Source: an uncultured bacterium (lineage in GTDB: Bacteria > Bacillota_I > Bacilli_A > RFN20 > CAG-826). Taken from it: a DNA stretch of 64,000 nt. Shown piece by piece: positions 1 to 64,000 of the stretch. The stretch covers positions 1,082 to 65,081 of the forward strand of contig CASFCL010000001.1 of assembly GCA_949293255.1 (NCBI GenBank), in the 5' to 3' direction. The notes under the pieces were generated by a model. The model saw only the letters and a list, made by a program, of their open reading frames with translations, was not told where the DNA came from and did no database searches. Each line of letters begins with the position of its first letter. The first letter of the stretch is position 1. The position numbers and the translations under genes are program-made.

Positions 1-1389
1 GGTAAAAATAGAAACATTTACGCAGAGAGTTTACTTGTACTTTTTTCACTTGTCGAAGATGAAGATACATTAGTTAGAAAAGCTGACTTTATCAGATCAC
101 TTAAAGATAAAGCACAAAAAGAACTCAATGCTTTCGAATATGAAAAAGAAGATTTAGATGATTTAGAAGAGGATGCTCTTTTAATGAATACAATTGCTTC
201 TAAGGCATCTTTTATATGTTCAAGATTAGAAGAAACAGGTTGGATTGATGTTGCAATGGATGATGATACTTTTGAAGAGATCATCGTTGTTCCAACTTAC
301 TCCTTTGCACTTTTAAGAAGTATGAGAAACATCATTTCCGATGAAGAGAGCCCATATGTTTCTCTTGTTCATTCAACTTACTCTGAACTTAAACTTGAAG
401 ACGAAGAACAAGATGAGCTTTTATACACAACTTTAAATAGATGCTTTGATAATACGAGAAAGTTAAAAATTGAATTAAAGACTTTAAATAACTCAATTAG
501 AGTCTTTAAAAATAGACTTGGTGGGTTATTCCAAACTAACGCAGTTTTACATCAATACTTTGATGAATATAAAACCAAAGTTAGCGATAGATATTACCAT
601 CCATTAAAAACTTTCGATAGTGTCGCAAAATATAGAAGACCAATTATTAAAATTTTAGACAAATGGCTTAGAACTTCCTCAATTAGAGAAAAACTTATCG
701 AACAATGCATGGCTTCTTCAAAAGTTGGTATGCAAAAAGAAGAAGCAGAAGCTCTTGTCATTAGAAAAATTAATTACATTAGTGATACTTACGATACAAT
801 CAATAAAGAAATTGCAGTTATCGATAGTGAACACAATGTTTATACCAAAAACTCAGCAAATAAGATCTTGTATTTAAACAATACTGATAAAACTATCAAA
901 GGACATTTAGAAAATATTCTTAAATGTTATGCAGAAAATGTAAATAATGGTCGTGTTTTATCAAAAGTCTTATCAAAAATGCAAGATGCCTGTTACTTTT
1001 ATGAACAAGGATACATTGATTCAAAATCTGTAACATTACCAATCTTACGTAAATTTAGATACGATGGCGAACCAATTCCAATTATGGATGGTTTAGAAGC
1101 TAGCGACATGGTAATGTCAAACTTCCTTGAAGAAACTAGAAACATTTACACTGATGAAAGAATTTATCAATTTATGGAAAACGCATTTGGCGGAGCCAAT
1201 GAAGTTTACATGTCAGAAATTCCATTAATTGATTACGATGCATTCGTATGTATAATTCTTGCAACAATTAAAAAAGATGATGAAGACTGTTTCTATACAG
1301 TCGAAGATGTAGACGGAACTAACATTAAAAATAGAGATTTCTCAGTTCCAAACTTAGTTTTCCGTAAGAAAGAGAACTTTATAAATTAG
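1..1389 (+). CDS. MukF/JetA(MksF)-like kleisin-type subunit of an SMC-like condensin module; 5' partial, ORF open to window edge
   Basis: Frame 1 has no stop from nt 1 to the first ATG at 184, so the 401-aa ORF continues upstream of the window. It is the first of three co-directional genes ending in a MukB/JetC-like ATPase. Assignment rests on size, order and context only; no diagnostic motif. Confidence 0.4.
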   Translation, partial: GKNRNIYAESLLVLFSLVEDEDTLVRKADFIRSLKDKAQKELNAFEYEKEDLDDLEEDALLMNTIASKASFICSRLEETGWIDVAMDDDTFEEIIVVPTYSFALLRSMRNIISDEESPYVSLVHSTYSELKLEDEEQDELLYTTLNRCFDNTRKLKIELKTLNNSIRVFKNRLGGLFQTNAVLHQYFDEYKTKVSDRYYHPLKTFDSVAKYRRPIIKILDKWLRTSSIREKLIEQCMASSKVGMQKEEAEALVIRKINYISDTYDTINKEIAVIDSEHNVYTKNSANKILYLNNTDKTIKGHLENILKCYAENVNNGRVLSKVLSKMQDACYFYEQGYIDSKSVTLPILRKFRYDGEPIPIMDGLEASDMVMSNFLEETRNIYTDERIYQFMENAFGGANEVYMSEIPLIDYDAFVCIILATIKKDDEDCFYTVEDVDGTNIKNRDFSVPNLVFRKKENFIN

Positions 1390-1408
1390 ATATTTACGGG
1401 GGTTAACG

Positions 1409-2077
1409 ATGTTTAGTGAAGATTTTACAAAACTTTCAGGTTCAGACCAAACTAGATTTGCAGAAGTCTGTAATAAATTATTATTAAAAGGATTTGTTGT
1501 CCGAGAATTTTATGATCCTCGTGAAAAAACAATGAGAAATAGCCAAGATTACAAATTTATTGAAAGATATTTTGATATTTTTGAAAACTATTTAAAGTTT
1601 AGCGGATGGACTTTAAAAAGAGATGAAAATCTCGGTGTTTACGCACTTTTTAACGATTATGAAGATAATAGAATTAGAATAGATAGAGAAGCTTCTGTTA
1701 TTTTAGTAACCTTAAGAAAAATTTATGATGATCAAAGACAAGAAAATCAAACATCTGCACAAAGTGGTCAAGCAATTTATCTCACAACAAACGGACTGAT
1801 TGGAGCTATGAAAATTTATGGTATTTTCATGCCAGGAAAAAGACTTACAGGTAGACTTGTAGGAAAATCTTTACGTTTCCTTGCTAACCACAACATTATT
1901 GCAAAAGTAAGTGGTAGTTATGATGAAGGTAATGTTAACTTCTTCATTTTACCATCAATAGTTTATGCTCTTGATAATGATAAAGTCGTTGCAATGAGTA
2001 ACGCACTTGATGAATTAAGAGCTAAAGAAAAAGAAAATCAAGGAGGACTTGTAAATGAAGACGCTTACCAAGGTTAA
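1409..2077 (+). CDS. MukE/JetB(MksE)-like small subunit (222 aa)
   Basis: Acidic 222-aa protein sandwiched between the kleisin-like ORF and the SMC-like ATPase. Its 3' end overlaps the ATPase start by 23 nt (translational coupling). Size and position fit DUF4194/MukE-like subunits; no motif proof. Confidence 0.4.
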   Translation: MFSEDFTKLSGSDQTRFAEVCNKLLLKGFVVREFYDPREKTMRNSQDYKFIERYFDIFENYLKFSGWTLKRDENLGVYALFNDYEDNRIRIDREASVILVTLRKIYDDQRQENQTSAQSGQAIYLTTNGLIGAMKIYGIFMPGKRLTGRLVGKSLRFLANHNIIAKVSGSYDEGNVNFFILPSIVYALDNDKVVAMSNALDELRAKEKENQGGLVNEDAYQG

Positions 2078-5000
2078 AATAATCAATTGGCATTATTTTT
2101 GGAACGAAACTCTTGAAGTTAAACCAATCGTTTTCCTTACAGGTTTAAATGGTAGTGGTAAATCGACTTTAATCGATGCTTTACAAGTCGTTTTACTTGG
2201 TGATACTACAGGAAGATACTTTAATAAAGCAGCTATGGATAAATCTGCTCGTACTTTAAAAGGTTACCTTAGAGGTGAGCTTAGTGATACGATGGATGGC
2301 GGATTTAAATATTTAAGAAACGGAAGATTCACTTCCTATATCGCTCTTGAATTTTTTGATACATTAAAAGAAAAATCATTCACCATGGGTATTGTTTTCG
2401 ATATCTTTGAAAGCGGTGATGAAGAACATAGATTCTTCTTCTTAAATGGACCAATTCCTGAAAATCAATTTATTAATGATAGAATTCCAATGGATTACAA
2501 GACATTATCTTGCTATTTAAAAGATAATGAAATTCCTCATGAATTCTTCGATAGCAATACAAAATATAAAGACTTCTTAAAACAACAATTTGGTGGATTA
2601 AAAGATAAATATTTCTCTCTTTTAAAGAAAGCTACATCTTTCTCACCAATTACTGATATTACAACATTTATTACTCAATATGTTTGTGATCCTCAAGCCG
2701 ACATCGAAGTAGGTCTTTTACAAGAAAATATTCAAAACTATAAACGTCTTGAAGAAGAAGCAAAAGTTATTGCTGCAAGAATCGAAAAGCTCGAAGCCAT
2801 CGAAGAAAATTACAATAGATACAAAGAAAATTTAGAGACATTTAAGATTGCTCAATATATCGTAGAAAGATGTGAACTTGAAGGAGCAAAAGATAAATTA
2901 GATGCTTATAAAAGACAAATTCAATCTGCTAAAGATCGTCTTTTAGCAATCGAGATTGAAGTCTCTGATTTTAGACAAAAATTAGCTGATTTAGATAAGA
3001 AAAAGATTAGATTAATTCAAGATAAATCATCTAACTCAGTCGCAAAATTAACTGATGAATTAAATGAACAAAAACAAGATATAACCAAAGAAATGCAAGA
3101 AATCGAAAGAAATGCAAAACTTGTTTCTAACAATTTAAACAATTTATGCAATTCTTATCTCGATGCTGCAAATTCTTTAACAACAAATTTATCAAACTTT
3201 GATTTAACTATCTTAGATGAAGATGAAACTGAAGATATTCAGGAATTACTTACTGAATGTAATCATATCGTCAAAGTTTGTATGGATTTTAGAACAACTT
3301 ATGCAAATGATTTACCTTTACTTACAAAAGAAAATTTAATTGAATTTGGTAAAGAACTTGAACCATTTAGAACAAAAGTTGCTTCTTTAGCAGTTTCTAT
3401 TTCAAGAACTTGCTCCCAAATCATGAAGAAGATTGAAACTTTACAAAAAGAAGAAGCTTCAATGAAAATGGGTCAAAAAGCTTATCCAGCAGGTTTATTA
3501 ACTATTAAAAATAGATTAGAAGAAGAACTTTATAACAAATATCATAAGACAATTGAAGTAAATATTTATTGCGACCTTATTGATATTAGAGATTTAAGCT
3601 GGTCAGATGCAATCGAAGGATATTTAGCACCACAAAAATTTAACTTATTTGTCGCTCCTAAATATTATGTCGATGCCTATAAGATTTTAAAAGAAATCTT
3701 AAGAGAAGAAAATTTCTACGGAACAGCTTTAGTTGATGAAGAAAGAATTATTGAAAGAAATTATCAAAGCGAAGTTGGATCTCTTGCTGATGAAATTAAA
3801 ACTACTCATGATGGAGCAAGAGCTTATACAAACTTCTTAGTCGGTAGACTTTATAAAGCAAAAGATGTCAATGATGCTAGACAAAGTGGTAATGGTATCA
3901 CAAAAGAATGTGATTTATATAGAAACTTCTCATTATCAAAAATTAGTCCACGTTTATATGCTCAATCCTATATTGGTAGTAACGTTGATGCTAGATTCTT
4001 TGAAGATAAAGAAAGACAAGTTAAAGCCAATCAATCTAACTTAAATATTTTTAGAAAATTAAATGAAATTGTTTCAAAAGCAACATCTCTTGAAGCTCTT
4101 TCAAGTGGTAATATTGAAAATATTTTCATGCTTATTTCAAAAGTTTCAACATTAGAAGGATTAAAGAAAAGTCTCGATTACATCGAAGAACAACTCAAAC
4201 AACACGATACAACTTTACTCAATTCTTTAGATAAGAGAATCGCAGAAACTGAAAAAGAAATTGAAAGTGTAAATAAGAAAATTGAAGAATCTTTAATTGA
4301 AAAAGGTAACTTAAATAAAGAAATCGAATCATTAAAGAATGAAAAGATTGTTAATGAAGAAGAAAATATTCGTACTATCCAAGATAGACTTGCAAATTCA
4401 TATGACTATAACTTAGTCACTGAAGAAGCATCTCCTTTATATGAACAAAGAAGAGCAGAAGGAAATACAAATATTGAAATTTTAAGAGATTTCCAAGCTC
4501 AATTATCAAAACTTCAATACCTTGTTAATAACAACACTCAAGCATTACAAAGATTAAGAAGAGAATATTGTAATGATTATCATCTCTCCTTTGCTGTTGA
4601 TGCTGAAAATAACGACCAATTTGATGTTGAACTTCACGATTTTAGAGATGTTAGATTACCTGAATATCAACAAAAGATCGAAGATTCATATCATAAAGCT
4701 ACCCAACAATTTAGAGATGACTTCATCAATAAATTAAGAGGTGCAATTGAAGATGCCGAAGATCAAATCGAAAACTTAAATCAAGCTTTAATCGAATCAC
4801 AATTCGGTAGAGATAGTTATAGATTTACAGTTACTCCATCTTCAACATATAGAAGATATTACGATATGTTAAAAGATGATATCGTATTAACTTCAGGACA
4901 AGATGAAACATTATTCTTAGAAAAATATAAAGATGTCATGGAAGACTTATTTAAACAAATAGTCGATACCGGTGACAAAAACAAAGCAAGCGAGCTTTCT

Positions 5001-5426
5001 TTGAACGTCCAAAAGTTTACAGATTATCGTAGTTATTTAGATTTTGATTTAGTGGTGTATAATAATGATACTGGGGTTCAAGAACGTCTTTCGCAAATGA
5101 TTAGAAAGAAGTCAGGTGGTGAAACTCAAACACCATTCTATATCGCCGTACTTGCCTCATTTGCTCAACTATATCATGTTAATGATGCAGGAGAGTTAGG
5201 CAATACAACTCGTATAATAATTTTCGACGAAGCTTTCTCTAAGATGGATAAGGGAAGAATTAAAGAAGCAGTCAGACTTTTAAGAAAATTTGACTTGCAA
5301 GTTATTCTCTCAGCTCCATCAGATAAAGTTGGCGATATTTCCGAATTAGTTGACGAAACTTTAGTTGTTCTCCACGAGAAGAACTCAAGCTTTGTTAAAT
5401 TATATGCTCAAGACAAACTGAATTAA
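2055..5426 (+). CDS. MukB/JetC(MksB)-like SMC-family ATPase (1123 aa)
   Basis: AGGAGG RBS at 2041-2046, 8 nt before the ATG. N-terminal Walker A is LTGLNGSGKSTLIDALQVVLLGD. Middle ~700 aa is rich in E/K/L/Q heptad-like sequence (coiled coil). C-terminal head has the SGGE signature-like motif (KKSGGETQTPFYIAVLASF) and Walker B/D-loop IIIFDEAFSKMD. Confidence 0.7.
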   Translation: MKTLTKVKIINWHYFWNETLEVKPIVFLTGLNGSGKSTLIDALQVVLLGDTTGRYFNKAAMDKSARTLKGYLRGELSDTMDGGFKYLRNGRFTSYIALEFFDTLKEKSFTMGIVFDIFESGDEEHRFFFLNGPIPENQFINDRIPMDYKTLSCYLKDNEIPHEFFDSNTKYKDFLKQQFGGLKDKYFSLLKKATSFSPITDITTFITQYVCDPQADIEVGLLQENIQNYKRLEEEAKVIAARIEKLEAIEENYNRYKENLETFKIAQYIVERCELEGAKDKLDAYKRQIQSAKDRLLAIEIEVSDFRQKLADLDKKKIRLIQDKSSNSVAKLTDELNEQKQDITKEMQEIERNAKLVSNNLNNLCNSYLDAANSLTTNLSNFDLTILDEDETEDIQELLTECNHIVKVCMDFRTTYANDLPLLTKENLIEFGKELEPFRTKVASLAVSISRTCSQIMKKIETLQKEEASMKMGQKAYPAGLLTIKNRLEEELYNKYHKTIEVNIYCDLIDIRDLSWSDAIEGYLAPQKFNLFVAPKYYVDAYKILKEILREENFYGTALVDEERIIERNYQSEVGSLADEIKTTHDGARAYTNFLVGRLYKAKDVNDARQSGNGITKECDLYRNFSLSKISPRLYAQSYIGSNVDARFFEDKERQVKANQSNLNIFRKLNEIVSKATSLEALSSGNIENIFMLISKVSTLEGLKKSLDYIEEQLKQHDTTLLNSLDKRIAETEKEIESVNKKIEESLIEKGNLNKEIESLKNEKIVNEEENIRTIQDRLANSYDYNLVTEEASPLYEQRRAEGNTNIEILRDFQAQLSKLQYLVNNNTQALQRLRREYCNDYHLSFAVDAENNDQFDVELHDFRDVRLPEYQQKIEDSYHKATQQFRDDFINKLRGAIEDAEDQIENLNQALIESQFGRDSYRFTVTPSSTYRRYYDMLKDDIVLTSGQDETLFLEKYKDVMEDLFKQIVDTGDKNKASELSLNVQKFTDYRSYLDFDLVVYNNDTGVQERLSQMIRKKSGGETQTPFYIAVLASFAQLYHVNDAGELGNTTRIIIFDEAFSKMDKGRIKEAVRLLRKFDLQVILSAPSDKVGDISELVDETLVVLHEKNSSFVKLYAQDKLN

Positions 5427-5446
5427 TAATTTAAGGAGAAATTTTT

Positions 5447-6580
5447 ATGCCAAGAAAAGTTGTCGCGATGATTCTTGCTGGTGGTAAGGGCACCAGATTA
5501 AAAGCTTTAACCAAAAAAATTGCAAAACCTGCAGTTTATTTTGGTGGCAAATACAGAATCATTGATTTTTGCTTGTCCAACGTAGCAAATTCACAAATCG
5601 ATTGTGTTGGTGTTTTAACACAATACGAATCAGTCGTTTTAAACAATTACATCTCAAATGGTCAAATTTGGGGCTTTGATGGAGTCAATTCTACATGTGC
5701 TGCTTTACCTCCTCGTCAAACCGAAGAAGGTGCTAGCTGGTATAAAGGAACTGCCGATGCAATCGCACAAAATATTGATTTCTTAGATGATGAAGAACCA
5801 GAATATGTTTTAATTTTAAGTGGTGATCATATCTATAAAACAACCTATACAGATATGATTAATCTTCATATCAAAACAAAAGCAAGCTGTACAATTTCTG
5901 TTATGGAAGTTGATTGGAAAGAAGCTTCAAGATTCGGTATCTTAGAAGTCGATACAAAAGACAACATTACAAAATTCGTTGAAAAACCAAAAGAACCAAA
6001 ATCAAATTTAGCTTCAATGGGTGTTTATGTATTCACCTATAAAGATTTAAGAAAAGCATTAGTAGAAGATATGAAAAATCCAAATTCATCTCATGACTTT
6101 GGTAAAGATATCATCCCAACAATGTTAAAAGAAAACAAAAAGTTAGTTGCTTATAGATTTAGTGGATATTGGAGAGATGTCGGTACTTTAGAAAGTTTAC
6201 ATACCGCAAATATGGAACTTTTGCCTTCAAGAAGAACCGAAGAAACCATTCATTTTGATGAATATCCAATTATTTATAGTGAAGATACACATTCTCTTCC
6301 TCAATATATTGGAAAAGAAGCAGCAGTTAAAGATTCTTTAATCAACCAAGGTGCTCAAATCTATGGTAGTGTTGAAGAATCAGTTATTTCAAATGAAGTT
6401 GTTGTTATGCCAGGAGCAGTTGTTAAAAATTCTGTCATCATGCCAGGAGTTAAAATTGGTAGAGATGCAGTCGTTACAAATGCAATTATTGGTCCAAACA
6501 CTGTAATTAACGATAAAGAAGTCGTTAATAAAACAGAAAGTGAAATTGTTTTAATCGATAAAGAAAGGAGCCTTCAATAA
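5447..6580 (+). CDS. glgC: glucose-1-phosphate adenylyltransferase catalytic subunit
   Basis: N-terminus AMILAGGKGTRLKALTKKIAKPAVYFGGKYRIIDFCLSNVANS is the canonical GlgC nucleotide-binding region. C-terminal left-handed beta-helix repeats are present. RBS AAGGAG upstream. Confidence 0.9.
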   Translation: MPRKVVAMILAGGKGTRLKALTKKIAKPAVYFGGKYRIIDFCLSNVANSQIDCVGVLTQYESVVLNNYISNGQIWGFDGVNSTCAALPPRQTEEGASWYKGTADAIAQNIDFLDDEEPEYVLILSGDHIYKTTYTDMINLHIKTKASCTISVMEVDWKEASRFGILEVDTKDNITKFVEKPKEPKSNLASMGVYVFTYKDLRKALVEDMKNPNSSHDFGKDIIPTMLKENKKLVAYRFSGYWRDVGTLESLHTANMELLPSRRTEETIHFDEYPIIYSEDTHSLPQYIGKEAAVKDSLINQGAQIYGSVEESVISNEVVVMPGAVVKNSVIMPGVKIGRDAVVTNAIIGPNTVINDKEVVNKTESEIVLIDKERSLQ

Positions 6581-7701
6581 TGAATAATGTCTTAGCTTTA
6601 GTCGATCTTCATAATTCAAAGAAAATCGATGTATTAACTGAACAAAGAGAACTTGCTTCAACTACATTTTTAGCAAGATATGCCTTTATTGATTACGCTC
6701 TTTCAAACTTAATCAATAGTGGTATCGATGATATTTCAATTTTAGCAAGAAGCAACTTTAGAAGTATTTCAAAACATTTAGGTCCAGTTTCAACCTATTT
6801 AAAAAACACAAAAACAGGTTTCTTAAATGTTTTAATGAACGAAAAGGCAATTCCTTCTCCTCAATTCAATACAGATGTTCATAATCTTCAAGAAAATGAC
6901 TACATCTTATATGATTCAAATTGTAAATATGTATTAATTACCCCAGTTCACTTTGTTTATAAAATTGATTTCCAAAAAGTAATTGATGAACACGCTGCTA
7001 GTGGTAAAGTCATCTCAGTACTTTATGGTACAACAAATGAACCAAGTGAATATGCTGGATGTCATAAAATTGTTGTCGATGCAATCGGAAATGCTCAAAA
7101 ATTTGATGTAATTTCTGAAGATGACAAAAATAAAGAAGTTAATGTTTCTTTAGAAACATATGTCGTAAATATGGAATTTTTAAAAGACATTCTTCGTAGA
7201 GCAAAAGATATTTCTGAATTATTCTCACTTGATGAATTATTTAGATATATTGCTCATTATGAAAACGATATGAACTGTATCAAACATGATGGATATTTTA
7301 GATGTTTTGATAGCTTAGCAAAATATTATAAATATTCCTTTGAAATCATGGACTATAAAAATGGTGCAGATAAGATCTTCTCAACCGATAATTTACTTCT
7401 TACAACAACCCACAATTCTAGACCAGTTTTATATGGTAAGAATGCTGATGTAAGACAATCTATCGTTGCTAATGGATCAACAATCAATGGTAAAGTTAGA
7501 CATTCAATTTTATCTAGAGACGTTGTCATTGAAGAAGGTGCTTCAGTAGAAGATTGTATTTTATTTACCCATACAGTTGTTAAAAAAGGTGTCCATCTTA
7601 GAAACGTTGTCGCTGATAAGAGATGTGTTTTTGAAACCAAGGAAAATGTTAGCGGAACCAAAGATGAACCACTTTATGTAAAAAGAGGAGCAATTATTTA
7701 A
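6580..7701 (+). CDS. glgD: glucose-1-phosphate adenylyltransferase regulatory subunit GlgD (Firmicute type)
   Basis: GlgC-paralog fold lacking the GGxGxRL loop, placed between glgC and glgA as in Bacilli. TAATG stop/start overlap with glgC. Confidence 0.8.
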   Translation: MNNVLALVDLHNSKKIDVLTEQRELASTTFLARYAFIDYALSNLINSGIDDISILARSNFRSISKHLGPVSTYLKNTKTGFLNVLMNEKAIPSPQFNTDVHNLQENDYILYDSNCKYVLITPVHFVYKIDFQKVIDEHAASGKVISVLYGTTNEPSEYAGCHKIVVDAIGNAQKFDVISEDDKNKEVNVSLETYVVNMEFLKDILRRAKDISELFSLDELFRYIAHYENDMNCIKHDGYFRCFDSLAKYYKYSFEIMDYKNGADKIFSTDNLLLTTTHNSRPVLYGKNADVRQSIVANGSTINGKVRHSILSRDVVIEEGASVEDCILFTHTVVKKGVHLRNVVADKRCVFETKENVSGTKDEPLYVKRGAII

Positions 7702-9143
7702 TGAAAATTTTAATGGCTAGTGGCGAATGTTTGCCATTTTCAAAAACTGGTGGACTTGGTGATGTTGCTTATTCTTTAAGTAAAGAATTTGCCAAAAAAA
7801 GACACGCAGTTTCAGTTATTACTCCTTTATATTCATCCATCAAACTTGAAAAATTCCCACCTTTAGAAAAGGTTTGTGATATGACAGTTAAGATGAACTG
7901 GAGAAATATCAAATGTTCAGTCTATACTGTAAAAGTTGATGGTATTAGTTATTATTTAGTAGATAATAAGTATTATTTCTATAGAGATTCCTTATATGGT
8001 TTTTATGATGATGGCGAAAGATTTGCTTTCTTTTCAAACGCTGTTATCGAATTTATGAAAACTATTAATAAGAAATTTGATATCGTTCATGTTCACGATT
8101 GGCAAGTTGGTATGATTCCATGTTTACTTAAAGTAAAATATTGGAATGATGACTATTTAAAAAATGTAAAAACAGTTTTAACAATTCATAACCCACTTTT
8201 TAAAGGTTATTTCTCAAGTGGTAGTTTATATGACTTATATGAATTAGATATAAGTTTATATAACAACGGAAGTGTTAGACTTGATAACCAAGTTTCAACA
8301 TTAAAAGCTGCTATTAAATTTGCTGATAAAATTACAACAGTCTCTCCAACTCATGCTTATGAACTTACAACTGTTGAAGGTTCGATGGGTTTATGGTATG
8401 ACTTAACTTTAAGAAAAGATGATTTTGTCGGTATTTTAAATGGTATGGATTATGGTGAATTTGATCCATCAAAAGATCCTCGAATTGTTAAAAATTTCGA
8501 TGTCACTAACTTTAAAGAAAATAAAAAAGTAAATAAAATTGCTTTCTGTAAAGAACATGGATTAGATCCAAACTTACCACTTTATGCAGTAGTTTCTAGA
8601 CTTACTGATCAAAAAGGTCTCGATTTAATATTTGCAATGAGCGATTTCTTAACTTATGCCGGTGGAAATTTTGCTGTTTTAGGAAGTGGAGAAAAATACG
8701 CTGAAGATTATTTCAATGATTTATATAAGAGAAATCCAAATCACACATATGTTTATATTGGATATAGTGATCAAATTGCTCACGAATTATATGCCGCAAG
8801 TGATTTCTTCATTATGCCATCCAAATTTGAACCATGTGGATTAGGTCAAATGGTTGCTCATACATATGGAAGTTTACCAATTGTTAGAGAAACCGGCGGA
8901 TTAAAAGATAGCGTTATCGGATATGATTTCATTTATGGAACCAATAAAGATAAAGCTGATGGATTCTCATTCTATGACCATAATCCTCAAGTTGCAGTAA
9001 GAGTTATTGGTGAAACACTTAATTTATATAATAAAGATCAAGAAACATTCCATAAATTAGTGGAAAACGCCATGAAATGCGATCATTCCTGGAATCAATC
9101 TGCAAAAGAATATTTAAAACTTTATAATTCAATTCTTAAATAG
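7701..9143 (+). CDS. glgA: glycogen synthase (ADP-glucose type)
   Basis: N-terminus MKILMASGECLPFSKTGGLGDVAYSLSKEF (KTGGL motif) plus GT-B C-terminal half. TAATG overlap with glgD. Confidence 0.9.
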   Translation: MKILMASGECLPFSKTGGLGDVAYSLSKEFAKKRHAVSVITPLYSSIKLEKFPPLEKVCDMTVKMNWRNIKCSVYTVKVDGISYYLVDNKYYFYRDSLYGFYDDGERFAFFSNAVIEFMKTINKKFDIVHVHDWQVGMIPCLLKVKYWNDDYLKNVKTVLTIHNPLFKGYFSSGSLYDLYELDISLYNNGSVRLDNQVSTLKAAIKFADKITTVSPTHAYELTTVEGSMGLWYDLTLRKDDFVGILNGMDYGEFDPSKDPRIVKNFDVTNFKENKKVNKIAFCKEHGLDPNLPLYAVVSRLTDQKGLDLIFAMSDFLTYAGGNFAVLGSGEKYAEDYFNDLYKRNPNHTYVYIGYSDQIAHELYAASDFFIMPSKFEPCGLGQMVAHTYGSLPIVRETGGLKDSVIGYDFIYGTNKDKADGFSFYDHNPQVAVRVIGETLNLYNKDQETFHKLVENAMKCDHSWNQSAKEYLKLYNSILK

Positions 9144-9149
9144 AGTTTG

Positions 9150-9345
9150 ATATACTAAAAATCACTTTTGAATAATTTAAGAAGTTTGTTATTTAGAGAG
9201 CTAATGAATGGTGAAAATTAGTTAACAAATCTTAAAGTCTCACCAAAAGAAGACAAATTAGAAAGTGTATCTATCATAATGATAGATAAATTAAGGTGGT
9301 ACCACGCAAAAAGCGTCCTTAACTAGGATGCTTTTTTATGTAAAT
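9150..9345 (+). promoter_or_regulatory. T-box leader (tRNA-sensing riboswitch) upstream of leuS
   Basis: AGAGAG (stem I region) at about 9196. Stem III palindrome tctatcat/atgataga at 9270-9287. T-box sequence aaattaaggtggtaccacgc at 9288-9307. Terminator hairpin aagcgtcc..ggatgctt followed by TTTTTT at 9311-9337. Confidence 0.65.
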
Positions 9346-9357
9346 GGAGGTAAAAAT

Positions 9358-11760
9358 ATGAGTTACAATCATAAAGAAATTGAGAGCAAATGGTCTAAAT
9401 ATTGGATTGAACATAAAGAGTATCGCTGCGATACATCAGATTTTTCAAAACCAAAATATTATGCTCTTGACATGTTCCCTTATCCTAGCGGACAAGGATT
9501 ACATGTCGGACATCCTGAAGGCTATACCGCAACTGATATAGTTTCAAGAATGAAAAGAATGCAAGGATATAATGTTTTACATCCAATTGGTTGGGATGCT
9601 TTTGGTCTTCCAGCTGAACAATATGCGATGAAAATGAACGAACATCCTGAATCTTTTACAATGAAAAATATTGATAACTTCAGAAGACAAATTCAAATGT
9701 TAGGTTTTTCTTATGATTATGACCGTGAAATTTTTACTTGTAAACCTGATTATTATCATTGGACTCAATGGATTTTTACTAGACTTTACGACCATAATTT
9801 AGCTTATGTAGATTATAAACCAGTTAACTGGTGTCCTGAACTTGGTACCGTTTTAGCAAATGAAGAAGTAATTGATGGAAAATCAGAAAGAGGTGGTTAT
9901 CCAGTCATCCGTAAACCAATGAGACAATGGATGTTAAAAATTACTGAATATGCTGATAGACTTGCCTCCGATTTGGAAGATTTAGATTGGCCAAAATCAA
10001 CAATTGAAATGCAAAGAAACTGGATTGGAAAATCAAAAGGTACCGAAATTATCTTTAAAATTGTTGATTCTAATGAAACTTTTACAGTTTTTACAACTAG
10101 AGCTGATACTTTATTTGGTTGTACTTATTGTTGTCTTGCTCCTGAACATCCACTTGTTAAAAGTTTAGTAGGTGAAGAATGTAAAGAAGCTGTCACAAAA
10201 TATATTGAAGAAGTTTCCCATAAATCAGATATTGAAAGAACTGGAACCAACCAAGAAAAAACAGGTGTATTTATTGGAAGATATGCAATTAATCCAATAA
10301 ATGGAAAGAAAATTCCTATTTATATAGCTGATTATGTTTTAGCAAGTTATGGAAGTGGAGCAGTTATGGCAGTTCCAGCTCATGATACAAGAGACTATGA
10401 ATTTGCTAAAAAACATGATTTAGAAATGATTCAAGTTTTAGAAGGAGATATTTCTGAAACTGCTTTTGTTGATGATGCAAAACATATTAATAGTGATTTC
10501 ATCAATGGAATGATGATTGATAAAGCAAAAGAAGCAGTCACTAATAAATTAATTGAATTAGGTGCTGGTAATTTTAAAATCAATTACAAATTAAGAGATT
10601 GGTTATTCTCAAGACAAAGATATTGGGGTGAACCAATTCCTGTTGTTAACTTTAATGATGGAACAATGGCAAGAATTAAAGATAGTGAATTACCTTTAGT
10701 TTTACCTGAACTTGATGAATATAAACCTTCAGGAACTGGAGAATCACCATTAGTTTATGCAACTGAATGGTTAAAAGTTAATGAAGGTGGAAAAGAAGGA
10801 GTTAGAGAAACTAACACTATGCCTCAATGGGCAGGAAGCTGTTGGTATTATCTTAGATATATTGATCCACATAATGATAAAGAAATTGGTGATAAGAAAT
10901 TATTAGATCACTGGCTTCCAGTTGATTTATATATCGGCGGACAAGAACATGCTGTTTTACACTTACTTTATGCTCGTTTCTGGCATAAATTCTTATATGA
11001 TATTGGAGTTGTTAGCTGCAAAGAACCATTCAAAAAATTATTCCATCAAGGCATGATTTTAGGTGAAAATGGTGAAAAAATGTCAAAATCTAGAGGAAAT
11101 GTCATTAATCCAGACCAAATTGTTAATGATTATGGTGCAGATTCGTTAAGATTATATGAAATGTTTATGGGACCTCTTGAAGCTTCATTACCTTGGTCAA
11201 ATAAAGGACTTGAAGGTGCCAGAAGATTTATTGAAAGAGTTTACCGTTTATTTGATGAAGAACAATTTGTTAGTAAATATAGTTATGTAAATAATGGAAA
11301 ATTAGATTACATTTATAACTTTACAGTTAAAAAAGTGACTGAAGATTTTGAAAATTTACAATTTAACACTGCAATTTCTCAAATGATGATTTTCATCAAC
11401 GAAGTTTATAAACAAGATCAAATTTATAAACCATATTTAGAAAATTTTGTTAAGATGTTTGCTTGTATTTGTCCATTTATCGGTGAAGAAATTTATCATA
11501 AACTTGGCCACGAAGAAACAATTACTTATGCAACTTGGCCTACTTTCGATGAAAGTAAATTAAAATTTGAAACAATCAAAATAGCAGTTCAAGTTAATGG
11601 AAAACTTAGAGATACAATTGAAATTGATATCGATAGTGATGAAGAAAGTGTCAAAGAGTTGGCACAAAATTCTGAAAATGTAAAAAGATTTACTGATGGA
11701 AAAACCATCAAAAAGATAATTTACGTTAAAAACAAAATCGTAAATATTGTTGCAATTTAA
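9358..11760 (+). CDS. leuS: leucyl-tRNA synthetase
   Basis: HVGHPEGY (HIGH) and KMSKS motifs; 801 aa from the ATG at 9358, which has a GGAGGT RBS. The track start at 9328 lies inside the T-box terminator U-tract. Confidence 0.95.
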
Positions 11761-11831
11761 TCAAAAAATATATTAAATATTATCGTTTTACAACACGATA
11801 CCTTATTTATAAGGATTGTAGGAGGTAGAAT

Positions 11832-12587
11832 ATGATTTTATGTGTAGATATTGGAAACACTTCTATTAAGTGTGGATTTTATGATGATGAAAAAATGGTC
11901 GATTTTTTCGCCATTGATTCATCAAGAGAAAGAAGTTCATACCAATATAGTGCAATTTTAAACACTTTTATAAAAGATAGTTTTGAAATTGATGGAGCTA
12001 TAATTTCAAGTGTTGTCCCTTCTTTAACAACGACTTTAAAACTTGCTTTACAAAGTTTTGTTAAAGGAAAAATTTTAATTTTAAATAAAAATTTAAAGAC
12101 AAAATTACCAATCAAAATTGATAATCCTAATGAACTTGGAAGCGATCTTTTAGCAGGAGCAATTGGAGCAAAAATGAAATATGAGCCTCCTTTTGTTGTC
12201 GCTGATTTAGGAACAGCAACTAAACTTTATGTTGTTTCAAAAGAAGGATTTTTTATTGGTGTAATTATTGGAGCAGGAATGGATGTATCTTTAAAAGCTT
12301 TAGTTGATAAGACATCTTTGCTTTTAGAAACACCTTTAGAAGCACCTTCAAAAATTATAGGAAAAAATACTAAAGATTCGATCCAATCGGGAATTGTCTA
12401 TGGTCAAGCTTACATGATTAGTGAGTTTGCTAGAAGAATTGAAAATGAACTTGGATATAAACTCACAAGAGTTTTAACAGGTGGATTTTCAAATATTATT
12501 AAACAAGAAGTGGTTTGTTTTAACCATGAACCAAATCTTGTTTTAGATGGTTTATACCATATTTATAAAATGAATATTGAGAGGTAG
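11832..12587 (+). CDS. coaX: type III pantothenate kinase
   Basis: MILCVDIGNTSIKCGFY N-terminus and ASKHA-fold length (251 aa) typical of CoaX/Bvg accessory factor family. GGAGG RBS. Confidence 0.85.
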   Translation: MILCVDIGNTSIKCGFYDDEKMVDFFAIDSSRERSSYQYSAILNTFIKDSFEIDGAIISSVVPSLTTTLKLALQSFVKGKILILNKNLKTKLPIKIDNPNELGSDLLAGAIGAKMKYEPPFVVADLGTATKLYVVSKEGFFIGVIIGAGMDVSLKALVDKTSLLLETPLEAPSKIIGKNTKDSIQSGIVYGQAYMISEFARRIENELGYKLTRVLTGGFSNIIKQEVVCFNHEPNLVLDGLYHIYKMNIER

Positions 12588-12589
12588 TT

Positions 12590-13240
12590 ATGAATAGAAA
12601 ATTTATAAAAGAAATTGTTATTGATGCATTATTTTTAGCTTTAATTGTTATTTTTTCATATGTTCCATATATTGGTTTAATTACAATTGGACCAATTTCT
12701 TTTACAACAATTCATTTAATTGTTTTAATTGCAGGAGTTTTATTTGGAACTAAAAAAGGAACTTTAGTAGGATTCTTTTTTGGATTGTTTTCACTTTTTG
12801 TTGCTTTAACTAGACCTGGAACTTTTGATTATTTTTGTATAAATCCATTTATTTCAATTTTACCTAGAGTATTATTTGGATTTTTGAGCGGTTTTATATT
12901 TGATTTAATTAAAAAATATGTTAAAGAGAAAACTTTCTATCTCATTTGTGGACCAGTTGCTTTTGGATTAACTTTAGTTCATACAACATTATTCTTATTA
13001 TCTTTATATTTATTTGGATTTATTGATATTTTAGGAATCTCAGGAGCAATGGGATTAACAAGTTTAATTGAAGGTGATGCAAATTCAGTATTTATTTCTT
13101 TAATTTCTTGGTTACTTATTGCTGGAGCTTTAGTTGAAGCAGGAGTTGCTTTTGTTGTTACTCCACTTGCTTATAAAGCTCTTAATAAAGTTGGATATAA
13201 ATATCCTGTCAAAGAACCAAAAGAAGTCGCAACTGAATAA
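12590..13240 (+). CDS. ECF transporter S component (candidate pantothenate-specific PanT)
   Basis: 216 aa, about 6 predicted TM helices, small hydrophobic S-component architecture. Start is 3 nt after the coaX stop. Confidence 0.55.
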   Translation: MNRKFIKEIVIDALFLALIVIFSYVPYIGLITIGPISFTTIHLIVLIAGVLFGTKKGTLVGFFFGLFSLFVALTRPGTFDYFCINPFISILPRVLFGFLSGFIFDLIKKYVKEKTFYLICGPVAFGLTLVHTTLFLLSLYLFGFIDILGISGAMGLTSLIEGDANSVFISLISWLLIAGALVEAGVAFVVTPLAYKALNKVGYKYPVKEPKEVATE

Positions 13241-13316
13241 TTTTTTATCCTATAAATAGGAAATTAAGTCAAATTATGATACGATATTTAAGGTTTGAAT
13301 AGAAAGAAGGCTATTT

Positions 13317-14675
13317 ATGATTGATTTTAAAAAGATATGTGAACCTTATAAAGAAATTGCATTAAAAACACTTGTTGAAAACATTAAAATTGATAGTGTT
13401 TATGATGAAAAAACAATTTCAAAAGATGCTCCTTATGGAATTGGAGTTAGAAAATGTTTTGATTATTTAAAAGATTTAGCTTTAAAAGATGGCTTTGATA
13501 TCGATACCTGCGACAATAGATGTTTAGAAATTTCTTATGGAAAAGGAGAAACATTAGTCGGAATTTTTGCTCATCAAGATGTTGTCCCTGTAAATGGTGT
13601 TTGGAAACATGAACCATTTGGTGCTGAAATTGAAGATGAAGTTTTATATGGAAGAGGAACAAGTGACGATAAAGGTCCTGGAATTAGTGCATACTATGCT
13701 TTAAAAGCTTTAAAAGACAATGGTTTAATTAAAGGCTATAGAGTTAGACTTGTTTTTGGTGGAGATGAAGAAAGAGGTTCTTCATGTTTAAAATATTATT
13801 TTGATGATTTAAAGAAAGAACAACCTACCTATGGATTTACTCCAGATGGAGATTTCCCTCTTATTTATGGAGAAAAAGGTATCTGTGATTATGAATATAG
13901 AGGTAACATCATCCTCAATGAAAACATTATGAAAATTGAAGCAGGTACTGCTTCAAATTCAGTCATCGATGAAGCTTTTGTAACTTTAAAAAATATTGAT
14001 GAAATGGTATCTTTTTTAGAAAACCATCCAGAAATTAAATATGAAAAAGTTAATGAAAATACTTTAAAAATTATTGGAAAACCAGCTCATGGATCAATTC
14101 CTGAACTTGGTATAAATGCTGGAATTATTCTTTTAGGAGCTTTAGGTGAAGTTTATAATGAACCAGTTTTAACTCTCCTTTGTAATGAATATATTCAAAG
14201 CGATGGAACAAATATTTATTCAAAATATTCATCTAAAAATTTAGGAGCAACAACCTATAATGTTGGAATTATTAACTATGAAAACGGAATGTTTAAAATG
14301 GTTGTCAATTTTAGATATCCTGAAACAGTAAATTCAACTGAAGTTGTTAATAAAATTCAAACATATTCACCTTTACCAATCTACATTTTAAAAGACAATT
14401 CATATTTATATTATGATCCAGAAACTACTCCATTTATTCAAACTTTAGCTAGAATTTATGAAGAAGAAACTGGTGATAAAGTTAATAAAATGATGACAAT
14501 TGGTGGCGGAACTTATGCAAAAGAAGCAAAAAATACTGTTGCTTTTGGAAGTCACTTCCCTGGAAAAGAAGACCATATTCATGGAGCTGATGAAAAAATA
14601 GATTTAGAAGATTTTTATGGTTCAATGCCTTTATATGCTAGAGCCATCTATGAATTAGGCAATTTAAAGAAATGA
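13317..14675 (+). CDS. pepV: M20 family dipeptidase (PepV / Sapep-like)
   Basis: AHQDVVPV and GRGTSDDKGPG metal-binding motifs of M20 dipeptidases; 452 aa. Confidence 0.8.
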   Translation: MIDFKKICEPYKEIALKTLVENIKIDSVYDEKTISKDAPYGIGVRKCFDYLKDLALKDGFDIDTCDNRCLEISYGKGETLVGIFAHQDVVPVNGVWKHEPFGAEIEDEVLYGRGTSDDKGPGISAYYALKALKDNGLIKGYRVRLVFGGDEERGSSCLKYYFDDLKKEQPTYGFTPDGDFPLIYGEKGICDYEYRGNIILNENIMKIEAGTASNSVIDEAFVTLKNIDEMVSFLENHPEIKYEKVNENTLKIIGKPAHGSIPELGINAGIILLGALGEVYNEPVLTLLCNEYIQSDGTNIYSKYSSKNLGATTYNVGIINYENGMFKMVVNFRYPETVNSTEVVNKIQTYSPLPIYILKDNSYLYYDPETTPFIQTLARIYEEETGDKVNKMMTIGGGTYAKEAKNTVAFGSHFPGKEDHIHGADEKIDLEDFYGSMPLYARAIYELGNLKK

Positions 14676-15337
14676 GAACAAAGTTTAAATTTTGGGCAGT
14701 CGAATATTTAAAAAACAACTTAAAAAATCAATTTGTAATTGATTCTTTTAATGAAGAAGAATTTAATAAATTTATTAGTTCTAAGCCTACTTTTTTAGAA
14801 ATTGGACCTGGAAAAGGTAAATTTATAATCGAAATCGCGAAAAAATTCCCAAATTATAATTTTTTAGTCGTCGAACTTAATCAAACAATTGCTGGAATGT
14901 GTCTTAAAGCAATTGATGATAACGAATTAACAAATGTTAAATTAGTTGGAGATAATTTTTATAAGCTCATTCCTTTATTAAAGGATAATAAATTTGACGG
15001 ATTATTTTTAAATTTCTCCGATCCATGGCCAAAAAAGAGACATGAAAAAAGAAGATTAACATCCGATCAATTTTTAGATGCTTATAAACAAATTATTAAA
15101 CTCAATCATTTTATTTATTATAAAACTGACAATTTAGATTTCTTTAATTATTCTTTAGAACAATTTCAAAAGCATAATTTTGAAATTGTTTATCAAAATA
15201 ACGATTATCAAGAGGATGAAGAATTTGATGCAATGACTGAATTTGAAGAAAGATATAGGGGTCAAGGCATTAAAATTAATCGACTTGTATTAAAAATTAA
15301 TGAAAAAACTTTAAAAACGGGAGGAAATGAAGAATGA
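14672..15337 (+). CDS. trmB: tRNA (guanine46-N7)-methyltransferase
   Basis: FLEIGPGKGKF SAM-binding motif and FSDPWPKKRHEKRRL motif. ATGA overlap with pepV. Confidence 0.85.
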   Translation: MRTKFKFWAVEYLKNNLKNQFVIDSFNEEEFNKFISSKPTFLEIGPGKGKFIIEIAKKFPNYNFLVVELNQTIAGMCLKAIDDNELTNVKLVGDNFYKLIPLLKDNKFDGLFLNFSDPWPKKRHEKRRLTSDQFLDAYKQIIKLNHFIYYKTDNLDFFNYSLEQFQKHNFEIVYQNNDYQEDEEFDAMTEFEERYRGQGIKINRLVLKINEKTLKTGGNEE

Positions 15338-15942
15338 GATATGCACTTTATTATAACTACAAAATAATTGGTGATGTTTTAATGGTCGTTTTTGATTCAA
15401 ATTCATATCCAGACACTGTTAAAACTGTTAATAATGTAACTGCTCTTTATAAAGAAGATCAAATTATTGGTTACAATATCTTTAATATCTCAAAAACTTT
15501 AAAAATTCATGCTGATGGATTTATTCCTTTAATTGATAAAAAAGTTTTAGAAGTTATCAATTCAATTTTAGTAAATGAAGGTTTTGAACAATTAGAATAT
15601 CAAAATGATAGTGGCTTTGTAGTTGGCGAAATTATTTATATGGAAGAACATCCAGATAGTGAGCATCTTCATATTTGTAAAGTTAACATCGGAAAAGAAG
15701 AACCACTTCAAATTGTTTGTGGATCTTACAATGCTAAAGTTGGTATCAAAGTTGTTTGTGCAACTTTATATACATTTATGCCAAGTGGAAAGCAAATTTT
15801 ACCTTCAAAATTATTAAATGTTCCTTCTTTTGGAATGCTTTGTAGTGGTAGAGAACTTGCTCTTCCAGGGTATGAAAATATCAAAGGACTTTATATCCTT
15901 GATGACACCTATAATATTGGTGATGATTTCTTCAAAATTTAA
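15334..15942 (+). CDS. ytpR: tRNA-binding domain protein YtpR family
   Basis: C-terminal EMAP/CsaA-type tRNA-binding OB fold (EEHPDSEHLHICKVNIGKEEPLQIVCG). 202 aa; overlaps the trmB stop. Confidence 0.7.
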   Translation: MRYALYYNYKIIGDVLMVVFDSNSYPDTVKTVNNVTALYKEDQIIGYNIFNISKTLKIHADGFIPLIDKKVLEVINSILVNEGFEQLEYQNDSGFVVGEIIYMEEHPDSEHLHICKVNIGKEEPLQIVCGSYNAKVGIKVVCATLYTFMPSGKQILPSKLLNVPSFGMLCSGRELALPGYENIKGLYILDDTYNIGDDFFKI

Positions 15943-15972
15943 AAAAATTACATTATATTTACAATTTGAGAA

Positions 15973-15998
15973 AGTTCCGATTGCTTCGGAACTTTTTT
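15973..15998 (+). terminator. rho-independent terminator after ytpR
   Basis: 8-bp stem agttccga/tcggaact with a 5-nt loop, followed by TTTTTT. Confidence 0.6.
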
Positions 15999-16095
15999 AA
16001 TATTTTTTAACACAATAAAAAATTTTTAGAAAAAATTTTCATAATTTTTACACAAATTTTTCAAATATGATATTATATATTTTGAGGACTAAATT

Positions 16096-17094
16096 ATGGA
16101 CAACTTAAAAGAAAGAGTAACGATTTATGAAGTCGCTAAAGCAAGTGGTGTATCCCTTGCTACCGTTTCAAGAGTCATTAATAACTCATCAACCGTTAAA
16201 GAAGAAACAAAAAAGAAAGTTATGAGCGTTATTAAAAAACTTGGCTATAAACCAAGCGGATTAGCTCAAGCTTTAGCAACCAACAAAACTACAAACATCG
16301 GTGTAATTATTCCTAGTGCAAACTACGTTTACATTTCAAACATGTTAAATGGTATTACTGAAGTTTGTAAGAATAGAGGATTTAGTGTTTCTTTATATAC
16401 AACAGCTCATTCAAGAGAAGATGCATCAGTTTGCTTAGAAAGAGTCATTAAATCACACGTTGATGGAGTTATTGTTTTCGATGATGAACTTAATGATGAA
16501 GATTTAGAAATCTTTAGTAATTATTCTGTTCCAGTTTTAGCTATTAATAATAGTATTAATGGTGAAAAGAATGGATCAATTGCTTTTGGTTATGAACATT
16601 TATTTAAAAAGATTATTCAAGATTACTTTATCAAAGGTGATAAAGATATAACATTCCTTCATGTTCATAACGCAGGTAGATTACTTAGAAGAATTGAAAA
16701 TGTTTTCATTAAAACCAGTTTAGAAGCTGATAAAGAATATAACATCATGAACTGTGATGATTCTTATACAAGAACCTATCATGACTTCATGGAAATCTTT
16801 AAACAAAAACGTAAAATGTATGTCATTGCATATCGTGATTCAATTGCAGCAGCAGTACTTAATGCCGCAACTGATAGTGGGCTTTCTACACCAGATGATG
16901 TTGAAGTTTTATCAATAATTGGAACCAAATATTCTTCAATTATTAGACCACAAATTTCAGCAATGCACATCGACATGCAAGAGGTTGGAAGACGTGCAGT
17001 TTATATGTTGATTGACTTAATTGAAGACAGATTATTTGAAAGACAATATAAATTTGAAAGCGTCTATGTTAAAAGAGATTCAACAAAATATTAG
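16096..17094 (+). CDS. LacI family transcriptional regulator
   Basis: N-terminal HTH VTIYEVAKASGVSLATVSRVINN followed by a periplasmic-binding-protein-like sugar-binding core. Confidence 0.85.
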   Translation: MDNLKERVTIYEVAKASGVSLATVSRVINNSSTVKEETKKKVMSVIKKLGYKPSGLAQALATNKTTNIGVIIPSANYVYISNMLNGITEVCKNRGFSVSLYTTAHSREDASVCLERVIKSHVDGVIVFDDELNDEDLEIFSNYSVPVLAINNSINGEKNGSIAFGYEHLFKKIIQDYFIKGDKDITFLHVHNAGRLLRRIENVFIKTSLEADKEYNIMNCDDSYTRTYHDFMEIFKQKRKMYVIAYRDSIAAAVLNAATDSGLSTPDDVEVLSIIGTKYSSIIRPQISAMHIDMQEVGRRAVYMLIDLIEDRLFERQYKFESVYVKRDSTKY

Positions 17095-17124
17095 GAAAAT
17101 TTTTAAAAAATATAGGAGTTTAGC

Positions 17125-17835
17125 ATGGATATTTACGATAATTTCATTAGAAGCGTTATTGATTACCCAATCAAAGGAATTAATTTTAGAGACATCAGTT
17201 TACTTTTGACTGACGGCGATGCATTCCACCAAGTCATCATGGATATGAACAAAGAATTACCTTCATATGACAAGTGGGATAAGATTATTGCAGCTGAAAG
17301 TAGAGGCTTTATTTTTGCCGCTCCACTTTGTGCAATCAATTCAAAAGGATTAGTAATTGCTAGAAAACCAGGCAAGTTACCACTCGTTGGTTATAGAGAA
17401 TCTTATGATTTAGAATATGGAAAAGCTACCATTGAAATTCCTAAAGATGCAATCAAACCAGGCGAAAGAGTTATCATTTTAGATGATTTAATTGCAACTG
17501 GAGGCAGTGCTAAAGCAATGGTTGATCTTGTTAAACAAGCTGGTGGAATTCCAATCATGGGATTATTCTTAATCGAACTTAGAAGTTTACAAGGTTATAA
17601 AAAATTAGGCATCCCAGTTGTTAGTATTGTAAATTATGGATTACATGTTGGCGATTTACTTCAACTTGAAAATGCAAAAGGAAACATTGGAAAATTTGTT
17701 GAAAAAGTAAGCGAAGATCAACTTAAAGTTCAATACGAAAATAAAGAAGAGGAAGTCGTTAATAAATCTCAAATTGTTAGTATTGTTCAAGTTGAGAAAA
17801 ATGGACGCCTTACTTACATTAAATATAGAGACTAA
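17125..17835 (+). CDS. apt: adenine phosphoribosyltransferase with ~60-aa C-terminal extension
   Basis: PRTase motif VIILDDLIATGGSAKAM and Apt N-terminus IKGINFRDIS. 236 aa, against about 170-180 aa for typical Apt. Confidence 0.8.
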   Translation: MDIYDNFIRSVIDYPIKGINFRDISLLLTDGDAFHQVIMDMNKELPSYDKWDKIIAAESRGFIFAAPLCAINSKGLVIARKPGKLPLVGYRESYDLEYGKATIEIPKDAIKPGERVIILDDLIATGGSAKAMVDLVKQAGGIPIMGLFLIELRSLQGYKKLGIPVVSIVNYGLHVGDLLQLENAKGNIGKFVEKVSEDQLKVQYENKEEEVVNKSQIVSIVQVEKNGRLTYIKYRD

Positions 17836-17878
17836 TTTTACATTTAATTAATTTATATATATAAGAAAGGATTAATTT

Positions 17879-19138
17879 ATGATTGATATTATCGATGATT
17901 TAAATTATCGTGGTTTAATTAAGGATTATTCAAACGAAGAAGAGATGAAAAAATTACTTTCAGCTCCTCAAACTATTTATTGTGGATTTGATCCATCTGC
18001 TTCAAGCATGCATATTGGAAATTTTGTCATGATTTCTATTTTAATGCGTCTTCAAAGAGCTGGTCATAGAATTATTGCTGTTGCTGGAGGAGCAACTGGA
18101 ATGATTGGTGATCCAAGTGGAAAAAGTAAAGAAAGAAATCTTTTAACAGTAGAAGATGTCAATAGAAACTGTGAAGCAATTAAAAATCAACTTTCACACT
18201 TTTTAGATTTAGATGATCCTAAAAAAGGTATTCTTTTAAATAACTATGATTGGTTATCAAAATTATCTTTACTTGATTATTTAAGAGATTATGCAAAATT
18301 CTTTAATATCAATTATATGTTAAATAAAGATATTATTTCTTCACGTTTAGAAAATGGAATTTCATTAACTGAATTTTCATATATGACTCTTCAATCAATT
18401 GACTTTTTAAAACTTCATGATGATTTTGGATGCAACATTCAAATCGGTGGAAGTGATCAATGGGGCAATCTTACAGCTGGTCTTGATTTAATTAGAAAAG
18501 TTAGAGGAAGTGAAGAAAAAGTTGAATGTATGACCGCTCATCTTATCACAAGAAGTGATGGTAAAAAATTTGGTAAAAGTGAAGATGGTGCACTCTTTTT
18601 AGACCCAGCTTTAACTAGCCCATATAAGCTTTATCAATTCTTCTACAATCAAACCGATGAAGATGCAATTAAATACTTAAAAGTCTTCACATTTTTATCA
18701 AAAGATGAAATTGAAGCAATCGCTAAAGAACACTATGCAAATTTAGGCCAAAGAATTGGCCAAAAAGCACTCGCTTATGAGGTTACAAAAACAATTCATG
18801 GAGAAGAAAAAGCAGTTGAAGCACGTGAAATGTCGCTTGCTTTATTTTCATCAGATTTTTCAAAATTGAGCAAAGAAGCCTTTGAAGAATTATTCAAAAA
18901 CTACTTAATTGAAATCAAAATCGACGCAAAACCCCTAGAAAATATTCTTTTAGAAGCAAAAGTAGGAAGTTCAAAAAGAGAAATTAGAGAGTTCTTAAAA
19001 AATGGTGCAATTTCAATTAATGGTGAAAAAGAATCCGATGGAAGTAAATTTTACACTGTCAAAAATTTAATTTTTAATGAATATCTTTTAATAAAAAGAG
19101 GCAAGAAGAATTACTACCTTGTAAAAGTTACTGATTAA
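17879..19138 (+). CDS. tyrS: tyrosyl-tRNA synthetase
   Basis: HIGN (HIGH) and KFGKS (KMSKS) motifs; C-terminal S4-like domain; 419 aa. Confidence 0.95.
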   Translation: MIDIIDDLNYRGLIKDYSNEEEMKKLLSAPQTIYCGFDPSASSMHIGNFVMISILMRLQRAGHRIIAVAGGATGMIGDPSGKSKERNLLTVEDVNRNCEAIKNQLSHFLDLDDPKKGILLNNYDWLSKLSLLDYLRDYAKFFNINYMLNKDIISSRLENGISLTEFSYMTLQSIDFLKLHDDFGCNIQIGGSDQWGNLTAGLDLIRKVRGSEEKVECMTAHLITRSDGKKFGKSEDGALFLDPALTSPYKLYQFFYNQTDEDAIKYLKVFTFLSKDEIEAIAKEHYANLGQRIGQKALAYEVTKTIHGEEKAVEAREMSLALFSSDFSKLSKEAFEELFKNYLIEIKIDAKPLENILLEAKVGSSKREIREFLKNGAISINGEKESDGSKFYTVKNLIFNEYLLIKRGKKNYYLVKVTD

Positions 19139-19261
19139 TAATTCTATTTTTTGAGAAAATAATAAAAAAGACTACCAAACTTAAATATTTTTGAAAAAAA
19201 CTATATTTTTTTCTTTATTTTTTTTAATGCATAGAATAAAATAATTAGGAAAGGGAAATTT

Positions 19262-20137
19262 ATGCTTGTACAGATAATTGATCAGTATCCAATCCAAGAC
19301 ATAATTGTTATTCTATTTGTACTTTTAGGTGTTTTAATTGGTGCCTGCCAAGGCTTACTTAGAAAATTACATAGAATGGTTATTTTGGTGGCCGTTTTCT
19401 TAATTATCTACTTTATTTTTAGTGGTATTTTAAGCGATCGGATAAGGTACAATTCATTAGCTGATTTCAATTTTGTTTTATCATTTACCTACGAAAACAT
19501 AACTTTTGAGGTCTATTCTGTAGAAGATTTATTTGTTCTTTTTCAAAATTTAGGAGTTGATAGTGGACTATTAAAAATGACTTGTGAGGGACTTTGCGAT
19601 GCATTGTCTTTTGCTATTTTATTTATAGTGTCTATCTTCTTATCAACGTTTATCAGTTGGATATTATTCGACTTAATATTCAAACATATCTTTCCTCAAA
19701 GTTGGGTTAAAGGTGGCCTTCTTAAAAGAATACTTGGTGCTTTACTTGGAGGAGTTGAATGGCTTGCAATTTTAGTCGTAATATCTGTAGCTTTAGGTAG
19801 TATTACCGGCGGCTTAAATGAAGTTGTCGTACCTGAACTTCAAGATCCAAATTCAGGAGTTGCTCAACTTATAACTTCCTTTGGTGGAGTTGATGCTTCA
19901 ATGCTTGAAAATATTGCATCTTACATGCAAATTGCTAGTGGAATTTTAAGCCCAGTAAGTGACAAAGCAACAATCATTCCAAATATCGTTGGATTATTCA
20001 AAGATATGAATCTTGATTTATTGAAATTATTTAGTGGAGGATCATACAATTCTTCAAATGAACTTGTTGAATCTTCACTTTACGATGGAATGGTTACATT
20101 CTGGAATGAAATTCGTCAGATAGCATCAAAAATTTAG
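19262..20137 (+). CDS. CvpA-family-like integral membrane protein with C-terminal extension
   Basis: N-terminal part (IIVILFVLLGVLIGACQGLLRKLHRMVILVAVFLII..) resembles colicin V production protein CvpA. 4 or more TM helices; 291 aa. Confidence 0.45.
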   Translation: MLVQIIDQYPIQDIIVILFVLLGVLIGACQGLLRKLHRMVILVAVFLIIYFIFSGILSDRIRYNSLADFNFVLSFTYENITFEVYSVEDLFVLFQNLGVDSGLLKMTCEGLCDALSFAILFIVSIFLSTFISWILFDLIFKHIFPQSWVKGGLLKRILGALLGGVEWLAILVVISVALGSITGGLNEVVVPELQDPNSGVAQLITSFGGVDASMLENIASYMQIASGILSPVSDKATIIPNIVGLFKDMNLDLLKLFSGGSYNSSNELVESSLYDGMVTFWNEIRQIASKI

Positions 20138-20202
20138 GATATTTAAACTCCTATTTATCTTATATATTAGGAGAATGAATATAGATTTAAGGGGGATTCT
20201 TT

Positions 20203-21996
20203 ATGGAAAAGAAGAAACAAGCTTGGAGGGCATTTATAGTTGGACTTATCTTTGTCCTATTAACTGTAGCTGCTGCTCTATTAGTCTTCGTCGATTTAGG
20301 CGAAGCACTTCGTTTAGTCTGCATTTCAGAAAGTCGTTACTTACTTCCAGTTGATGGATTAGTTGGCGTTTTTGATATGTGGTTTTTCGGTTGGTTTGAA
20401 AATTATTCTCCAACCCACATTTTAGGCTTTAGCCTTTTTGCATTAGTTGCTGTTATCAGCATCGTAATGGTCGTTGTCATGTGTGTAAAAAGAAAGGGCA
20501 AAGTTGCAGCATATGGAATTGCTTCAATTGTCATGATGTTTGCTCTTTTATTTGCCGCAAGTATCGTTTTAGAAATTAATACAGTTTCTGGCTATTATTT
20601 CGATACATATTTAATTGATGCACTTACATTTAGTGCAGTTGGTGATGTTATCGTTGATGTATTTGATAGTGTTAAAGTTCTTGTATTTGCTGTCTTAGCT
20701 TTAGTTGCAGTTATTTGTGTTATCGCTTTAGAAATCGTTCTTATGATAGAACCAAAAGCAGTTAGAGAACCAAAAGCAGTTAAAGAAGAACCAAAACCAG
20801 TTGAACCATCAGCTGAAGTCAAAGATGAAGGAGTCGAAGAAGTTAAAGAAGAACCAAAGAGAAAGGTTATCTTAACTGTAAAAAGATTCGATATATACGC
20901 AAATTCAAATAATATTGTTGAAAAAGAAACAAATTATCCAAAAGAAAATATCGAAGTAAAAGCACTCTCAACAGAAGACATTCGTGCAGTTTTACGCGAT
21001 GAACTTGAAAGAAGAGAATTAGCATCTCGTGCTTTAGATCCATATAGATATGAAGAAAGAAGATGCGAACAAAAACGTGTTAATAATGAACCAGATTGCT
21101 GCTGTGTTGATGCTAAAAAAGAAGAAGAGGTAAAAGAAGTACCAACACCAGTTATCGTTACAATTCCTACTCCAATTAAAAAAGAAGAAGAAAAGCCTGT
21201 CGAAAAAGAAAAGAAAGGTTTAACAAAAGAAGATGTTCAAAACATCATTAAAGAAGAATTAGCTGCTGCTTTAGAAGAATTCAAAAAAGAAGCTAAACCA
21301 GCTCCTAAAAAAGAACCAAGAACAATCGTTGTTAGAGTTCCTAGACAAGTAGTCACTCAAACAGTTGTCCAAAAAGAAGTTGTAAAAGAAGAAGCTAAAG
21401 CTGAACCAGCTCCAGCTCCTGTTGCTGAGCCAGTTAAAGAAGAAAAACCAGCTTCAGCTCCAAAAGCTGAACCTGTTAAAGAAGAAGTTAAAGCTGAACC
21501 AACACCAGCACCAGTCGCTAGTGAAGAAGCTCCAGCTGAAGAAGGTGTAGCAAAAGTTGAAAGAGTTCCATTCTCAACCAGAATGAAAGAAGCTGCTCCA
21601 GAACTTAGAGAACATTACAACAACTTAAAATCATTATTAAAATCCTATGGATTAAATAACAGAGTTGCTAATGGTGGTGATACATTTAGACTTCACCGTG
21701 TAACATACTGTAAGATCACAATTGCAGGAAAAGCATTAAAACTCTACCTTGCGTTAGATCCAAATGATTATAAAGACACCACATTACCTATCAAAGATAG
21801 TAGTGGTAAAGCAGTTTATAAAGATATTCCACTCGTATTCAAAGTTAAGAGTGATTTATCCTATCGTAGAGCTGAACAATTAATTACTGACTGTATGGAA
21901 AAACATGGACTTGAACAAATCGATCAAGTCAAAGTCGAAGATTGGGCAAGCAGACTCGATGAAGAAATGGCTGCCGGTGATGATAGTGAAGATTAA
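20203..21996 (+). CDS. multi-pass membrane protein with E/K/P/V/A-rich disordered linker and conserved C-terminal domain (paralog 1)
   Basis: AAGGGGG RBS. About 4 N-terminal TM helices. Residues ~185-455 are low-complexity (PKAVREPKAVKEEPKPVEP..AEPAPAPVAEPVKEE). C-terminal ~140 aa are clearly homologous to the C-terminus of the next gene. Confidence 0.7.
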   Translation: MEKKKQAWRAFIVGLIFVLLTVAAALLVFVDLGEALRLVCISESRYLLPVDGLVGVFDMWFFGWFENYSPTHILGFSLFALVAVISIVMVVVMCVKRKGKVAAYGIASIVMMFALLFAASIVLEINTVSGYYFDTYLIDALTFSAVGDVIVDVFDSVKVLVFAVLALVAVICVIALEIVLMIEPKAVREPKAVKEEPKPVEPSAEVKDEGVEEVKEEPKRKVILTVKRFDIYANSNNIVEKETNYPKENIEVKALSTEDIRAVLRDELERRELASRALDPYRYEERRCEQKRVNNEPDCCCVDAKKEEEVKEVPTPVIVTIPTPIKKEEEKPVEKEKKGLTKEDVQNIIKEELAAALEEFKKEAKPAPKKEPRTIVVRVPRQVVTQTVVQKEVVKEEAKAEPAPAPVAEPVKEEKPASAPKAEPVKEEVKAEPTPAPVASEEAPAEEGVAKVERVPFSTRMKEAAPELREHYNNLKSLLKSYGLNNRVANGGDTFRLHRVTYCKITIAGKALKLYLALDPNDYKDTTLPIKDSSGKAVYKDIPLVFKVKSDLSYRRAEQLITDCMEKHGLEQIDQVKVEDWASRLDEEMAAGDDSED

Positions 21997-22013
21997 TCAC
22001 GGAGGTACTATTT

Positions 22014-24176
22014 ATGGAACAAACTAGAAGATTTAGAAAAGGTTTCATGGCAAAATGGTACATCATTGGTATTGTTTCCATTCTTGTCTGTTTATTCGTT
22101 TTATCCGTTACATTTATTGGTAGTGTCGCAGGATTAATTCCTGGACTTGGTGATTATAGTGCATCAATTCCTGGTGCCTATCCATTTGCAGGTGTTACTG
22201 AAGCAGTAAAGACTACACTTAAATCAATCCCATCATATTTCAGGGGTATTGAAAATGTTACCAATTGGGTTCCATTTGCAGCTCAAATGGGTGCATGGGT
22301 TATAGCATTCTTCGTTGTTGTTTATTTCTTTGCACATGTCATTACCTTTATTGCAAAAAGAAAATGGTCATATTTCATTCATAGTATTCTTGCTTTATGT
22401 ATGGTTTCTGGCCTTGTTGGAATTTATTTCTCATCATCTTATGTTTTAAGTGGTTATCAAACCAGTGAAGTTATCACTAATGGTGGTAATGTTACATATT
22501 TATATGTTAGAAGTCTTTTCTTAACAGGATTTGAAGGAACCATCGATTGGACAAGTACAAATGTTTGGATGTGTGTAATTTATTGGGCATTAGCAGTTAT
22601 CTTTGTAGTTGCTTTAATCCTTGCTGTTGTTTCCGTCTTTGCAGTTTCATCATATCCATGCAACTTTGCTAGAAAATATGTTAAAGGCAAAGCAAAAGAA
22701 GCAAAAGATAAGAAAGCCGAAGAAGAAGGTAGATATGGATATGGTCCAGAAGGTATGCAAGCCATTCCAGCAAATGGACAAGGTGTCTATGTTAATACCG
22801 GAAATGCAACTCCTTACGTTGTTCAATATTTCTATGGAAATCAACCAGCTGCTCCTGCAGCCGCTCCAGCAGAACCAGTTAAAGAAGCTGAAAAAGCTCC
22901 TGTAGCTGAAGCAAAACCTGGTTTAACAAAAGAAGACTTAAAAGAAGTTTTAAGTGAATTAATGGCAAAAAAAGAAGAAGATGAAAAAGCCAAAGCAGCT
23001 GCTTTAGCAGTCGCAGCACCTATTGCTGTTCCTGCACCAGCACCAGCACCAGCTCCAGTTGTTGAAGAAAAAGTTGATCCAGTCGAAGTTGCTCTTGAAG
23101 AAATTGAAAAACATTTCGATTTAGTCGATTATGAAGATGTAAAAACTTTCATTGCAGGTGAAGTTGATAAAGCCGCTCAAGAAGCTATTAGACAACTTGA
23201 AAAGCAAAGAGAAGAATTAGAAAAAGCAAAAGCTGCTGAAACAAAAGAAGAAGCAACAGTTGCTTATAAAGAAGAAAAACCAGTAGTCCAAGAAGAAAAA
23301 CCAGCACCAGTTGAAGAAGCTGTTAAAGTAGTTACTCCAATTGTTGTTGCTGTTCCTAGCGACTATCCTAGAGAAGCAAAAGCTCCAGTTGAAGAAGTTG
23401 AAGAAGTTAATGAAGAAGATATTAGATCATTAATTAAAGATGAAATTAGAAGTGCTTTTACTTCATTAAAAGAAGAAGCTCCTGAAGAAGAATGTGGAGA
23501 AGAAGCCGATGATATTCATATTGAATATGTTTATGAAGATGAATATGTTGAAGCTGCTCCAGTTGTAGAAGAAGTAGTTAAAGAAGAACCAGCTCCAGTT
23601 GCTGAACCTGTTAAAGAAGAAGCACCTGTAGTTGAAGAAAAACCTGTTGAAGTTGCTCCAGTTGTAGAAGAAGTTAAACCTTCTCCAGCTCCAAAAAGAG
23701 TTATTCCTCAAAAAGAAGTTAGAGGAAAAGAAGAAGCAATTGAAAAAGGTGAAATCGTTAAATTAGCATTCGATGAAAGAATGGTCAATGCTGAAGATGA
23801 TATTAAAGCTGCTTATCAATCATTAAAATCATTATTATTATCTTATGGATTAAATAGCCGTGTATCATCAACTGGCGATACATTTAGATTATCCAAAAAG
23901 ACATACTGCAAAGTTACATGCAGTGGTCAAGCATTAAAGATTTATCTTGCCTTAGATCCAAAATCATATGCAAATAGTGCAATTCCTGTAAATGATTCAT
24001 CTACAAAAGAAGCCTATAAGCAAATTCCATTAGGATTTAGAGTCAAATCGGATTTATCTTTAAGAAGAGCGAGAGATTTAATCATCGATTGCATGAACCA
24101 AAACGATCTTGTTCCAAATAAAGAATTTGTCGAAGAAGATTACGTTAAAGCTTTAAAAGACAATTTAAAGAAATAG
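22014..24176 (+). CDS. multi-pass membrane protein with E/K/P/V/A-rich disordered linker and conserved C-terminal domain (paralog 2)
   Basis: GGAGG RBS. About 5 N-terminal TM helices. Long acidic/Pro-Ala-rich linker. C-terminus (QSLKSLLLSYGLNSRVSSTGDTFRLSKKTYCKVTCSGQALKIYLALDPK..FRVKSDLSLRRARDLIIDCM) aligns with the paralog-1 C-terminus (NNLKSLLKSYGLNNRVANGGDTFRLHRVTYCKITIAGKALKLYLALDPN..FKVKSDLSYRRAEQLITDCM). Confidence 0.7.
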   Translation: MEQTRRFRKGFMAKWYIIGIVSILVCLFVLSVTFIGSVAGLIPGLGDYSASIPGAYPFAGVTEAVKTTLKSIPSYFRGIENVTNWVPFAAQMGAWVIAFFVVVYFFAHVITFIAKRKWSYFIHSILALCMVSGLVGIYFSSSYVLSGYQTSEVITNGGNVTYLYVRSLFLTGFEGTIDWTSTNVWMCVIYWALAVIFVVALILAVVSVFAVSSYPCNFARKYVKGKAKEAKDKKAEEEGRYGYGPEGMQAIPANGQGVYVNTGNATPYVVQYFYGNQPAAPAAAPAEPVKEAEKAPVAEAKPGLTKEDLKEVLSELMAKKEEDEKAKAAALAVAAPIAVPAPAPAPAPVVEEKVDPVEVALEEIEKHFDLVDYEDVKTFIAGEVDKAAQEAIRQLEKQREELEKAKAAETKEEATVAYKEEKPVVQEEKPAPVEEAVKVVTPIVVAVPSDYPREAKAPVEEVEEVNEEDIRSLIKDEIRSAFTSLKEEAPEEECGEEADDIHIEYVYEDEYVEAAPVVEEVVKEEPAPVAEPVKEEAPVVEEKPVEVAPVVEEVKPSPAPKRVIPQKEVRGKEEAIEKGEIVKLAFDERMVNAEDDIKAAYQSLKSLLLSYGLNSRVSSTGDTFRLSKKTYCKVTCSGQALKIYLALDPKSYANSAIPVNDSSTKEAYKQIPLGFRVKSDLSLRRARDLIIDCMNQNDLVPNKEFVEEDYVKALKDNLKK

Positions 24177-24202
24177 TCTCTCCTTAAGATCTATTTTAAA
24201 AA

Positions 24203-24235
24203 AGGCCTAGAAACATAATATCTCTAGGCCTTTTA
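24203..24235 (+). terminator. rho-independent terminator after the paralog pair
   Basis: 9-bp stem aggcctaga/tctaggcct with an 11-nt loop, followed by TTTT. Confidence 0.65.
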
Positions 24236-24341
24236 GTTATTTATTAGTATGTATAAATAATGTATAAATTTTTAAAATTTTTATTAAAAAGTTCACAACA
24301 AAAATATAAAATAATAAGGACTTTTAGAAAGGGTTATTTTT

Positions 24342-24917
24342 ATGGGACATGATGATAATACATACGGAACAATCGAAGTTATTGCCGGACCAATGTTTGC
24401 TGGAAAAAGCGAAGAATTACTTCGTAGAATCATTCGACTTGTTTATGCAAAAAAGATTTTTTTAGTTTTTAAACCTTCAATTGATAATCGTTATAGTGAT
24501 GTTGAAATTGTTTCACATCAAAAAAGAAAATATAAAGCTATTCCTTTATCAAAAAGTGATGAAATTTTAAAATTTATCAACGATAAAGTACAAGTAGTCT
24601 GCATTGATGAAGTTCAATTTTTTGACGATGGAATCGTCAATATTTGTGATTATTTAGCCAAAAAAGGAATTAGGGTAATTGTTGCTGGTTTAGATTGTGA
24701 TTTTAAAGGAGATCCATTTCCAGTAGTTGCAAATTTACTTGCTAAAGCTGAATATGTTACAAAATTAACTGCCATTTGCCAAGTTTGTGGAAAAGAAGCA
24801 ACGATGACTCAAAGACTTATAAACGGTGAACCTGCAAGTAAAAGTGATCCAGTTGTTTTAGTTGGAGCAAGTGAATCATATGAGGCAAGATGTAGACATT
24901 GCCACGAAGTTAAATAA
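24342..24917 (+). CDS. tdk: thymidine kinase
   Basis: P-loop [14 protein letters not shown] and C-terminal zinc ribbon [13 protein letters not shown]. Confidence 0.9.
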
Positions 24918-24925
24918 TAAGATTA

Positions 24926-25462
24926 TTACTTATTAATTATATTTATATATAAGTTATCAATATAGGAAGCTAACTCATCAAGTGTGTACTTCGTTGAATC
25001 TAAAACGTAAGTACACATTTTTTTAACTTCATCAGAGAAAATTTTATCATCATTAGATAATCTTTTAATGATATCTTCTTTTTTATCGCCTCTTGAAATC
25101 ATTCTCTCTTTCCTTATTTCACTTGAGGAGTCTAAAAAGAAAGAAATTATTGAAGGATCATTTAAATTTATAAAATGTTTTAAACCAGTTGGTTCAATGA
25201 TTAAAACAGTGTTATTACTAATTAATCTTTTTTCTGTTCCATAGAAGTTACCATTATATTGAACATATTCAATAAATTCATTATTATTTATTTTATTTAA
25301 AAAATCTTCATTAGAAACAAAGTTATAATCTACCTTATCAATTTCGTGAACTCTAATTTGACGAGTGGTAGTGGTTACAAACTTTTTATAACCATAATTT
25401 TGACATAATTTTTTAGCAACTTCAGTTTTTCCGCTGGCGCTAGGACCTATTAAAATAATCAT
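24926..25462 (-). CDS. gmk: guanylate kinase
   Basis: GPSASGKT P-loop and TTTRQIRVHEIDKVDYNFVSNEDFLNKINNNEFIEYVQYNGNFYGT match the GMP-kinase core. Likely start is the ATG at 25462 (MIILIGPSASGKT); the track start is an upstream TTG. Confidence 0.7.
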   Translation of the reverse strand: MIILIGPSASGKTEVAKKLCQNYGYKKFVTTTTRQIRVHEIDKVDYNFVSNEDFLNKINNNEFIEYVQYNGNFYGTEKRLISNNTVLIIEPTGLKHFINLNDPSIISFFLDSSSEIRKERMISRGDKKEDIIKRLSNDDKIFSDEVKKMCTYVLDSTKYTLDELASYIDNLYINIINK

Positions 25463-25555
25463 AAAAATATAATAAATCAAAAAAAATTAAAAAAATATAA
25501 AAAAGTTTGGTAAATTTTTGAAATTGCGACAATCTTGTTAGTAAAGGAGGAAAAA

Positions 25556-26635
25556 ATGAACTTTAAAATTTTAACTTTAATTTCTTTACTAACTATACCA
25601 TCTCTTGTTAATTCAAATGTCCCCACCCCTAAATCTGCATACAACTTTGAATTTATAACAAATGATACAAATTATGGTGGTCCTGATTTTTTAGATATTA
25701 GCGATTTTACTTTCAATAAAGATTCTTTTACAAATTATGGATTCGAATTGAAAATGGGTCTTCAAAGTCGATTTGTATATGGAACTATTTATTGTGATGT
25801 AGAAGTCGATAATGGATTAAACGAACATTATGATAAGAATACTACGCCATCTTTAGGTTTCTCAATTAATGCTAGAGATATAGTGCCGTTTCCAAAAGAA
25901 TATAGATTCTTAATTAATGGTACAATTTTTAAAGGACTAACCACATTTAAAGTAAATTTTGCTTTTAATTCAATGACTTCCTCCTTTTCATTTCATTTAA
26001 ATTCATATTACGATACAAGAATTCTTTTAGAAGAACCAGAAGGAAGAATTTATTATGAAGTTACCTATCAAAATTCAACAATTACTGAAAAATATGAGAC
26101 AATTTCAATTTTAGGAATCGATAAAGAGATGCATTTTGATCTTTATCGAAATGTTCCATTTTATGATTATATTTTCAATTACAGACTTTATGATAGTTCA
26201 AAATTTACGAATCGAATATTTTATTATGTTTATGATAAAGATAAATTATTGAGCAAAATTTTAAATTTATCACCAACTGAAGCTGATAATCATCGCGGCT
26301 TGGTTTTAGAAAAATTTAATGAAACTGATTCATCTTTTCAAGTTAGAACAGCAACTCAATTTTATTTAAATCCAAAAGATTATACGTTATCAAAATATTA
26401 TAAAGATGATCATCGACATAAAGTTAGAACAATGTATTTTCCTAAAGAATATTACGATGTTTTTTATGATACAACACACTATTTTGAGTTCGAAAAGTTC
26501 GGAAATTATCGAAAAAATGTCTACTTTAAATTTAGAATCCATATGGAGAAAGTATTTATTGAAAATTGTTTTGAAGTAATTGGAGAAAATAAGAAAGTAG
26601 GAGACGAAATTAGCTCAGAGGAGGTAATTTTATGA
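25556..26635 (+). CDS. secreted protein of unknown function (signal peptide; N/Y/F-rich)
   Basis: AAAGGAGG RBS 7 nt before the ATG at 25556. N-terminus MNFKILTLISLLTIPSLVNSNVP is a Sec signal peptide. No recognisable domain. Confidence 0.55.
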   Translation: MNFKILTLISLLTIPSLVNSNVPTPKSAYNFEFITNDTNYGGPDFLDISDFTFNKDSFTNYGFELKMGLQSRFVYGTIYCDVEVDNGLNEHYDKNTTPSLGFSINARDIVPFPKEYRFLINGTIFKGLTTFKVNFAFNSMTSSFSFHLNSYYDTRILLEEPEGRIYYEVTYQNSTITEKYETISILGIDKEMHFDLYRNVPFYDYIFNYRLYDSSKFTNRIFYYVYDKDKLLSKILNLSPTEADNHRGLVLEKFNETDSSFQVRTATQFYLNPKDYTLSKYYKDDHRHKVRTMYFPKEYYDVFYDTTHYFEFEKFGNYRKNVYFKFRIHMEKVFIENCFEVIGENKKVGDEISSEEVIL

Positions 26636-27039
26636 ACGTAGGAGTGGTACTTTTTTCATCAGGATTCATGATTTCTTTTTTAACTTTCTTTACGATTTCA
26701 ATTAAAGGAATGGGAGTTAATAGAATCATCAATAATATACCGTTAAGTGTTATAGAAAATTCAGTAATTTTTAATGGTGAAAATGATAATTTAAATGGTT
26801 ACTTTGATAAAGAAGTATTGGAATCAAATACAAAAAATTATTTAAATACTGCCTTAAAAGATAAGGTTCCAAGGTACAAAATTAGTTTTTTATATTTTTA
26901 CACGGATGAAGAAAATCAAATAAAGTTAGATCTGACAGATTACCCTGAAAGTGTACAAATTCATGTTTCAACTTGTTATTTTCAAAGTTATGAATGTCAA
27001 AGTTATTTAACGTTTTATATAGGAGAATTATTGGTATGA
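26632..27039 (+). CDS. small membrane-anchored protein (N-terminal TM), unknown function
   Basis: ATGA overlap with the upstream gene; single N-terminal hydrophobic helix; 135 aa. Confidence 0.45.
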   Translation: MNVGVVLFSSGFMISFLTFFTISIKGMGVNRIINNIPLSVIENSVIFNGENDNLNGYFDKEVLESNTKNYLNTALKDKVPRYKISFLYFYTDEENQIKLDLTDYPESVQIHVSTCYFQSYECQSYLTFYIGELLV

Positions 27040-28088
27040 ACGAAAATATTGTAGAATTTGTAGAATCATCATTTTTAAAACCGCTTTTAGAAATACCAAA
27101 TATAACAGATGTTTCATATAACGGAAGCGATATTTACTATGTAACAAATGATTACGGTAGGCAAAAATATCCTCAAAAAATAGAAGAAAAAATCATTTAT
27201 GATTTTTTAAGACAAATAGTGAATTTAACTGATAGTCAGTTTTCATTTTCTAAACCAATTTTAGATGTAAGTATTGGTCGATATCGTTTTAATGCGACTC
27301 ATTTTGCTATGACAAGAAAATTTAGAGAAAAAGCTATAAATTTCTCATTAAGAATTGGCTATGATGGGGTAAGAATTCATGAAGATGATGGATTTATTAA
27401 TAAAAAATGTCTTAAATTAGTCGATTTATTTATAAATAATAAGTTATCAATTGTTATTGGAGGAAAAACTGGATGTGGTAAGACTGAATTCCAAAAGTTT
27501 TTGATTTCAAGATTGAAAGATAATAGTAGAGTCATTGTAATTGATAATTTAAATGAAATTGAAAATGATGAATTTAAACCTAATTTAGATATTCAAACAT
27601 GGGTTGTAAATGAAATGCATGAAGGTTTTACTTTCGATAATTTCATTAAAAATGCTTTAAGATCTCATCCAGATTGGATTGTTTTATCAGAATCTAGAGG
27701 AAAAGAAATGTTAAGTATTTTAAATAGTGCAATGTCAGGGCATCCAACAATTACAACATTGCATACTAAAGACTGTAAATCAATTTATTCTAGAATGGCT
27801 AGAATGTGTTTACAAAGTGGTGATAATTTAAAGTATAAAGAAGTTTTAGAAGATATTTTTGAACATTTTAAATTAGCTATTTATGTAGCAAGAAGTGAAG
27901 ATGTAGAAACTGGTAAAATAACCCGTTACATCGAATCAATTTCAACTAATTATAAGGGTGTAATTACACTAATTTATACCTATCCAAATAAATATAAAAG
28001 GTTACCAAAACAATTTTTAGATATTTTAAATTTAACGTCAACTGAAAAATCTTTATTTAATCAGGAGTGGGTAAATGAAGAAAAATAA
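27036..28088 (+). CDS. TadA/CpaF/VirB11-family secretion ATPase
   Basis: Walker A IVIGGKTGCGKTEF, Asp box VIVIDNLNEIE, ESRGKEM (GE.RG.E box) and His box GHPTITTLHT. ATG at 27036 overlaps the upstream stop (ATGA) and is preceded by AGGAGA. Confidence 0.75.
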   Translation: MNENIVEFVESSFLKPLLEIPNITDVSYNGSDIYYVTNDYGRQKYPQKIEEKIIYDFLRQIVNLTDSQFSFSKPILDVSIGRYRFNATHFAMTRKFREKAINFSLRIGYDGVRIHEDDGFINKKCLKLVDLFINNKLSIVIGGKTGCGKTEFQKFLISRLKDNSRVIVIDNLNEIENDEFKPNLDIQTWVVNEMHEGFTFDNFIKNALRSHPDWIVLSESRGKEMLSILNSAMSGHPTITTLHTKDCKSIYSRMARMCLQSGDNLKYKEVLEDIFEHFKLAIYVARSEDVETGKITRYIESISTNYKGVITLIYTYPNKYKRLPKQFLDILNLTSTEKSLFNQEWVNEEK

Positions 28089-28863
28089 CGTCAGTTTAAT
28101 CATATATTTCATTATTAGTTTAGTTATATCGGTTTTATTTTGGTATGTAACAAACGATTTAATCTTAGCTCTAGTACTTTTTGTTATAGCAATTGCTGTT
28201 CATATGTTTATTTTTAAAAAGGAAAAAGAGTCTAGTTTAGTGATTTCTAGAGCAAAAGAAGCAATAACATTTATCAATAATTTTATTATCACTTTAAGTA
28301 TTAAAAAGAATGTTTTATCTACTTTTAAAAGTGTCAGTGAATCTTTTTCTGATACCTTAAAACAACAAGTAGAGCTAATTGATCACCTTAATGTTGATGA
28401 AAAAATTGTTTATTTAGCGAAATATTTTAAAGTTGATATCTATAAAGTATTCTTAAAAATTATCGACCAATATAATTTCAATGGTGGAGATATTTTAAAT
28501 ATTTCGCAATTATTAATGTATGATAGTCGAAAAATTGATGAATCAATCAATGAATATACATATGTAAGTAGAAGAAAACTGATTGAATTTATTTCATTAT
28601 GGGCATTAACGTTTTCTGTTTTAATCATATTAAAAGTGGCTCTTGGTGATTTTTTCGACCAAATTGTTAGTATGGATTTTTTTGCAATTTCAATCTTTGG
28701 TTTCAATTTAGTGTTCTTATTATCTTATTACTTATTTATGGCTAAATTTTTCAATATTAATTATATAAAAGGAGAATTTAAAGATGACGAAAAAGCTCAA
28801 AAACTTAATAAACGAAGTTGGCTTAAGTTACAAAAACGAGATCTCAAAACTAATTGCGATTAA
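28075..28863 (+). CDS. TadB/TadC-like platform membrane protein (single T2SS-F-like domain)
   Basis: N-terminal TM pair, about 130-aa cytoplasmic helical domain, then C-terminal TM helices. This is the half-size GspF architecture typical of TadB/TadC. Start overlaps the ATPase stop. Confidence 0.5.
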   Translation: MKKNNVSLIIYFIISLVISVLFWYVTNDLILALVLFVIAIAVHMFIFKKEKESSLVISRAKEAITFINNFIITLSIKKNVLSTFKSVSESFSDTLKQQVELIDHLNVDEKIVYLAKYFKVDIYKVFLKIIDQYNFNGGDILNISQLLMYDSRKIDESINEYTYVSRRKLIEFISLWALTFSVLIILKVALGDFFDQIVSMDFFAISIFGFNLVFLLSYYLFMAKFFNINYIKGEFKDDEKAQKLNKRSWLKLQKRDLKTNCD

Positions 28864-29458
28864 TTTATTATTCCTTTTAGCAATCGCTAGTATAGTCTTA
28901 TTCTTTTACAATTTATTACTTGTAATTGTTATTGTCTTTTTAGCAGTAGTTTTTGATTATCGGTATTTTTATCGATATTCACAAATGAAAGAGAAGATTA
29001 GAGAGAAACAAATTGACGAATTTATCGAGATATTTTCATATTTTAGAATTTATGTAAGTAATAACGAAAATGTATATACAGCTTTAAAAAATATATTACA
29101 GTTTGCATCTTATAATACAAAAGAAAGATTACAAACTTTGATCAACGAAATTGATGAAGATAAAAGCTTAGCCCCATTTGTTAAATTTTCAGATTATTAT
29201 AAAAATAAAACAATAGAAGAAGTAATGGTTTCTTTATATGAGATGATTTGTGAAGGAAATGAGTTAATCTACCTAAATCAATTTATTAGAGTATTTGAGG
29301 AATTTAAAACTCAAAGAAATAATGATAGTAAAACTAAACGATATAAGGTTTTTGATTATCTAACTTTGTTTAGTTTAGGAGGTAGCGGAATATTAATGAT
29401 AATTCTTGTTTTTGGAATTATTAATTTATTAGGAGATATGAATTTTAATGGGTTCTAA
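28784..29458 (+). CDS. second TadB/TadC-like platform membrane protein
   Basis: Same TM, helical domain, TM layout (224 aa). Its ORF overlaps the previous one by 80 nt in another frame. Confidence 0.45.
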   Translation: MTKKLKNLINEVGLSYKNEISKLIAINLLFLLAIASIVLFFYNLLLVIVIVFLAVVFDYRYFYRYSQMKEKIREKQIDEFIEIFSYFRIYVSNNENVYTALKNILQFASYNTKERLQTLINEIDEDKSLAPFVKFSDYYKNKTIEEVMVSLYEMICEGNELIYLNQFIRVFEEFKTQRNNDSKTKRYKVFDYLTLFSLGGSGILMIILVFGIINLLGDMNFNGF

Positions 29459-29792
29459 AATTGGATTAATTTTATCAGTATTTTTCTTATTTATCGTATT
29501 TTTATTTGGAGCAGATTTAATTTGTATTCAACTTAATTATGCTTCGATGGATTCAATGACAACATTAATCAGTTATAACATTTCAAAAAATGGAAAAATT
29601 ACTGATTCGTTGAAGACCTATGTAAAAAATAATATTGGTGCAGATCTTTATAGCGCAAGCTCTGAAGACAAAATATATCAAACTGGCGATTCTTTTGAAT
29701 ACTACCTAAAAAAGAATTACGAGCCATTAGTTATAAGTGAGTCTATGGAACTTACAATAAAAAGATATGCAGTAATAAAAATTTATAATTAA
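29448..29792 (+). CDS. small N-terminal-TM protein (possible TadE-like pseudopilin)
   Basis: 114 aa; hydrophobic N-terminus MGSKIGLILSVFFLFIVFLFG then a soluble domain. Overlaps the upstream gene by 11 nt. Confidence 0.35.
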   Translation: MGSKIGLILSVFFLFIVFLFGADLICIQLNYASMDSMTTLISYNISKNGKITDSLKTYVKNNIGADLYSASSEDKIYQTGDSFEYYLKKNYEPLVISESMELTIKRYAVIKIYN

Positions 29793-29807
29793 AGGAGGAT
29801 TTAAAAA

Positions 29808-29993
29808 ATGTCAGAAATTAAAGGTCAATTATTAGGAGTAGTATTAGTTGTTGCTATTTTTGGAGCAATTGGAGGCTTATTATATGCCGCTTTTCAAAAC
29901 GCTGCCAAATCAACAGCAAGCAAAATTGAAGAAACTCCAACATATTCAATGTCAGAATATAGTGTCAGCAATAGTGACTTATTAAGATATTAA
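29808..29993 (+). CDS. 61-aa pilin-like protein (Flp-size; charged N-terminus + hydrophobic helix)
   Basis: AAAGGAGG RBS. MSEIKGQLLGVVLVVAIFGAIGGLLYAAFQNAAKSTASKI has a short polar leader ending in Gly, a 20-aa hydrophobic helix, then a short polar tail. Last gene before the terminator. Confidence 0.4.
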   Translation: MSEIKGQLLGVVLVVAIFGAIGGLLYAAFQNAAKSTASKIEETPTYSMSEYSVSNSDLLRY

Positions 29994-30052
29994 TTTTTTA
30001 ATATTTTAGAAATTATTTAGTATAAAAATAGTAGTTTTCTCTATTATTTAAG

Positions 30053-30087
30053 AACAAAAAAAGACCATTTATACAAATGGTCTTTTG
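30053..30087. terminator. bidirectional rho-independent terminator (strongest for the minus-strand tRNA transcript)
   Basis: 10-bp stem aagaccattt/aaatggtctt with a 4-nt loop. Flanked by an A-run on one side and TTTT on the other. Confidence 0.6.
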
Positions 30088-30096
30088 CGTTTAACT

Positions 30097-30173
30097 TGGT
30101 GACCTATACGGGATTCGAACCCATGAATGCATGCGTGAAAGGCATGTGAGTTAAGCCACTTCTCCAATAGGCC
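30097..30173 (-). tRNA. tRNA-Glu (anticodon TTC)
   Basis: Reverse complement reads GGCCTAT..CATGC-CTTTCAC-GCATG..GGGTTCGAATCCCGTATAGGTCACCA. It has a 7-bp acceptor stem, TTC anticodon in a 7-nt loop, GTTCGAATC T-loop and encoded CCA. Confidence 0.85.
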
Positions 30174-30178
30174 AAGTT

Positions 30179-30253
30179 TGGCGCTGACTATAGGACTCGA
30201 ACCTACAACCGATCGGTTAACAGCCGATTGCTCTACCATTGAGCTAAGTCAGC
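30179..30253 (-). tRNA. tRNA-Asn (anticodon GTT)
   Basis: Reverse complement reads GCTGACTTAGCTCAATGGTAGAGCAATCGG-CTGTTAA-CCGAT..GGTTCGAGTCCTATAGTCAGCGCCA. It has a 7-bp acceptor stem, GTT anticodon and encoded CCA. Confidence 0.85.
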
Positions 30254-30274
30254 GTTTCCAAAAAGCGCTTAAAT

Positions 30275-30303
30275 AATATACCTAATTAAACTTTTAAAAG
30301 CAA
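30275..30303 (-). promoter_or_regulatory. candidate sigma-A promoter for the tRNA-Asn/Glu pair
   Basis: On the minus strand: TTGCTT, 17-nt spacer, TATATT, located 22 nt upstream of the tRNA-Asn 5' end. Confidence 0.35.
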
Positions 30304-30328
30304 GTATAAATTAATAAAATTTATAAAA

Positions 30329-30553
30329 TTAATCTAACTTTTTGGAGATTAGGTCAAGAAGACTACCAACAGTTTTTAAGTCTTTGGTTTCTTCTGCTGA
30401 GAATGTAACATCGTATTTGTCTTCTAAGTCTAAAATAAATTCAACTACATCGAGTGAATCTAAGCCATAATCAGCTAAAGTTGCATCTCTATTTATTTCT
30501 GAAATATTAAGTTTTGTTTTAATTAAATTTTCAATTTCTTCAAGTTTATTCAT
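30329..30553 (-). CDS. acpP: acyl carrier protein
   Basis: 74 aa; LADYGLDSLDVVEFILDLE contains the DSL phosphopantetheine attachment serine motif; acidic. Confidence 0.85.
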   Translation of the reverse strand: MNKLEEIENLIKTKLNISEINRDATLADYGLDSLDVVEFILDLEDKYDVTFSAEETKDLKTVGSLLDLISKKLD

Positions 30554-30650
30554 AAAAAACTCCTCGGAGAAATTTTAACATATATTTAATTAAAAAGTAA
30601 TAAAAATACTAAAAATGGTTGTGATATAATTTTAAGCGGAGGTGCAATTT

Positions 30651-31952
30651 ATGATTGATCATAAAATGGAACTTAATTCTGAACAAATTGAAATTTTAGA
30701 AGGCAAACAAGGTGAGACAATGCGTAAAATGCTCGAGACATTAGTCTTATTTGGAGATATTTTTGACGCAAAACGTTTAGTTAAAGTAACACATAGTGAA
30801 GGACATCTTGTAACATCTTTTGGAATTCCTTTATTAAAACCTCTTTTCAAAACAATGGAAGAGATTAATAAAGATGGTATTAAAGCAGAAGGTGGATTTA
30901 CATTAGATCCAAGACCTATTGATTACGAAAATGTTAAATGTAATATATTAGAAAAAATTGTTTTCAATAAAATCTTATATGGAAAACAAAAAGACTATGA
31001 AGAACAACTTTTAAAAGCTGGTTTAACTGATAGTGATAGTTTTTCATGTACATGTTATTTAAAACAATGTGGCAATAGACCAAATAAAGGTGACATTCTT
31101 TCATGGGCAGAATCAAGTGCAGTTGTTTTTGCAAATTCTGTTTTAGGTGCAAGATGCAACAGAAATAGCGGAATGCTTGATTTATTTGGTTCAATTATCG
31201 GATATGTACCTGAATTTGGTTTACTTTTAGATGAAAATAGAAAAGCTGATTGGGTAATTGAAGTAAAAACAACAAAAATTCCAGAAGCACAAATTTTAGG
31301 AAGTGCAATTGGGTTAAAAGTAATGGAAGATGTTCCATACATCGTAGGTTTAGATAAATTTATCGGAACTGAATTAGATGATAATGCTGAAGATTATTTA
31401 AAAGATATGGGCGCAGCAAGTGCTAGTAATGGAGCAGTTGGTTTATTCCATGTCGAAAATTTAACTCCTGAAGCAAAAGAGCAAGGTAAGTCATTAATTA
31501 AAGAAAATGCAAAACATTATGTAATTGATGATGCTGAACTTGAAAGAGTTTATAAATCTTATCCAAATATGTGGAAGAAAAAAGATGCAAAACCAAGATT
31601 ATGTTTTATTGGTTGCCCACATCTTTCATTAAATCAATTAATATTATGGCACAATAGAATCATTAACGGACTTAAAGAAGAAAATAAAAAGAAAGTTTCC
31701 TGCCAATGTGTTCTTACAACAGCTCCAAAGGTAAAGAAAGAATTTATAGCAAAATATCCAGAATTATTTAATGATTTAGACAAAGCTGGAGTAAAAATTG
31801 CTTCAATTTGTCCATTAATGTATACAAATAATCCATTAGTTCATGGAAAAGCAATTTTTACAAATTCAAATAAATTAAGAACTTACTCAATGGCAAGATA
31901 TTTTAAAGATGAAGATATTGTAAAACTTTTCTGTGGTAAGGAGGTCAAATAG
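30651..31952 (+). CDS. aconitase-X-like (DUF521-type) hydro-lyase large subunit, Cys-rich
   Basis: About 433 aa from the ATG at 30651 (GGAGG RBS 9 nt upstream). More than 10 Cys, including FSCTCYLKQCG and CFIGCPH. Followed by a ~147-aa partner ORF with 4-nt spacing. Two-subunit layout and sizes fit AcnX large/small subunits. The assignment is from memory of family patterns, not a search. Confidence 0.4.
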   Translation: MIDHKMELNSEQIEILEGKQGETMRKMLETLVLFGDIFDAKRLVKVTHSEGHLVTSFGIPLLKPLFKTMEEINKDGIKAEGGFTLDPRPIDYENVKCNILEKIVFNKILYGKQKDYEEQLLKAGLTDSDSFSCTCYLKQCGNRPNKGDILSWAESSAVVFANSVLGARCNRNSGMLDLFGSIIGYVPEFGLLLDENRKADWVIEVKTTKIPEAQILGSAIGLKVMEDVPYIVGLDKFIGTELDDNAEDYLKDMGAASASNGAVGLFHVENLTPEAKEQGKSLIKENAKHYVIDDAELERVYKSYPNMWKKKDAKPRLCFIGCPHLSLNQLILWHNRIINGLKEENKKKVSCQCVLTTAPKVKKEFIAKYPELFNDLDKAGVKIASICPLMYTNNPLVHGKAIFTNSNKLRTYSMARYFKDEDIVKLFCGKEVK

Positions 31953-31953
31953 T

Positions 31954-32397
31954 ATGAAGGAATATAAAGGTAGAGTTATTGCTAAAGGTTCATTTGTTGG
32001 TGAAGCATGTGTTTCTCATGGTGGATTCAATACTTTAGCAAGTTTCCAAAAATCAGCATTAATGAATAAGAAGAATGTTATTGTTAGCGATCAAAATAAC
32101 AAAGACTTATTTGGAGTTGATATTACTAACAAAATATTATGTTTACCTATTACAATTGGTTCAACAACTGGTGGACTTGTAATTCAGACTGTTTGTGACA
32201 TGAAAATTAATCCAAAAGCCTTCTTATTTTCTGAAACTATCGATTCATTAGCTGCTAGTGGAATTGTTTTAGCAAAAGTTTGGCAAAACTCTGACGTAAT
32301 TTGTATTGATGAATTAGGTAAAGAGTTTTTAGATACTGTTAAAACTAACGATAAATTAGAAATTAAAGAAGATGGTACCGTCATTATTTTGGATTAA
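31954..32397 (+). CDS. aconitase-X-like small (swivel, DUF126-type) subunit
   Basis: AAGGAGG RBS. KGRVIAKGSFVGEACVSHGGFN and LCLPITIGSTTGGLVIQ with an ASGIVLA tail resemble the G.S.G..L..P...GST.G pattern of DUF126. The likely start is the ATG at 31954; the ORF-track start at 31933 is an upstream alternative. Confidence 0.4.
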   Translation: MKEYKGRVIAKGSFVGEACVSHGGFNTLASFQKSALMNKKNVIVSDQNNKDLFGVDITNKILCLPITIGSTTGGLVIQTVCDMKINPKAFLFSETIDSLAASGIVLAKVWQNSDVICIDELGKEFLDTVKTNDKLEIKEDGTVIILD

Positions 32398-32483
32398 GTG
32401 CGGATTACTTAAACATAATTTGACAACATACTATATTTTTTAATAAAATATAGTCAGGAAATAGAAATATTTCTTGACTCGAA

Positions 32484-32512
32484 AGAGTGCCTGCGGGCAT
32501 TCTTATTTTTTT
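32484..32512 (+). terminator. rho-independent terminator/attenuator between the AcnX-like operon and rimP
   Basis: Stem agagtgcc/ggcattct (8 bp, one G-U pair) with a 4-nt loop, followed by TATTTTTTT. Confidence 0.5.
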
Positions 32513-32524
32513 AAGGGGGGATAA

Positions 32525-32974
32525 ATGGTAAATTTAGACGAATTAAAAACCTTAATTAACGAGATGCTTAGCCAAGATGGATATGAACTTTATTCACTTA
32601 GCTATAGAAAAGGTAATCTCGAAATAATAGTTGATAGATTCGAACCAATTAGTCTTGATGATATTACAGTTGTAAGTCAAAAAATTTCCGATTTTCTTGA
32701 TACTCATGAATTTTGTGAAGAATCTTACACATTAAATGTATCCTCATTAGGAGCTGAAAAACCTATCAAACTAGAAAATTTAAATAAATATATTGGCTCG
32801 TATGTAGCATTACATTTATCTAATCCCTATAAAGGTGAAAATAATTTAGAAGGTAAAATTGAAAACATTGAAAATGAAACATTGACTCTTGTTTATAAAA
32901 ATAAAACCAGAGATGTTAAATGTTTAATACCTTTAAAAGATATTGATAAAGCAAAACTTTCAATAAAGATTTAG
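32525..32974 (+). CDS. rimP: ribosome maturation factor RimP
   Basis: N-terminus LINEMLSQDGYELYSLSYRKGNLEIIVDR matches RimP. It sits immediately upstream of nusA, the conserved position. Confidence 0.85.
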   Translation: MVNLDELKTLINEMLSQDGYELYSLSYRKGNLEIIVDRFEPISLDDITVVSQKISDFLDTHEFCEESYTLNVSSLGAEKPIKLENLNKYIGSYVALHLSNPYKGENNLEGKIENIENETLTLVYKNKTRDVKCLIPLKDIDKAKLSIKI

Positions 32975-32985
32975 GAGTAAAAGTT

Positions 32986-34761
32986 ATGACAAACAAAGAG
33001 AAGAAAGCTTTCTTAACAGCAATTCCAGAACTTGCAGAACAAAAAGGTATCAGTGAAGAAAAAGTCATTGATATTCTTAAAGAATCATTTTGTCTTGCAT
33101 ATGCAAAAAAGATTGAAAATGAATACCAAGTTTTTTCAAACACATATGCAAAGAAAAATAAAGAAGACAGCATAAAATTAACACCTGCAATGGTCAGATG
33201 TGAAATCGACATGAAAAAAGGTGATATTAAATTATTTAGACAATGGACAGTTAGAAACGATGATGACATTGTTGATGATTTTATTGAAATCGCTATTGAA
33301 GATGAAAAAGTAGTTGAAGCAGGTTTAAAAGTTGGAGATATCTATGAAGAAGAATTTGATATCAATAATTTTGATTATCAAGATGCATTAAAAGCAGTCA
33401 CTAATTTTAGACAAAAAATTTCACGTGCTGAAAAAGAATCGCTTGTTGAAGCATATAAAGGCAAAGTTGGAGAACTTGTTACTGGTGTTGTTCAAAAAGT
33501 TGATCCACACAGCATTATTGTCGAATTAGATAGATATCAAGCAACTTTATTTGAAAGAGAATGGATTGGTAAAGAAAGTTTTAGAGTCGGTGAACAAATC
33601 AAAGTCTTTATTAAAGGTATCGGAAAAGATAGTAGAGATTCCAAAAATGGTTCATTAATTCAAATTTCACGTGCCTGTGAAGGTTTCCTTGCTAGATTAT
33701 TTAAAAATGAAATCCATGAAATTTATGATGGAACAGTAGAAATCAAAGATATCGCAAGAATTGCTGGTATCAGAAGTAAGGTTGCTGTTTATAGTTCTGA
33801 TCCAAACGTTGATCCATGTGGAGCATGTATTGGTCCAAGTGGTTCAAGAATTCAAGCAATTGTTTCTCAATTAGGCAAACCAAGTGGTGATACTTTAGAA
33901 AGAGAAAAAATTGATATTATCACATATCATGAAAATTTAGGATTATATCTTGCTGAAGCTTTAAAACCAGGCGTTGTTAAAGGTGCTGTAATTTCACCTG
34001 ATACAAGCAGTGCAATTGCAATTTGTGAAGACGGAACTGAAAAATTTGCAATCGGTAAAGGATATCAAAACATCAATTTAGCTAAAAAATTACTTAAATT
34101 AAAAGAAATTACCGTCAAAACTGAAACTGAAGCAGTTGATGAAGGTATTCTTTATACAACAATTGAAATCTTTGAAGCTGAAGAAAAAGAAGCAGAAAAG
34201 AGAAAGAATAGAGAAAAAGCATTAGCTCTTCAAAAACTTAAGATTAAAGAAGAAAAAGAAGCTGAAGCTACAAAAGTTGATTTCTTATCAAAAGATGAAG
34301 ATATCGATGAAATTGAAGATTTAGATACAACATTTGAAGCAGTAACTGCTCAAGTTAGTGAAAATAAAGAAGTCGAACCAGTTGAAGAAAAGGTTGAAAC
34401 ACCTGTTGAAACTGTTGAAGCTGCTCCAATTGTTGAAGAAAAGGTTGAAGAAAAAGTTGAAACACCTGTTGAAACTGTCGAAGTTAATACAACAATCTCT
34501 CTTAATGATCTTGAAGCAATATTAGAACAAGAAAAGAAGACAAAACAAGCTGAACAAGGTTCTAATAAAAAGAAAAATAAGAAAGACGAAAACAAATCTG
34601 AAAATAAAGTTGATGTTAAAAAACCTCTTAAGAAAATGGATATTTACACTGAAGAGGAACTTCGTGAATTTGAAAGCGAAGATGATTTCGATAACGATTA
34701 CTATTCTGATGAAGATGATTTCTCAGAATATGATGATGACGATTATTACGAGGATAAATAA
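32986..34761 (+). CDS. nusA: transcription termination/antitermination factor NusA with long acidic repeat-containing C-terminal tail
   Basis: S1 domain (FRVGEQIKVFIKGIG) and KH domains (AGIRSKVAVYSSDPNVDPCGACIGPSGSRIQAI). C-terminal ~170 aa are acidic with a tandem EEKVETPVETVE repeat and a DDDYYEDK end. Confidence 0.9.
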   Translation: MTNKEKKAFLTAIPELAEQKGISEEKVIDILKESFCLAYAKKIENEYQVFSNTYAKKNKEDSIKLTPAMVRCEIDMKKGDIKLFRQWTVRNDDDIVDDFIEIAIEDEKVVEAGLKVGDIYEEEFDINNFDYQDALKAVTNFRQKISRAEKESLVEAYKGKVGELVTGVVQKVDPHSIIVELDRYQATLFEREWIGKESFRVGEQIKVFIKGIGKDSRDSKNGSLIQISRACEGFLARLFKNEIHEIYDGTVEIKDIARIAGIRSKVAVYSSDPNVDPCGACIGPSGSRIQAIVSQLGKPSGDTLEREKIDIITYHENLGLYLAEALKPGVVKGAVISPDTSSAIAICEDGTEKFAIGKGYQNINLAKKLLKLKEITVKTETEAVDEGILYTTIEIFEAEEKEAEKRKNREKALALQKLKIKEEKEAEATKVDFLSKDEDIDEIEDLDTTFEAVTAQVSENKEVEPVEEKVETPVETVEAAPIVEEKVEEKVETPVETVEVNTTISLNDLEAILEQEKKTKQAEQGSNKKKNKKDENKSENKVDVKKPLKKMDIYTEEELREFESEDDFDNDYYSDEDDFSEYDDDDYYEDK

Positions 34762-35018
34762 TGAAAAAGATTCCAATGAGACGTTGCTTAGTTTCTAATC
34801 AAAGTTATCCAAAAGAGGAACTTTTTAGAGTTGTAAGCACGCAAGATGGAGTTATCTTAGATATTTCTGGAAAAGTAAATGGACGTGGAGCTTATATTCA
34901 TCGCGATGAAGAAAGTATCCAAAAAGCTAAAAAAACCAAGTGTTTAGAAAAAGCACTTGGTGTCCAAATTAATGATGACGTTTACGAAAGAATGAATAAT
35001 TTCTTAAAAATGAAATAG
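34761..35018 (+). CDS. ylxR: YlxR/RnpM family RNA-binding protein (DUF448)
   Basis: MRRCLVSNQSYPKEELFRVV...NGRGAYIH matches YlxR, and it lies between nusA and infB. ATGA-type overlap with the nusA stop. Confidence 0.8.
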   Translation: MKKIPMRRCLVSNQSYPKEELFRVVSTQDGVILDISGKVNGRGAYIHRDEESIQKAKKTKCLEKALGVQINDDVYERMNNFLKMK

Positions 35019-35043
35019 TTAATTGTGTAGGGAGGTAAATGCA

Positions 35044-36882
35044 ATGAAAAATGCAAATAAGAAGAAATATGGTGACAATAGAGAGTCAAATATTCCATCA
35101 AAAAATCAAAATAAAAATGTAAACAAGGTAAATGATGGCGTTTTTGTATTTACAAAATCCCTTACAGTAGGCGAACTTGCTAAAGAATTAAATGTTAATG
35201 CTAGCGATATTATTAAAAAATTATTCTTACAAAAGAAATTAGTTACCATCAATCAATATCTTGATGATGATACTATCGGTGAAATTTGTCTTGAATTTGG
35301 ATATGACTTCCAAAAGAAAGATATTGTTAATGAAGAAGATTTTGAAAAAGTTGAATTCAATGATGATCCAGATAGTTTAAAAGAACGTCCAGCTGTTGTT
35401 ACAATTATGGGTCACGTTGACCATGGTAAAACAACTTTAATTGATACAATTAGAAACTCTAACCTTGTTGCTAGTGAATTTGGTGGAATTTCTCAAGAAA
35501 TTGGTGCTTATCAAAAAACTTTTGGTGGACATAAAATCACTTTCATTGATACTCCAGGGCATGAAGCATTTTCTGCTATGAGATCAAGAGGTGCAAGTGT
35601 TACTGATATTGTTATTTTAGTTGTTGCTGCTGATGATGGTGTCATGCCTCAAACATTAGAAGCTATTGATCACGCAAAAGTTGCTAATGTTCCAATTATT
35701 GTTGCAATTAATAAGATGGATGTTTCAGGTGCTAATCCTGATAGAGTTATTAATCAATTAGCTGAACATAATGTTATCGCTGAAAAATTTGGTGGTGATG
35801 TTATTACTTGTGAAATTAGTGCTAAAAAGAAAATAGGAATCGACAATTTACTTGAAGCCATTGTTCTTCAAGCAGAAATGTTAGAATTAAAAGCAAATCC
35901 AAATAGATTTGCTAGTGGAACAGTTTTAGAAGCTGAATTAGATAAAGGTGGCGGACCAAAAGCTACATTACTTGTTCAAAACGGTACTTTATATTCTAGT
36001 GACTACATTGTTGTTGGTACAACATATGGTAAAGTCAGACGTATGACCGATGAACATAACCAAGTTTTAAAAGAAGCAAAACCATCTACACCTGTTAGTG
36101 TTATTGGTTTAAGCGAAGTTCCATTAGCTGGCGATAGATTTATGGCTTTCCCAACTGAAAAGCAAGCTAAGGATATCGCTGAAAAGAGAAAAAATAGAAA
36201 AATTGAAGAAGCAAGAAGTAAATCTGGTGGAGTTAAATCACTTGATGAACTTTATAGTAAGATTCAAGAAGGACAATTAGTTCAAATTAATATTGTTTTA
36301 AAAACTGATAGTGCTGGTACAGCAGAAGCAGTTAAATCTTCTCTTGAAAAACTAAATAACGATCAAATTAAGATTAATGTTGTTAGAGCTGCAGCCGGTG
36401 CAATCAATGAATCAGATATTTTACTTGCTGCTGCAAGTAATGCAATTATTTACGGATTCAATGTTAGACCAAGTGCTTTCATTAGAAAGAAGAGCGAAGA
36501 AGAAAAAGTTGAAATTAGACTTCATAGAATTATTTATGCTCTTACTGAAGAAGTTGAAGACGCAATTAAAGGTAAGATGAAGAAAGAACAAGTTGAATCA
36601 GTTGTTGGTGAAGCTGAAGTTCGTAACGTCTTCAAAGTTTCAAAAGTTGGTTCAATTGCAGGATGTATGGTTAGAGATGGGTCTATCATGAATAATTCAA
36701 CAATAAGAATTTTAAGAGATGGAACAATTATTTATGAAGGTAAGATTGAATCATTAAAGAGATTTAAAGATGATGCTAAAGAAGTTAAATCCGGATTTGA
36801 ATGTGGTATAAAAGTTGAAAACTTTAATGATATTCATGAAGGCGACGTTATTGAAGCATATAAGATGGTTGATAAGGATTAA
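35044..36882 (+). CDS. infB: translation initiation factor IF-2 (short form)
   Basis: G domain [28 protein letters not shown] and NKMD motifs. The ATG at 35044 has a GGAGG RBS 8 nt upstream. 612 aa. Confidence 0.9.
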
Positions 36883-36890
36883 TTTACGAT

Positions 36891-37241
36891 ATGGCAAACA
36901 GAAATAAAAGAATACAAACTGTTATTGCTAAAGATGTAAGAGATATTCTTCAATTTGAAATTAGAAATGAAAATATAGGATTTTTAACAGTAACTGATGT
37001 CGATGTAAGTAGCGACTATAGTTATGTAAAAATATTTGTAAGTTTTATTCAAGATGAAGAAAAGAACTTTGAGAAACTTTGTAAAACTAAAGGTTTTGTA
37101 AGATCATCTTTAGCAAAAAAGATCAATTTAAGAAGAACTCCTGAAATCGAATTTGTATTAGATAGAGGATATTCTTATGAATCCAGAATTGATCAATTAT
37201 TAAAAAAAGAAACTAAGACATTAGAGGATATTAAAAAATAA
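36891..37241 (+). CDS. rbfA: ribosome-binding factor A
   Basis: 116 aa; RIQTVIAKDVRDILQFEIRNENIGFLTVTDVDVS matches the RbfA KH-like fold. Downstream of infB. Confidence 0.85.
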   Translation: MANRNKRIQTVIAKDVRDILQFEIRNENIGFLTVTDVDVSSDYSYVKIFVSFIQDEEKNFEKLCKTKGFVRSSLAKKINLRRTPEIEFVLDRGYSYESRIDQLLKKETKTLEDIKK

Positions 37242-38409
37242 ATCCTCTTTTTCTTTTAATTATTATATCTATTACATTTCCTTGAAGCTGGTAATTTTCA
37301 TCAAAAACCTTGCAGAATCCAATTTCTTTTAAGAAATTTTCATTTTTACTAGTTATGAATAATTTTAAAGGATTATATTTTTCATATAATGATAAATAAA
37401 AATCAAAAATAAAATATGCAAAATCTTTGTAGTCTAAATAGTTGTAGGAGTGGATAATGAAGGTCCTTTCATCTTTTGAAAAAGTGATAAAACCAACAAG
37501 TTCATTGTCTTTATATAAATGAATTCTCTTATAATTTTCTTCATCAGTTGAGTCACTAAAATAATTCTCAGTATGATTTTTGTTAAACTTAGTTTCTTTA
37601 ATATATTCATTTATATTCAAAGTTTCTTTATAAAATAAATTTTCTTTTTGGCCTTCAACTTTTATTTCTTCATGCATATAAAATAAATCTTCTTTTTCAT
37701 TATTTGATAGCATTGTTAGGAAATTATCGATACTTTCAGGATATTTTTTATTAAAGTTTGTAATGATTTCTTTGATATCTGCTCTTTTAGTTGCTCCATC
37801 GTTAGGACAATTACTTGAAATGAATGGAATATTTTCTTCTTTAATTGCTCGTTTAATTATTTTTTCATCACATAAAATTAAAGGACGAATAAAAGTGATG
37901 TTTTCATTGGATAAAAACATCTTTGGACTAAAAGTTGCAATTCTAGCTCCATAGATCTCATTTAAAAATAAAGTTTCAATTGCATCGTTTTTATGATGAG
38001 CAAAAGCGACTTTGTTACAGTTATAATTATGTGCTTCTTTATTGATTATTGCCTTTTTCATTCTTGAACAAATCGAGCAAGGAAGGTGTGGGAGTTTTTG
38101 TAATTCTTGTTGCTTTTTAAGCACTTGATAAACCATTTTTCCATCGGAAATTTTTAAATTTAAGTCGAGTTTTGCAAGGAAATTGATAATTTCTGAAGGG
38201 TTAAAGTTATCAAATCCTAAATCAATCATGATAGGAACGATGGTAAAATCAAGTTTCGAAAATTTTTTATATAAAGATAAAGCGTAGATTAAAACCATAC
38301 TATCTTTTCCTCCGCTAACGCCTATTGCAATAGTGTCGTTATTTTGGAAAAAATTGTATGTTTTGTCGGCTCTTTTAATACTTGCTAAAATTTGACGAAT
38401 TGCTTTCAT
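37231..38409 (-). CDS. TtcA-family PP-loop tRNA thiolase-like protein with ~130-aa C-terminal extension
   Basis: PP-loop IGVSGGKDSM. CSICSRMKK...AFAHHKNDAIETLFLN matches the E. coli TtcA CSLCSRLRR...ALGHHRDDILQTLFLN block. 392 aa against about 310 for TtcA. Convergent 11-nt overlap with the rbfA 3' end. Confidence 0.7.
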   Translation of the reverse strand: MKAIRQILASIKRADKTYNFFQNNDTIAIGVSGGKDSMVLIYALSLYKKFSKLDFTIVPIMIDLGFDNFNPSEIINFLAKLDLNLKISDGKMVYQVLKKQQELQKLPHLPCSICSRMKKAIINKEAHNYNCNKVAFAHHKNDAIETLFLNEIYGARIATFSPKMFLSNENITFIRPLILCDEKIIKRAIKEENIPFISSNCPNDGATKRADIKEIITNFNKKYPESIDNFLTMLSNNEKEDLFYMHEEIKVEGQKENLFYKETLNINEYIKETKFNKNHTENYFSDSTDEENYKRIHLYKDNELVGFITFSKDERTFIIHSYNYLDYKDFAYFIFDFYLSLYEKYNPLKLFITSKNENFLKEIGFCKVFDENYQLQGNVIDIIIKRKRGFIF

Positions 38410-38452
38410 AAAGACTTTAAATATACTAACATTTTTAATATAATTTTCTAAT

Positions 38453-39364
38453 ATGAAAGTAGTATTTTTGAAAAATTTTAATGATCTTGATTTAAATTTA
38501 AAAAATCTTTCCTTGGTTCTTGGATATTTCGATGGTGTTCATATTGGACATTCTCAATTAATTAGTTTTGCTAAATCTATGAGCGAAGGTGGAGACTTAG
38601 CTGTTTTAACTTTTGATAAGCCTCTTAAAAGTATTGAAGGTTGTTTAACAAATCTTGATACAAAAAAAGAAATTATGAAAAGTTTAGGTGTCGATTATTT
38701 ATTAGTAATTGTTTGCGATGATAATTTTAAGAAAATGTCTTATGTAAACTTTATCAATAAGGTTTTAAAAGCTCTTAAGCCAACAAAATTATTTTGCGGC
38801 CCAGATTTTAGATATGGATATGGAGCCCAAGGTGATGTTCAATTCTTAAAAGAAAGATTTAATGATGTTTATGTTCTTAACTATGTAAATGACCATTATG
38901 GTAATAAAATTTCTTCAAGTGAAATTAAAGATTTGATTCTTGAAGGAAAAATAACAGAAGCAAATAGATGGTTAGGAAGAGAATATATGATTACAGGAAT
39001 TGTTTCTCACGGGAAAAGCAATGGTAAAACATTAGGATTTCCAACTGCAAATTTAATTCCTGATACAAATTATGTAATTCCTAAAAATGGAGTTTATGCT
39101 ACAAGATGTAAAGTTGATGGAGTAATTTATCCTTCAATTACAAATATTGGAACACATCCTACAATTAACGAATTATTAGTTCCTTCAATTGAAACTTTCT
39201 TAATTGGATATGAAGGAAATCTTTATGGGGAAGAAATTTCATTATATTTTGATGAATTTTTAAGAGAAGAACAAAAATTTAACTCAATTGATGAATTAAA
39301 AGCAGCAATCGAGAAAAATAAAGAAGATGCTATTCATTATTTTAAGTTCAATAAAATTAGATAA
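38453..39364 (+). CDS. ribF: bifunctional riboflavin kinase / FMN adenylyltransferase
   Basis: N-terminal nucleotidyltransferase LGYFDGVHIGHSQLI and C-terminal riboflavin kinase domain (GFPTANL, PTIN). 303 aa. Confidence 0.85.
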   Translation: MKVVFLKNFNDLDLNLKNLSLVLGYFDGVHIGHSQLISFAKSMSEGGDLAVLTFDKPLKSIEGCLTNLDTKKEIMKSLGVDYLLVIVCDDNFKKMSYVNFINKVLKALKPTKLFCGPDFRYGYGAQGDVQFLKERFNDVYVLNYVNDHYGNKISSSEIKDLILEGKITEANRWLGREYMITGIVSHGKSNGKTLGFPTANLIPDTNYVIPKNGVYATRCKVDGVIYPSITNIGTHPTINELLVPSIETFLIGYEGNLYGEEISLYFDEFLREEQKFNSIDELKAAIEKNKEDAIHYFKFNKIR

Positions 39365-39480
39365 ATCTATACTTTAAATTTATTGTTAACTTATATATAA
39401 TAATGTGCGTACGCTTTTCCAAGGTAATCGAAGACCGAGACGTTTACCATAGATAAGCGCGAATAAAAGGAGAAATATTT

Positions 39481-39750
39481 ATGGCTTTAGACAAAAAAGA
39501 AAAAGCAAAGATTATTTCTAAATTCGGAAAAAACGAAAAGGACACTGGTTCAGTTGAAGTTCAAATCGCATTATTAACTTCAAAGATTAAAACTTTAACA
39601 GAACACTTAAAGGCAAATCATAAGGATCACGTTGCAAGACGTGGCTTACTTGTCTTAGTTGGTCAAAGAAAATCTCTCTTAAGTTACTTAGAAAGAATTG
39701 ACCGTGATAGATATATCAAAGTCCTTGCAGAATTAGGATTAAGAAAATAA
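39481..39750 (+). CDS. rpsO: 30S ribosomal protein S15
   Basis: 89 aa; GSVEVQIALLTSKIKTLTEHLKANHKDHVARRGLLVLVGQRK is canonical S15. Confidence 0.95.
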   Translation: MALDKKEKAKIISKFGKNEKDTGSVEVQIALLTSKIKTLTEHLKANHKDHVARRGLLVLVGQRKSLLSYLERIDRDRYIKVLAELGLRK

Positions 39751-39757
39751 TCAATTT

Positions 39758-39788
39758 AAGCCCTAGTTGTAAACTAGGGCTTTTCTTT
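39758..39788 (+). terminator. rho-independent terminator after rpsO
   Basis: 10-bp stem aagccctagt/actagggctt with a 5-nt loop, followed by TTTT. Confidence 0.7.
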
Positions 39789-39816
39789 AATAGTAGTCAA
39801 TAGATAAAATATTTAT

Positions 39817-41550
39817 ATGGAAAAAGCTTTGTCTTCAATAAAAAAGTATAAAAAAGAAGCAATATTAGGCCCAATTTTTAAGATGTTAGAGGTTTTTTTT
39901 GAACTTATAACCCCATTTTTAATGAGATTTATTGTTAATGAAGGTATCAATGTTGCTACTCCTGAAAATTTATGGCCAATTATTTATCCTAGTTTAATAA
40001 TTTTAGGATTATGTATTTTAGGATTTTTATCTACTTTAGTCTGTCAATATTTTGCCTCAGTTGCTACTTGGGGATGCGGAGAAGATATAAGAAATCGACT
40101 TTATTTAAAAATTGGAAGTCTATCTTCTAAAGAGATCAACAAAATTGGAGCTAATACATTAGTAACAGTAGTTACAAATGATGTTTTAAAAGTTCAAAAC
40201 GGAATTTCAATGGCAATAAGACTTGCTTTAAGAGCTCCATGTTTAGTAATCGGTGCTTTAGTTTGTTCTTTTATATTAAATTGGCAAATTGATTTAATAT
40301 TTTTAGCAATTATTCCCTTAATTATTATTGTTTATTTCGTAGTTTTAAAGTATTCGACAAGACAATTAACAAAAGTTCAAAAAAGAACTGATGAAATCAC
40401 TCAAATTGCTAGTGATAGTTTAAGAGGAACCAGAGTAATTAAAGGTTTTAATAAAGAAAATGAAACTGAAAATCGTTTCAATAAAGAAACTGAAGGATAT
40501 TTTAAAGAATCAAAAACAAACGCTTTTTTAAATGCGATTATCAATCCGTTTACATTCTTAGTTATTAACACTGCAATTACTTTAATTATCGTATTTTCAG
40601 GTAATTTAGTTTTCCAAGTTGGAGATACATCTTTTATTGCTAGCGGAGATTTAGTTGCTTTAGTTTCTTATCTAAATCAAATCTTAATTGCATTAGTGGT
40701 AGTTTGTAATTTAGTTGTAATTTTTACAAAAGCATTTGCTTCAAATAAAAGAATCAATAAAGTATTTAGTATTGAAACATCAATTATTAATAACAAAAAA
40801 TACGATAAAATAGATATAAATGATAGTGAAGAGCTTTATAAATTTGAAAACGTTTCTTTAAGTTATGGCAATGATATTAATGTCGTTGAGAATATTTCTT
40901 TTACTATAAATAAAGGCGAAACAATAGGAATTGTTGGTGGTACAGGTTCAGGTAAATCAACTCTTGTTAGATTATTAAATAGATTCTTTGATCCAACTAG
41001 TGGAGAAATTTTCTATAAAGGTGTTAATTTAAAAGATTATGATTTAGATATTTATAAAGATGAAATCGGATTTGTTCCTCAAAAGAATGTTTTATTTAGA
41101 GGTACAATTAGATCAAATTTTGAATTATCAAAAGAAGGCATTAATGATATCGATATTGAGGAAGCATTGAAATTTGCTGAAGCTTATGATTTTGTAAACG
41201 CTAAAAAAGAAAAGTATGATGAAGAAGTAAAGGAAGGTGGTAAAAACTTTTCAGGTGGGCAAAGACAACGTCTTTGCATTGCTAGAGCAATCATTAAAAG
41301 CCCAGAAGTTTTAATTATGGATGATTCAACATCTGCATTAGATAATATTACTGAAAGAAATATTAGAAATAACATTTCAAAAAGAAAAGGTTTAACAACA
41401 ATTATTATTTCTCAAAAAATTTCATCAGTTCATCAAGCTGATAAAATCTTGGTTATTGATAATGGAAAACTCATTGATATAGGAAGCCATAATGAGTTAA
41501 TTGAAAGATGTGAATTTTATAAGGATATGGCTATTTCTCAAAGTAGGTAA
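39817..41550 (+). CDS. ABC exporter, fused permease/ATPase (half-transporter 1)
   Basis: N-terminal 6-TM domain. C-terminal NBD with Walker A GGTGSGKST, signature FSGGQRQRLCIARAI and Walker B LIMDDSTSALD. Confidence 0.85.
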   Translation: MEKALSSIKKYKKEAILGPIFKMLEVFFELITPFLMRFIVNEGINVATPENLWPIIYPSLIILGLCILGFLSTLVCQYFASVATWGCGEDIRNRLYLKIGSLSSKEINKIGANTLVTVVTNDVLKVQNGISMAIRLALRAPCLVIGALVCSFILNWQIDLIFLAIIPLIIIVYFVVLKYSTRQLTKVQKRTDEITQIASDSLRGTRVIKGFNKENETENRFNKETEGYFKESKTNAFLNAIINPFTFLVINTAITLIIVFSGNLVFQVGDTSFIASGDLVALVSYLNQILIALVVVCNLVVIFTKAFASNKRINKVFSIETSIINNKKYDKIDINDSEELYKFENVSLSYGNDINVVENISFTINKGETIGIVGGTGSGKSTLVRLLNRFFDPTSGEIFYKGVNLKDYDLDIYKDEIGFVPQKNVLFRGTIRSNFELSKEGINDIDIEEALKFAEAYDFVNAKKEKYDEEVKEGGKNFSGGQRQRLCIARAIIKSPEVLIMDDSTSALDNITERNIRNNISKRKGLTTIIISQKISSVHQADKILVIDNGKLIDIGSHNELIERCEFYKDMAISQSR

Positions 41551-41556
41551 AAGGCG

Positions 41557-43311
41557 ATGAAAAATCTTGAGTTAGTTTTAAAATATTTCAAAAAACATAA
41601 GATTAGAACGGTTTTTTCTCTAATTATTGGGTTTTTATATGTTGTTTGTGTTGTCTTTATTCCATTTTTAGTAGGTTTATCAATTGATGAAATTGCTATT
41701 CAAATTACTGATTTTAGTGGTAGCTTTGAGTTATTATTTGTCTATATTTTAATCATAGTTGGATTAGTTGTTATAGGAACATTTACTCAATTTATTTTTG
41801 ATGTTTTAGCTTCAATTATTGTTGAAGTTTTTATCAAAGAATTAAAAGATTCAACCTTTAAAAAGATAAATAAATTATCTATTTCGTACATTGATCAACA
41901 CGCTCATGGGGATTTAGTTTCGAGAATTATCAACGATTCAGATAATATTTCTTTAGCTTTAACTGGATGCTTTAAACAATTTTATGAAGGTATTGTAACG
42001 CTTCTTGTAACCATAATTTTCATGTTTTGGATCAACTGGATTTTAGGATTAGTTGTTTTAGTTTTAACTCCATTTGGATTTTTAGTTTCTTATACAATTG
42101 CAAAAAAATCAAATATCCACTTTAAAAAACAAGTTGCTGTTCAAGGAGATATCAGTTCATTTGCATTAGAAAATTTTACAAATTATGAATTGGTTAATGC
42201 TTTTAGAATTAATGAAAAACAATTTGATAGCTTTAAAGAAGTTAATAATCGTTTATATAAAGTTGGACAAAAAGCTCAACTTATTTCAAGTTTTACCAAC
42301 CCAGGAACAAGATTAATAAATAATGTTGTTTATGCAATTGTTGGATTTAGTGGAGCATTACTAGCGATTTTATCGAAAGATTCAGACTTTATTTTATTAG
42401 GAGCTTCTTGTTCAATCGGTGTAATTTCAACTTTCTTACAATATGCAAATCAATTTGCAAAACCATTTAATGATATGTCTTCAACAATAAGTGAAATCCA
42501 ACAAGGTTTCCAATCATTAAAAAGAATTAATGAAATATTTAATGAAAAAGAAGATATTGATGAAGGAAATCTTGAGATGGTTTCAACAACCAAGACTTTA
42601 AATTTTGAAAATTTATCATTTGGATATGAAAAAGATAGATTAGTTATTAAAAATTTAAATTTAGATATTTATAGTGGTCATAAAATTGCCTTTATTGGAC
42701 CAACTGGTTGTGGAAAAACAACACTTATAAACTTAATTTTAAGATTTTATGAGCCAAATGAAGGAAAAATCTTAATTGATTCGACTAATATTAACCAGCT
42801 TACAAAGAAAAATTTAAGAAAGAAATTTGGCTTAGTTCTTCAAGATAGTTGGATTTTTAAAGGTACAATTTTTGAAAATATTGCTTATGCAAAAGAAAAT
42901 GCAACTTTAGAAGAAGTTATCGAAGCTAGTAAAAAAGCATATTCATATAGTTTTATTTCTAGACTTCCTAATGGTTTTGATACAGTTGTAAGTAATGATT
43001 CAGGTTTAAGCGAAGGTGAAAAACAACTTATTTCGATCACAAGAATTATGTTATTAAATCCAGATTTTATTATTTTAGATGAAGCAACTTCAAATATCGA
43101 CTCACTTAGTGAAACTAAAATTGTTAAAGCAGTTAATAAACTTATGGAAGGTAAAACTTCGATTGTTATTGCTCATAGATTATCAACAATCAAAAATAGT
43201 GATTTAATCGTTGCTTTAAAGGATGGAGAAATAATTGAGCAAGGAAAACATGATGAATTAATTAAAAATAATGGATTTTATAAGAAACTTTACGATGCTC
43301 AATTTGAATAA
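41557..43311 (+). CDS. ABC exporter, fused permease/ATPase (half-transporter 2; degenerate signature)
   Basis: 6-TM domain plus NBD with Walker A GPTGCGKTT, signature-like LSEGEKQLISITR and Walker B IILDEATSNID. Likely the heterodimer partner of the upstream gene. Confidence 0.8.
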   Translation: MKNLELVLKYFKKHKIRTVFSLIIGFLYVVCVVFIPFLVGLSIDEIAIQITDFSGSFELLFVYILIIVGLVVIGTFTQFIFDVLASIIVEVFIKELKDSTFKKINKLSISYIDQHAHGDLVSRIINDSDNISLALTGCFKQFYEGIVTLLVTIIFMFWINWILGLVVLVLTPFGFLVSYTIAKKSNIHFKKQVAVQGDISSFALENFTNYELVNAFRINEKQFDSFKEVNNRLYKVGQKAQLISSFTNPGTRLINNVVYAIVGFSGALLAILSKDSDFILLGASCSIGVISTFLQYANQFAKPFNDMSSTISEIQQGFQSLKRINEIFNEKEDIDEGNLEMVSTTKTLNFENLSFGYEKDRLVIKNLNLDIYSGHKIAFIGPTGCGKTTLINLILRFYEPNEGKILIDSTNINQLTKKNLRKKFGLVLQDSWIFKGTIFENIAYAKENATLEEVIEASKKAYSYSFISRLPNGFDTVVSNDSGLSEGEKQLISITRIMLLNPDFIILDEATSNIDSLSETKIVKAVNKLMEGKTSIVIAHRLSTIKNSDLIVALKDGEIIEQGKHDELIKNNGFYKKLYDAQFE

Positions 43312-43401
43312 TTTTTCATCAACTAATTTATATAATAAATTAAAAGTAGAAATCGGGTTTAGTAAATAATATAATATTTCAGTTAAAAGAAGGAAAAATG
43401 A

Positions 43402-45720
43402 ATGAAAAAAGTATTTGAGACCGAGTTTTTTGGGAAAAAACTCATTGTAGAAACAGGAGAAATCGCAAAACAAGCAGATGGCGCTGTTTTTGTAAGATTT
43501 AATGACACAGTTGTTTTATCAACTGTTTGCTGTAGTAACGAACCAAAAGAGGGAGATTTCTTCCCTTTAACAGTTGGATACGAAGAAAAGCAATATGCCA
43601 TCGGTAGAATCCCAGGTGGATTCTTAAGAAGAGAAGGTAGACCAGGAGAACATGCTACCTTAACTGCAAGATTAATTGATAGACCAATTAGACCAATGTT
43701 CTCTGAAGGATTTAGAAACGAAGTTCAAATTGTTAATACCGTCATGAGTGTTGACTTAGATTCAACACCTGAAATGACTGCAATGTTTGGCTCTTCACTT
43801 GCATTATGTATATCAGATATTCCATTTGATGGACCAATTGCTGGTGTTTATGTTGGTAAAGTTGATGGAAAATTAGTAATTAACCCAACAGTTGAAGAAA
43901 GAGAAAGATCAGAATTAAATTTAGCTGTTGCTGGTAGTAAAGAGGCTATCAACATGGTTGAAGCTGGTGCAAATGAATTAAGCGAAGATGAAATGCTTGA
44001 TGCTATTATGTTTGGACATGTAGCAATCAAAAAACTTTGCGAATTCCAAGAAAGTATTGTTAAGGAAATTGGAAAACCAAAAAGAGAAGTTTCTCTTTAT
44101 GCCCCAGATCCAGTAATTAAAGAAGATATTTATTCAAGAATTTACGATAGAATGGTTAAATCCATCTCAATTTTCGACAAACTTGAAAGACAAAACGCAA
44201 TCGATAATCTTAAAAATGAAATTTTAGATGATTATGATGCAAGAGCTTATAAAAATGAAAAAGATCACAATCTTTCAATGTTAATGGTTAACGACATTTT
44301 GGAAAAAATGGTCGCTGATGAAGTCAGAAGATTAATTACTGAAGAAAAAATCAGACCTGATGGAAGAAAAGTAGATGAAATTAGACCTCTTGATGCTCAA
44401 GTTGGTTTACTTCCAAGAGTTCATGGTAGTGCAATGTTTACTCGTGGACAAACTCAAGTCATCTCAACATGTACTTTAGGTATTAAAGAAGATGAACAAA
44501 TTTTAGAAAATTTATCTCCAGAAGAAACAAAACGCTGGATGCATCATTATAATTTCCCACCTTATTCAGTTGGTGAAATCGGAAGAATGGGAACTCCAGG
44601 CAGAAGAGAAATTGGACATGGTGCTTTAGGTGAAAGAGCACTTTCGTATGTTTTACCATCAGTCGAAGAATTCCCATACACAATTAGATGTGTTGCAGAA
44701 GTTTGTGAATCAAATGGTTCATCATCTCAAGCTTCAATCTGTGCTTCATGTATGGCACTTATGGATGCAGGTGTCCCAATTAAGAGAATGGTTAGTGGTA
44801 TTGCAATGGGATTAATCACTAGTGGACCACTTGATGGAAATCATCCATATACAATTTTAACTGATATCCAAGGTTTAGAAGATCACTTCGGTGATATGGA
44901 CTTCAAAGTTGCTGGTACTGAAAAAGGTGTCACAGCTTTACAAATGGATATCAAAATTAAAGGTGTTACAAGAGAAATTCTTCATGATGCATTAATGCAA
45001 GCACATGATGCAAGAGCTCAAATTAGAGAAGTAATGTCAAAAGCAATTAGCAAACCAAGAAGTGAACTTTCAAAATGGGCTCCTAAATTTGACACTATTC
45101 AAATCGATAAAGATAAGATTAAAGATGTTATCGGAACTGGTGGAAAAGTTATTAATGACATTATTGAAAAATGTAATGATGTTAAAATCGACATTGAAGA
45201 TAATGGTTTAGTTTCAATCTACCACATGGATAGAGAATCAATTAACAAAGCAAAACAAATGATTGAAGACATTGTTAGAGTTCCTCAAATTGGTGAAGTC
45301 TTTAACGGAACTATTACAAGAATTGAAGATTTTGGTGTATTTGTTAACTTATTTGGAAACAAAGAAGGTTTATGCCACGTTTCATCTCTTGATTGGAAAT
45401 TTGTTAAATCAGCAAAAGGTTATGCAAATATTGGAGACAAACTTTTAGTTAAGATTATTGATATTGATGATCATGGCAAAATTAAAGTTTCACATAAAGA
45501 TGCTATCGAAAAACCTGCTAATCTCGAACAAAATAGTAGAAAATCATTCGATAACAATGATAGAAACAATCAAAGAAAGAACAATTCAAATAACAACAAC
45601 TTAAAATCTTTTGTAAAAGAAGATAAGAAAAAAGAAGAAGCTTACCCACAAGAAGCTTCTCAACCAAAAGGAAAAGAAGAAGATAAAAAAGGATTCTTCT
45701 CTAATTTATTTAAAAAATAA
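43402..45720 (+). CDS. pnp: polyribonucleotide nucleotidyltransferase (PNPase) with low-complexity Asn/Lys-rich C-terminal tail
   Basis: Two RNase PH domains plus KH and S1 domains (FNGTITRIEDFGVFVNL). 772 aa. Tail NNDRNNQRKNNSNNNNLKSF..KGKEEDKKGFFSNLFKK. Confidence 0.95.
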   Translation: MKKVFETEFFGKKLIVETGEIAKQADGAVFVRFNDTVVLSTVCCSNEPKEGDFFPLTVGYEEKQYAIGRIPGGFLRREGRPGEHATLTARLIDRPIRPMFSEGFRNEVQIVNTVMSVDLDSTPEMTAMFGSSLALCISDIPFDGPIAGVYVGKVDGKLVINPTVEERERSELNLAVAGSKEAINMVEAGANELSEDEMLDAIMFGHVAIKKLCEFQESIVKEIGKPKREVSLYAPDPVIKEDIYSRIYDRMVKSISIFDKLERQNAIDNLKNEILDDYDARAYKNEKDHNLSMLMVNDILEKMVADEVRRLITEEKIRPDGRKVDEIRPLDAQVGLLPRVHGSAMFTRGQTQVISTCTLGIKEDEQILENLSPEETKRWMHHYNFPPYSVGEIGRMGTPGRREIGHGALGERALSYVLPSVEEFPYTIRCVAEVCESNGSSSQASICASCMALMDAGVPIKRMVSGIAMGLITSGPLDGNHPYTILTDIQGLEDHFGDMDFKVAGTEKGVTALQMDIKIKGVTREILHDALMQAHDARAQIREVMSKAISKPRSELSKWAPKFDTIQIDKDKIKDVIGTGGKVINDIIEKCNDVKIDIEDNGLVSIYHMDRESINKAKQMIEDIVRVPQIGEVFNGTITRIEDFGVFVNLFGNKEGLCHVSSLDWKFVKSAKGYANIGDKLLVKIIDIDDHGKIKVSHKDAIEKPANLEQNSRKSFDNNDRNNQRKNNSNNNNLKSFVKEDKKKEEAYPQEASQPKGKEEDKKGFFSNLFKK

Positions 45721-45722
45721 AA

Positions 45723-46262
45723 ATGAAATTATTAATTGCTAGCGATTTACATGGTTCTAGAGGGGCAAGCGAAAAGCTTGTCTCTTTAGAGAACCATTTT
45801 AATTTTTATAAAATCTTTTTATTAGGTGATATCGGTTATAGTGGTGCTAGAAATGTTCCTCCAATTGATTATTATCCAATTGATGTTTATAAAAATTTGA
45901 ATGAAATTAAAGATAAATTAGTCATTGTTCGAGGTAACTGTGACTCTAGAGTTGATGAATATGTTTTAAATAAGAAATTTTATGATAAAAAAGTATTTAA
46001 AATTTCTGGATATAAATTTTATTTAACTCACGGAGATATCTATAACGAATCATCTTTTAATCTAAAAGAAAATGATTTTTATCTTTATGGACATACTCAT
46101 GTTTATGAATTAACTAAAAAAGAATATATAGTTTTAAATCCAGGTAGCTTATCTTTACCAAAAATTAATAAAGAGAAAACTTATATTATTATTGATTTAA
46201 CTGAACGTGAAATTACGCTTTACGACTTTGATGATAAACCTTTAAAAACCCTTAATTTTTAG
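45723..46262 (+). CDS. YfcE/MJ0936-family metallophosphoesterase
   Basis: Motifs DLHGS, LGDIGYSG, GNCD, THGD and GHTHV of the calcineurin-like phosphoesterase fold. 179 aa. Confidence 0.75.
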   Translation: MKLLIASDLHGSRGASEKLVSLENHFNFYKIFLLGDIGYSGARNVPPIDYYPIDVYKNLNEIKDKLVIVRGNCDSRVDEYVLNKKFYDKKVFKISGYKFYLTHGDIYNESSFNLKENDFYLYGHTHVYELTKKEYIVLNPGSLSLPKINKEKTYIIIDLTEREITLYDFDDKPLKTLNF

Positions 46263-46438
46263 AAATACTAGGGTTCTGCATGGTTTTTATCAAAAAATAC
46301 ATGATTTAATATACTTTTAAATTTTTATTAAAAATCTTTTTTTATTGTCTTAATTAATATAAAATATTAATAGATGGTCAAAAAATATTTTTATAATTGA
46401 AAATTTTTAACAGATCGTTAATAGGAGAATTATTGTAG

Positions 46439-48127
46439 ATGGACAAAATTAAAATTTTAGCTTTAGGTGGCCTTGATGAAGAAGGTCGTGATCTTTATTG
46501 TATTGAAATAAACGGCGATATTATCGTAATTGGTGGAGGATTAAAGACTCCAACTAAAACTACTCCCGGAATTGATTTCATCATTTCTAATTTTTCATAC
46601 TTAAAAGAAAATAAAGATCGAGTTATAGCTTTTATTGTTCCAAAAGCTAAAAAGAATAGTTTTGGTGCTATTCCTTATATTTATCAAGAAGTTCAAGCTC
46701 CTATTATTTGTACCGATTTAGCAAAATTAACCATCACAAAATTTGCTGAAACGTATCAACAAGTCCATGATTTTAAATTTAATACAATAAAATTACCTGC
46801 AACTATAAATATTGGCGGGCATGTAATTGATTTCTTCTCAACTTGTGCATCAATGCCTGAAACTTTTGGCTTTGCTATCCGCACAAATTTAGGAAACATT
46901 ATTTATAGTGGTGACTTCATTGTTGAATATGCAAACGCAAATTATTTCAAATTAGATTTAAATACTTTAGGTAAAATTGCTGAACAACCAACTTTACTTT
47001 TAATGTCGGAATCAATTAATTCTACAAAAGCTGGTTATTGTGCTCCAAATCATAAACTTACTCCTTTTTTAACAAAATATTTTAAAGAAGCTACTGGAAG
47101 AATATTTATTGCAGTAAATAATGATAATTTTTATAGAATTAACGAAGTATATCAAGTCTGTAAGGATTTTAATAAAAAAATATTCTTGTATGATGATGAA
47201 ATGAAAAACATTTACAATCTTCGCTCACTTGCAAAAGATGATTACTTTAATGCCAAAAACATCATATCTATCGATGATGTTTTAAGAATTAAAGAACAAG
47301 ATTTGGTTATTTTAATGGGTGATGAAGGTGAAAGAATATACGAAAAAATCTCTATTTTAGCTAATAGAGAAAATGAAGAAAAACAAATTAAACTTCAACC
47401 AAACGATACATTTATTGTCGCTGCACCTCCATCAGATAAAAATGAAGTAATTGCAACAGCAACAGTTGATGAATTATATAAAGCTGGGTGTAATGTTAAG
47501 TTTATTGGTTCAAAAAATATCAATAAAATGCATGCTTATGAAGAAGATCTTCGAATGCTTCTTTCCTTACTTAAACCAAAATATTATTTACCAGTAAAAG
47601 GTTATTATGTAAATCTACTTGCCAACGCAAAAATTGGCCTTGATATGAATATTGGATTGACTCATTTTAATATTTTCTTACTTGATAATGGCCAATCTTT
47701 ATATATCGGTGAAAAAGGAGCAAATGTCGACTTTGATGTAAATAGAAAAGTTGATGTAAGTGACGTTATGATCGATGGAATTGGCGTTGGCGATGTCGTT
47801 AATGAAATTATTAATGAACGTACAAGATTAAGTGAAGATGGTGTTGTTATTATTGGATGTGCAGTTTCAAAAACTGAACGTACAATTGCATATGGACCAG
47901 ATGTCCAAATGAGAGGTTTCCTTTTCTTAAAAGATAAAGAAGCTGACTTATTACTTAAAGAAATTACAAAGATTTTTATCGATGATGTTAATGCTTGGCT
48001 TGAAACAACTAAAAACTTCGATAATAAGAGTGTTGAAAACGCAATAACTTATAAAATTAGCAAGATGATTCAAAAATTAAATAACAGAAATCCTGTTATT
48101 AAACCAAATGTTATTGTTGTAGAATAA
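46439..48127 (+). CDS. RNase J-family paralog with degenerate catalytic motifs (probable non-catalytic, RNase J2-like)
   Basis: Collinear with B. subtilis RNase J1. ILALGGLDEEGRDLY matches VFALGGLGEIGKNTY. HGHEDHIGGIPYL is replaced by VPKAKKNSFGAIPYI, TTHSIPDS by STCASMPET, and IHGEYR by VKGYYV. The beta-CASP block YSGDFI is retained. Confidence 0.7.
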   Translation: MDKIKILALGGLDEEGRDLYCIEINGDIIVIGGGLKTPTKTTPGIDFIISNFSYLKENKDRVIAFIVPKAKKNSFGAIPYIYQEVQAPIICTDLAKLTITKFAETYQQVHDFKFNTIKLPATINIGGHVIDFFSTCASMPETFGFAIRTNLGNIIYSGDFIVEYANANYFKLDLNTLGKIAEQPTLLLMSESINSTKAGYCAPNHKLTPFLTKYFKEATGRIFIAVNNDNFYRINEVYQVCKDFNKKIFLYDDEMKNIYNLRSLAKDDYFNAKNIISIDDVLRIKEQDLVILMGDEGERIYEKISILANRENEEKQIKLQPNDTFIVAAPPSDKNEVIATATVDELYKAGCNVKFIGSKNINKMHAYEEDLRMLLSLLKPKYYLPVKGYYVNLLANAKIGLDMNIGLTHFNIFLLDNGQSLYIGEKGANVDFDVNRKVDVSDVMIDGIGVGDVVNEIINERTRLSEDGVVIIGCAVSKTERTIAYGPDVQMRGFLFLKDKEADLLLKEITKIFIDDVNAWLETTKNFDNKSVENAITYKISKMIQKLNNRNPVIKPNVIVVE

Positions 48128-48190
48128 AAATTTATATTTTTTTTAAATTATTAATTTAAAAAGAACTCAAAGAATAATATAATTTAGATT

Positions 48191-51106
48191 GTGAAAAATG
48201 ATAGACATTTAAGAGATTTTATTGATGTAGCAAATAAAAAATCCGCAATCGGTGTATTTGTTTGTCTTTTTGCTATTTTTGGAACATTAAATTATGGATT
48301 TGTTTCCCAATTTATTACATGGGTTATCTCATTTTTTGTTGGTGGAATTTTCTCCTTTTTTGTTTATATAATAATCTTCTTATTAGGAATTTATTTAATT
48401 TTCAATCGTAACCAAAAGAAAATTAACTTTGACATTACAATTTTTGGATTAATTTTTATTTTTTTAGGCGTAATCATAATCGTTTCTAATTCATTTTATT
48501 ATGTTGATAGTGAAAATTACTTAAGATTTGATTCTGAATTTTCTCAAAATTTTATGTCATCAATCTCAATTGATGAAACTTTCCCACTTGTTGATTATTC
48601 AAAAAACTGTGGTTTAATCGGTGTAATTTTAACTGCAATTATTAATAGCGGAATGACTTATATTGGAAGTTATGTGATTGGATCAATTCTTCTTTGTGTT
48701 GGATTTGTACTTACCTGTACAAAATTATTCATCAGATTTACAAAAGTTATTTCTGACTATAGAAATCGTGTTCTTTCTACAAGTTCAAAGGCAAATTATC
48801 AACAAGCTAGCGATGCTTTTAACGGAACAGAAGAAATTAAAGATGAGTCAAGAGTAATAAGTGAACCAAAATTAGCAATGGATAGTTCTGATTTAGATTC
48901 TCAAGAAAATGTAAGTGAAATTAATGTTGGAGAATCTACTCATCAAGAAATTACTAACAACGAACCTACAAATGTATATCAACCAAGTCAAAATACGAAT
49001 GTAAATACAAATTACACTCCAAATAAATCTAATAATCCTGTTTATAACGAACCTTTATATAAAGATAAACCTGTTTATTCATCTCAAAGTGATATGGATA
49101 GTGGTTTAAGAAAGGCAATTTTTGATAATCCTTTATTTAATAACCAACCAAAACATGATAGTTATCAAGAAAATTATGTTAATAGAAGTTATCAAGAAGA
49201 ACCTCGACCAGTTTATCAAAATACTCAAAATGTAAATCCATATCAAAATCAAAACATTTCGACTAATAATTATCAAAATCATATTGAAACTCCAATTAGT
49301 CTAAATATTGTAGAAGAACCAGTTATTGAAAGTACTCCAATTCCTCAACAACAAATTTCTTCATACTATCAAAGAGCATCTGAGGTTCACTATGTTGAAC
49401 AACCTATCGAACCAACTCAAATTAAGGAAAATGGTGAATCAATTATTATGAAAGCATCTAATGCAACTGGTGAAGGTGAATATTATGAAGTTAAACCTGA
49501 ACCAACACCAGTTATTTCTAGAGAGCCTCTTAGACAAAAAGTTGAACCAAAAGTTAATACAAATGACATCGTTTCTAGTGTTAGAAATTATGAATTCCCA
49601 CCTTCTGATTTACTTTTAGTAAGAGAAAATTCTAAAAATGATGATATAAATAAAAAGACTGCTGAAGAAAGAATTGAAATAATCAACAAATTATGTCGAG
49701 ATTTCAACTTCGGAGGTCATATTGAATCTTATCAAATCGGACCATCAGTTACTCGTTATGATTTAAAAGTTAACGAATCAACCCAAGTTACAAAGTTTGT
49801 TAATTTAGTTGAAGATTTATCTGTTCGTTTAGGTGGATTTAAGGCTCGTTTTGAAGCAGTTGTTCCAGGAAAAAGAACTAGTGGAATCGAAGTTCAAAAC
49901 GAAAAGAGTAATATTGTTGATTTTAGGGATGTTTTTGAACATTTACCTCCAATAAATGAGAAAAAATATAACGGATTATTAATTCCTTTTGGAAAAGATA
50001 TTTCAGGTAATTATGTAACTGCAGATTTAAGAGAATTCCCACATGTTCTTATTTGTGGAACTACAGGTAGTGGTAAATCTGTCTTTATGCAAACAATGAT
50101 TATGACTATCATTATGAGAAATTCTCCTGAAGATGTCCGTTTATTTATTATCGATCCAAAACGTGTTGAGTTCTCAAAATATCGTGAAATTCCTCACTTA
50201 TTAGGACCAATTTGTACCGAACCTCATCAAGCATATAATGGATTAAGTCAACTTGTTGAAATTATGGAAAGACGCTACAAAGTCTTTGAAGATACCGAAG
50301 TAACCGATATAAAAGAATATAATAGAGATTATGCTCCTGCACATAAACTTAAGAAAATGCCTTATATTGTCGCAGTTATCGATGAATATTCGAACTTAGT
50401 TGATGGTTGTAAAAAGGTTAGCGAACCAGTTTTAAGTATTGCTCAAAAAGCTAGAGCTTGTGGTATTCATTTAATTATTGCAACTCAAGCACCTCGTACC
50501 TCGATCATTACAGGTGTTATTAAAGCAAATCTTCCTACAAGAGTTGCTTTATTATGTGCTAATACAACTGATTCACAAAACGTTATCGATATTGGTGGTG
50601 CTGAAAGATTACTTGGTAATGGTGATATGCTTATTAAATCACCTCTTATTTCAACAGTTGGATGTGCTCGTGTTCAAGGTGCATTTGTTGAAGGTAAAGA
50701 AATTAAAAATGTTGTTGATTTTATCAAAGCTAGATATGGATGTGATTATGTAACTGAATTTACAAACTTAAGTGCAGCTCCATCTGAACCTCAACAAGTT
50801 CCAGGTGATATTCATGGTCAAATGGCTAAAGCTCAAGATGCACTTTATGAAGAAGTTAAGAGCTTAGCAATGAGCATGGATTATTTCTCAATTTCTAAGA
50901 TTACTAGAGTTTTCAATGTTGGATTTGCCAGAGCTGGAAAATTATTTGAAATGCTTAAAAAAGACGGAATTATCGAGGCAAATCAACAAGGAAATGACTC
51001 TAAAGGTACAAGAGTTTTAGTACATTCAAATACTTATTCAACAGGTGAAACTGTTTTAAGTGGTGAAGATACAAAATTATCAAATATCGAAAATCCAGAT
51101 ATATAG
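48191..51106 (+). CDS. ftsK: DNA translocase FtsK/SpoIIIE
   Basis: N-terminal 4-5 TM helices. About 350-aa N/Q/P/Y-rich linker. Motor domain with Walker A ICGTTGSGKSVFMQ and Walker B VIDEYSNL. C-terminal winged-helix gamma domain (SISKITRVFNVGFARAGKLFEMLKKDGII). GTG start as in the ORF track. Confidence 0.85.
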   Translation: MKNDRHLRDFIDVANKKSAIGVFVCLFAIFGTLNYGFVSQFITWVISFFVGGIFSFFVYIIIFLLGIYLIFNRNQKKINFDITIFGLIFIFLGVIIIVSNSFYYVDSENYLRFDSEFSQNFMSSISIDETFPLVDYSKNCGLIGVILTAIINSGMTYIGSYVIGSILLCVGFVLTCTKLFIRFTKVISDYRNRVLSTSSKANYQQASDAFNGTEEIKDESRVISEPKLAMDSSDLDSQENVSEINVGESTHQEITNNEPTNVYQPSQNTNVNTNYTPNKSNNPVYNEPLYKDKPVYSSQSDMDSGLRKAIFDNPLFNNQPKHDSYQENYVNRSYQEEPRPVYQNTQNVNPYQNQNISTNNYQNHIETPISLNIVEEPVIESTPIPQQQISSYYQRASEVHYVEQPIEPTQIKENGESIIMKASNATGEGEYYEVKPEPTPVISREPLRQKVEPKVNTNDIVSSVRNYEFPPSDLLLVRENSKNDDINKKTAEERIEIINKLCRDFNFGGHIESYQIGPSVTRYDLKVNESTQVTKFVNLVEDLSVRLGGFKARFEAVVPGKRTSGIEVQNEKSNIVDFRDVFEHLPPINEKKYNGLLIPFGKDISGNYVTADLREFPHVLICGTTGSGKSVFMQTMIMTIIMRNSPEDVRLFIIDPKRVEFSKYREIPHLLGPICTEPHQAYNGLSQLVEIMERRYKVFEDTEVTDIKEYNRDYAPAHKLKKMPYIVAVIDEYSNLVDGCKKVSEPVLSIAQKARACGIHLIIATQAPRTSIITGVIKANLPTRVALLCANTTDSQNVIDIGGAERLLGNGDMLIKSPLISTVGCARVQGAFVEGKEIKNVVDFIKARYGCDYVTEFTNLSAAPSEPQQVPGDIHGQMAKAQDALYEEVKSLAMSMDYFSISKITRVFNVGFARAGKLFEMLKKDGIIEANQQGNDSKGTRVLVHSNTYSTGETVLSGEDTKLSNIENPDI

Positions 51107-51121
51107 AAAGGGAATTAATAG

Positions 51122-53266
51122 ATGATTAATACTTATTTTGGGGCAAGAATTAAAGATTCTCACACTATAAATGTGGCTATTTTTAGTGATTATCATAAAC
51201 CTGATGATAGTCCTATTAATCTTTTTATTAACGATACAATCGTTGAAAAATTAACAATTTCTAGACAATCATATTTTAATGGTCTCGTCATTTTTGAATG
51301 TAAAACAAAAGATCCATTAACTTTAGGAAATAACTATACAGTCGTTATTAAAGATTTTGGTATTGCACCTTTAAATATGGAAGATTTCTTAAATTTTCCA
51401 AATTTTGATAAAGAATTTACATATAATGGCGATGATTTAGGTTTTAATTATTCAAAAGAATCAACAACATTTAAAATTTGGGCTCCTTTAGCTAGTGGAG
51501 TTTATATTTTAATTAGAAAAAATAAGTCAGAATCATTTAAATCTTATCCTTTAACAAGAGGTGAAAAAGGAGTTTATTCAATCGCTTTAGATGGTGATTA
51601 TGATGGATATTGCTATCGATATAGAGTAATTAATAATGGCATTTCAATTATTACAACTGACCCTTATGCCAAAGCTTCTTCAGTTAATGGAAAAGATAGT
51701 TGTGTCATTGATTTTTCAAAAACAAATATCGATTTAAATGAAGATAAATTACCAAAATTAAGAAATGAAAATGATGCAATTATCTATGAATTAAATGTAA
51801 GAGATTTTACAATTCATCCTAACACCGATATTGAAAATAAAGGAAAATATTTAGGTTTAGCAGAGAAAAATAGAAAAACAAGCCAAAATAATCCTTGTGG
51901 TTTAGATTATTTAAAGTGGTTAGGAATCACTCATGTTCAAGTTTTACCAATCTATGATTTTAAAACTGTCGACGAATTAAATCCTGATAAATCTTATAAT
52001 TGGGGTTATGATCCTCAACAATATTTTGTACCTGAAGGAAGTTATTCTTTAGAACCTGATAATCCATATTCAAGAATTATCGAACTTAAAAAGATGGTTG
52101 CCGCATTACATAAAGAAGGCATCAAAGTTAATATGGATGTTGTCTTTAATCATGTTTATGAAGAACAATTTTCTGTCTTCCAAAGAGTAGTTCCAGGATA
52201 TTATTTTAGAAAAAGAAGAAATGGAACTTTGTGTAATGGATCATTTTGTGGAAATGATTTAGATACTAAAAAACCGATGGTTAGAAAAATGATTGTCGAT
52301 GCTTGTAAATATTGGATGAAAGAATTTGGTATCGATGGTTATAGATTCGATTTGATGGGCATTATTGATGTTGAAACAATGAAAGAAGTTGTAAAAGAAT
52401 GTCGATTAATTAAACCTGATTGTATGATTTATGGTGAAGGATGGGACATGAATACTGAACTTCCTAGTACCGAAAAAACTACAATTAATAATTCTTTCAA
52501 AGTTCCTGAAATTGGTTTCTTCAATGATGTTTATCGTGACATTGTTAGAGGAAAAAATGAAGGAAATGAAGCTGGATATTGTTTAGGTAATGTTAATTAC
52601 CGCGAAGGTTTTAAATTTGCTTTTCAAGGATCGGCAGTTGATTATTGCTATCAACCAAGATTTTTAAGTGCAAATCAATCAATAAATTATGTTGAATGTC
52701 ATGATAATAGAACTCTTTACGATAGAATTAAAGCTTGTTATGGCGATAATAGAGACGAAGATATCTTAGAAACTGTTAAATTAATTAATGGTATTATCGC
52801 TTTAAGCTATGGGGTAAGTTTTTACCATGCTGGACAAGAAATTGGCTTAACTAAATTTGGAGTTGATAATTCTTATAACAAGGGGGATAAATACAATCAA
52901 TTTGATTGGAGTGTCTTAGATAAAAGATTTGAACTTGCTAAATATTTCCAAACTCTCATCTCATTTAAAAAAGAATTATTGAAATCAAATAAATATTTAA
53001 AAGAAGAAATTTCAAAAAATATTTCTTTTGAAAACTTAGAAAATGGTGGATTAATCATTAAAATTCAAGATTTTAATGAAAATTATGAACACGCTCTTTT
53101 ATGTATCAATCCAACATTTAATAAACTTCATATTCAACTTGATGATTACCATAACGTAGTCTTAGCAAGTGCTGGAGCAAATTTAAAAAGTACAATTTAT
53201 ATTAAAAATGTTATTTTAGGACCTCATGAATTGAATGTTTTTGTAAAAGAAAGGAAAATATCTTAA
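51122..53266 (+). CDS. pulA: type I pullulanase / glycogen-debranching GH13 enzyme
   Basis: YNWGYDPQ signature of type I pullulanases. GH13 catalytic regions GYRFDLMG and YGEGWD. 714 aa. Confidence 0.8.
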   Translation: MINTYFGARIKDSHTINVAIFSDYHKPDDSPINLFINDTIVEKLTISRQSYFNGLVIFECKTKDPLTLGNNYTVVIKDFGIAPLNMEDFLNFPNFDKEFTYNGDDLGFNYSKESTTFKIWAPLASGVYILIRKNKSESFKSYPLTRGEKGVYSIALDGDYDGYCYRYRVINNGISIITTDPYAKASSVNGKDSCVIDFSKTNIDLNEDKLPKLRNENDAIIYELNVRDFTIHPNTDIENKGKYLGLAEKNRKTSQNNPCGLDYLKWLGITHVQVLPIYDFKTVDELNPDKSYNWGYDPQQYFVPEGSYSLEPDNPYSRIIELKKMVAALHKEGIKVNMDVVFNHVYEEQFSVFQRVVPGYYFRKRRNGTLCNGSFCGNDLDTKKPMVRKMIVDACKYWMKEFGIDGYRFDLMGIIDVETMKEVVKECRLIKPDCMIYGEGWDMNTELPSTEKTTINNSFKVPEIGFFNDVYRDIVRGKNEGNEAGYCLGNVNYREGFKFAFQGSAVDYCYQPRFLSANQSINYVECHDNRTLYDRIKACYGDNRDEDILETVKLINGIIALSYGVSFYHAGQEIGLTKFGVDNSYNKGDKYNQFDWSVLDKRFELAKYFQTLISFKKELLKSNKYLKEEISKNISFENLENGGLIIKIQDFNENYEHALLCINPTFNKLHIQLDDYHNVVLASAGANLKSTIYIKNVILGPHELNVFVKERKIS

Positions 53267-53268
53267 TT

Positions 53269-54036
53269 ATGTGGAAATATTTTAAAGTCGTAATGAGGCT
53301 TATACCTGTTATTGTTTATAGTTATTTTGCTTGGATTATTAAATACAGTAGACATCCAGAAAAATATCCATTTGAAAAAAGATTTGAAAGAATTCAAAAA
53401 CTTATTAGAAAGGTTTTGAAGGCTTTTGGAGTTAAATATTATCTTCATGGAGAAGATGTTTTAGCTAAAGTTGGCGATAAAAGTTGCTTAATTGTTTGTA
53501 ATCACATCTCTTTTATCGATCCTTTATTTTTTATTGCAATTGCAAAAAGACCTTTTTCAGTTGTTGCTAAAGTTGAAACTAAAAAAATGCCACTTGTTGG
53601 AAGAATTGTTATGGCTTTAGAGGGTGAATTTATTGAAAGAGATAACTTAAAACAAGAATTAAAATGTTTTATTAGAGTTCAAAAAAGACTTGAAGAAAGC
53701 AATTTAGATTATGTAATTTTCCCAGAAGGCACCAGACATCAAGACTACAACATGGGTGAATTTCATCATGGAAGTTTCCGCTGTGCTGTAAAAACTAACC
53801 ATCCAATTTTAGTCTGTGCAATTAGTGGTTCACAAAAAGTTTTAGATAGTAAAATTAATAAAAAACATTATCCAATCGATTTTTCTTATATAGATTATAT
53901 TGAAAGTGAAAACTACCAAGATTTAACAACAAAAGATATCGCTTTTAAAGCTCAAAGTGAAGTTAAAGAAACTTTAGATGAGATGATTGTTATAAACGAA
54001 AGAAGATATAAAGAATTAAATAAGATTAAAAAATAG
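53269..54036 (+). CDS. plsC: 1-acyl-sn-glycerol-3-phosphate acyltransferase
   Basis: Acyltransferase motifs CNHISFID (HX4D) and FPEGTR. 255 aa. Confidence 0.8.
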   Translation: MWKYFKVVMRLIPVIVYSYFAWIIKYSRHPEKYPFEKRFERIQKLIRKVLKAFGVKYYLHGEDVLAKVGDKSCLIVCNHISFIDPLFFIAIAKRPFSVVAKVETKKMPLVGRIVMALEGEFIERDNLKQELKCFIRVQKRLEESNLDYVIFPEGTRHQDYNMGEFHHGSFRCAVKTNHPILVCAISGSQKVLDSKINKKHYPIDFSYIDYIESENYQDLTTKDIAFKAQSEVKETLDEMIVINERRYKELNKIKK

Positions 54037-55327
54037 TCATTGTATCACTAAATCTTAATCCAATTGGATAATGATTCTTTAAAGTTCCTTTAACATTTTT
54101 TACATAACCTAAATTGATTCCATCATAAGAAACTAAGATATAGCCATTAGGATAAGGATTCTTTTTTACAAATTGTTGACCTTTTAAATATAATTCAGCC
54201 TCTTTTTGGTCGAGTCTAATAGTAGGAATGCCTGTAACATATTGAGATAAGGCAAATGAAGGCTTAAATGTCACACCTAAAAATTCGCCTAAAAATAATC
54301 CACACCTTAAAACATTGAACATTTTTGGATCAACTTCTAAGAAGTTATGAATGTAAATATCTTCACCTTTAAAGTATCTATAATTAAATGGAAGTTTATA
54401 CCCATAAAAATTCTTTAAACTAAAATCAATTTGTTTTCTTCTAGGTGGAATACCTTCTTTTTTGATGTAGCAGATATATTGGCCTTCGCCTTGAAACATA
54501 TTTGGAAAAAGATGGATTGAACCAGGAACATCTTTTGACATATAAAATCTTCTATCTTTTTCAATAGGAATAACTTTGCAATCTGGATGATTTGCTAATA
54601 AATCTAAAACGACTTCTTCATCTTCTTCATAAGAAAATGAACAAGTAGAATAAACAATAGTTCCGCCTGGTTTTAAAAGTAAATATGCGGTTTCAATTAA
54701 TGTTTTTTGAAGAAGAGAGTGAAATTTGACCTTTTCATAAGACCAATCGTTTCTCATTTCATCCATTTTTCTAAACATAGCGCTTCCACTACATGGAGCA
54801 TCTAAAAGAATGACATCAAATTTATTTTTTAATGAATCTCTATAATTATGAAAATCGTTATTAGTAACCATGACATTTCCGATTCCCATATGTTCAATAT
54901 TTTGGGATAAAACAAGAGAACGTTGAGAGGAAAGATCGTTAGCAATAATTCTTGTATTAGGAAATTTTAAAGCTAAAGATATTGTTTTTCCGCCTGGAGC
55001 AGCACACATGTCTAAAACTAAATCATCTTCTTTTAAGTCTAAAAAAGAAGTGGTGACCATAGATGCAGCATCCATAATATAATAAACACCATTTTTAAAC
55101 ATCCATGATTTTCCGAATGGATAAATTTTACTATCGTAATAATAACCGTTTGGAATATTTTTGATTTTTCTAATTTTTGGATATCTATCCTCAAATTTTT
55201 TAGCCGACATTTTCTTCGTATTTAAAAAAAGAGAAGTAGTTCTTTCTTCTAGTAGTGATGCTGTTAATTCTTTTATAAACTTAGGTTCAAGATACTTTTT
55301 AAGATGCTGTTCAAAAGTCATAATCAA
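54026..55327 (-). CDS. RsmB/RsmF-family (NOL1/NOP2/Sun) rRNA cytosine-C5 methyltransferase
   Basis: SAM-binding DMCAAPGGKT, catalytic DAPCSGSAMFRK and YSTCS motifs. C-terminal extension as in RsmF. 433 aa. Confidence 0.8.
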   Translation of the reverse strand: MIMTFEQHLKKYLEPKFIKELTASLLEERTTSLFLNTKKMSAKKFEDRYPKIRKIKNIPNGYYYDSKIYPFGKSWMFKNGVYYIMDAASMVTTSFLDLKEDDLVLDMCAAPGGKTISLALKFPNTRIIANDLSSQRSLVLSQNIEHMGIGNVMVTNNDFHNYRDSLKNKFDVILLDAPCSGSAMFRKMDEMRNDWSYEKVKFHSLLQKTLIETAYLLLKPGGTIVYSTCSFSYEEDEEVVLDLLANHPDCKVIPIEKDRRFYMSKDVPGSIHLFPNMFQGEGQYICYIKKEGIPPRRKQIDFSLKNFYGYKLPFNYRYFKGEDIYIHNFLEVDPKMFNVLRCGLFLGEFLGVTFKPSFALSQYVTGIPTIRLDQKEAELYLKGQQFVKKNPYPNGYILVSYDGINLGYVKNVKGTLKNHYPIGLRFSDTMTIF

Positions 55328-55404
55328 ATTAAATAAATATATTTTTTTGCATTATTATATCATTGTTTCAAAAATTTTTATATAATTTTATTGAGGTATT
55401 TTTT

Positions 55405-56709
55405 ATGACAATGGAAGAAATCATTATTGCTAAAAGAGATAATAAAGAACTAACAAAAGAACAAATTAGATTTTTCGTTCAAGGTTATTCAAAAAATCAA
55501 ATTCCTGACTATCAAGCATCTGCTTTATTGATGGCTATTTGTCTTAACGGAATGAATGATGATGAAACTTCAATACTTACTGAAGAGATGAGAATAAGTG
55601 GTGAAGTTTGGTCATTAGATGATATTCCAGGTAAAAAAGTTGATAAACATTCAACTGGAGGAGTAGGAGATAAAGTTAGTTTAATTTTAGGACCAATGAT
55701 TTCTACTTTAGGAGCAAAACTTGCCAAAATGTCTGGAAGAGGCCTTGGTCATACAGGTGGAACTTTAGATAAACTTGAATCTATTCCAGGAATGAGAATT
55801 GTTTTAAGTTACGATGAATTTAAAAATCAAATCGAAAAAATTGGAATGGCAATAATTGGACAAAACGAAAAACTCGATCCAGCCGATAAAAAACTTTATG
55901 CTTTAAGAGATGTTACTGGAACAGTTGCCTCAATTCCTTTAATTGCATCTTCTGTTATGTCTAAAAAATTAGCTAGTGGTGCTGATTGTATTTTACTTGA
56001 CGTTAAATATGGTTCAGGTGCCTTTATGAAAACCGTAAAAGATGCTACTAAGCTTGCAAAAGTTATGGTCAATATTGGAAAGAAATTAGGTAAAGATGTT
56101 AGAGCTGAAGTTACCGATATGGATCAACCTTTAGGATGTGCAGTTGGTAATTCTTTAGAAATTAAAGAAGTTATTGAAACACTTAAAGGACGCGGTCCAA
56201 AAGATTTAAATGAGATTTGTTTATCTAGTGGTTCAATCATGTTAGAACAAGCTGGAATATATAAAAATCGTGACGATGCTAGAAAATATTTAGAAAAAAT
56301 ACTTGAGAATGGCAGGGCTTTTGAGAAATTTAGAGAGTTTGTCATCGCTCAAGGAGGAGATGTTTCTTATATTGATGATCCTTCAAAATTTGAAGTTAGT
56401 AAGAATATTATAAAAATTTATTCACCTAGAAGTGGATATGTTAAAAAGATAAATGCACTTGAAATTGGTATTGCCTCAATGCATTTAGGAGCAGGTAGAG
56501 AAACTCTTGATGATGTAATTGATATGTCAGCTGGAATTGTTTTAAACAAAAAAATTGGTGACCATGTAAATAAAAATGAACTTCTTTGTACATTATATAC
56601 AAATAAAGATTCATATGATGAAATCATTGAAGAAGTTAAAAATGCCTTTATGTTTTCAAATAAAGAAATTAAACATGATGGTTCTTTAACTCACAACATT
56701 ATTGAATAA
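55405..56709 (+). CDS. pdp: pyrimidine-nucleoside (thymidine) phosphorylase
   Basis: DKHSTGGVGDK phosphate-binding motif and alpha/beta glycosyltransferase family 3 layout. Start taken at MTMEEII (RBS GAGGT); the track start is further upstream. Confidence 0.85.
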   Translation: MTMEEIIIAKRDNKELTKEQIRFFVQGYSKNQIPDYQASALLMAICLNGMNDDETSILTEEMRISGEVWSLDDIPGKKVDKHSTGGVGDKVSLILGPMISTLGAKLAKMSGRGLGHTGGTLDKLESIPGMRIVLSYDEFKNQIEKIGMAIIGQNEKLDPADKKLYALRDVTGTVASIPLIASSVMSKKLASGADCILLDVKYGSGAFMKTVKDATKLAKVMVNIGKKLGKDVRAEVTDMDQPLGCAVGNSLEIKEVIETLKGRGPKDLNEICLSSGSIMLEQAGIYKNRDDARKYLEKILENGRAFEKFREFVIAQGGDVSYIDDPSKFEVSKNIIKIYSPRSGYVKKINALEIGIASMHLGAGRETLDDVIDMSAGIVLNKKIGDHVNKNELLCTLYTNKDSYDEIIEEVKNAFMFSNKEIKHDGSLTHNIIE

Positions 56710-57993
56710 TTATTTTAATTTTTTAGGGTAAAATTTTCTTAATTTTGCAACATTGTTACTACGCACAATCTTCATTAATCTTTCATAGTTTGTATTTAAA
56801 AACTTTTCATAAGAAGATTGTGCTTTTTCGTTTGGTTCAAAAAAGCGAGCATTTTTTAAAACTTCTGGTAAATATTGAAGATGTTCCCAAACTTCAGGTA
56901 AATCATAAGGATATTTATCTTCTTCATTTACATTTACAGGGGTGTATTTTAAATAATCCATGACTTCTAAAGGTGAATCTTTAGCAATTGACATTGCTTT
57001 TTGCATTGCTGAACAGGCTGCTTTACTTTTTGGAGATAAAGCTAAATCAACAATTGCTACAGATAAAGGTATAATTGCTTCAGGTAAACCGACCATTTCT
57101 GCCGATTCAATCGCAATTTTTGTTCTTAAACAAGCTTGAGGATTAGCAATTCCAATATCTTCATAAGCAGTGACAAGCAATCTTCTTTCTAAACTTTCTA
57201 AATCATTAACAATACAAAGTTTTGCTGCATAATATAAAGCAGCATTAACATCGCTTCCTCGAATTGACTTTTGAAGTGCACTTACTGCATTATAATGATC
57301 ATCTTCATCTTTATCGATTCCATAATTAGGAACTTTTATGATTTTTTTGGTATCTTCAATTGTAATTTGTTGATTACTATAAGTGATAAATAAAATTTCT
57401 AAATAGTTGAGAGCAAATCTAAAATCGCCATTACTAGATTTAGCAATAAACATTAAACCTTCATCATCAATTGAGATTTTATTATCTAAACCTGCTGGAT
57501 TTGAAATTGCATTTTTTAAACCAACAACAATATCTTCGTTTGATAACATCGTGACTTCTAAAAGATGACAACGACTTCTAATAGCTTTGTTAATTGATAT
57601 ATAAGGATTAGCAGTTGTTGCTCCAATTAAAAATATTGTTCCATCTTCAACATAAGGAAGCAAAATATCTTGTTTATCTTTATTTAAACGATGTATTTCA
57701 TCAATAATTAATAAAACTGGACCATTTTTCTTAGCTTTTTCGATACATTCTTCAATTTCTTTTTTATTTGTTGAGATTGCATTTATTTTAATATAAGGAA
57801 TATTTAAAGAATTTGCATATGCTTCAGCAATAGTAGTTTTCCCACATCCTGGAACACCATATAAAATAAATGAGATTGGGATTTGGGCTTTTATTGAGTT
57901 TCTTAAAAATCCATTTTGTCCAACTAAATGTTTTTGTCCGATAATTTCATCAATTGTTTTTGGTCTAATTCTAAAAGCAAGTGGTTGTAACAT
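56710..57993 (-). CDS. rarA: replication-associated recombination protein A (RarA/MgsA AAA+ ATPase)
   Basis: N-terminus LAFRIRPKTIDEIIGQKHLVG, Walker A GVPGCGKTT, Walker B LIIDEIHRL, and C-terminal MgsA helical domains. Confidence 0.85.
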   Translation of the reverse strand: MLQPLAFRIRPKTIDEIIGQKHLVGQNGFLRNSIKAQIPISFILYGVPGCGKTTIAEAYANSLNIPYIKINAISTNKKEIEECIEKAKKNGPVLLIIDEIHRLNKDKQDILLPYVEDGTIFLIGATTANPYISINKAIRSRCHLLEVTMLSNEDIVVGLKNAISNPAGLDNKISIDDEGLMFIAKSSNGDFRFALNYLEILFITYSNQQITIEDTKKIIKVPNYGIDKDEDDHYNAVSALQKSIRGSDVNAALYYAAKLCIVNDLESLERRLLVTAYEDIGIANPQACLRTKIAIESAEMVGLPEAIIPLSVAIVDLALSPKSKAACSAMQKAMSIAKDSPLEVMDYLKYTPVNVNEEDKYPYDLPEVWEHLQYLPEVLKNARFFEPNEKAQSSYEKFLNTNYERLMKIVRSNNVAKLRKFYPKKLK

Positions 57994-58038
57994 ATTTAAG
58001 ATTATACAACAAAGTCAGAAAATATTATAATTATTGTT

Positions 58039-59919
58039 ATGTCGTTATTAAGTTTTAGTAATGTCTCTAAGTATTTTGGGAGTGATCTAATTTTGGATCA
58101 CATTTCTTTTGCTATTAATAGTAAAGAAAAAGTCGCTCTCATCGGAAATAATGGTGCTGGTAAAAGTACAATTTTTAAGCTTATTTTAAAAGAAGAAGAG
58201 CCAACTTTAATGCAAAAAGAAGATAAAGTTGGTGATATTCAAATTTTAGGATCATTAAAAATAGGCTATTTAGATCAAAACGCAATAAAAGACACTAATA
58301 AAACAGTTTATGAAGAACTTTTATCATGTTTTGAAAAAACAATGGAAATTGAAAAAAGATTTTTAAAGATTTCTGAACAAATTAATGAACAACCAAATAA
58401 CCATACACTTTTAGAAAAATATGATGAAACTTTAAAAGAATATGAAGAAAATAGTGGATATACCTATCAAAACGACATCAATGAAATGTTAAATAGATTT
58501 GGTTTTGATGAATCATATCGAGATAGAATAATTTCTTCTTTAAGTGGTGGAGAAAGAATGAAAGTTGCTTTTGCAAAAATTCTTCTTTTTAAATATGATT
58601 TATTACTTTTAGATGAACCTACAAACCATTTAGATATTTCAACAATTGAATGGTTAGAAAAATTTTTAAAATCTTATCATGGAACGATCTTATTTATTAC
58701 TCACGACCGTTATTTTTTAGAATCTCTTGCAACTAAAATTTTAGATTTAGAAAATCATAAAGTTACAACTTATAACATGGATTACAACCATTATCTTGAA
58801 ACCAAAAAAGCTCGCTATGAATCTCTTTTAAAAGAAGCAAAAGTACAAGAAGCTCAAATTGAAAAATTAAAAAGATTTATCGAATACTATAAACCAAAAC
58901 CAAGATTCACTTCGAGAGCAAAAGATAAAGAAAAGAAACTTGCTAGACTTGAAAAAGAAAAAGTAGTGGTTGAAAAAAAGAGTAAAACTTTGAAGTTTAA
59001 TATTGAAGGTTCAAACTTAAAAAATAAGAAATTAATGGATATAAAAGATCTTGTAATTGGGTATGAAACTCCTTTATGTCCACCCTTTACTTTTTCTTTA
59101 TATGGGCAAGATAAACTTGCAGTTTGCGGAGATAACGGAATTGGAAAAACTACGTTAATTAAAACAATAACATCGCAAATCTCAAGTATTTTTGGAGAAA
59201 TCAATGAAGTTCGTCCTTTAAAATTTGGCTATATTAGACAAAATGATTATGACTTTGAAAGCGGTCAAACGCCTTTAGATTATATGAGAAATAAGTATCC
59301 TCTTTACAGTGATAATGAGTTAAGAAAACACCTTGGGCAATTCCTATTTTCTAATGATGATGTATTTAAAGATATTGCTTCACTTTCAAATGGTGAGAAA
59401 ACAAGATTGATGTTATGCGCCCTTTCTCTATCTGATTATGATGTTTTATTTTTAGATGAACCTACTAACCATCTTGATATGGTAACTAAAGAGAGTTTAA
59501 TTGAAGCTTTACATCATTATTCAGGCTGTATTGTCTTTATTTCTCATGATCGTTACTTTATAAATCAACTTGCTACCCATGTTTTATATTTATCAAAAAA
59601 TCAGGTTATTTATAGAGAAGGAGATTATAATGTTTTAAGAAAAACTCTCGATTTAATCGAAGAAAAAACTAAACTTAAAAACATTAAAGAAATTGAAAAT
59701 CCTGTCGTTAAAAAAAGAGAAAAGTTATCAAATAATACTTTGATTAAGCTTCAAAATGAAATGGAAACTATTGAAAAAAGAATAGATGAAATAGATGAAG
59801 AACTATCAGAAGATTTCGAATCATATGAAATTATTGATAAACTTAACGATGAAAAAGAAGAATTAGAATTTAGATATTTAGAAATTATTGATATATTAGA
59901 GAAGGATAAGAAATTATAG
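58039..59919 (+). CDS. ABC-F family ATPase (translation factor type; two NBDs with inter-domain linker and C-terminal coiled coil)
   Basis: Two Walker A sites (GNNGAGKST, GDNGIGKTT), two signatures (LSGGERMKV, LSNGEKTRL), two Walker B sites (LLLDEPTNHLD, LFLDEPTNHLD). No TM domain. 626 aa. Confidence 0.85.
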   Translation: MSLLSFSNVSKYFGSDLILDHISFAINSKEKVALIGNNGAGKSTIFKLILKEEEPTLMQKEDKVGDIQILGSLKIGYLDQNAIKDTNKTVYEELLSCFEKTMEIEKRFLKISEQINEQPNNHTLLEKYDETLKEYEENSGYTYQNDINEMLNRFGFDESYRDRIISSLSGGERMKVAFAKILLFKYDLLLLDEPTNHLDISTIEWLEKFLKSYHGTILFITHDRYFLESLATKILDLENHKVTTYNMDYNHYLETKKARYESLLKEAKVQEAQIEKLKRFIEYYKPKPRFTSRAKDKEKKLARLEKEKVVVEKKSKTLKFNIEGSNLKNKKLMDIKDLVIGYETPLCPPFTFSLYGQDKLAVCGDNGIGKTTLIKTITSQISSIFGEINEVRPLKFGYIRQNDYDFESGQTPLDYMRNKYPLYSDNELRKHLGQFLFSNDDVFKDIASLSNGEKTRLMLCALSLSDYDVLFLDEPTNHLDMVTKESLIEALHHYSGCIVFISHDRYFINQLATHVLYLSKNQVIYREGDYNVLRKTLDLIEEKTKLKNIKEIENPVVKKREKLSNNTLIKLQNEMETIEKRIDEIDEELSEDFESYEIIDKLNDEKEELEFRYLEIIDILEKDKKL

Positions 59920-59921
59920 TT

Positions 59922-60368
59922 ATGAAAGTTGTCTTACAAGTAGTTAAAAATGCAAGATGTGTAATTGATGGAGTTGAGCATTCGAAAATCAACCGTGGGT
60001 TTTTGATTTTTGTTGGTTTTACTAATGGCGATGATGAAACAATTATCGATAAAATTGTCCATAAAATTTTAAAATTAAGAATTTTTGAAGATCAAAACGG
60101 TAAAACAAATTTATCTTTAAATGACATAAATGGAGAGATTTTATCTATTTCTCAATTTACACTTTACGCTGATATTAAAAAGGGAAATCGACCATCTTTT
60201 GTAGATGCTTTAGAGCCTTCAAAAGCTACAATTTTATACGATATTTTTAACAAAAAGCTTGCAGAAAGCGACTTTATTGTAAAAACTGGTGTATTTGGCG
60301 CTGATATGAAAATAGAACTTGTTAACGATGGTCCTTTTACTATTATCATCGATTCAAAGGAGATGTAA
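59922..60368 (+). CDS. dtd: D-aminoacyl-tRNA deacylase
   Basis: 148 aa; motifs NRGFLIFVGF and SQFTLYAD (SQFTL). Confidence 0.85.
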   Translation: MKVVLQVVKNARCVIDGVEHSKINRGFLIFVGFTNGDDETIIDKIVHKILKLRIFEDQNGKTNLSLNDINGEILSISQFTLYADIKKGNRPSFVDALEPSKATILYDIFNKKLAESDFIVKTGVFGADMKIELVNDGPFTIIIDSKEM

Positions 60369-60371
60369 GTT

Positions 60372-61502
60372 ATGAAAATAATGGTTGGATTAAGCGGCGG
60401 AGTTGATAGTGCAATTGCAGCATATTTTTTAAAAAAGCAAGGTCATGAAGTAATTTGTTGCTTCATGAGAAATTGGGATTCTTTAGCTAATGGAGATGTT
60501 TTAGGAAACCCAACTCTTGATGAAGATATTTGCACTCAAGAAAAAGATTTTAATGATGCTAAAGATGTTGCAGAAAGATTAGGCTTACCACTTTTAAGAG
60601 TTGATTTTATCAAAGAATATTGGGACAACGTTTTCATATATTTTTTAGAAGAATACAAAAAAGGTAGAACCCCAAATCCAGATGTTTTTTGTAATAAATA
60701 TATTAAATTTGGTCCATTTTTAGATTTTGCTAAAAAGCATGGATGCGACATGATTGCTATGGGCCATTATGCCAAAAGAATCGATGAGAACGGCAAAACT
60801 TACATTTTAAAAGCTAAAGATAAAAATAAAGATCAAAGTTATTTCCTTGCTCAAATTTCTAGCGAGCAATTAAAATCATGTTTATTTCCTTTAGGAGATA
60901 TTACAAAAGAAGAAGTTAGAAAAATTGCTGTTGAGCTTAATTTAACTAGCGTTGAATATAAAAAAGATTCAACTGGTATTTGTTTTATTGGAGAAAGAAA
61001 CTTTAAAGATTTCTTAAAAAATTACATTCCAGCTAAAAAAGGCGACATTGTTGATATCGAAAATAACCGTGTTTTAGGAACTCACGATGGTGTTATGTAT
61101 TACACTTTAGGTCAAAGAAGAGGCTTAGGAATCGGAGGAATTAAAGGCGAAGAGGCAAAAGGTTGGTTTGTTTGCAAAAAAGATGTAAAAAATAACATTT
61201 TATATGTAGCTAGCGGAAGCGAAGATGACCATCTTTTCTCAGATGAAGCAATTTTAACCAACATTAATTTATTTAATGAAAAAATTGAAGATGATAAGCA
61301 TATAAATGTTAAATTCCGTTATAGACAACAAGATCAAGGAGTTAGCGTTAAAAATTTAGAAGATGGAAATATTAAGTTAATTTTTGATAAACCTTATAAA
61401 GCTGTAACACCTGGACAAATATGTGTGTTTTATGATGGAGAAATCTGTCTTGGTAGTGGAATAATTGATAAAGTTTATTATCACGGAAAATTAAAAAATT
61501 AA
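60372..61502 (+). CDS. mnmA: tRNA-specific 2-thiouridylase
   Basis: PP-loop VGLSGGVDSA, catalytic Cys region, 376 aa. Confidence 0.9.
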   Translation: MKIMVGLSGGVDSAIAAYFLKKQGHEVICCFMRNWDSLANGDVLGNPTLDEDICTQEKDFNDAKDVAERLGLPLLRVDFIKEYWDNVFIYFLEEYKKGRTPNPDVFCNKYIKFGPFLDFAKKHGCDMIAMGHYAKRIDENGKTYILKAKDKNKDQSYFLAQISSEQLKSCLFPLGDITKEEVRKIAVELNLTSVEYKKDSTGICFIGERNFKDFLKNYIPAKKGDIVDIENNRVLGTHDGVMYYTLGQRRGLGIGGIKGEEAKGWFVCKKDVKNNILYVASGSEDDHLFSDEAILTNINLFNEKIEDDKHINVKFRYRQQDQGVSVKNLEDGNIKLIFDKPYKAVTPGQICVFYDGEICLGSGIIDKVYYHGKLKN

Positions 61503-61565
61503 TATCGTTTTGCTTACAAAATGGCCTATTTTTTGCTATAATTATTTTGTTGATGGAGAAAAATA

Positions 61566-62063
61566 ATGTTTGACGTAGGCGATAAGATAATTGTAGATAA
61601 TCATGGCGTTTGCGAAATTAAAGATATAGTCACTTGTAATTTCGGACTTGGGGAGATGGAATATTTTGTTCTTAGCCCTGTTTTTCATGATGTTGATACC
61701 GTTATTAGACTTCCTAAATCAAATCATGCCATGTTAAAAAAGATTCCAAATAAAAGACAAGCTAATAACTTAGTTAATAAAATTATTAAAAATTCTAGTA
61801 TTTGGATCGATAGTACAAAAGAAAGAAAAGCTGCTTTCAATGAAATCATTCATGAAGGTGACGAAGAAAAGATGGCAGCATTAATTTATTCTTACATCAC
61901 AAAAAAAGCTGAACTTGAAGAAAATGGAAAAGTTATTTCAATGACAGATAAATTTATTTATGAACGTGCTTCAAGAATTTTATATGAAGAAATTGCAATT
62001 GCTTTAAATATTAAATTCCATGAAGTTGATAAATTAATCGAGAAAAAAAGAAAGAAAAAATAA
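61566..62063 (+). CDS. CarD/CdnL-family (YdeB-like) RNA polymerase-binding regulator
   Basis: N-terminus MFDVGDKIIVDNHGVCEIKDI...EYFVL matches the CarD_CdnL_TRCF RNAP-interaction domain. 165 aa. Confidence 0.65.
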   Translation: MFDVGDKIIVDNHGVCEIKDIVTCNFGLGEMEYFVLSPVFHDVDTVIRLPKSNHAMLKKIPNKRQANNLVNKIIKNSSIWIDSTKERKAAFNEIIHEGDEEKMAALIYSYITKKAELEENGKVISMTDKFIYERASRILYEEIAIALNIKFHEVDKLIEKKRKKK

Positions 62064-62094
62064 TTTCATTTGATTATCAAAGTATAAGTAATTA

Positions 62095-62310
62095 GAATAT
62101 TGTAGAAGTTAAATTTGATGGTAACTTTTTAGAGAAAGGGTGGTTGGTGAAAATCCTAAGTTGAGTCAAATGAGCCGCTTCTTAAAAGAGGTTAATAGCC
62201 CGCTTAATAGAGCGATATCTATTATAAATTAAGGTGCCTTTCGGAAATAGGATGGTAACGCGGAGAATTTCGTTCCTAAGTCAAAAATTTTTGATTTAGG
62301 ATTTTTTATT
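62095..62310 (+). promoter_or_regulatory. T-box leader upstream of alaS
   Basis: AGAGA stem I element at about 62131. T-box sequence aaataggatggtaacgcgg at 62244-62262. Terminator stem cctaagtcaaaaa/tttttgatttagg followed by TTTTTT at 62275-62307. Confidence 0.6.
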
Positions 62311-62326
62311 TAATAGAGGTAGAAGT

Positions 62327-64000
62327 ATGAAAAAACTTAGTTCACAAGAAATTAGAATGACTTGGTTAAATTTCTTTAAAGAAAGAGGACATGCTATCGA
62401 AAAAGGAGCAAGTCTTATTCCTGATAACGATCCAACTTTATTATGGATCAATGCAGGTGTTGCAGCTTTAAAGAAATATTTTGATGGTAGCCAAATTCCA
62501 GAATCTAAAAGAATTACAAATGTTCAAAAATGTATTAGAACAAACGATATAACAAATGTTGGAAAAACCGCTAGACATCATACTTTTTTTGAAATGCTTG
62601 GTAATTTTAGTATTGGAGATTATTTTAGAAAAGAAGTAATTCCATGGGCATTTGAAATTTTAACTTGCGATAAATATTTTGGTTTAGATAAAGAGAAAAT
62701 TTATGTTACTTATCATCCAGATGATAACGAAACTAGAGAACTCTGGATTAAACAAGGATTAGATGCTTCACATTTAATTCCTTTAGAAGGTAATTTCTGG
62801 CAAATTGGTGAAGGACCATGCGGACCAAATACCGAAGTATTTTTCGATAGAGGTGAAAAATATGATCCTGAAAATTTAGGCATCAAAATGCTTGAAGATG
62901 ATATCGAAAATGATAGATACATCGAAATTTGGGGTATCGTTTTCTCTCAATATAACGCAGTAAATGGTGTAAAAAGAGAAGATTATAAAGAATTACCACA
63001 TAAAAACATCGATACTGGTGCAGGGCTTGAAAGAATTGCTTGTGTTCTCCAAGAAACAGAAACAAATTTTGAAACAGATTTATTTTTCCCAATCATTTTA
63101 GATTTACAAAAAATTTGTAATAAACCTTATGAAGGAAAATATTTAATGCCTTATAGAGTTATTGCTGATCATATTAGAGCATGTTCATTTGCTCTTGCTG
63201 ATGGAGAACATTTCTCTAATGAAGGTAGAGGTTACGTCTTAAGAAGACTTCTTAGAAGAGCTATGAGATATGGACAAAAATTAGGCCTTTATGAACCATT
63301 TATGTACCGTCTTGTTCCTAGCGTAATTAAGATAATGAAAGATTTTTATCCTTACATTATTGAAAAAGAAGAATACCTTGAAAAAGTTATTAAAAATGAA
63401 GAGATAAAATTCCTAAAAACATTAAAAACTGGTGAAGCTTTATTAACAAAAATTTTAGAAAACACAGACCATTTAAGTGGTCAAGATGCCTTCAAACTTT
63501 ATGATACTTATGGCTTCCCAATTGAGCTAACTTTAGAAATTTGTGGTGATAATAACATCCCAGTTGATGTTGATGGATTTAATAAACTTTTACAAAAACA
63601 GAAGGATTTAGCAAGGAATTCGAGAAAAAATATCGAGTCTTTCAACAAACAATCACTCGATTTATTAGAGTTTAAAGAGAAAAGTGAATTTACATATTCT
63701 TCATCTTCAATTGAAGGAAAAGTTATCGGACTTTTTAAAGATGGAGTTAAAGTTGATTCAATTGAAGATGAAGGAGAAGTCGTCTTTGATAGAACTAATT
63801 TCTATGCTGAAATGGGTGGTCAAGTTGCTGATACTGGATTTATTAAAAATGACGACTTTATGGCTAATGTTACCTATGTTGGAAAATGTCCAAACGGCCA
63901 ACATTTACATAAAATTAAAGTTAATTATGGTGACATTAAATTAGGCGATAAAGTTGCTCTTGTCGTTGATGAAATTAGACATCATAAAATTGAAATGAAT
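62327..64000 (+). CDS. alaS: alanyl-tRNA synthetase (5' portion; continues past window end)
   Basis: N-terminus MKKLSSQEIRMTWLNFFKERGHAIEKGASLIPDNDPTLLWINAGV is canonical AlaS. The frame stays open to nt 64000. GAGG RBS. Confidence 0.9.
   Translation, partial: MKKLSSQEIRMTWLNFFKERGHAIEKGASLIPDNDPTLLWINAGVAALKKYFDGSQIPESKRITNVQKCIRTNDITNVGKTARHHTFFEMLGNFSIGDYFRKEVIPWAFEILTCDKYFGLDKEKIYVTYHPDDNETRELWIKQGLDASHLIPLEGNFWQIGEGPCGPNTEVFFDRGEKYDPENLGIKMLEDDIENDRYIEIWGIVFSQYNAVNGVKREDYKELPHKNIDTGAGLERIACVLQETETNFETDLFFPIILDLQKICNKPYEGKYLMPYRVIADHIRACSFALADGEHFSNEGRGYVLRRLLRRAMRYGQKLGLYEPFMYRLVPSVIKIMKDFYPYIIEKEEYLEKVIKNEEIKFLKTLKTGEALLTKILENTDHLSGQDAFKLYDTYGFPIELTLEICGDNNIPVDVDGFNKLLQKQKDLARNSRKNIESFNKQSLDLLEFKEKSEFTYSSSSIEGKVIGLFKDGVKVDSIEDEGEVVFDRTNFYAEMGGQVADTGFIKNDDFMANVTYVGKCPNGQHLHKIKVNYGDIKLGDKVALVVDEIRHHKIEMN

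Follow-up and report, generated by a model that had tools for sequence, protein, structure and literature searches.

Does an operon for a Wadjet-type SMC complex still serve against plasmids when the gene for its nuclease is missing, or has it become part of the equipment of the host chromosome? The question is raised by the first genes of the window, the 64,000-nucleotide stretch of DNA from an uncultured bacterium of the CAG-826 group of Bacilli that was analyzed here. Three tightly coupled genes resembling jetA, jetB, and jetC lead directly into glgC, which takes the place where jetD would follow in an anti-plasmid system. Smc-ScpAB is the usual condensin of Firmicutes. The features at this end of the window are as follows.

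1..1389, + strand: jetA, kleisin subunit, open at the window edge, with its first 16 codons outside the window
1409..2077, + strand: jetB, KITE subunit (MukE/MksE-like, DUF4194), 222 amino acids
2055..5426, + strand: jetC, SMC-type ABC ATPase, 1123 amino acids, overlapping jetB by 23 nt
5427..5446, + strand: jetC-glgC spacer of 20 nt, holding the glgC ribosome-binding site AAGGAGA (sequence read directly)
5447..9143, + strand: glgC-glgD-glgA, glycogen synthesis (by Pfam domains), outside the SMC complex

The three-gene layout and the coordinates had been given in a preliminary description made from the sequence of the window, and all of them held on re-reading. The window contains 462 codons of jetA, and the full protein has 478 amino acids in L001-L006, the contigs that encode an identical JetB. 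The start of jetB lies 19 nt past the jetA stop. JetB has the 222 amino acids noted earlier, whereas its description as acidic applies only mildly (pI 5.99; 31 D+E versus 30 K+R). Among the glycogen genes, glgC and glgD encode NTP_transferase and hexapeptide domains according to Pfam, and glgA, as seen in the identical contigs, encodes Glyco_transf_5 and Glycos_transf_1 domains.

Profile searches of Pfam and PADLOC bore out, for all three proteins, the preliminary assignment to a JetABC-type SMC module, with matches well above chance level. JetA matched Pfam PF18982 (E 4.8e-88) over profile positions 6-434 of 434 and PADLOC JetA1 PDLC00449 (E 1.2e-110). The family of type I JetA in this operon is thus PF18982/DUF5716 and not DUF3375, which had been named before. 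JetB matched Pfam DUF4194 (E 1.2e-16) and PADLOC JetB1 PDLC00502 (E 4.6e-64), and it scored 27.9 bits against Pfam MksE PF21980, for which the cut-off is 27. JetC matched PADLOC JetC1 PDLC00519 with 1119 bits over residues 1-1121; its Pfam matches were AAA_29, SbcC_Walker_B, and the MukB N-terminal domain, the last of these being marginal (24 bits, cut-off 23). The ATPase motifs of JetC were found where they had been reported, with Walker A (GLNGSGKST) at residues 30-38, the SGGE signature at 1020-1023, and Walker B (IIIFDEAF) at 1054-1061, and they vary little or not at all among 14 homologs that are 55-68% identical to the JetC of the window. Positions 1-5426 of the window encode JetA, JetB, and JetC of type I Wadjet, three intact and tightly coupled subunits.

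In type I Wadjet, which restricts small circular plasmids through ATP-dependent cleavage, the nuclease JetD (DUF3322 plus DUF2220/Toprim) is encoded directly 3' of jetC. No jetD was found at that position, where glgC occupies its place, or in the ~82 kb around the operon, which comprise 8.5 kb upstream, the 64-kb window, and 10 kb downstream. Six-frame translations were searched, with filters off, by means of an HMM that had been made from the JetDs of 12 nearest relatives. Neither the window nor any of the 65 related Bacilli loci (≤23 kb covered per related genome) gave a match at E ≤ 10, whereas the HMM recovered 14 of 14 JetDs of Clostridia loci at E ≤ 2e-22. The lack of jetD 3' of jetC that the preliminary description had reported therefore extends to the ~82 kb around the operon and to the 65 related loci. 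Its suggestion that jetD might lie upstream of the window was refuted, as the 8.5 kb on that side hold only housekeeping genes. Read from the contigs that encode an identical JetB, their order is priA, rsmB, rlmN, PP2C phosphatase, Ser/Thr kinase, rpe, a 231-aa ORF, rpmB(-), a 158-aa ORF(-), and jetA. A nuclease-less MksBEF-type complex and a Wadjet that had lost jetD had been offered as alternatives; the Wadjet profiles and the absence of jetD support both of them as one and the same story.

Among uncultured Bacilli such as Candidatus Onthovivens and CAG-826, 65 species-representative genomes had loci with jetA-jetB-jetC and no jetD; all 65 are metagenome-assembled and come from small-genome members. 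The commonest arrangement was rlmN-PP2C-kinase-rpe-x231-rpmB(-) / jetABC / glgCDA-leuS, and this slot is conserved in most of the 65 loci. Wherever a locus was not truncated by the end of its contig, all three jetABC frames were intact. Clostridia have the nearest systems with jetD, whose JetC is 36-39% identical to that of the window. The 15 Clostridia relatives lie in 15 different, non-syntenic contexts, and jetD directly follows jetC in 14 of them, the exception (L074) having another ORF at that position. The best PADLOC sub-models were the same for the Bacilli and Clostridia groups (JetA1 PDLC00449, JetB1 PDLC00502, and JetC1 PDLC00519). The variable contexts that go with the patchy, horizontal spread described for MksG/JetD systems were thus seen in the jetD-bearing Clostridia and not in the Bacilli clade.

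In a sample of contigs selected, to avoid bias, by LeuS only, rpmB-jetABC-glgCDA-leuS was present in four of six and jetD in none of the six. A GlgC-anchored scan of metagenomes returned nearly exclusively unrelated high-GC organisms, and its one in-clade locus (L088) likewise had jetABC-glgC. The rpmB-jetABC-glgCDA block was not present beside leuS in the sublineage of L171 and L175, whose LeuS is 80% identical to that of the window, indicating that the jetABC operon is movable or dispensable there. In at least 65 species-level genomes the absence of jetD is fixed and syntenic, and it is not a one-off loss. Two membrane proteins were considered as a replacement fourth subunit and rejected, since neither of them is a nuclease or occurs universally. 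One is a two-helix protein of 150 aa encoded divergently from jetA; the other, of 284-326 aa, is encoded in 12 loci between jetC and glgC.

LeuS, the product of a universal single-copy gene, served as the reference for descent. Pairwise identities of JetC and JetA correlated with those of LeuS (Spearman 0.83 and 0.79, respectively), in a test that used linked genes and in which transfer of the whole block is formally inseparable from host descent. None of 999 permutations in a Mantel test reached either value, and housekeeping genes compared with one another in the same way gave 0.73-0.80. The best reading of these comparisons is that jetABC was inherited vertically within the Bacilli clade. 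Vertical inheritance over long periods also occurs in some defense systems. Nei-Gojobori dN/dS of jetA, jetB, and jetC was 0.01-0.12 in 25 close pairs, and glgC, glgA, and leuS fell in the same range in the same pairs. Mean protein identity of the Jet subunits (0.56-0.61) equaled or exceeded that of rpe, glgA, and the Ser/Thr kinase. Selection keeps the jetABC genes in place as a host gene set, and the purifying selection acting on them equals in strength that on their housekeeping neighbors.

The junction with the glycogen genes was also as first described: the jetC stop and the glgC start at 5447 are separated by 20 nt without a predicted terminator. No terminator-like hairpin was predicted on the + strand across 1-9400, the jetC-glgC junction included; the promoter and terminator scans performed at the level of shuffled sequences, and the only conclusion drawn from them is that no predicted terminator is present. 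An Rfam scan gave no relevant match. Transcription of jetABC probably starts at a promoter within the 95-160-nt gap 5' of jetA, and it may read through into glgCDA, so that the two gene sets would be co-transcribed. In related loci glgC is the next gene after jetC in 46 of 62 cases, with a median gap of 33 nt, a linkage that is kept but not obligatory.

We favor, as somewhat more probable than all other explanations together, that the operon encodes a type I Wadjet motor that lost JetD anciently and was kept as a chromosomal housekeeping gene set, much like MksBEF. The ancestor would have been a type I Wadjet, from which the Toprim nuclease JetD would have disappeared in the distant past of this lineage, and the result would be a Firmicute counterpart to MksBEF of Pseudomonas aeruginosa. 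By homology with the solved JetABC and MukBEF complexes, JetABC is expected to form a dimer of SMC motors bridged by kleisin, to load onto DNA, and to extrude loops by use of ATP. With JetD absent, the extruded DNA would escape cleavage, and the selected role is therefore most likely the folding, segregation, or other management of the host chromosome rather than the destruction of plasmids; we infer that JetABC organizes the chromosome. The operon has the makeup of a nuclease-free MksBEF-type system, with three genes for kleisin, KITE, and SMC subunits and no fourth gene for a nuclease.

It is possible, though unlikely, that the complex acts against plasmids or other episomes without a nuclease of its own, whether JetABC sequesters, silences, or destabilizes small circular DNA or recruits an unrelated host nuclease. 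The closest relatives of known biology are plasmid-restriction systems, the three proteins match defense models best, and the N-terminal segment of JetB, which contacts JetD in solved systems, has kept a fair degree of conservation in the clade, with the pattern MF-E-E-F, and may bind some partner. A precedent for SMC-based silencing without cleavage is found in eukaryotic Smc5/6 (PMC10586767). However, a fixed core-genome slot, co-divergence with LeuS, and housekeeping-level dN/dS over at least 65 species form a pattern unlike the patchy distribution of MksG/JetD-type systems, which has been attributed to horizontal transfer (PMC10123090). In addition, no candidate effector is consistently adjacent to the operon, the neighbors being small membrane proteins or glycogen genes.

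A complete Wadjet that still cleaves plasmids, with jetD relocated elsewhere in the genome as part of a split operon, appears highly improbable. The visible DNA amounts to only ~82 kb of the source genome and at most 23 kb of each related genome, which leaves space for such a gene, but jetD directly follows jetC in 14 of 15 relatives of the jetD lineage, and neither jetD nor a fragment of it was seen in the window or the 65 Bacilli loci. Residues 1-30 of JetB, the region of the JetD-binding segment in solved systems, also show lower conservation in the clade without jetD (mean column identity 0.53 versus 0.71) at equal overall conservation, although this JetB N-terminal difference was the only, and a soft, hint from the clade-versus-clade conservation scan. 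We give practically no chance to a decaying remnant that is heading for pseudogenization after the loss of jetD. The defining effector is indeed missing, and one sublineage is without the block at the same site; however, the frames are intact wherever a contig end does not cut them, the ATPase motifs show little or no variation, mean protein identity is at or above that of core genes, and dN/dS values equal to those of leuS and the glg genes contradict decay.

The operon can be compared with several known SMC systems. It has the same three motor subunits, gene order, tight coupling, and PADLOC sub-models as type I Wadjet/JetABCD (MksBEFG, EptABCD), of which the nearest examples are Clostridia operons such as that of Caldicoprobacter oshimai DSM 21659 (L067), but it is without JetD and shows a fixed syntenic site and vertical descent instead of variable contexts. 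MksBEF of Pseudomonas aeruginosa is likewise a three-gene kleisin/KITE/SMC system without a nuclease, and JetB of the window passes the Pfam threshold for MksE. Unlike that system, the one described here, known from its sequence, would have lost the nuclease independently, within a Firmicute sub-family of type I Wadjet. P. aeruginosa has Smc-ScpAB besides MksBEF. MukBEF of gamma-proteobacteria resembles JetABC in its dimeric SMC architecture, which is bridged by a kleisin and includes a KITE dimer, yet Pfam gave no MukF or MukE family match in the window, and the sequences are clearly those of Wadjet type I. With Smc-ScpAB, JetABC has in common the general architecture of ABC head, long coiled coil, and kleisin partner, but JetC scored 16.4 bits against the SMC model TIGR02168 (cut-off 567), and its partners are JetA and JetB, not ScpA and ScpB. 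A search of PDB sequences gave no match for JetC at E ≤ 1e-10 and none for JetB at E ≤ 0.001, and a 14-sequence JetC profile matched P. aeruginosa JetC only weakly and in part. In solved structures JetD is contacted by JetC F919 and by an N-terminal IFDR motif of JetB; we dropped the mapping of these residues onto the window proteins as unreliable because the PDB matches were absent or only weak and partial.

A larger claim, that JetABC replaced Smc-ScpAB as the main condensin in the small-genome Bacilli clade, we regard as quite unlikely. No smc, scpA, or scpB was present in the ~82 kb of the source genome, and no SMC-like gene was found in related loci L001-L086 (~1.4 Mb); all of this DNA is local to the operon, and the absence of smc, scpA, and scpB from it therefore carries no weight. 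For MukBEF, a Wadjet-like ancestor and replacement of Smc-ScpAB have been proposed in the literature. If such a replacement had also occurred here, it would add a second and independent takeover of far more recent date, for which the sister group that carries jetD can still be recognized.

MukBEF and MksBEF are proposed in the SMC field to be Wadjet systems minus the nuclease that were taken over for maintenance of the host genome. Those takeovers happened long ago, and the sequences have since diverged widely. In the Bacilli clade such a step seems to have been taken inside a recognizable type I Wadjet sub-family, with jetD-bearing sisters that are only ~60% diverged and a nuclease-free form that is fixed in one slot over dozens of species, under constraint at the level of housekeeping genes. 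The two groups form a matched pair provided by nature, one with the nuclease and one without it, in which to learn which features change as an SMC motor passes from immunity to service on the chromosome. Defense-system annotators will label such loci as incomplete Wadjet, and they probably should not be counted as plasmid defense. For this poorly known group of gut Bacilli, JetABC is a candidate second condensin.

Profile searches against Pfam and PADLOC identified the three co-directional genes at the start of the window unambiguously as a JetA-JetB-JetC operon, which is the gene order that the preliminary description had proposed. The positions read from the sequence also held:

window edge to 1389, + strand: ORF1, jetA, 462 codons inside the window; type I JetA kleisin
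1409-2077, + strand: ORF2, jetB, 222 aa; JetB KITE protein
2055-5426, + strand: ORF3, jetC, 1123 aa, overlapping ORF2 by 23 nt; JetC SMC-type ATPase
from 5447, + strand: glgC, 20 nt past the ORF3 stop, preceded by an AAGGAGA ribosome-binding site

The assignment of ORF1 and ORF2 to the JetA and JetB families was borne out by matches of ORF1 to PF18982 across the whole profile (E 5e-88) and to PADLOC JetA1 (E 1e-110), and of ORF2 to DUF4194 (E 1e-16) and PADLOC JetB1 (E 5e-64); ORF2 barely reached the Pfam MksE threshold. ORF3 matched PADLOC JetC1 over its full length (1119 bits), and the motifs reported earlier were located at residues 30 (Walker A), 1020 (SGGE), and 1054 (Walker B) of JetC. 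As a canonical SMC protein, ORF3 was rejected (TIGR02168 score of 16 bits against a cut-off of 567). ORF2 had been called acidic and is so only mildly (pI 5.99), its size being correct. No terminator-like hairpin was predicted on the + strand in 1-9400, in agreement with the earlier reading that jetC runs into glgC without one. Pfam searches and contigs encoding an identical JetB placed glgC, glgD, glgA, and then leuS and coaX 3' of jetC.

DNA 5' of the window was taken from public-assembly contigs encoding an identical JetB. The genes there are, in order, priA, a 159-aa ORF, rsmB, rlmN, a PP2C phosphatase, a Ser/Thr kinase, rpe, a 231-aa ORF, rpmB and a 158-aa ORF (both on the other strand), and full-length jetA (478 aa), which refutes the suggestion that jetD might sit just upstream. 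As a positive control, the ORF directly 3' of jetC in Caldicoprobacter oshimai was recognized as JetD (PADLOC JetD1, E 1e-134). Six-frame translations were then searched, filters off, with a JetD HMM built from 12 JetDs of the nearest jetD-bearing relatives. The model retrieved all 14 JetDs of the Clostridia loci (E ≤ 2e-22), and neither the 64-kb window nor any of the related Bacilli loci gave a match at E ≤ 10. The remainder of the window and the 10 kb past it carry ordinary core genes, including nusA, infB, ribF, pnp, rnj, ftsK, plsC, alaS, greA, comEC, and holA, and no jetD. The window operon thus differs from Wadjet in that the defining JetD is absent from the upstream DNA, the window, and the 10 kb downstream.

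Scanning one genome per species with the JetC alignment and annotating the resulting loci separated the relatives into two groups. The first comprises 65 loci of uncultured Bacilli (JetC 46-63% identical to that of the window), under labels such as Candidatus Onthovivens, Coprobacillus sp. CAG:826, Mollicutes, and Bacilli bacterium, together with many bins whose labels are evidently wrong. All 65 carry jetA-jetB-jetC and none carries jetD, and the commonest arrangement is rlmN-PP2C-kinase-rpe-x231-rpmB (minus strand), then jetABC, then glgCDA-leuS. NCBI taxonomy places Candidatus Onthovivens in Bacilli, Caryophanales incertae sedis, and we take the organisms of this jetD-less clade to belong to GTDB order RFN20. 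Several species-representative bins (L010, L012, L013, L017, L023, L028, L060, L064, and several "Staphylococcaceae" bins) bear odd labels (Lachnospiraceae, Acutalibacteraceae, Slackia, Parabacteroides, Bacteroidaceae, Phocaeicola, Gemmiger, Staphylococcaceae) despite a low-GC Bacilli locus, and look like cases of wrong taxonomy or contamination. The second group consists of 15 Clostridia loci in 15 different contexts (JetC 36-39% identical), 14 of which have jetD directly 3' of jetC. The fifteenth, L074 from a Bacillota metagenome bin, has no JetD after jetC; a calcineurin-like phosphoesterase (11783-12436, + strand; Metallophos, E 2e-8) starts 163 nt 3' of jetC, the contig ending inside the ORF, and could be an alternative effector or a mere neighbor. 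Because both groups share the same best PADLOC sub-models and the Clostridia proteins score higher (1299/586/291 versus 1119/369/214 bits), the window operon belongs to the same type I sub-family, of which it is the more divergent, nuclease-free branch.

When the window JetC was aligned with 13 homologs (55-68% identical to it), mean column identity was 71%, and Walker A, the signature, Walker B, and the following motifs were invariant or nearly so. Between pairs of Bacilli loci, the identities of JetC and JetA followed that of LeuS (Spearman 0.83 and 0.79; 0 of 999 Mantel permutations as high as observed), and correlations among housekeeping genes of unlinked function were no higher (0.73-0.80). 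Within the clade, protein identity averaged 0.56-0.61 for the three Jet proteins, 0.54 for GlgA, 0.53 for Rpe, and 0.47 for the kinase. Nei-Gojobori dN/dS in 25 close pairs was 0.01-0.12 for jetA, jetB, and jetC, the same range as for glgC, glgA, and leuS. Motif constancy, co-divergence with LeuS, and low dN/dS together indicate that jetABC of this clade is vertically inherited under strong purifying selection. Conservation of JetB residues 1-30 is lower in the clade without jetD (0.53) than in the jetD-bearing group (0.71), with overall conservation equal, a soft hint in support of the nuclease-free reading.

Universality was tested on six contigs chosen through LeuS alone (76-83% identical to that of the window). 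Four carried rpmB-jetABC-glgCDA-leuS, and none of the six carried jetD. In the other two, from one sublineage (L171, 6676-10000, and L175, 1-10000; LeuS 80% identical), the whole rpmB-jetABC-glgCDA block was missing beside leuS. Both flanks are otherwise kept in L171, and the gap holds four unrelated genes: an ECF S-component, a 2-thiouracil desulfurase, a YgjP-like gene, and a SpoU methylase. As rpmB is likewise absent from this place, the block may have been relocated instead of lost. In either case, not all clade members have the operon at this site.

Directly 3' of jetC lies glgC in 46 of 62 loci (median gap 33 nt), a gene for a two-helix membrane protein of 284-326 aa precedes glgC in 12, and the glg genes are absent, with leuS next, in four. 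Given the lack of a predicted terminator, co-transcription of jetABC with glg is plausible; the two are unlikely to be bound by an obligatory functional link. The 284-326-aa protein occurs in deeper-branching, jetD-less loci (L034, L035, L041, L045, L049, L054-L058, L065, and L066; e.g., L054 13386-14240), starts 10-56 nt past jetC, and has an N-terminal membrane-helix pair. Its subgroups, one of which matches DUF3137, are alike in size and layout with no significant sequence similarity between them, and it is not related to JetD. Just 5' of window position 1, and divergent from jetA, lies a gene for a 150-160-aa protein (7905-8381, minus strand, in L001, a contig with identical JetB). The protein carries two putative membrane helices and a conserved C-terminal domain that closes with FPxxKL, and it matches nothing in Pfam or PADLOC. 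Homologs occur in about half of L008-L072; elsewhere a YbaK-like gene or just rpmB is found there.

Elsewhere in the window, three consecutive ORFs (291, 597, and 720 aa) with no Pfam family on record occupy 19262-24176, the only stretch of raised GC (0.35 versus 0.27-0.31). Competence-type DNA-uptake genes (a secretion ATPase of type II/IV, followed by small ORFs and, after these, genes resembling comEA and comEC) lie at 26994-29458 and, just 3' of the window, at 14752-17320 of contig L168; the organism may thus take up DNA while carrying a nuclease-free Wadjet motor. At Rfam gathering thresholds the 64 kb yielded a tRNA-Glu and a tRNA-Asn (30097-30253, minus strand) and nothing else; no T-box or riboswitch appeared, including at 9144-9357 and 17836-17878, even though leuS has a leader of ~200 nt. 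All 2-kb bins of 1-64000 have positive GC skew, and the + strand encodes almost every gene; the whole window therefore lies on one replichore, its genes co-oriented with replication.

In the JetABC family, the hinge is where JetC dimerizes; JetA spans the heads, and its N-terminal domain couples one motor to a second. Dimers of JetB contact both the kleisin and DNA, and loop extrusion is powered by ATP hydrolysis. Where a system is complete, JetD binds the JetC heads together with a short segment at the JetB N terminus, and it cleaves small circles once they have been extruded completely. The motor in the window is complete, under constraint, and without a nuclease at the examined loci. By analogy with its family, the clade JetABC would still extrude DNA and be unable to cleave it, and such a complex would be selected for chromosome folding or segregation, for which the nuclease-free MksBEF of P. 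aeruginosa, with its documented role in these processes, is the model. Plasmid control, either nuclease-independent or through a nuclease in trans, is an unlikely alternative that fits poorly with the core-genome, co-diverging pattern. A jetD elsewhere in the genome is more doubtful still, because jetD adjoins jetC in 14 of 15 jetD-lineage relatives, and the selection data contradict a decaying remnant, which we consider highly improbable.

An origin of MksBEF and MukBEF from Wadjet through loss of JetD has been proposed explicitly in the literature, which describes JetD/MksG systems as patchy, horizontally spread, and few in Firmicutes (PMC10123090). In the literature library that we searched, no account of a nuclease-free JetABC spanning a whole Firmicute clade turned up. 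We therefore file the window operon, from its sequence, as a putative new, independently derived nuclease-free complex of MksBEF type. If Smc-ScpAB were absent from the clade, the operon would represent a second replacement of the MukBEF kind, and its interest would be considerably greater.

Follow-up and report, generated by a model that had tools for sequence, protein, structure and literature searches.

A conserved operon of an uncultured gut Bacilli lineage encodes a candidate minimal type IV filament-like machine related to a module of Gram-positive conjugative plasmids

Several Gram-positive conjugative plasmids carry a module of six uncharacterised genes, represented by genes 36-41 of pLS20 and with collinear counterparts in Bacillus plasmids of the pXO2/pAW63 type and in conjugative plasmids of Listeria and Enterococcus. 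Upstream of it there is always a large adhesin gene, for Tie, for a protein with a thioester domain or for one that is SpaA-like, and on its other side are the genes of the T4SS channel; 224 of the 272 plasmids with gene 38 are predicted to be conjugative. Gene 37, a putative VirB11, is its only named member, and Gram-positive conjugation systems are said to lack pili and VirB11 (PMC12857230, PMC11730352, PMC8557374). In an actinobacterium (Micrococcus), natural transformation has been shown to be driven by a Tad/Flp system (PMC4322843). Here we describe a chromosomal operon of an uncultured lineage of gut Bacilli whose closest relatives are these six plasmid genes. With a probability of about 0.6, we consider that it is inherited and belongs to the type IV filament superfamily as a minimal, highly divergent version with a Tad-like build, and that it is the chromosomal counterpart of the pLS20 36-41 module.

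The operon is located in a 64-kb stretch of DNA (the window) that otherwise holds only housekeeping genes; its features are listed in Table 1. The seven translationally coupled plus-strand genes (g1 to g7) of the first-pass annotation were all recovered from the list of ORFs at the coordinates given there, with the following junctions: ATGA stop/start overlaps at 26632 (g1/g2) and 27036 (g2/g3), overlaps of 14 nt at 28075, 80 nt at 28784 and 11 nt at 29448, and a 15-nt gap between g6 and g7. A GGAG-type ribosome-binding site precedes each of the seven starts. Translation of g1 most likely begins at the ATG at 25556 and not at the TTG at 25535, given the Shine-Dalgarno sequence AAAGGAGG and the agreement of public gene calls, so that the signal-peptide protein initially reported as 366 aa would have 359. 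For g5, public calls use a 157-aa form; the 224-aa form was preferred because its orthologs are 219-224 aa long and it has its own Shine-Dalgarno sequence. The ATPase form is that of 350 aa, starting at 27036. The terminator described just before the two tRNA genes (tRNA-Glu, 30097-30173; tRNA-Asn, 30179-30253) was found as a hairpin between g7 and these convergent genes; the scan scores it on the minus strand, and therefore it probably acts in both directions and marks the end of the operon. The tRNA genes themselves are conserved neighbours, neither a functional part of the system nor an insertion site.

Table 1. Features of the operon and its downstream border (positions within the window).
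Feature	Position	Strand	Basis
g1, secreted protein, 359 aa	25556..26635	+	ORF, SD and ATG at 25556, public gene call
g2, bitopic protein, 135 aa	26632..27039	+	ORF, topology, orthologs
g3, T2SSE-superfamily ATPase, 350 aa	27036..28088	+	PF00437, motifs, tree
g4, TadB-like single-domain platform subunit (putative), 262 aa	28075..28863	+	Paralogy with g5, fold
g5, TadC-like single-domain platform subunit (putative), 224 aa	28784..29458	+	Paralogue of g4
g6, DUF4320-like candidate minor pilin, 114 aa	29448..29792	+	Leader, hhalign to gene 40
g7, candidate major subunit, 61 aa	29808..29993	+	N-terminal motif, strong SD
12-bp hairpin, probable bidirectional terminator	30059..30086	unstranded	Hairpin scan
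tRNA-Glu(UUC) and tRNA-Asn(GUU)	30097..30253	-	Conserved neighbours

The only family model to reach its threshold anywhere in the operon is the generic T2SSE domain, matched by g3 (PF00437, 6.6e-21). The catalytic boxes of this ATPase noticed at first reading are all intact and conserved among its orthologs: Walker A (GGKTGCGKT, 142-150), Asp box (DNLNE, 170), GE.RG.E box (ESRGKE, 219-224) and His box (GHPTITTLH, 235-243). Against NCBIfam, g3 scored 102 bits with the VirB11 model (TIGR02788), less than half of the family cutoff of 250 bits, and 85 bits with TadA, also far below cutoff; the ComGA model gave 63 bits (cutoff, 300). A profile search of PDB entries yielded HP0525 (95.6 bits), GspE2 of A. 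fulgidus (89.8), CpaF (65) and FlaI (58). In hhalign comparisons g3 was as distant from proteobacterial VirB11 (203) as from CpaF (215), versus a score of 413 with plasmid gene 37. A small tree, which does not include archaeal, PilB/PilT or ComGA sequences, separated the RF39 and Gram-positive plasmid ATPases from CpaF and VirB11 with 99% bootstrap, placing g3 outside both proteobacterial VirB11 and CpaF. Judging from these comparisons, g3 is a member of the T2SSE superfamily, in its VirB11/TadA/archaeal-type branch, and sister to the "VirB11-like" ATPases encoded on conjugative plasmids from Bacillus, Listeria and Enterococcus.

The products of g4 and g5 had been described as two half-size GspF-like proteins. 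Their paralogy was confirmed (hhalign, 94.9%, E 4e-8) and the best structural matches of their AlphaFold models were to the GspF/PilC cytoplasmic fold, but neither protein matched any Pfam or NCBIfam model, T2SSF included. The predicted topology of g4 has a helical domain in the cytoplasm, flanked by two TM helices at the N-terminus and two at the C-terminus, and a weak but topologically consistent match to the TadB profile was obtained (E 1.3e-4, score 38.5, with column-shuffled controls at 20 or below). These paralogues would thus be single-domain platform proteins in a TadB/TadC arrangement.

As annotated, g6 encodes a 114-aa protein with an N-terminal TM helix and g7 a pilin-sized protein of 61 aa. 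In g6, a short xxKxG leader, present in 56 of 57 orthologs, is followed by the helix and a small extracytoplasmic domain; the protein aligns with that of plasmid gene 40, annotated as DUF4320 (hhalign, 94.5%, E 8e-8), and five of the 57 members show weak matches to TadF. The g7 product has the leader MSEIKG, then Q, around 23 uncharged residues and a variable tail often ending in LLx[FY]. This N-terminal motif is found in all 61 orthologs, 59 of them with the Q; residue +5 is I, V, M or L and never E or D, none has the E5/Y6 motif of Flp or matches the Flp model, and there are weak matches to archaeal Pilin_N (5/61) and to UpsA. The K-(x)-G leaders and hydrophobic helices suggest that both are pilin-like, not Flp-like, and that their leaders may be cleaved. 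The plasmid counterparts do not have the glycine before the helix; therefore cleavage is perhaps not common to both systems.

The g1 product carries a Sec-type signal peptide that lacks a lipobox Cys. In 56 relatives, nearly all loci have at this position an ORF of 325-390 aa that encodes a signal peptide and is coupled to g2, the exceptions being a few truncated or mis-started calls. Iterated HMM searches connected all 56 proteins as homologs, at an identity of 12-19%, which points to a fast-evolving family. Searches of Pfam and PDB with g1 gave no relative, and comparison with the plasmid adhesins (Tie, Ses, thioester) revealed no relationship. For g2, which has orthologs in 61 loci, the predicted topology is bitopic, the N-terminal TM helix being followed by around 100 aa that form an extracytoplasmic domain.

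Homology with the plasmid module was established by profile comparison for g3 to g6, i.e. four of six genes, with genes 37 to 40, in matching order and with a reciprocal-best pattern (E-values of 2e-57 for the ATPase and gene 37, 2.4e-6 for g4 and gene 38, and 6e-8 for g5 and gene 39; shuffle z-scores of 14-16). No significant homology was detected between g7 and gene 41, nor between g2 and gene 36, which occupy equivalent places, the latter pair with a weak profile link (E 0.006).

Searches for known families in the locus found no prepilin peptidase, TadZ or secretin, in line with the first reading. The membrane proteins of the window did not yield a peptidase either, nor did related flanks totalling 1.06 Mb, in a search of window and flanks that was weak, as its only seeds were two proteobacterial TadV proteins. 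None of the curated models for TadA, T2SSF, TadE, Flp and ComG, most of which had been proposed as a check, was matched at threshold by any gene. The idea of a pilus or secretion apparatus thus holds in its general form, that of a compact T4P/Tad-like set consisting of a T2SSE ATPase, a paralogous pair and small helix proteins, whereas the specific type IVc/Tad label was not supported, as there is no family match and no E5/Y6 motif, and the ATPase falls outside CpaF.

In the filament reading that we favour, a hexameric g3 ATPase would dock on a membrane platform formed by the GspF/PilC-fold paralogues g4 and g5, and would spend ATP to extract small N-terminal-helix subunits from the membrane, with g7 as the major subunit and g6, perhaps also g2, as minor ones. 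Once extracted, the subunits would assemble into a pseudopilus or a short filament at the surface. The best candidate for a surface partner would be the fast-evolving, translationally coupled g1, as adhesin, tip protein or cargo, and contact with host surfaces or other cells the likely role.

The same machine could instead serve for DNA uptake, as a competence pseudopilus of the ComG or Micrococcus Tad type, maybe for nucleotide scavenging. An ATPase, a platform and small pilins are what such a pseudopilus is made of, there is the actinobacterial precedent (PMC4322843), and the nucleotide-salvage genes tk and gmk adjoin the operon in most relatives. We consider this unlikely, in view of the low ComGA score, the lack of a ComGC-type E5 in g7 and the absence of ComEA, ComEC and ComF from the window; the tk/gmk adjacency may be mere conserved housekeeping synteny, and surface interaction is a better match than DNA binding for a protein that, like g1, is secreted and evolves fast. 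More improbable still is a remnant or domesticated conjugative T4SS, in which g3 would be a VirB11 acting in DNA transfer with T4SS parts encoded elsewhere. The best curated matches of g3 are indeed VirB11 proteins, and its closest annotated relatives belong to conjugation operons of plasmids that are mostly predicted to be conjugative. However, the score with the VirB11 model is far below cutoff and VirB11 is no closer than CpaF; the window contains no VirB4, VirD4, VirB6, relaxase or VirB2-like gene, and its sole FtsK-like protein has the alpha and gamma domains of FtsK and is therefore a chromosomal FtsK. Besides, throughout the lineage the locus keeps its place next to housekeeping genes, and the accompanying genes have the GspF/PilC fold, typical of type IV filament machines and not of T4SS. 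A similarly low probability is given to a T2SS-like or bindosome-like piston that would form no filament and would export g1 or position it on the cell surface. The archaeal bindosome and T2SS pseudopili illustrate that such machines need no long filaments, and a weak BasE match was obtained; g1 has a Sec signal peptide and its coupling to the machine genes is invariable, and the plasmid module always follows an adhesin gene. Against this, g1 is already equipped with a Sec signal of its own, and there is no outer membrane to cross in a monoderm or wall-less cell, while a physical link of g1 to g6 or g7 is hypothetical.

With respect to its origin, the operon had been proposed to be an accessory island, possibly acquired horizontally, an idea that did not stand. 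The comparison of related strains at the tRNA site, by which the first-pass annotation had suggested that an island might be refuted, revealed a recurrent gmk-locus-acp-tRNA order: among species-level relatives, gmk is upstream in 55/60 loci, acp is downstream in 46/48 and g4-g6 are found in 69/69, and the locus is followed by tRNA-Asn/tRNA-Glu together with acp in about 46/52, this acp-tRNA block being inverted in the window. Housekeeping synteny is conserved in the related flanks, and relatives were found in 303 genomes of GTDB species. The ATPase has diverged to the same extent as its neighbours (median identity 49%, versus 47% for gmk and 49% for acp). The locus is AT-rich in bulk, as first noted (GC of 0.24-0.26 versus about 0.29), but its GC3 is core-like and not lower (0.177, versus 0.157 in neighbours, p=0.13); the deficit is confined to codon positions 1+2 (0.309 versus 0.360, p=0.005) and reflects amino-acid composition. 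The reported excess of CGA among Arg codons is real (11/49 versus 16/654), while CGC and AGG counts are too small for judgement. The ORF list contains no integrase at the locus, and no att-like direct repeat duplicating a tRNA end was found. Conserved position, neighbour-equal divergence and core-like GC3 identify the operon as a vertically inherited core locus of the lineage. Insertion of an island beside the tRNA pair is thus very improbable despite the low bulk GC, the CGA excess and the adjoining tRNA genes: recent acquisition is refuted, and an ancient one may have occurred at the base of the lineage.

Compared with known systems, the operon resembles Tad/Flp (type IVc) loci in having one TadA/VirB11-branch ATPase gene followed by two for separate single-domain platform proteins, in a coupled operon that also encodes pilin-sized subunits and other proteins with an N-terminal helix, and in the weak link of g4 to TadB. 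It differs in the points already mentioned (family models, the G/xxxxEY Flp motif, the position of g3 in the small tree), in the lack of TadV, TadZ/CpaE and RcpC in the locus, and in the size of g4 and g5, which fall short of the proteobacterial TadB/TadC compared by about 70-90 aa. Shared with the class III signal peptides of archaeal type IV pili (Epd/Aap/Ups-type) are the very short leader ending in K-G, small subunits without an acidic +5 and the Q at +1, a possible parallel to EppA substrates of methanogens; 2oap, an archaeal secretion ATPase, matches g3 with a score just below that of VirB11, and a few g7 members weakly match Pilin_N, UpsA or archaellin models. However, none of these g7 matches reaches threshold or extends beyond the hydrophobic helix, a peptidase of archaeal type was not found, and the archaeal platform is a single FlaJ/TadC-like protein instead of two half-size ones. 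Proteobacterial VirB11 shares the two-domain build of about 330-350 aa and gives the highest single-family scores of g3, which in contrast lies below half the cutoff, has no VirB partners and stands apart in the tree. In the ComG system of Bacilli, likewise in a monoderm host, a single operon without a secretin also provides an ATPase, a platform and several small proteins of pilin type, but ComGB is a single two-domain platform protein, ComGC has an F/E5 motif and needs ComC, and g3 is far from ComGA. The pLS20-type module differs in being mobile and inside a conjugation operon with VirD4, VirB4, VirB6 and VirB2-like genes, whereas the locus described here is chromosomal and core, with no T4SS genes nearby in the window; the plasmid ATPases are longer (400-470 aa) and extended at the N-terminus, the K-(x)-G leader is missing from genes 40 and 41, and the Tie/Ses/thioester adhesins are unrelated to g1. 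Order, sizes and topologies nevertheless match (module table in PMC8557374): a 126-aa N-terminal-TM protein, an ATPase, a protein of ~268 aa with TM helices at both ends, its paralogue of ~243 aa, a DUF4320 protein of ~120 aa and a TM protein of ~47 aa, with a surface-protein gene just upstream in both systems.

The seven forward-strand ORFs of the operon, g1 to g7, were recovered by ORF calling in the window with no rival long ORF among them, and their junctions and overlaps, once re-checked, were as the first-pass annotation had described them. A GGAG-type ribosome-binding site precedes each of the seven starts. The secreted protein g1 should start at ATG 25556 (359 aa) rather than at TTG 25535, and public gene calls on identical contigs concur with this length. 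In the case of the ATPase g3, exact look-up matched the 350-aa form starting at 27036, and there was no match to a 364-aa form. The product of g5 has 157 aa in public calls, which is probably a mis-call in annotations of this lineage, given the ortholog lengths (219-224 aa) and the strong ribosome-binding site ahead of ATG 28784. A terminator had been proposed before the tRNA pair; the hairpin found there probably ends transcription from both sides. Scanning for promoters gave 39 sites where 43 were expected, which is uninformative in DNA this rich in AT.

Features of the operon and of other parts of the window mentioned in the text
Feature	Position	Strand	Remarks
Seven ORFs, g1 to g7	25535-29993	+	
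g1/g2 junction	26632	+	ATGA overlap
g2/g3 junction	27036	+	ATGA overlap
Later overlap	28075	+	14 nt
Later overlap	28784	+	80 nt
Later overlap	29448	+	11 nt
g5, 224-aa form	28784-29458	+	
Spacer before g7		+	15 nt
Hairpin			12 bp, between g7 and the tRNA genes
tRNA-Glu and tRNA-Asn		opposite to operon	beyond the hairpin from g7
acp-tRNA-Asn-tRNA-Glu block	30097-30553		
Aconitase X large and small (swivel) subunit genes	30642-32397		adjoin the acp/tRNA block
597-aa paralogue	20203-21996		upstream of tk
720-aa paralogue	22014-24176		adjoins the 597-aa paralogue
Wadjet/Mks-type cluster	184-5426		glgC begins at 5447

In the T2SSE domain of g3 the Walker A, Asp, Walker B and His boxes are all intact and do not vary across orthologs. 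None of the curated subfamily thresholds was reached: g3 scored 102 bits against the VirB11 model TIGR02788 (cutoff 250), 58 against PRK13900 (cutoff 389), 85.5 bits against the TadA model TIGR03819 (cutoff 373) and 63 bits against the ComGA model (cutoff 300), so that, though the T2SSE domain is present, a TadA/CpaF-family ATPase of the kind that marks Tad systems was not found. When compared with solved structures, g3 was about equally close to the VirB11 protein HP0525 (95.6 bits) and to the archaeal GspE2 of A. fulgidus (89.8), with CpaF (65) and FlaI (58) lower, while hhalign gave a score of 215 with CpaF vs 413 with the 'VirB11-like' gene 37 of the conjugative plasmid pLS20. In a small neighbour-joining tree of limited sampling, with archaeal and PilB/PilT sequences left out, the lineage of the window and Gram-positive plasmid ATPases formed sister clades, and this pair was split from CpaF plus VirB11 with 99% bootstrap. 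On that limited sampling g3 falls outside the CpaF clade and apart from plasmid-borne VirB11.

The platform candidates g4 and g5 are paralogues (hhalign 94.9%, E 4e-8, 160 columns) with a common topology, consisting of an N-terminal TM hairpin, a cytoplasmic helical domain of ~110 residues and one or more C-terminal TM helices. Their models predict a TM-flanked pair of single-domain proteins with the GspF/PilC cytoplasmic fold. The TadB/TadC architecture previously claimed thus holds at the fold level, as two half-size paralogues, but not at the sequence level, since T2SSF (PF00482) had no match in either protein at E<=1. The precomputed Pfam annotation of their homologues was blank for all, PDB sequence-profile searches returned chance matches only, and an exhaustive HMMER profile search with g4 against 1.84 billion representatives yielded 291 clusters only and did not reach the T2SSF family. 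Judged by sequence, the g4 family is narrow and without connection to T2SSF. The sole sequence link to TadB/TadC is a weak full-domain profile match (53.9%, E 1.3e-4) between g4 and the TadB sequences of four loci annotated as Tad.

The N-terminus of the pilin candidate g7 follows the pattern M[SGA]E[ILV]KG[QST] in 61/61 orthologs (MSEIKG|Q in the window copy), and the leader is followed by ~23 uncharged residues and a variable tail that often ends in LLx[FY]; the residue at +5 is I, V, M or L in all 61 and never acidic. The other candidate, g6, shows the N-terminus xxK/NxG/A in 56 of 57 orthologs. The Flp model matched none of the 61 g7 members, in which the G/xxxxEY motif is absent, and no significant signal was obtained for g2 or the g6 protein against TadE. 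Sub-threshold matches were seen with archaeal Pilin_N in five of the 61 g7 members (best E 0.014), with the UpsA model for g7 (0.007) and with TadF models for a few g6 members. By these N-termini the predicted leaders of g6 and g7 look like the very short class III leaders, unlike Flp or ComGC motifs. It had been noted that the locus contains no prepilin peptidase, TadZ or secretin. This was borne out for the TadV (A24) peptidase, not found in the locus, the membrane proteins of the window or 1.06 Mb of related flanks by a search of low sensitivity (all ORFs of the window and of 83 related loci, with two proteobacterial TadV sequences as the only seeds), and also for TadZ/CpaE ParA-like ATPases and RcpC/CpaB, absent from the operon and from the roughly one half of the window ORFs scanned with Pfam. 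The machine may use an archaeal-style short-leader pilin and a putative peptidase.

Six of the seven genes are without a family match: in Pfam and NCBIfam nothing above threshold was obtained for g1, g2 and g4-g7, nor for any member of the g1, g6 and g7 alignments, and the ATPase is named only generically. g1 was present in 56/56 loci examined, with a Sec signal peptide, near-universal coupling to g2 and a length of 325-390 aa, save for a few truncated or mis-started calls. Its copies are all homologous in an iterated HMM, yet only 12-19% identical. No known relatives of g1 emerged from these family searches or from a PDB profile search, where matches were by chance, and g1 resembled neither the Ses, Tie and thioester adhesins nor other plasmid proteins.

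A tblastn search of the ATPase against 72,556 plasmids placed at the top Firmicute plasmids of the pLS20 family, of the pXO2/pAW63 type, of pXO1 size from Bacillus and from Listeria (27-33% identity over 81-91% of the query, E 1e-23 to 2e-37), with true VirB11, CpaF and TrbB below them (E 1e-7 to 1e-18). The plasmid module consists, in order, of a ~126-aa protein with an N-terminal TM helix, the ATPase, a ~268-aa protein with TM helices at both ends, its ~243-aa paralogue, a ~120-aa protein (DUF4320 in some records) and a ~47-aa TM protein. The operon in the window is collinear with genes 36-41 of pLS20, and order, sizes and topologies agree. Profile homology was found for four of the six genes, namely the ATPase (E 2e-57), g4 with gene 38 (E 2.4e-6, 224 columns), g5 with gene 39 (E 6e-8) and g6 with gene 40 (E 8e-8); profile-profile comparisons of g2 with gene 36 and of g7 with gene 41 were not significant. 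Cross pairs of g4/g5 with genes 38/39 gave worse scores, as expected if the duplication is older than the split between chromosome and plasmid. The observed scores of 47-60 compare with 12-16 (maximum 23) in column-shuffled controls, with z-scores of 14-16, in a null that is lenient for membrane proteins, while unrelated N-terminal-TM pairs also scored just 12-20. The plasmid counterparts of g6 and g7 have no glycine before the helix.

Gene 38 is carried by 272 plasmids, 224 of them predicted conjugative. In the plasmid loci examined, a set from Bacillus, Listeria and Enterococcus (L084-L087, L089 and L098), a large adhesin gene (Tie, thioester-domain or SpaA-like) lies ahead of the module, with the exception of B. 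pumilus pSHB9 (L089); VirB2-like and VirD4-like genes follow it, with a TrbC/VirB2- or CagC-family gene in several. A variant module was seen on plasmid pJM1A of Lactococcus cremoris (L088, 2758-7745), which is predicted non-mobilizable. The ATPase of this variant has 577 aa, and it is accompanied by homologues of genes 38 and 39 and then by a BspA leucine-rich-repeat surface protein, with no annotated DUF4320-like gene. Reports on lactococcal conjugation were set aside, as they deal with a different system. The Enterococcus plasmids with the module may be linked to the broth-mating pMG1 family, whose name is absent from the record description. Liquid is the setting in which pili count for mating in Gram-negative systems. 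pLS20 mates efficiently in liquid, and in its family genes 36 and 38-41 are listed as 'Unknown' and gene 37 as putative VirB11 (PMC8557374); Gram-positive conjugation systems have been described as having neither pili nor VirB11 (PMC12857230, PMC11730352, PMC8557374). In the literature we found no account of a Tad-like module in Gram-positive conjugative plasmids, nothing on DUF4320, nothing joining RF39 to a pilus, type IV systems, competence or ComEC, and no filament reported for the lineage of the operon or for the plasmid module.

We propose, from computation and with a probability of about one in three, that the operon, together with genes 36-41 of pLS20 and their counterparts in pXO2/pAW63-type, Listeria and Enterococcus plasmids, forms a clade of type IV filament machines of Bacilli that has gone unrecognised, in which the motor is VirB11/TadA-like, the platform is split as in TadB/TadC and the subunits are not of the Flp kind. 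For the operon itself, by analogy with the family, g3 would be driven by ATP to rotate or push on the g4/g5 platform, and g7 would leave the membrane and enter a polymer started by g6 and perhaps by g2; g1 would be the exposed, fast-evolving partner. Points against a filament machine are that no peptidase came up in the search above, that the glycine is missing from the plasmid counterparts of g6 and g7, that neither system has a reported filament, and that published accounts deny pili and VirB11 to Gram-positive conjugation. The same machine could instead serve DNA uptake, which seems improbable to us, or export or position g1 without any filament, a slightly weaker candidate still; both differ from the filament proposal in role and not in the kind of machine. 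It is also unlikely that the operon is the remnant of a conjugative T4SS: no VirB4, VirD4, VirB6/VirB8 or relaxase was found in the window, whose scanned ORFs are housekeeping, related flanks show housekeeping synteny, and the partner proteins have the predicted type IV filament fold. The FtsK-like ORF of the window bears the FtsK alpha and gamma domains.

The remaining explanation, put forward in the first-pass annotation, was that of an accessory island, possibly acquired horizontally, at the tRNA-Glu/tRNA-Asn pair. A single-protein query gave no relatives of g3, whereas an alignment-based genome scan found them in 303 species-representative genomes, solely uncultured MAGs labelled Bacilli, Mollicutes, Candidatus Onthovivens (Bacilli incertae sedis in the NCBI taxonomy) or Candidatus Enteromonas; we take these genera, as a lead and not a result, to belong to the GTDB order RF39. 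Four operon contigs (L006, L022, L029, L033) sit in genomes labelled Lachnospiraceae, Parabacteroides goldsteinii, Slackia isoflavoniconvertens and Acutalibacteraceae, most likely as a consequence of bin contamination in public assemblies. Analysis of 80 related loci by tblastn and ORF calling showed presence and position to be constant rather than variable, with gmk upstream and oppositely oriented (55/60 loci having enough flank), g4-g6 after the ATPase (69/69), acp downstream (46/48) and tRNA-Asn and tRNA-Glu after acp (~46 of 52 loci scanned). The acp/tRNA block is inverted in the window with respect to the majority orientation, as it is in some relatives (e.g. L004, L008, L013, L019, L024, L027, L028). 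The ATPase and acp each have a median identity of 49% to the window, and gmk one of 47%, which implies that the locus diverged in step with its neighbours. No integrase was found at the locus, nor att-like direct repeats or copies of a tRNA end beyond chance pairs in AT-rich DNA. The lower bulk GC of the locus in a window of ~29% GC was confirmed, but the deficit is confined to codon positions 1 and 2, and therefore reflects amino-acid content, with a GC3 that is not lower (0.177 vs 0.157, not significant). The sole compositional oddity that stands up is the CGA codon, already noticed as more visible than in neighbouring genes, with 11/49 Arg codons in the operon (25556-29458) vs 16/654 elsewhere in the window; the trend recurs, more weakly, in related loci (10.9% vs 6.1%). 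Low expression or a tuning of translation may lie behind this excess, which does not speak for transfer. A recent island is thus refuted, while the initial observation and its reading as a machine were upheld. Prophage, ICE and toxin-antitoxin readings were rejected since there are no phage, integrase or relaxase genes at the locus.

The scanned rest of the window, one cluster aside, is housekeeping (glycogen genes, tRNA synthetases, tk, gmk, acp, nusA, infB, pnp, ftsK and others). That cluster encodes JetA (PF18982, 292 bits), an MksE/DUF4194 protein and an SMC-like JetC; the start of glgC leaves no JetD after JetC, and this could be a JetD-less condensin-like system. No Pfam model matched the two adjoining paralogues of 597 and 720 aa; in each, 5-6 TM helices at the N-terminus are joined to a C-terminal domain by a long linker rich in E/K/P/A/V, and the pair is kept upstream of tk in ~21 related loci.

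Within a large uncultured gut lineage the operon belongs to the core, being kept in hundreds of Bacilli species with reduced genomes, and the proposal offers a testable function for seven genes that lack a specific annotation. If it is correct, the Gram-positive plasmid 'VirB11' would be the motor of a pilus-like organelle that captures mating partners, and an RF39-like gut lineage with a reduced genome would carry this machine, fixed in its chromosome, as a core organelle for surface contact. The run of 'unknown' genes that pLS20 shares with pXO2-type, Listeria and Enterococcus plasmids, among which are carriers of virulence and resistance genes, would be recast as a Tad-like module, in a well-studied setting where its function is genetically testable; should it build a filament, the statement that Gram-positive conjugation involves neither pili nor VirB11 would need revision. 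These results also suggest that TadB/TadC-like and pilin-like proteins can drift past the reach of Pfam and HMMER with fold and gene order kept.

With regard to known systems, the operon is laid out, as predicted from its sequence, like a Tad-type machine for type IV filaments, with an ATPase, two half-platform paralogues of GspF fold and leader-helix proteins. To this extent a Tad/T4P-like apparatus is retained, but the type IVc label is not, since HMM checks with TadA, T2SSF, Flp and TadE were all below threshold. As every sequence-testable Tad marker fails, we file the operon as a very divergent type IV filament machine outside the Tad, ComG and VirB systems. It differs from ComG, where ComGB has two domains and ComGC carries the E5 motif, in that its platform is made of two half-size proteins and g7 has no E/D at +5. 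Archaeal class III pilins have a short basic leader with G/A as its last residue, which a PibD/FlaK/EppA peptidase cleaves off, and then a hydrophobic helix without E5; in sequence pattern g7 (61/61) and g6 (56/57) fit as candidates for such processing.

Follow-up and report, generated by a model that had tools for sequence, protein, structure and literature searches.

A predicted heterodimeric aconitase X of a bacterial Type-II subclass and its flavoenzyme partner in related anaerobes

Results

Gene organisation of the locus

The locus lies within a 64-kb stretch of DNA from an uncultured bacterium, which is referred to as the window. On its plus strand, the large (catalytic) subunit of an enzyme of the aconitase X (AcnX) family, with 433 aa, is encoded at positions 30651..31952, directly followed by the gene for the small (swivel, domain 4) subunit with 147 aa (31954..32397). 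A divergent gene on the minus strand (30329..30553) codes for an acyl carrier protein (ACP) of 74 aa, with Ser36 in a DSL motif. Just past the ACP gene, and on the same strand, are the genes for tRNA-Glu(UUC) and tRNA-Asn(GUU) (30097..30253; detected by ARAGORN and by Rfam RF00005). All three ORFs are present as called in a first-pass annotation of this DNA, which had also recognised the AAGGAGG ribosome binding site (RBS) of the small-subunit gene (31938..31944, plus strand, within the 3′ end of the large gene). That annotation had set the two genes 4 nt apart, but direct reading shows that the TAG stop codon of the large gene (31950-31952) is separated by a single nucleotide from the ATG at 31954. 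The distance between the two subunit genes is between -4 and +3 nt in 94 of 111 loci, and the subunits are likely to be translationally coupled.

The ACP gene and the AcnX pair are separated by an intergenic region of 97 nt (30554..30650), and direct reading of its plus strand revealed an extended -10 element, TGATATAAT (30622-30630), and a GGAGG RBS at 30638-30642, 8 nt 5′ of the ATG of the large subunit. These are the predicted promoter and RBS of the AcnX pair itself in the window species; the extended -10 element is missed by a consensus scan for two hexamers. An Rfam element was not found in the 97-nt region, nor was a riboswitch or other RNA found 5′ of the AcnX pair or, in its relatives, of the operons of three genes. 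One related locus (L028) carries an FMN riboswitch, which is located on the opposite strand and 5′ of another gene. Downstream of the pair, a consensus scan detected a promoter-like site (32420-32449) and, 86 nt past the stop codon of the small subunit, a plus-strand terminator-like hairpin with T-run (32483..32504), 3′ of which rimP starts at 32525. This hairpin may represent the end of the AcnX transcript, an attenuator in the rimP-nusA leader, or both. In a conspecific contig (L001), an IS110 element is found, showing that the region has been rearranged between strains.

Family assignment and fold

The assignment of the two proteins to DUF521 and DUF126 in the first-pass annotation is confirmed by profile HMMs, by sequence matches to solved structures and by the fold. 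The large subunit matches PF04412, which represents the catalytic domains 1-3 of AcnX, with E=1e-90 and 304.8 bits (cut-off 31.5) over profile positions 1-384 of 400. The small subunit matches the AcnX swivel family PF01989 (E=5.6e-11, 42.6 bits, cut-off 27). Among solved structures, the large subunit matches chain 7cnr_A (1e-37 by phmmer, 1.2e-52 with a profile) and the small subunit matches chain 7cnr_B (6.1e-5 and 2.5e-10, respectively). These family matches are database-significant and are not chance patterns. The families named beforehand as the competing outcome, serine dehydratase and fumarase, did not turn up in place of AcnX.

Structure prediction with AF2 was run on homologs of the large subunit, and the model obtained from a homolog sequence has a pLDDT of 89.8. 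Its top Foldseek match is again 7cnr_A (E=3.3e-29, TM 0.86), and 7cnq_A is matched with a TMq of 0.80. The next-best matches, to IPMI and aconitase, have a TM of only about 0.5. Sequence identity of the AcnX proteins is high across phyla (55-81%).

Retained catalytic core and family-specific residues

The large subunit had been described as Cys-rich. It has 11 Cys among its 433 residues, and three of these (C133, C322, and C387) are the invariant cluster ligands, by which a [4Fe-4S] cluster is predicted to be bound. Furthermore, E154-S155-S156, K408, and Y412 are retained. In the small subunit, the glycine/serine pattern noticed earlier as swivel-type proved to be a G-S-T-T-G-G motif: the catalytic residues Ser70, Thr71, and Thr72 are part of an invariant T-I-G-S-T-T-G-G stretch, and Ser70 is aligned to Ser62 of the small subunit from Thermococcus (Tk). 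Among 27-32 sequences, with identities as low as 54%, the catalytic core does not vary.

All residue equivalences are taken from sequence alignments. By phmmer, the core of the large subunit corresponds to Tk C110, E129, S130, S131, and C283. When its C-terminal 83 residues were aligned directly to the Thermococcus chain, there was no match, and the equivalences of C387, K408, and Y412 were for this reason taken through the Agrobacterium (At) enzyme, where a profile alignment places them at C508, K530, and Y534. These correspond to C342, K361, and Y365 of the Tk enzyme (PMC8184944).

Other residues are invariant specifically in the family to which the window enzyme belongs, namely H52, D86, and R410 of the large subunit and D46-Q47-N-N49 of the small subunit. 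The distal part of the substrate pocket differs from that of both characterised AcnX activities at H52, T55-S56-F57-G58, D86, and R410 and, in the small subunit, at D46-Q47-x-N49 and T72; the loop of residues 52-60 is placed differently by phmmer and by MAFFT.

A flavoenzyme adjoins AcnX in many relatives

Of 41 informative genome loci, 33 have the gene for an Fe-S flavoenzyme of 685-780 aa next to AcnX, usually immediately upstream. For metagenomes, 61 loci are informative; the flavoenzyme is encoded directly upstream in 27 of these and at another place of the locus in 6. The median distance to the large-subunit gene is 15 nt. Among 125 loci, the flavoenzyme is the sole recurrent neighbour of AcnX. 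A substrate-pointing neighbour, a regulator, a transporter, or a riboswitch is not consistently linked to the AcnX loci, and sporadic neighbours occur in 1-4 loci each (PFL plus activase, a ferredoxin-reductase-like protein, M20 peptidase, Fe-ADH, TetR, an ECF S-component, and SDR).

The flavoenzyme has the domains PF00724 and PF07992, an H191/H194/Y197 triad, a CxxCxxxC…C motif, and two GxGxxG motifs. 2-Naphthoyl-CoA reductase and FadH are its closest solved relatives, and its scores reach none of the NCBIfam equivalog cut-offs (339 versus 750 for BilR, 330 versus 825 for BaiCD). We know of no function for most gut members of this enzyme family. In the literature on AcnX, on Fe-S flavoenzyme gene clusters, and on the reduction of aconitate and tricarballylate, a link between AcnX and an ene-reductase was not found.

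About 36 of the related loci that are informative (102) have no flavoenzyme within 8-10 kb of AcnX, and all invariant AcnX residues are kept in copies without an adjacent flavoenzyme. A flavoenzyme gene, a remnant, or a distant copy was also not found in the 64-kb window (best tblastn match E=0.61). According to the locus maps, the site that is occupied by the flavoenzyme gene in relatives is taken by the ACP gene and the two tRNA genes.

The acyl carrier protein

The ACP assignment, originally based on the DSL motif, is corroborated by a match to PF00550 (E=2.2e-13, 50.7 bits, cut-off 20.8), and residues 33-38 read GLDSLD (…GLDSLDVVEF…). The protein scores below the NCBIfam cut-offs for acpP (TIGR00517, 50.6 versus 70.45). 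It had been described as stand-alone, and indeed the 64-kb window contains no fab genes. PlsC is encoded at 53269-54036, 23 kb from the ACP, and CoaX plus an ECF S-component at 11832-13240. When the ACP was compared by tblastn to all loci, a homolog near AcnX was detected only in two conspecific contigs (L001 and L002); about 122 other loci have none. The divergent arrangement, which the first-pass annotation had noted, is thus confined to contigs of the window species and for this reason carries no functional signal.

Discussion

The window AcnX and the two known activities

To our knowledge, functions were assigned to aconitase X later than to any other branch of the aconitase superfamily, and only two are known. 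Type-I and Type-IIa AcnX are cis-3-hydroxy-L-proline dehydratases and the archaeal Type-IIb AcnX is a mevalonate-5-phosphate dehydratase, while the bacterial Types IIc-IIf, which are without the landmarks of either activity, are uncharacterised (Watanabe et al. 2021, PMC8184944). The first-pass annotation had swapped the labels IIa and IIb. It had offered an archaeal-type mevalonate route or a novel hydro-lyase as its interpretation, and the evidence favours the latter. Its family assignment and the stand-alone ACP are supported, but the type labels, the mevalonate route, and a functional signal in the ACP arrangement are not. By signature alignment, the window enzyme is a bacterial two-subunit AcnX that lacks landmark residues of both known activities, and it is best read as a member of an uncharacterised bacterial Type-II subclass. 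This subclass is widespread in anaerobes from gut and digester.

That the window AcnX is a bacterial phosphomevalonate dehydratase, having the Type-IIb function and marking an archaeal-type mevalonate pathway, is suggested by Thermococcus TK1249 being the closest solved structure of the large subunit (1e-37, versus 1.7e-19 for the hydroxyproline enzyme), both in sequence comparison and by Foldseek, and by the shared two-subunit architecture and [4Fe-4S]-type pattern of three Cys ligands. Sequence identity with TK1249 amounts to only about 29-33%, however, and we consider this function highly unlikely. In TkAcnX, the 5-phosphate is contacted by the backbone of G48-V49-S50 and by the side chains of N53 and N79 (PMC8184944). 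This phosphate-binding loop is replaced by T55-S56-F57-G58 in the window family, and Asn79 by the invariant Asp86, whose acidic nature should be unfavourable for a phosphate (the equivalence of Asn53 is uncertain in the signature alignment). Archaeal-type representatives in the same alignment have kept G-V-S-Y and the Asn (N86), and they have A410 where the window family has R410. A mevalonate kinase or other GHMP kinase, a UbiD-type AMPD with UbiX, and an isopentenyl-phosphate kinase are absent from the 64-kb window and do not recur in the 125 loci, and in relatives the part of the conserved partner falls to a flavin ene-reductase and not to a decarboxylase. We reject the mevalonate pathway because of these residues and of the genes present in the window and the 125 loci. 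A dehydratase of cis-3-hydroxy-L-proline would fit the gut habitat, which supplies collagen peptides, and the top NCBIfam match by name is a hydroxyproline dehydratase model. The scores (NF051439, 143.9 bits for the large and 24.1 bits for the small subunit) are far below the cut-off of 700, however. From the hydroxyproline landmarks of the At enzyme (Trp35, Cys71, Thr72, Asp203, Ile206, and Cys510), only Thr72, which contacts the ring nitrogen, is kept, as Thr72 of the small subunit. V54, F57, and L28 take the places of Asp203, Ile206, and Trp35, and Thr71 that of Cys71. The third [2Fe-2S] ligand of Type-I enzymes, Cys510, is replaced by Leu389, and the Type-II ligand Cys322 is present. None of the neighbours is a proline or hydroxyproline gene, and the imine product of this reaction needs no ene-reductase as partner. 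The landmarks and the equivalog score led us to reject this activity also, and we regard it as very improbable.

Proposed reaction and role of the flavoenzyme

The explanation that we prefer as a whole, and that we consider probable, is that the plus-strand pair forms an intact heterodimeric Fe-S hydro-lyase of the aconitase X family and that its substrate is a polar β-hydroxy-carboxylate. This would be neither mevalonate 5-phosphate nor cis-3-hydroxy-L-proline, because the distal pocket differs from that of both activities. By homology, the carboxylate of the substrate would be held by Thr71 of the small subunit and by Ser155, Lys408, and Tyr412 of the large subunit. The β-hydroxyl would be coordinated to the cluster with help from Glu154, and the swivel subunit, through its Ser70, would remove the α-proton, yielding a 2-enoate and water. 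Family, fold, conserved residues, and gene linkage are results of the analysis, and cluster type, chemistry, direction, and the coupling to a reductase are inferred from them.

In most relatives, an operon starts with the gene for an NAD(P)H-dependent FMN/[4Fe-4S]/FAD flavoenzyme of the enoate-reductase/FadH family, with the two AcnX genes in second and third place. A hydroxy-acid would be dehydrated to an enoate by AcnX, and this may then be reduced to the saturated acid by the flavoenzyme, in a reductive route that would be independent of CoA and would serve as an electron sink. Several members of the flavoenzyme family (FadH, NCR, and BaiCD) act on CoA thioesters, and yet neither a CoA ligase nor a CoA transferase is conserved near AcnX, so that a free acid as the enoate is an inference. 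For the window species, the reductase would be encoded elsewhere in the genome or would have been lost, since it is not adjacent, with ACP and tRNA genes in its place, and the AcnX pair has a promoter of its own. Coupling of AcnX to the reductase is frequent without being obligatory, and for this genome it is unproven, because the flavoenzyme is absent from the window and from about 36 of the 102 loci. We tentatively propose, as a possibility that falls short of being probable, that AcnX and the co-operonic flavoenzyme of most relatives represent an undescribed CoA-independent 'dehydrate-then-reduce' module, an NAD(P)H-consuming electron sink for a common metabolite, with a third AcnX specificity, which is split or reduced to the dehydratase in the window species.

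Two other arrangements have to be weighed. The loci without a flavoenzyme within 8-10 kb, that of the window species included, would also be explained if the AcnX pair works here without an ene-reductase, for example as a stand-alone replacement for a fumarase-like or other central hydro-lyase, and if the linkage seen in relatives has to do with another or a further use. The intact invariant residues of such copies and the separate promoter in the window point in this direction, and the very high conservation across phyla is as expected for a core metabolic enzyme. We nevertheless consider this rather unlikely: no other partner recurs, tight operon spacing in the majority argues for consecutive steps, and an unlinked copy of the reductase may be present elsewhere in these genomes. 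The ACP might instead form a functional unit with the AcnX pair, under a shared divergent promoter region, so that the hydro-lyase acts on an ACP-tethered or ACP-derived substrate. Such a unit would be in line with divergent start codons only 97 nt apart, with an ACP that departs from canonical AcpP, and with the use of thioesters by some relatives of the flavoenzyme. By tblastn against all loci, however, the ACP is next to AcnX in the two conspecific contigs only, the region has been rearranged between strains (IS110), and AcnX enzymes bind a free carboxylate via Thr, Ser, Lys, and Tyr, all of which are retained here. We find this unit barely conceivable. As PlsC, CoaX, and the ECF S-component in the window fit a housekeeping role, the ACP is probably the housekeeping ACP of a reduced genome that scavenges fatty acids, and lies outside the AcnX unit.

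If the dehydrate-then-reduce module is real, it would be common to a large number of anaerobes from gut and digester (Bacilli, Clostridia, Coriobacteriia, and others). The residue signature (H52, T-S-F-G, D86, and R410, with D-Q-x-N in the small subunit) provides a testable handle on the subclass. The conserved operon partner provides a second one, and predicts a two-enzyme assay in which a hydroxy-acid is supplied and consumption of NAD(P)H is followed. Taken together, signature and partner suggest that a reductive pathway is widespread among gut anaerobes. The analysis also does away with an annotation that is tempting but wrong, namely that this bacterium has a mevalonate pathway of the archaeal type.

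Comparison with known systems

The window ACP has the length of AcpP (74 aa), its PP-binding fold, and its DSL serine, but differs in scoring below the equivalog cut-offs and in being encoded outside any plsX-fab-acpP cluster. With the family of FadH, 2-enoate reductase, BaiCD, BaiH, BilR, and 2-naphthoyl-CoA reductase, the flavoenzyme partner of the relatives shares the OYE-type FMN barrel with its His/His/Tyr triad, the [4Fe-4S] motif CxxCxxxC…C, and the FAD and NAD(P)H Rossmann domains. It is distinguished by the absence of bai, bil, or CoA-activation genes nearby, and its pairing with an AcnX dehydratase is unique.

Hydroxyproline-type AcnX has the superfamily fold in common with the window enzyme (TMq 0.80), as well as catalytic Ser70, the Thr72 equivalent, and the Lys/Tyr clamp for the carboxylate. 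The window subunits, in contrast, are unfused and are not accompanied by a hydroxyproline gene cluster. Closer in architecture are TK1249/TK1248 from Thermococcus kodakarensis (PDB 7CNR/7CNS) and the Aeropyrum pernix PMDh, which likewise consist of two subunits (domains 1-2-3 and swivel domain 4). The TK1249/TK1248-type enzyme shares with the window AcnX the fold (TM 0.86), the three-Cys pattern for a cubane cluster, the catalytic Ser/Thr of the swivel subunit, and the Glu-Ser-Ser and Lys/Tyr residues for hydroxyl and carboxylate. The window AcnX has the additional invariant residues His52 and Arg410, its large subunit is about 45 residues longer, with an insertion around residues 90-112, its host is a bacterium, and an ene-reductase is conserved next to it where mevalonate-pathway genes might be expected. 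For Types IIc-IIf, Watanabe et al. 2021 (PMC8184944) gave neither a function nor a linkage to a flavoenzyme, and asked for the bacterial subclasses to be characterised. Their account of these types, compared here by description, exactly fits the window AcnX.

Aconitase X gene pair and divergent ACP gene

An acyl carrier protein (ACP) gene and two plus-strand genes had been placed at 30329-32397 by the first-pass annotation, and all three are intact ORFs in this low-GC DNA (G+C of the window about 29%) from an uncultured Bacilli bacterium of the gut. The ACP of 74 aa is encoded on the minus strand (30329-30553; PF00550, E=2.2e-13) and is followed on that strand by tRNA-Glu and tRNA-Asn. On the plus strand, the Pfam scan assigned the 433-aa protein (30651-31952) to PF04412 "Aconitase X" (E=1e-90, 305 bits, cut-off 31.5) and the 147-aa protein (31954-32397) to PF01989 "Aconitase X swivel domain" (E=5.6e-11, 42.6 bits, cut-off 27).

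Direct reading of the 97-nt divergent intergenic region revealed an extended -10 element, TGATATAAT (30622-30630), and a GGAGG motif 8 nt 5′ of the large-subunit ATG. The ribosome-binding site AAGGAGG that had been reported for the small subunit is present at 31938-31944, within the 3′ end of the large-subunit gene. The gap between the two genes had been given as 4 nt and has to be corrected to 1 nt, as the stop codon TAG (31950-31952) is followed by a single T and then by the ATG at 31954. Further downstream (32420-32504, plus strand), a near-consensus promoter TTGACA-18-TAAAAT precedes a GC-rich hairpin and T-run, about 20 nt ahead of rimP. The rimP-nusA-infB operon may have a leader terminator or attenuator here, which would also halt read-through out of the aconitase X (AcnX) genes.

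Among all PDB sequences, TK1249 from Thermococcus kodakarensis is the best match of the large subunit (7cnr_A, E=1e-37), followed by the cis-3-hydroxy-L-proline dehydratases of Agrobacterium and Pseudomonas type (E about 1e-19), while the small subunit matches TK1248 and AF0055. With family profiles, these matches improve to 1.2e-52 (large) and 2.5e-10 (small). For the large subunit, AlphaFold2 gave a confident model (pLDDT 89.8, pTM 0.89), whose top structural match is again 7cnr_A (E=3.3e-29, target-normalised TM 0.86, 29% identity); TMq for the Agrobacterium enzyme is 0.80, and isopropylmalate isomerase and aconitase rank far lower than the AcnX structures. As sequence, profile and structural matches agree, the DUF521/DUF126 assignment of the first-pass annotation is upheld and AcnX family membership of the gene pair is secure.

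Comparison with characterised AcnX types

Type-I and Type-IIa AcnX are cis-3-hydroxy-L-proline dehydratases, while the archaeal Type-IIb is a mevalonate-5-phosphate dehydratase (Watanabe et al. 2021, PMC8184944); these Type-II labels had been swapped in the first-pass annotation, where Type-IIa was named as phosphomevalonate dehydratase. Types IIc-IIf are bacterial and uncharacterised, with "no landmark residue" of either activity (PMC8184944). The window proteins were compared by pairwise and profile alignments and by a MAFFT alignment that included 56 full-length sequences representing the wider family.

In these alignments the catalytic core is kept and invariant. C133 and C322 of the large subunit correspond to C110 and C283 of the Thermococcus enzyme (Tk, PDB 7CNR), and E154-S155-S156 to Tk E129-S130-S131. 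C387 aligns with C508 of the Agrobacterium enzyme (At), which has been equated with Tk C342 (PMC8184944). K408 and Y412 align with At K530 and Y534, the counterparts of Tk K361 and Y365, and S70-T71 of the small subunit with Tk Ser62 and Thr63. In place of Cys510, the third [2Fe-2S] ligand in the At enzyme, the window protein has Leu389, and thus the ligand pattern is that of the cubane type found in Type-II enzymes.

The specificity landmarks, in contrast, differ. The Tk phosphate loop A47-G48-V49-S50-Y51 is replaced by V54-T55-S56-F57-G58, the phosphate-binding Tk Asn79 by an invariant Asp86, and residue 410 is an invariant Arg instead of the Ala of archaeal-type sequences. In the same MAFFT alignment, G-V-S-Y, Asn and Ala are common at these positions among representatives resembling archaeal phosphomevalonate dehydratases. 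His52 is also invariant. Four hydroxyproline landmarks (Asp203, Ile206, Trp35, Cys71) are V54, F57, L28 and T71 in the window pair; Thr72 is the only one in common. Against the NCBIfam equivalog of hydroxyproline dehydratase, the score is 143.9 bits (cut-off 700). Since the landmarks of both known activities are not kept, the window protein fits the description of the uncharacterised bacterial subclasses.

A flavoenzyme partner in related loci

At least 8000 homologs were obtained in a word-indexed search, the best 120 clusters all being at least 66% identical. In an exhaustive search of 50%-identity representatives, 1700 AcnX-like clusters passed the threshold of E<=1e-3, and 165 passed E<=1e-30. 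Close relatives (55-81% identity) occur in genome records labelled Bacilli, Clostridia, Ruminococcaceae, Tissierellaceae, Coriobacteriia (Parolsenella, Atopobium), Spirochaetales and Candidatus Saccharicenans; the sampled sources are human, horse, deer, chicken, rumen and anaerobic digester. Across 32 close relatives, the large subunit has a mean column identity of 67%, which is unusually high for such taxonomic breadth.

The ORFs called in all fetched loci were grouped into clusters. Across 125 loci, the only recurrent neighbours of AcnX are the small subunit (112 loci) and a protein of 685-780 aa (65 loci), with the next cluster found in 8. This protein adjoins AcnX in 33 of 44 genome loci, nearly always directly upstream of the large-subunit gene on the same strand; it is missing from 8, and 3 end short of that position. 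Of 80 metagenome loci, 27 have it directly upstream and 6 at another place in the locus, 28 lack it within the flank, and 19 are uninformative; two of the 33 metagenome matches, with an identity of only about 30%, may be paralogs. Its stop codon lies a median of 15 nt from the large-subunit start, and the gap between the subunit genes is -4 to +3 nt in 94 of 111 loci. In most relatives, AcnX is tightly operon-linked to this protein.

The partner combines an OYE-type FMN domain (PF00724, 2e-55) with a pyridine-nucleotide-disulfide oxidoreductase domain (PF07992, 2.5e-33) and conserves a His191/His194/Tyr197 triad, the motif C381-x2-C384-x3-C388…C412 and two GxGxxG motifs. Its best NCBIfam matches, long-form bilirubin reductase (339, cut-off 750) and BaiCD (330, cut-off 825), fall far short of these cut-offs. 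These features mark it as an uncharacterised member of the Fe-S flavoenzyme ene-reductase family. For the vast majority of the gut members of this family functions are unknown (2024 review, PMC11574389), and our literature search found no paper tying AcnX to such an enzyme.

A transporter, regulator or riboswitch consistently linked to AcnX was not found among the loci examined. The richest context is that of Clostridium sp. Cult3 (L031:7724-15150), where a divergent TetR regulator precedes the operon, which is followed by genes for a second, shorter Fe-S flavoenzyme (a 642-aa paralog) and for an iron-containing alcohol dehydrogenase; this locus is a good candidate for work in a cultured strain. 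In another locus, an FMN riboswitch (85 bits, L028:12914-13028, minus strand) lies on the strand opposite to the operon, about 1.2 kb downstream of it, and precedes a 236-aa gene. This riboswitch is probably the leader of a riboflavin transporter gene, and it may be by chance that it stands beside the gene of an FMN enzyme.

Gene context in the window

The window is an exception. Three flavoenzyme queries found no such gene in its 64 kb (tblastn, best E=0.61), and the position upstream of the AcnX pair is taken by the ACP and the two tRNAs, both in the window and in the two conspecific contigs L001 and L002. Beyond these, the window has a Tad/Flp-like pilus operon (25535-29993, plus strand), directly upstream of the tRNAs and ACP, with a T2SSE ATPase (26994-28088), two TadB/C-like membrane proteins, several small hydrophobic proteins and a 61-aa pilin-like ORF (29808-29993); most of its products lack a Pfam match. 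In L001 an IS110-family transposase (L001:128-1102, minus strand) replaces the pilus genes (window about 29000-30100), which shows strain-level rearrangement exactly where relatives have the flavoenzyme gene. The AcnX pair looks functional, as it retains all family-invariant residues and has its own promoter-like element and ribosome-binding sites.

When all loci were searched by tblastn, the ACP matched only in L001 and L002, and the divergent arrangement is therefore species-specific. The ACP scores below the acpP equivalog cut-offs, which fits a divergent lineage. It had been described as stand-alone, and indeed no fab genes occur in the 64-kb window. A PlsC-type acyltransferase is encoded at 53269-54036, and a type III pantothenate kinase (CoaX) directly beside an ECF-transporter S-component (11832-13240, plus strand). 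The latter look like a pantothenate-salvage pair, in agreement with a stand-alone ACP needing 4′-phosphopantetheine. In the simplest reading, the ACP would have a housekeeping role in a reduced genome that makes phospholipids from scavenged fatty acids.

The remaining genes are housekeeping or defence genes. JetA (truncated by the window start), JetB and JetC (1-5426, plus strand) resemble a type-I Wadjet system (PADLOC: JetA1/JetB1/JetC1, E down to 0; Pfam: JetA, DUF4194/MksE, SbcC-like). As glgC starts 20 nt past them, JetD is not downstream, and the genes belong either to a Wadjet system that is incomplete or to an MksBEF-like condensin. Further genes are glgC/D/A, leuS, trmB, tyrS, tdk, rimP-nusA-ylxR-infB-rbfA, ribF, rpsO, pnp, rsmB and alaS, and those for ABC exporters, RNase J, FtsK, a pullulanase-type amylase, a pyrimidine-nucleoside phosphorylase and an ABC-F protein. 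A predicted membrane protein of 720 aa (22014-24176, plus strand) has a long Ala/Pro/Glu/Val/Lys-rich low-complexity middle and a local GC of 0.35 (about 0.29 elsewhere). A TtcA/TilS-like PP-loop ATPase (392 aa, 37231-38409, minus strand) has PF01171 in its N-terminal part only, with no match for the C-terminal ~150 residues.

Proposed function

Judged from its sequence, the window pair is a two-subunit AcnX in which the catalytic core is complete and the distal pocket distinct. A polar or charged distal group is suggested by the mixed-charge invariant residues (His52, Asp86, Arg88/Lys and Arg410; Asp46, Gln47, Asn49 and Thr72 of the small subunit). We propose that the pair would dehydrate a polar beta-hydroxy-carboxylate, neither mevalonate 5-phosphate nor hydroxyproline, and that the flavoenzyme would then use NAD(P)H to reduce the resulting 2-enoate. 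Reduction would be the favoured direction, as the potentials of enoate/saturated-acid couples lie far above that of NAD+/NADH. A sister AcnX subfamily (L128:6991-11160, 43% identity) has the same D86/R88/R410 signature. It stands between a divergent LysR regulator and an MFS transporter, in a locus with aromatic ring-cleavage genes (LigB-type dioxygenases, ring hydroxylase, hydrolases, aldehyde dehydrogenase). This single example fits a broader clade acting on imported organic acids and is a possible lead to the substrate class of that clade.

The archaeal-type mevalonate route raised in the first-pass annotation is not borne out: the Tk phosphate landmarks are replaced, and GHMP kinase, UbiD/UbiX and isopentenyl-phosphate kinase are all missing from the 64-kb window. 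Dehydration of mevalonate 5-phosphate and of hydroxyproline both fail on the defining residues and have no support from gene context, and a function linked to the ACP fails on conservation, with this ACP near AcnX, beyond the window, only in L001 and L002. The most serious alternative to the coupled dehydration and reduction is that the pair works without a reductase in this organism and in about one third of the informative loci, which is compatible with the same AcnX chemistry.

AcnX is a known family, and published work already reports that it has uncharacterised bacterial subclasses. What is new is the residue signature which sets this subclass apart from both known activities, as well as the conserved pairing of its genes with that of an Fe-S flavoenzyme; with these two in hand, the function can be tested directly.

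Follow-up and report, generated by a model that had tools for sequence, protein, structure and literature searches.

An RNase J2-type protein of uncultured gut Bacilli with a degenerate metal site, a probable non-catalytic subunit

The pseudo-J locus and its product

The window (the whole 64-kb stretch of DNA analyzed here) comes from a lineage of uncultured, AT-rich gut Bacilli related to Candidatus Onthovivens. It carries an rnjB-type gene, which we call pseudo-J, in the local order rimP-nusA-infB-rbfA-(tilS-like)-ribF-rpsO-ABC-ABC-pnp-(phosphoesterase)-J-ftsK. The features of the locus are as follows.

43402..45720, + strand: pnp (PNPase), conserved neighbor 5' of pseudo-J
45723..46262, + strand: gene for a YfcE-like calcineurin-type phosphoesterase, between pnp and pseudo-J (assigned by Pfam)
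46423..46427, + strand: Shine-Dalgarno sequence AGGAG, 11 nt 5' of the pseudo-J ATG (sequence read directly)
46439..48127, + strand: pseudo-J, rnjB-type gene of 562 aa, with metallo-beta-lactamase core, beta-CASP insert and C-terminal domain
48191..51106, + strand: ftsK/spoIIIE, conserved neighbor 3' of pseudo-J

The protein is homologous to RNase J over its whole length, as an earlier note on this DNA had claimed. NCBIfam TIGR00649 covers residues 4-557 and the NCBIfam J1 model NF047419 covers residues 4-559, with scores (332 and 340 bits) below the respective curated cut-offs of 400 and 820. The best match among solved structures (HMMER against the PDB) is Staphylococcus epidermidis RNase J2 (6k6w, E=6e-74, query residues 4-558), and the same search finds Bacillus subtilis J1 (3zq4, E=2e-70, full-length collinear) and S. 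epidermidis J1 (6k6s, E=3e-69). Pfam recognizes RNase_J_b_CASP (E=7e-9) and RNase_J_C (E=1e-15) and gives no match for Lactamase_B; the Pfam domains and the structural matches of an AlphaFold model together give the three-domain architecture of RNase J. Mean pLDDT of this model is 85.6 (above 90 near the former active site) and its top Foldseek matches are exclusively RNase J1 and J2 (TM 0.85 to 6k6w, catalytic core); the predicted fold is that of RNase J. In the 176-bp spacer upstream of the gene Rfam finds nothing, and a regulatory RNA at this position was rejected on that ground; a scan for promoters and terminators at pseudo-J gave nothing better than shuffled sequence.

Several other features of the window were recorded in passing. 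The PNPase has a low-complexity tail rich in Lys, Asn and Glu (the C-terminal ~70 aa) after its S1 domain, and the FtsK has a very long linker rich in N, Q, Y and P (residues ~200-450); both look like the intrinsically disordered extensions typical of AT-rich genomes, to judge from their composition. At the start of the window, a JetA fragment (1-1389), JetB (1409-2077) and JetC (2055-5426) form a Wadjet/Mks-like cluster, followed directly by glgC at 5447 and identified by Pfam matches to JetA, JetB/MksE and AAA_29+SbcC_Walker_B (same species). No gene for JetD (the Toprim nuclease) is apparent at this cluster, possibly a nuclease-free JetABC of condensin-like type.

Fate of the metal-ligand motifs

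We mapped residues by means of the HMMER alignment to 6k6w, which is gap-free around motif II; subtracting 14 from the PDB chain numbers yields the numbering of PMC7864078. In this alignment THGHEHA of 6k6w corresponds to P68-K69-A70-K71-K72-N73-S74 of pseudo-J, TTHSIPDS to T135-C136-A137-S138-M139-P140-E141-T142, YTGEF to Y156-S157-G158-D159-F160, HASSHG to N362-K363-M364-H365-A366, and VPVQGEF to L384-P385-V386-K387-G388-Y389-Y390. The ligand positions lie in the gene as follows.

46643..46660, + strand: former motif II (HxHxDH), now K69-A70-K71-K72-N73-S74, with K69 and K71 invariant in the clade (6k6w and clade alignments)
46847..46849, + strand: former motif III His (His-144 in J2), now A137; Ala or Ser in the clade, more rarely Cys or Thr
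46913..46915, + strand: motif IV acid D159, kept, equivalent to Glu-166 in J2 and Asp-164 in J1 and invariant in alignment A1
47531..47533, + strand: motif B His, H365, equivalent to His-370 in J2, retained and invariant
47597..47599, + strand: former motif C His (Gln-392 in J2, His-389 in J1), now K387; Glu, Lys or Gln in the clade

Within motif II, the ligands His-76, His-78 and His-80 of S. epidermidis J2 (the last being Asp-78 in J1) are lost to K69, K71 and N73, and S74 stands at a position whose ligand had already been lost in J2 (Ala-81, against His-79 in J1); the motif C His is likewise already missing from all J2-type relatives. The residues Ser-368 and Ser-369 of the J2 5'-phosphate pocket (Ser/Ser(Gly)) are lost to K363 and M364, and the motif A acid, E191, is retained. 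All four metal-binding His of J2 are replaced in pseudo-J (by K, K, N and A), with D159 alone surviving as acidic ligand; by motif, II, III and C are lost and IV, A and B are kept (D159, E191 and H365).

The motif readings of the earlier note fare well on the whole. It had HGHEDH replaced by VPKAKK, a register two residues off (the aligned segment is KAKKNS, 69-74), and its point that all motif II ligands are gone stands. The replacement of the TTHSIPDS His (A137 at the position of His-144) and the change of IHGEYR to VKGYYV (K387 for the motif C His) are confirmed by the alignment to 6k6w, as is the retention of the GDF block (D159). Its description of the HTSGH region as degenerate is right for the Ser/Gly residues of the phosphate pocket and wrong for H365 of motif B, which is retained and invariant. 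The same alignment rules out motifs that are merely shifted and intact.

A reassigned codon was also considered as the source of the substitutions. In Candidatus Onthovivens, CGG is reported to be reassigned from Arg to Trp (PMC13092985), and the 47 ORFs of at least 120 aa in the window contain two CGG codons versus 549 AGA, one at codon 60 of 19262-20137 and one at codon 60 of 28784-29458, in hydrophobic or aromatic contexts (SDRIRYN and FDYRYFY); this usage appears compatible with either rarity or reassignment. Reassignment was rejected as the cause of the pseudo-J substitutions, the gene having no CGG codon.

Ancestry, recurrence and conservation

Gene order, nearest relatives and tree position all identify pseudo-J as the ortholog of rnjB (RNase J2) and not of J1. 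The order pnp-(yfcE)-J is kept in seven species of the clade (that of the window and six others). In five of the six others (those read far enough) ftsK lies 3' of pseudo-J, and in the P0056 species a class-I tRNA-synthetase gene follows instead. The YfcE-like gene is present in the window and in the P0001, P0002, P0042 and P0060 species and absent from the P0038, P0056 and P0065 species; as only some members of the clade have it, it is an optional element of the arrangement. Presumably ftsK adjoins rnjB in Staphylococcus and Bacillus as well. In Staphylococcus aureus, PNPase (SAR1250) and RNase J2 (SAR1251) have adjacent locus tags (PMC4419217). The nearest relatives (42-46% identity) have THGHDD[QE] or THGHDES, keep the motif III His and show K or R at motif C, which, read from the motifs, is the one-metal J2 pattern.

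In a neighbor-joining tree of the 139 full-length 50%-identity representatives nearest to pseudo-J, the protein sits in a 58-member clade that holds no canonical RNase J (31 members with site 1 intact and site 2 lost, nine partly degenerate, and 18 with site 1 fully lost); the J1-type representatives (713-775 bits with the NCBIfam J1 model) fall outside it. In two other gut-Bacilli lineages a canonical J1 lies directly 3' of pnp and convergent with it (L058, 3001-5309, and L206, 3768-7637), in the slot held by the co-directional pseudo-J in the clade of the window; the PNPases of these lineages are 50-56% identical to that of the window.

Loss of the J2 metal site is found elsewhere in the tree. 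All three first-site His are lost in 19 of the 139 representatives and some of them in 16, and the fully degenerate J2-type proteins fall on at least four separate branches (neighbor-joining), indicating that the loss is recurrent. They include proteins of cultured Mollicutes, Mesoplasma photuris WP_031543288.1 and Spiroplasma endosymbiont WP_342252449.1, both annotated simply as 'ribonuclease J'; because databases give degenerate proteins this name, the enzymatic repertoire is over-stated. One partly degenerate J2-type protein of the same radiation (P0095, 42% identical to pseudo-J) has PDAHDD at motif II, Phe for the motif III His and GDS at motif IV, another route of active-site decay. The rarity of a dead RNase J that the earlier note implied does not hold: fully degenerate J2-type proteins are common in the tree set, and active:inactive beta-CASP pairs are known in Mycoplasma, Staphylococcus, Lactococcus and Streptococcus (PMC8501993), where the J1/J2 complex is likened to CPSF73/100 and IntS11/9 (PMC8501993). 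MG139/MG423 of Mycoplasma genitalium is cited as an active:inactive pair. All Mollicutes surveyed have both J1 and J2 (PMC4014445). As active:inactive RNase J pairs are already described, a degenerate protein like pseudo-J is not very unusual.

The degenerate protein is well conserved. The degenerate motifs of pseudo-J (P-K-x-K-K, S-T-C-[A/S]-S, S-G-D-F, M-H-A-x-E-E-D and P-[I/V]-[E/K/Q]-G-Y-Y-V) recur in about 77 protein clusters with 56-99% identity, all of gut or rumen origin (metagenomes and MAGs); one is named Candidatus Onthovivens sp. A look-up for sequences identical to the pseudo-J protein retrieved no record. In the clade alignments K69, K71, D159 and H365 vary little or not at all, and the best conserved parts are the beta-lactamase core and the segment M-I-D-G-x-G-V-G-D-V-V. 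Compared with the P0002 species, pseudo-J has 76.7% identity and a dN/dS of 0.15, and nine neighboring genes have 52-82% identity; pseudo-J ranks second of these ten genes, after PNPase (81.6%), with FtsK, RibF, PlsC and PulA well below it (57-69%). Compared with the P0038 species, identity is 62% for pseudo-J and 73% for PNPase. Across comparisons the dN/dS of pseudo-J is 0.15-0.29. Strong purifying selection acts on pseudo-J, which is not decaying; a subunit with a structural or regulatory role would be expected to show this.

Function of pseudo-J and comparison with known systems

As the first-site His ligands are all gone in the alignment to 6k6w, a pseudo-nuclease, as the earlier note proposed, appears by far the most likely reading of this J2-type paralog. 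Judged by its lost ligands, pseudo-J would be unable to bind the catalytic metal and would not cleave RNA. Beyond this, we consider it moderately probable that pseudo-J is a non-catalytic J2 subunit that pairs with a catalytic J1. This model rests on precedent: pseudo-J would be kept as a partner of J1, as J2 is in Bacillus and Staphylococcus, it may tune the stability, assembly or substrate choice of J1, and the two proteins would be a bacterial counterpart of CPSF100/CPSF73 or IntS9/IntS11. In S. aureus, a J2 active-site mutant grows normally and a deletion of the gene does not (PMC4419217). In J2 the bound Mn is important for structural integrity and domain orientation, and the residues critical for activity are H80 and E166 (PMC11815676). 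Speculatively, the invariant K69 and K71 might form a salt bridge with the retained D159 and H365 that fills the empty metal pocket, and this bridge might take over the structural role of the Mn.

The catalytic partner was sought around the gene and in related genomes. Searches with phmmer and tblastn found no second RNase J in the 64-kb window. In the same species, the 10 kb beyond either window end (upstream priA...JetA, downstream alaS...fmt; about 84 kb around pseudo-J in total) likewise contain no J1; nor was a J1 found within 10 kb of pseudo-J in six other species of the clade. In the surrounding radiation, a GTDB scan with J1 alignment found a canonical J1 in 32 of 32 gut-Bacilli MAG species among the matches listed, 31 of these 32 J1 proteins fitting all five motif patterns used; none of the 32 loci listed bears the name Onthovivens. 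Among the matches listed in a protein search with the J1-type seed P0238, a single abundant lineage (identity of at least 87%) predominates. Directly after motif IV, all 38 gut-Bacilli J1 sequences (L027-L058 and the P0238/P0352 lineage) have [FY]KFD[FL][NT]P[IV]GP, which is absent from the 197 other RNase J sequences examined and is, on these alignments, a lineage marker for gut-Bacilli J1. At least 120 metagenome contigs match the signature KFD[FL][NT]P[IV]GP; the 1.03-Mb pseudo-J contig (JGI Ga0183095_10028) is not among these matches listed. A tblastn comparison of all window proteins with 152 J1 loci gave no clade-level match, and one J1 locus (L179) that shares its JGI sample with a pseudo-J contig proved to belong to another organism. 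In two gut-Bacilli J1 lineages ftsY/ylxM adjoins rnjA, and one of the two also has rny-recA-pgsA nearby.

That no J1 among the loci compared could be tied to the clade speaks for a different reading, possible but on balance unlikely, in which pseudo-J acts on its own, no longer dependent on J1, as a non-catalytic protein that binds RNA or serves as a scaffold; it might bind or protect 5' ends, for example, or dock on PNPase or on RNase Y to form an assembly resembling a degradosome. Consistent with such a role are the strong conservation despite the absent catalytic residues, the appearance of invariant lysines in what was the active-site cleft, the invariable adjacency to pnp, and the reported interaction of J2 with degradosome components in Staphylococcus and Bacillus (PMC4419217). 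The adjacency of pnp and rnjB is, however, ancestral, being found also in S. aureus with its paired J1 and J2, so it carries no specific signal, and the characterized J2 proteins all work with J1.

Retained ligands bear on whether pseudo-J might still be a ribonuclease, acting through D159, E191 and H365 with the lysines as general base or for charge stabilization, or with a metal bound weakly through other residues. Conservation extends to the retained D159, H365 and motif A acid, and the mechanism of J2 is reported to differ from both one-metal and two-metal schemes, the H78A substitution raising its activity (PMC11815676). It counts against the model of a non-catalytic J1 partner that S. 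epidermidis J2 is reported to occur chiefly as a monomer and its H78A mutant to exceed the wild type in activity (PMC7864078, PMC11815676); J2 chemistry is therefore unconventional, and ligand loss is no formal proof of inactivity. We nevertheless regard residual cleavage as improbable: all four His ligands are gone, including the equivalent of the critical H80 (PMC11815676), H80A/E166A abolishes the activity of J2 (PMC7864078), the 5'-phosphate pocket no longer has its Ser residues, and Pfam Lactamase_B no longer recognizes the domain.

Very doubtful is a reading in which the Onthovivens-related clade has no catalytic RNase J at all and pseudo-J has taken on a new, non-nucleolytic job, such as sensing RNA 5' ends, or holding them, on behalf of PNPase or RNase Y. 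If this were true, the clade would lack 5'-to-3' exonucleolytic decay altogether. Finally, the destroyed catalytic motifs and the scores under the curated cut-offs (332 versus 400 and 340 versus 820 bits) would suit a decaying gene (pseudogene) that a reduced genome is losing, a reading which is scarcely credible and was rejected on the conservation over ~77 clusters (56-99% identity) and the dN/dS of 0.15-0.29, and against which also stand an intact full-length ORF with a good ribosome-binding site, a conservation above that of ftsK, ribF, plsC and pulA, and a confident fold prediction.

With its His ligands gone, pseudo-J amounts to a natural 'active-site knockout' of RNase J2 kept under strong constraint. 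Constraint on so catalytically degenerate a protein supports the view from S. aureus genetics that J2 is mainly structural or regulatory. Complete loss of the J2 metal site has been repeated on at least four branches in reduced-genome Bacilli and Mollicutes, and the conserved K-x-K offers a testable idea, namely that lysines may stand in for a structural metal.

Among known systems, RNase J2 of S. epidermidis and S. aureus (RnjB, 6k6w) shares with pseudo-J the three-domain fold, the location beside pnp and a degenerate second metal site (gone are the final His of motif II and that of motif C), and its catalysis is dispensable for growth of S. aureus; pseudo-J differs in having its four His changed to K, K, N and A and in having lost the Ser residues of the phosphate pocket. 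The degenerate J2-type proteins of Mollicutes (Mesoplasma and Spiroplasma) share the tree clade, the full loss of the first-site His and the context of a small, AT-rich genome, but they are ~29-33% identical to pseudo-J and lie on separate tree branches, the loss being independent, and their replacements (N/K, S/T and others) differ from the conserved K-x-K of the pseudo-J clade. RNase J1 (RnjA) has the same fold and domain order and is collinear over its full length, whereas its HGHEDH and its motif III and motif C His are intact and it binds two metals, and pseudo-J lies outside the J1 clade. In CPSF100/CPSF73 and IntS9/IntS11, as here, a beta-CASP paralog has degenerate metal ligands in a fold that is intact and conserved, and the dead paralogs CPSF100 and IntS9 are obligatory partners of the active CPSF73 and IntS11. 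They belong to another beta-CASP branch with other C-terminal dimerization domains, and for pseudo-J a heterodimer is a prediction.
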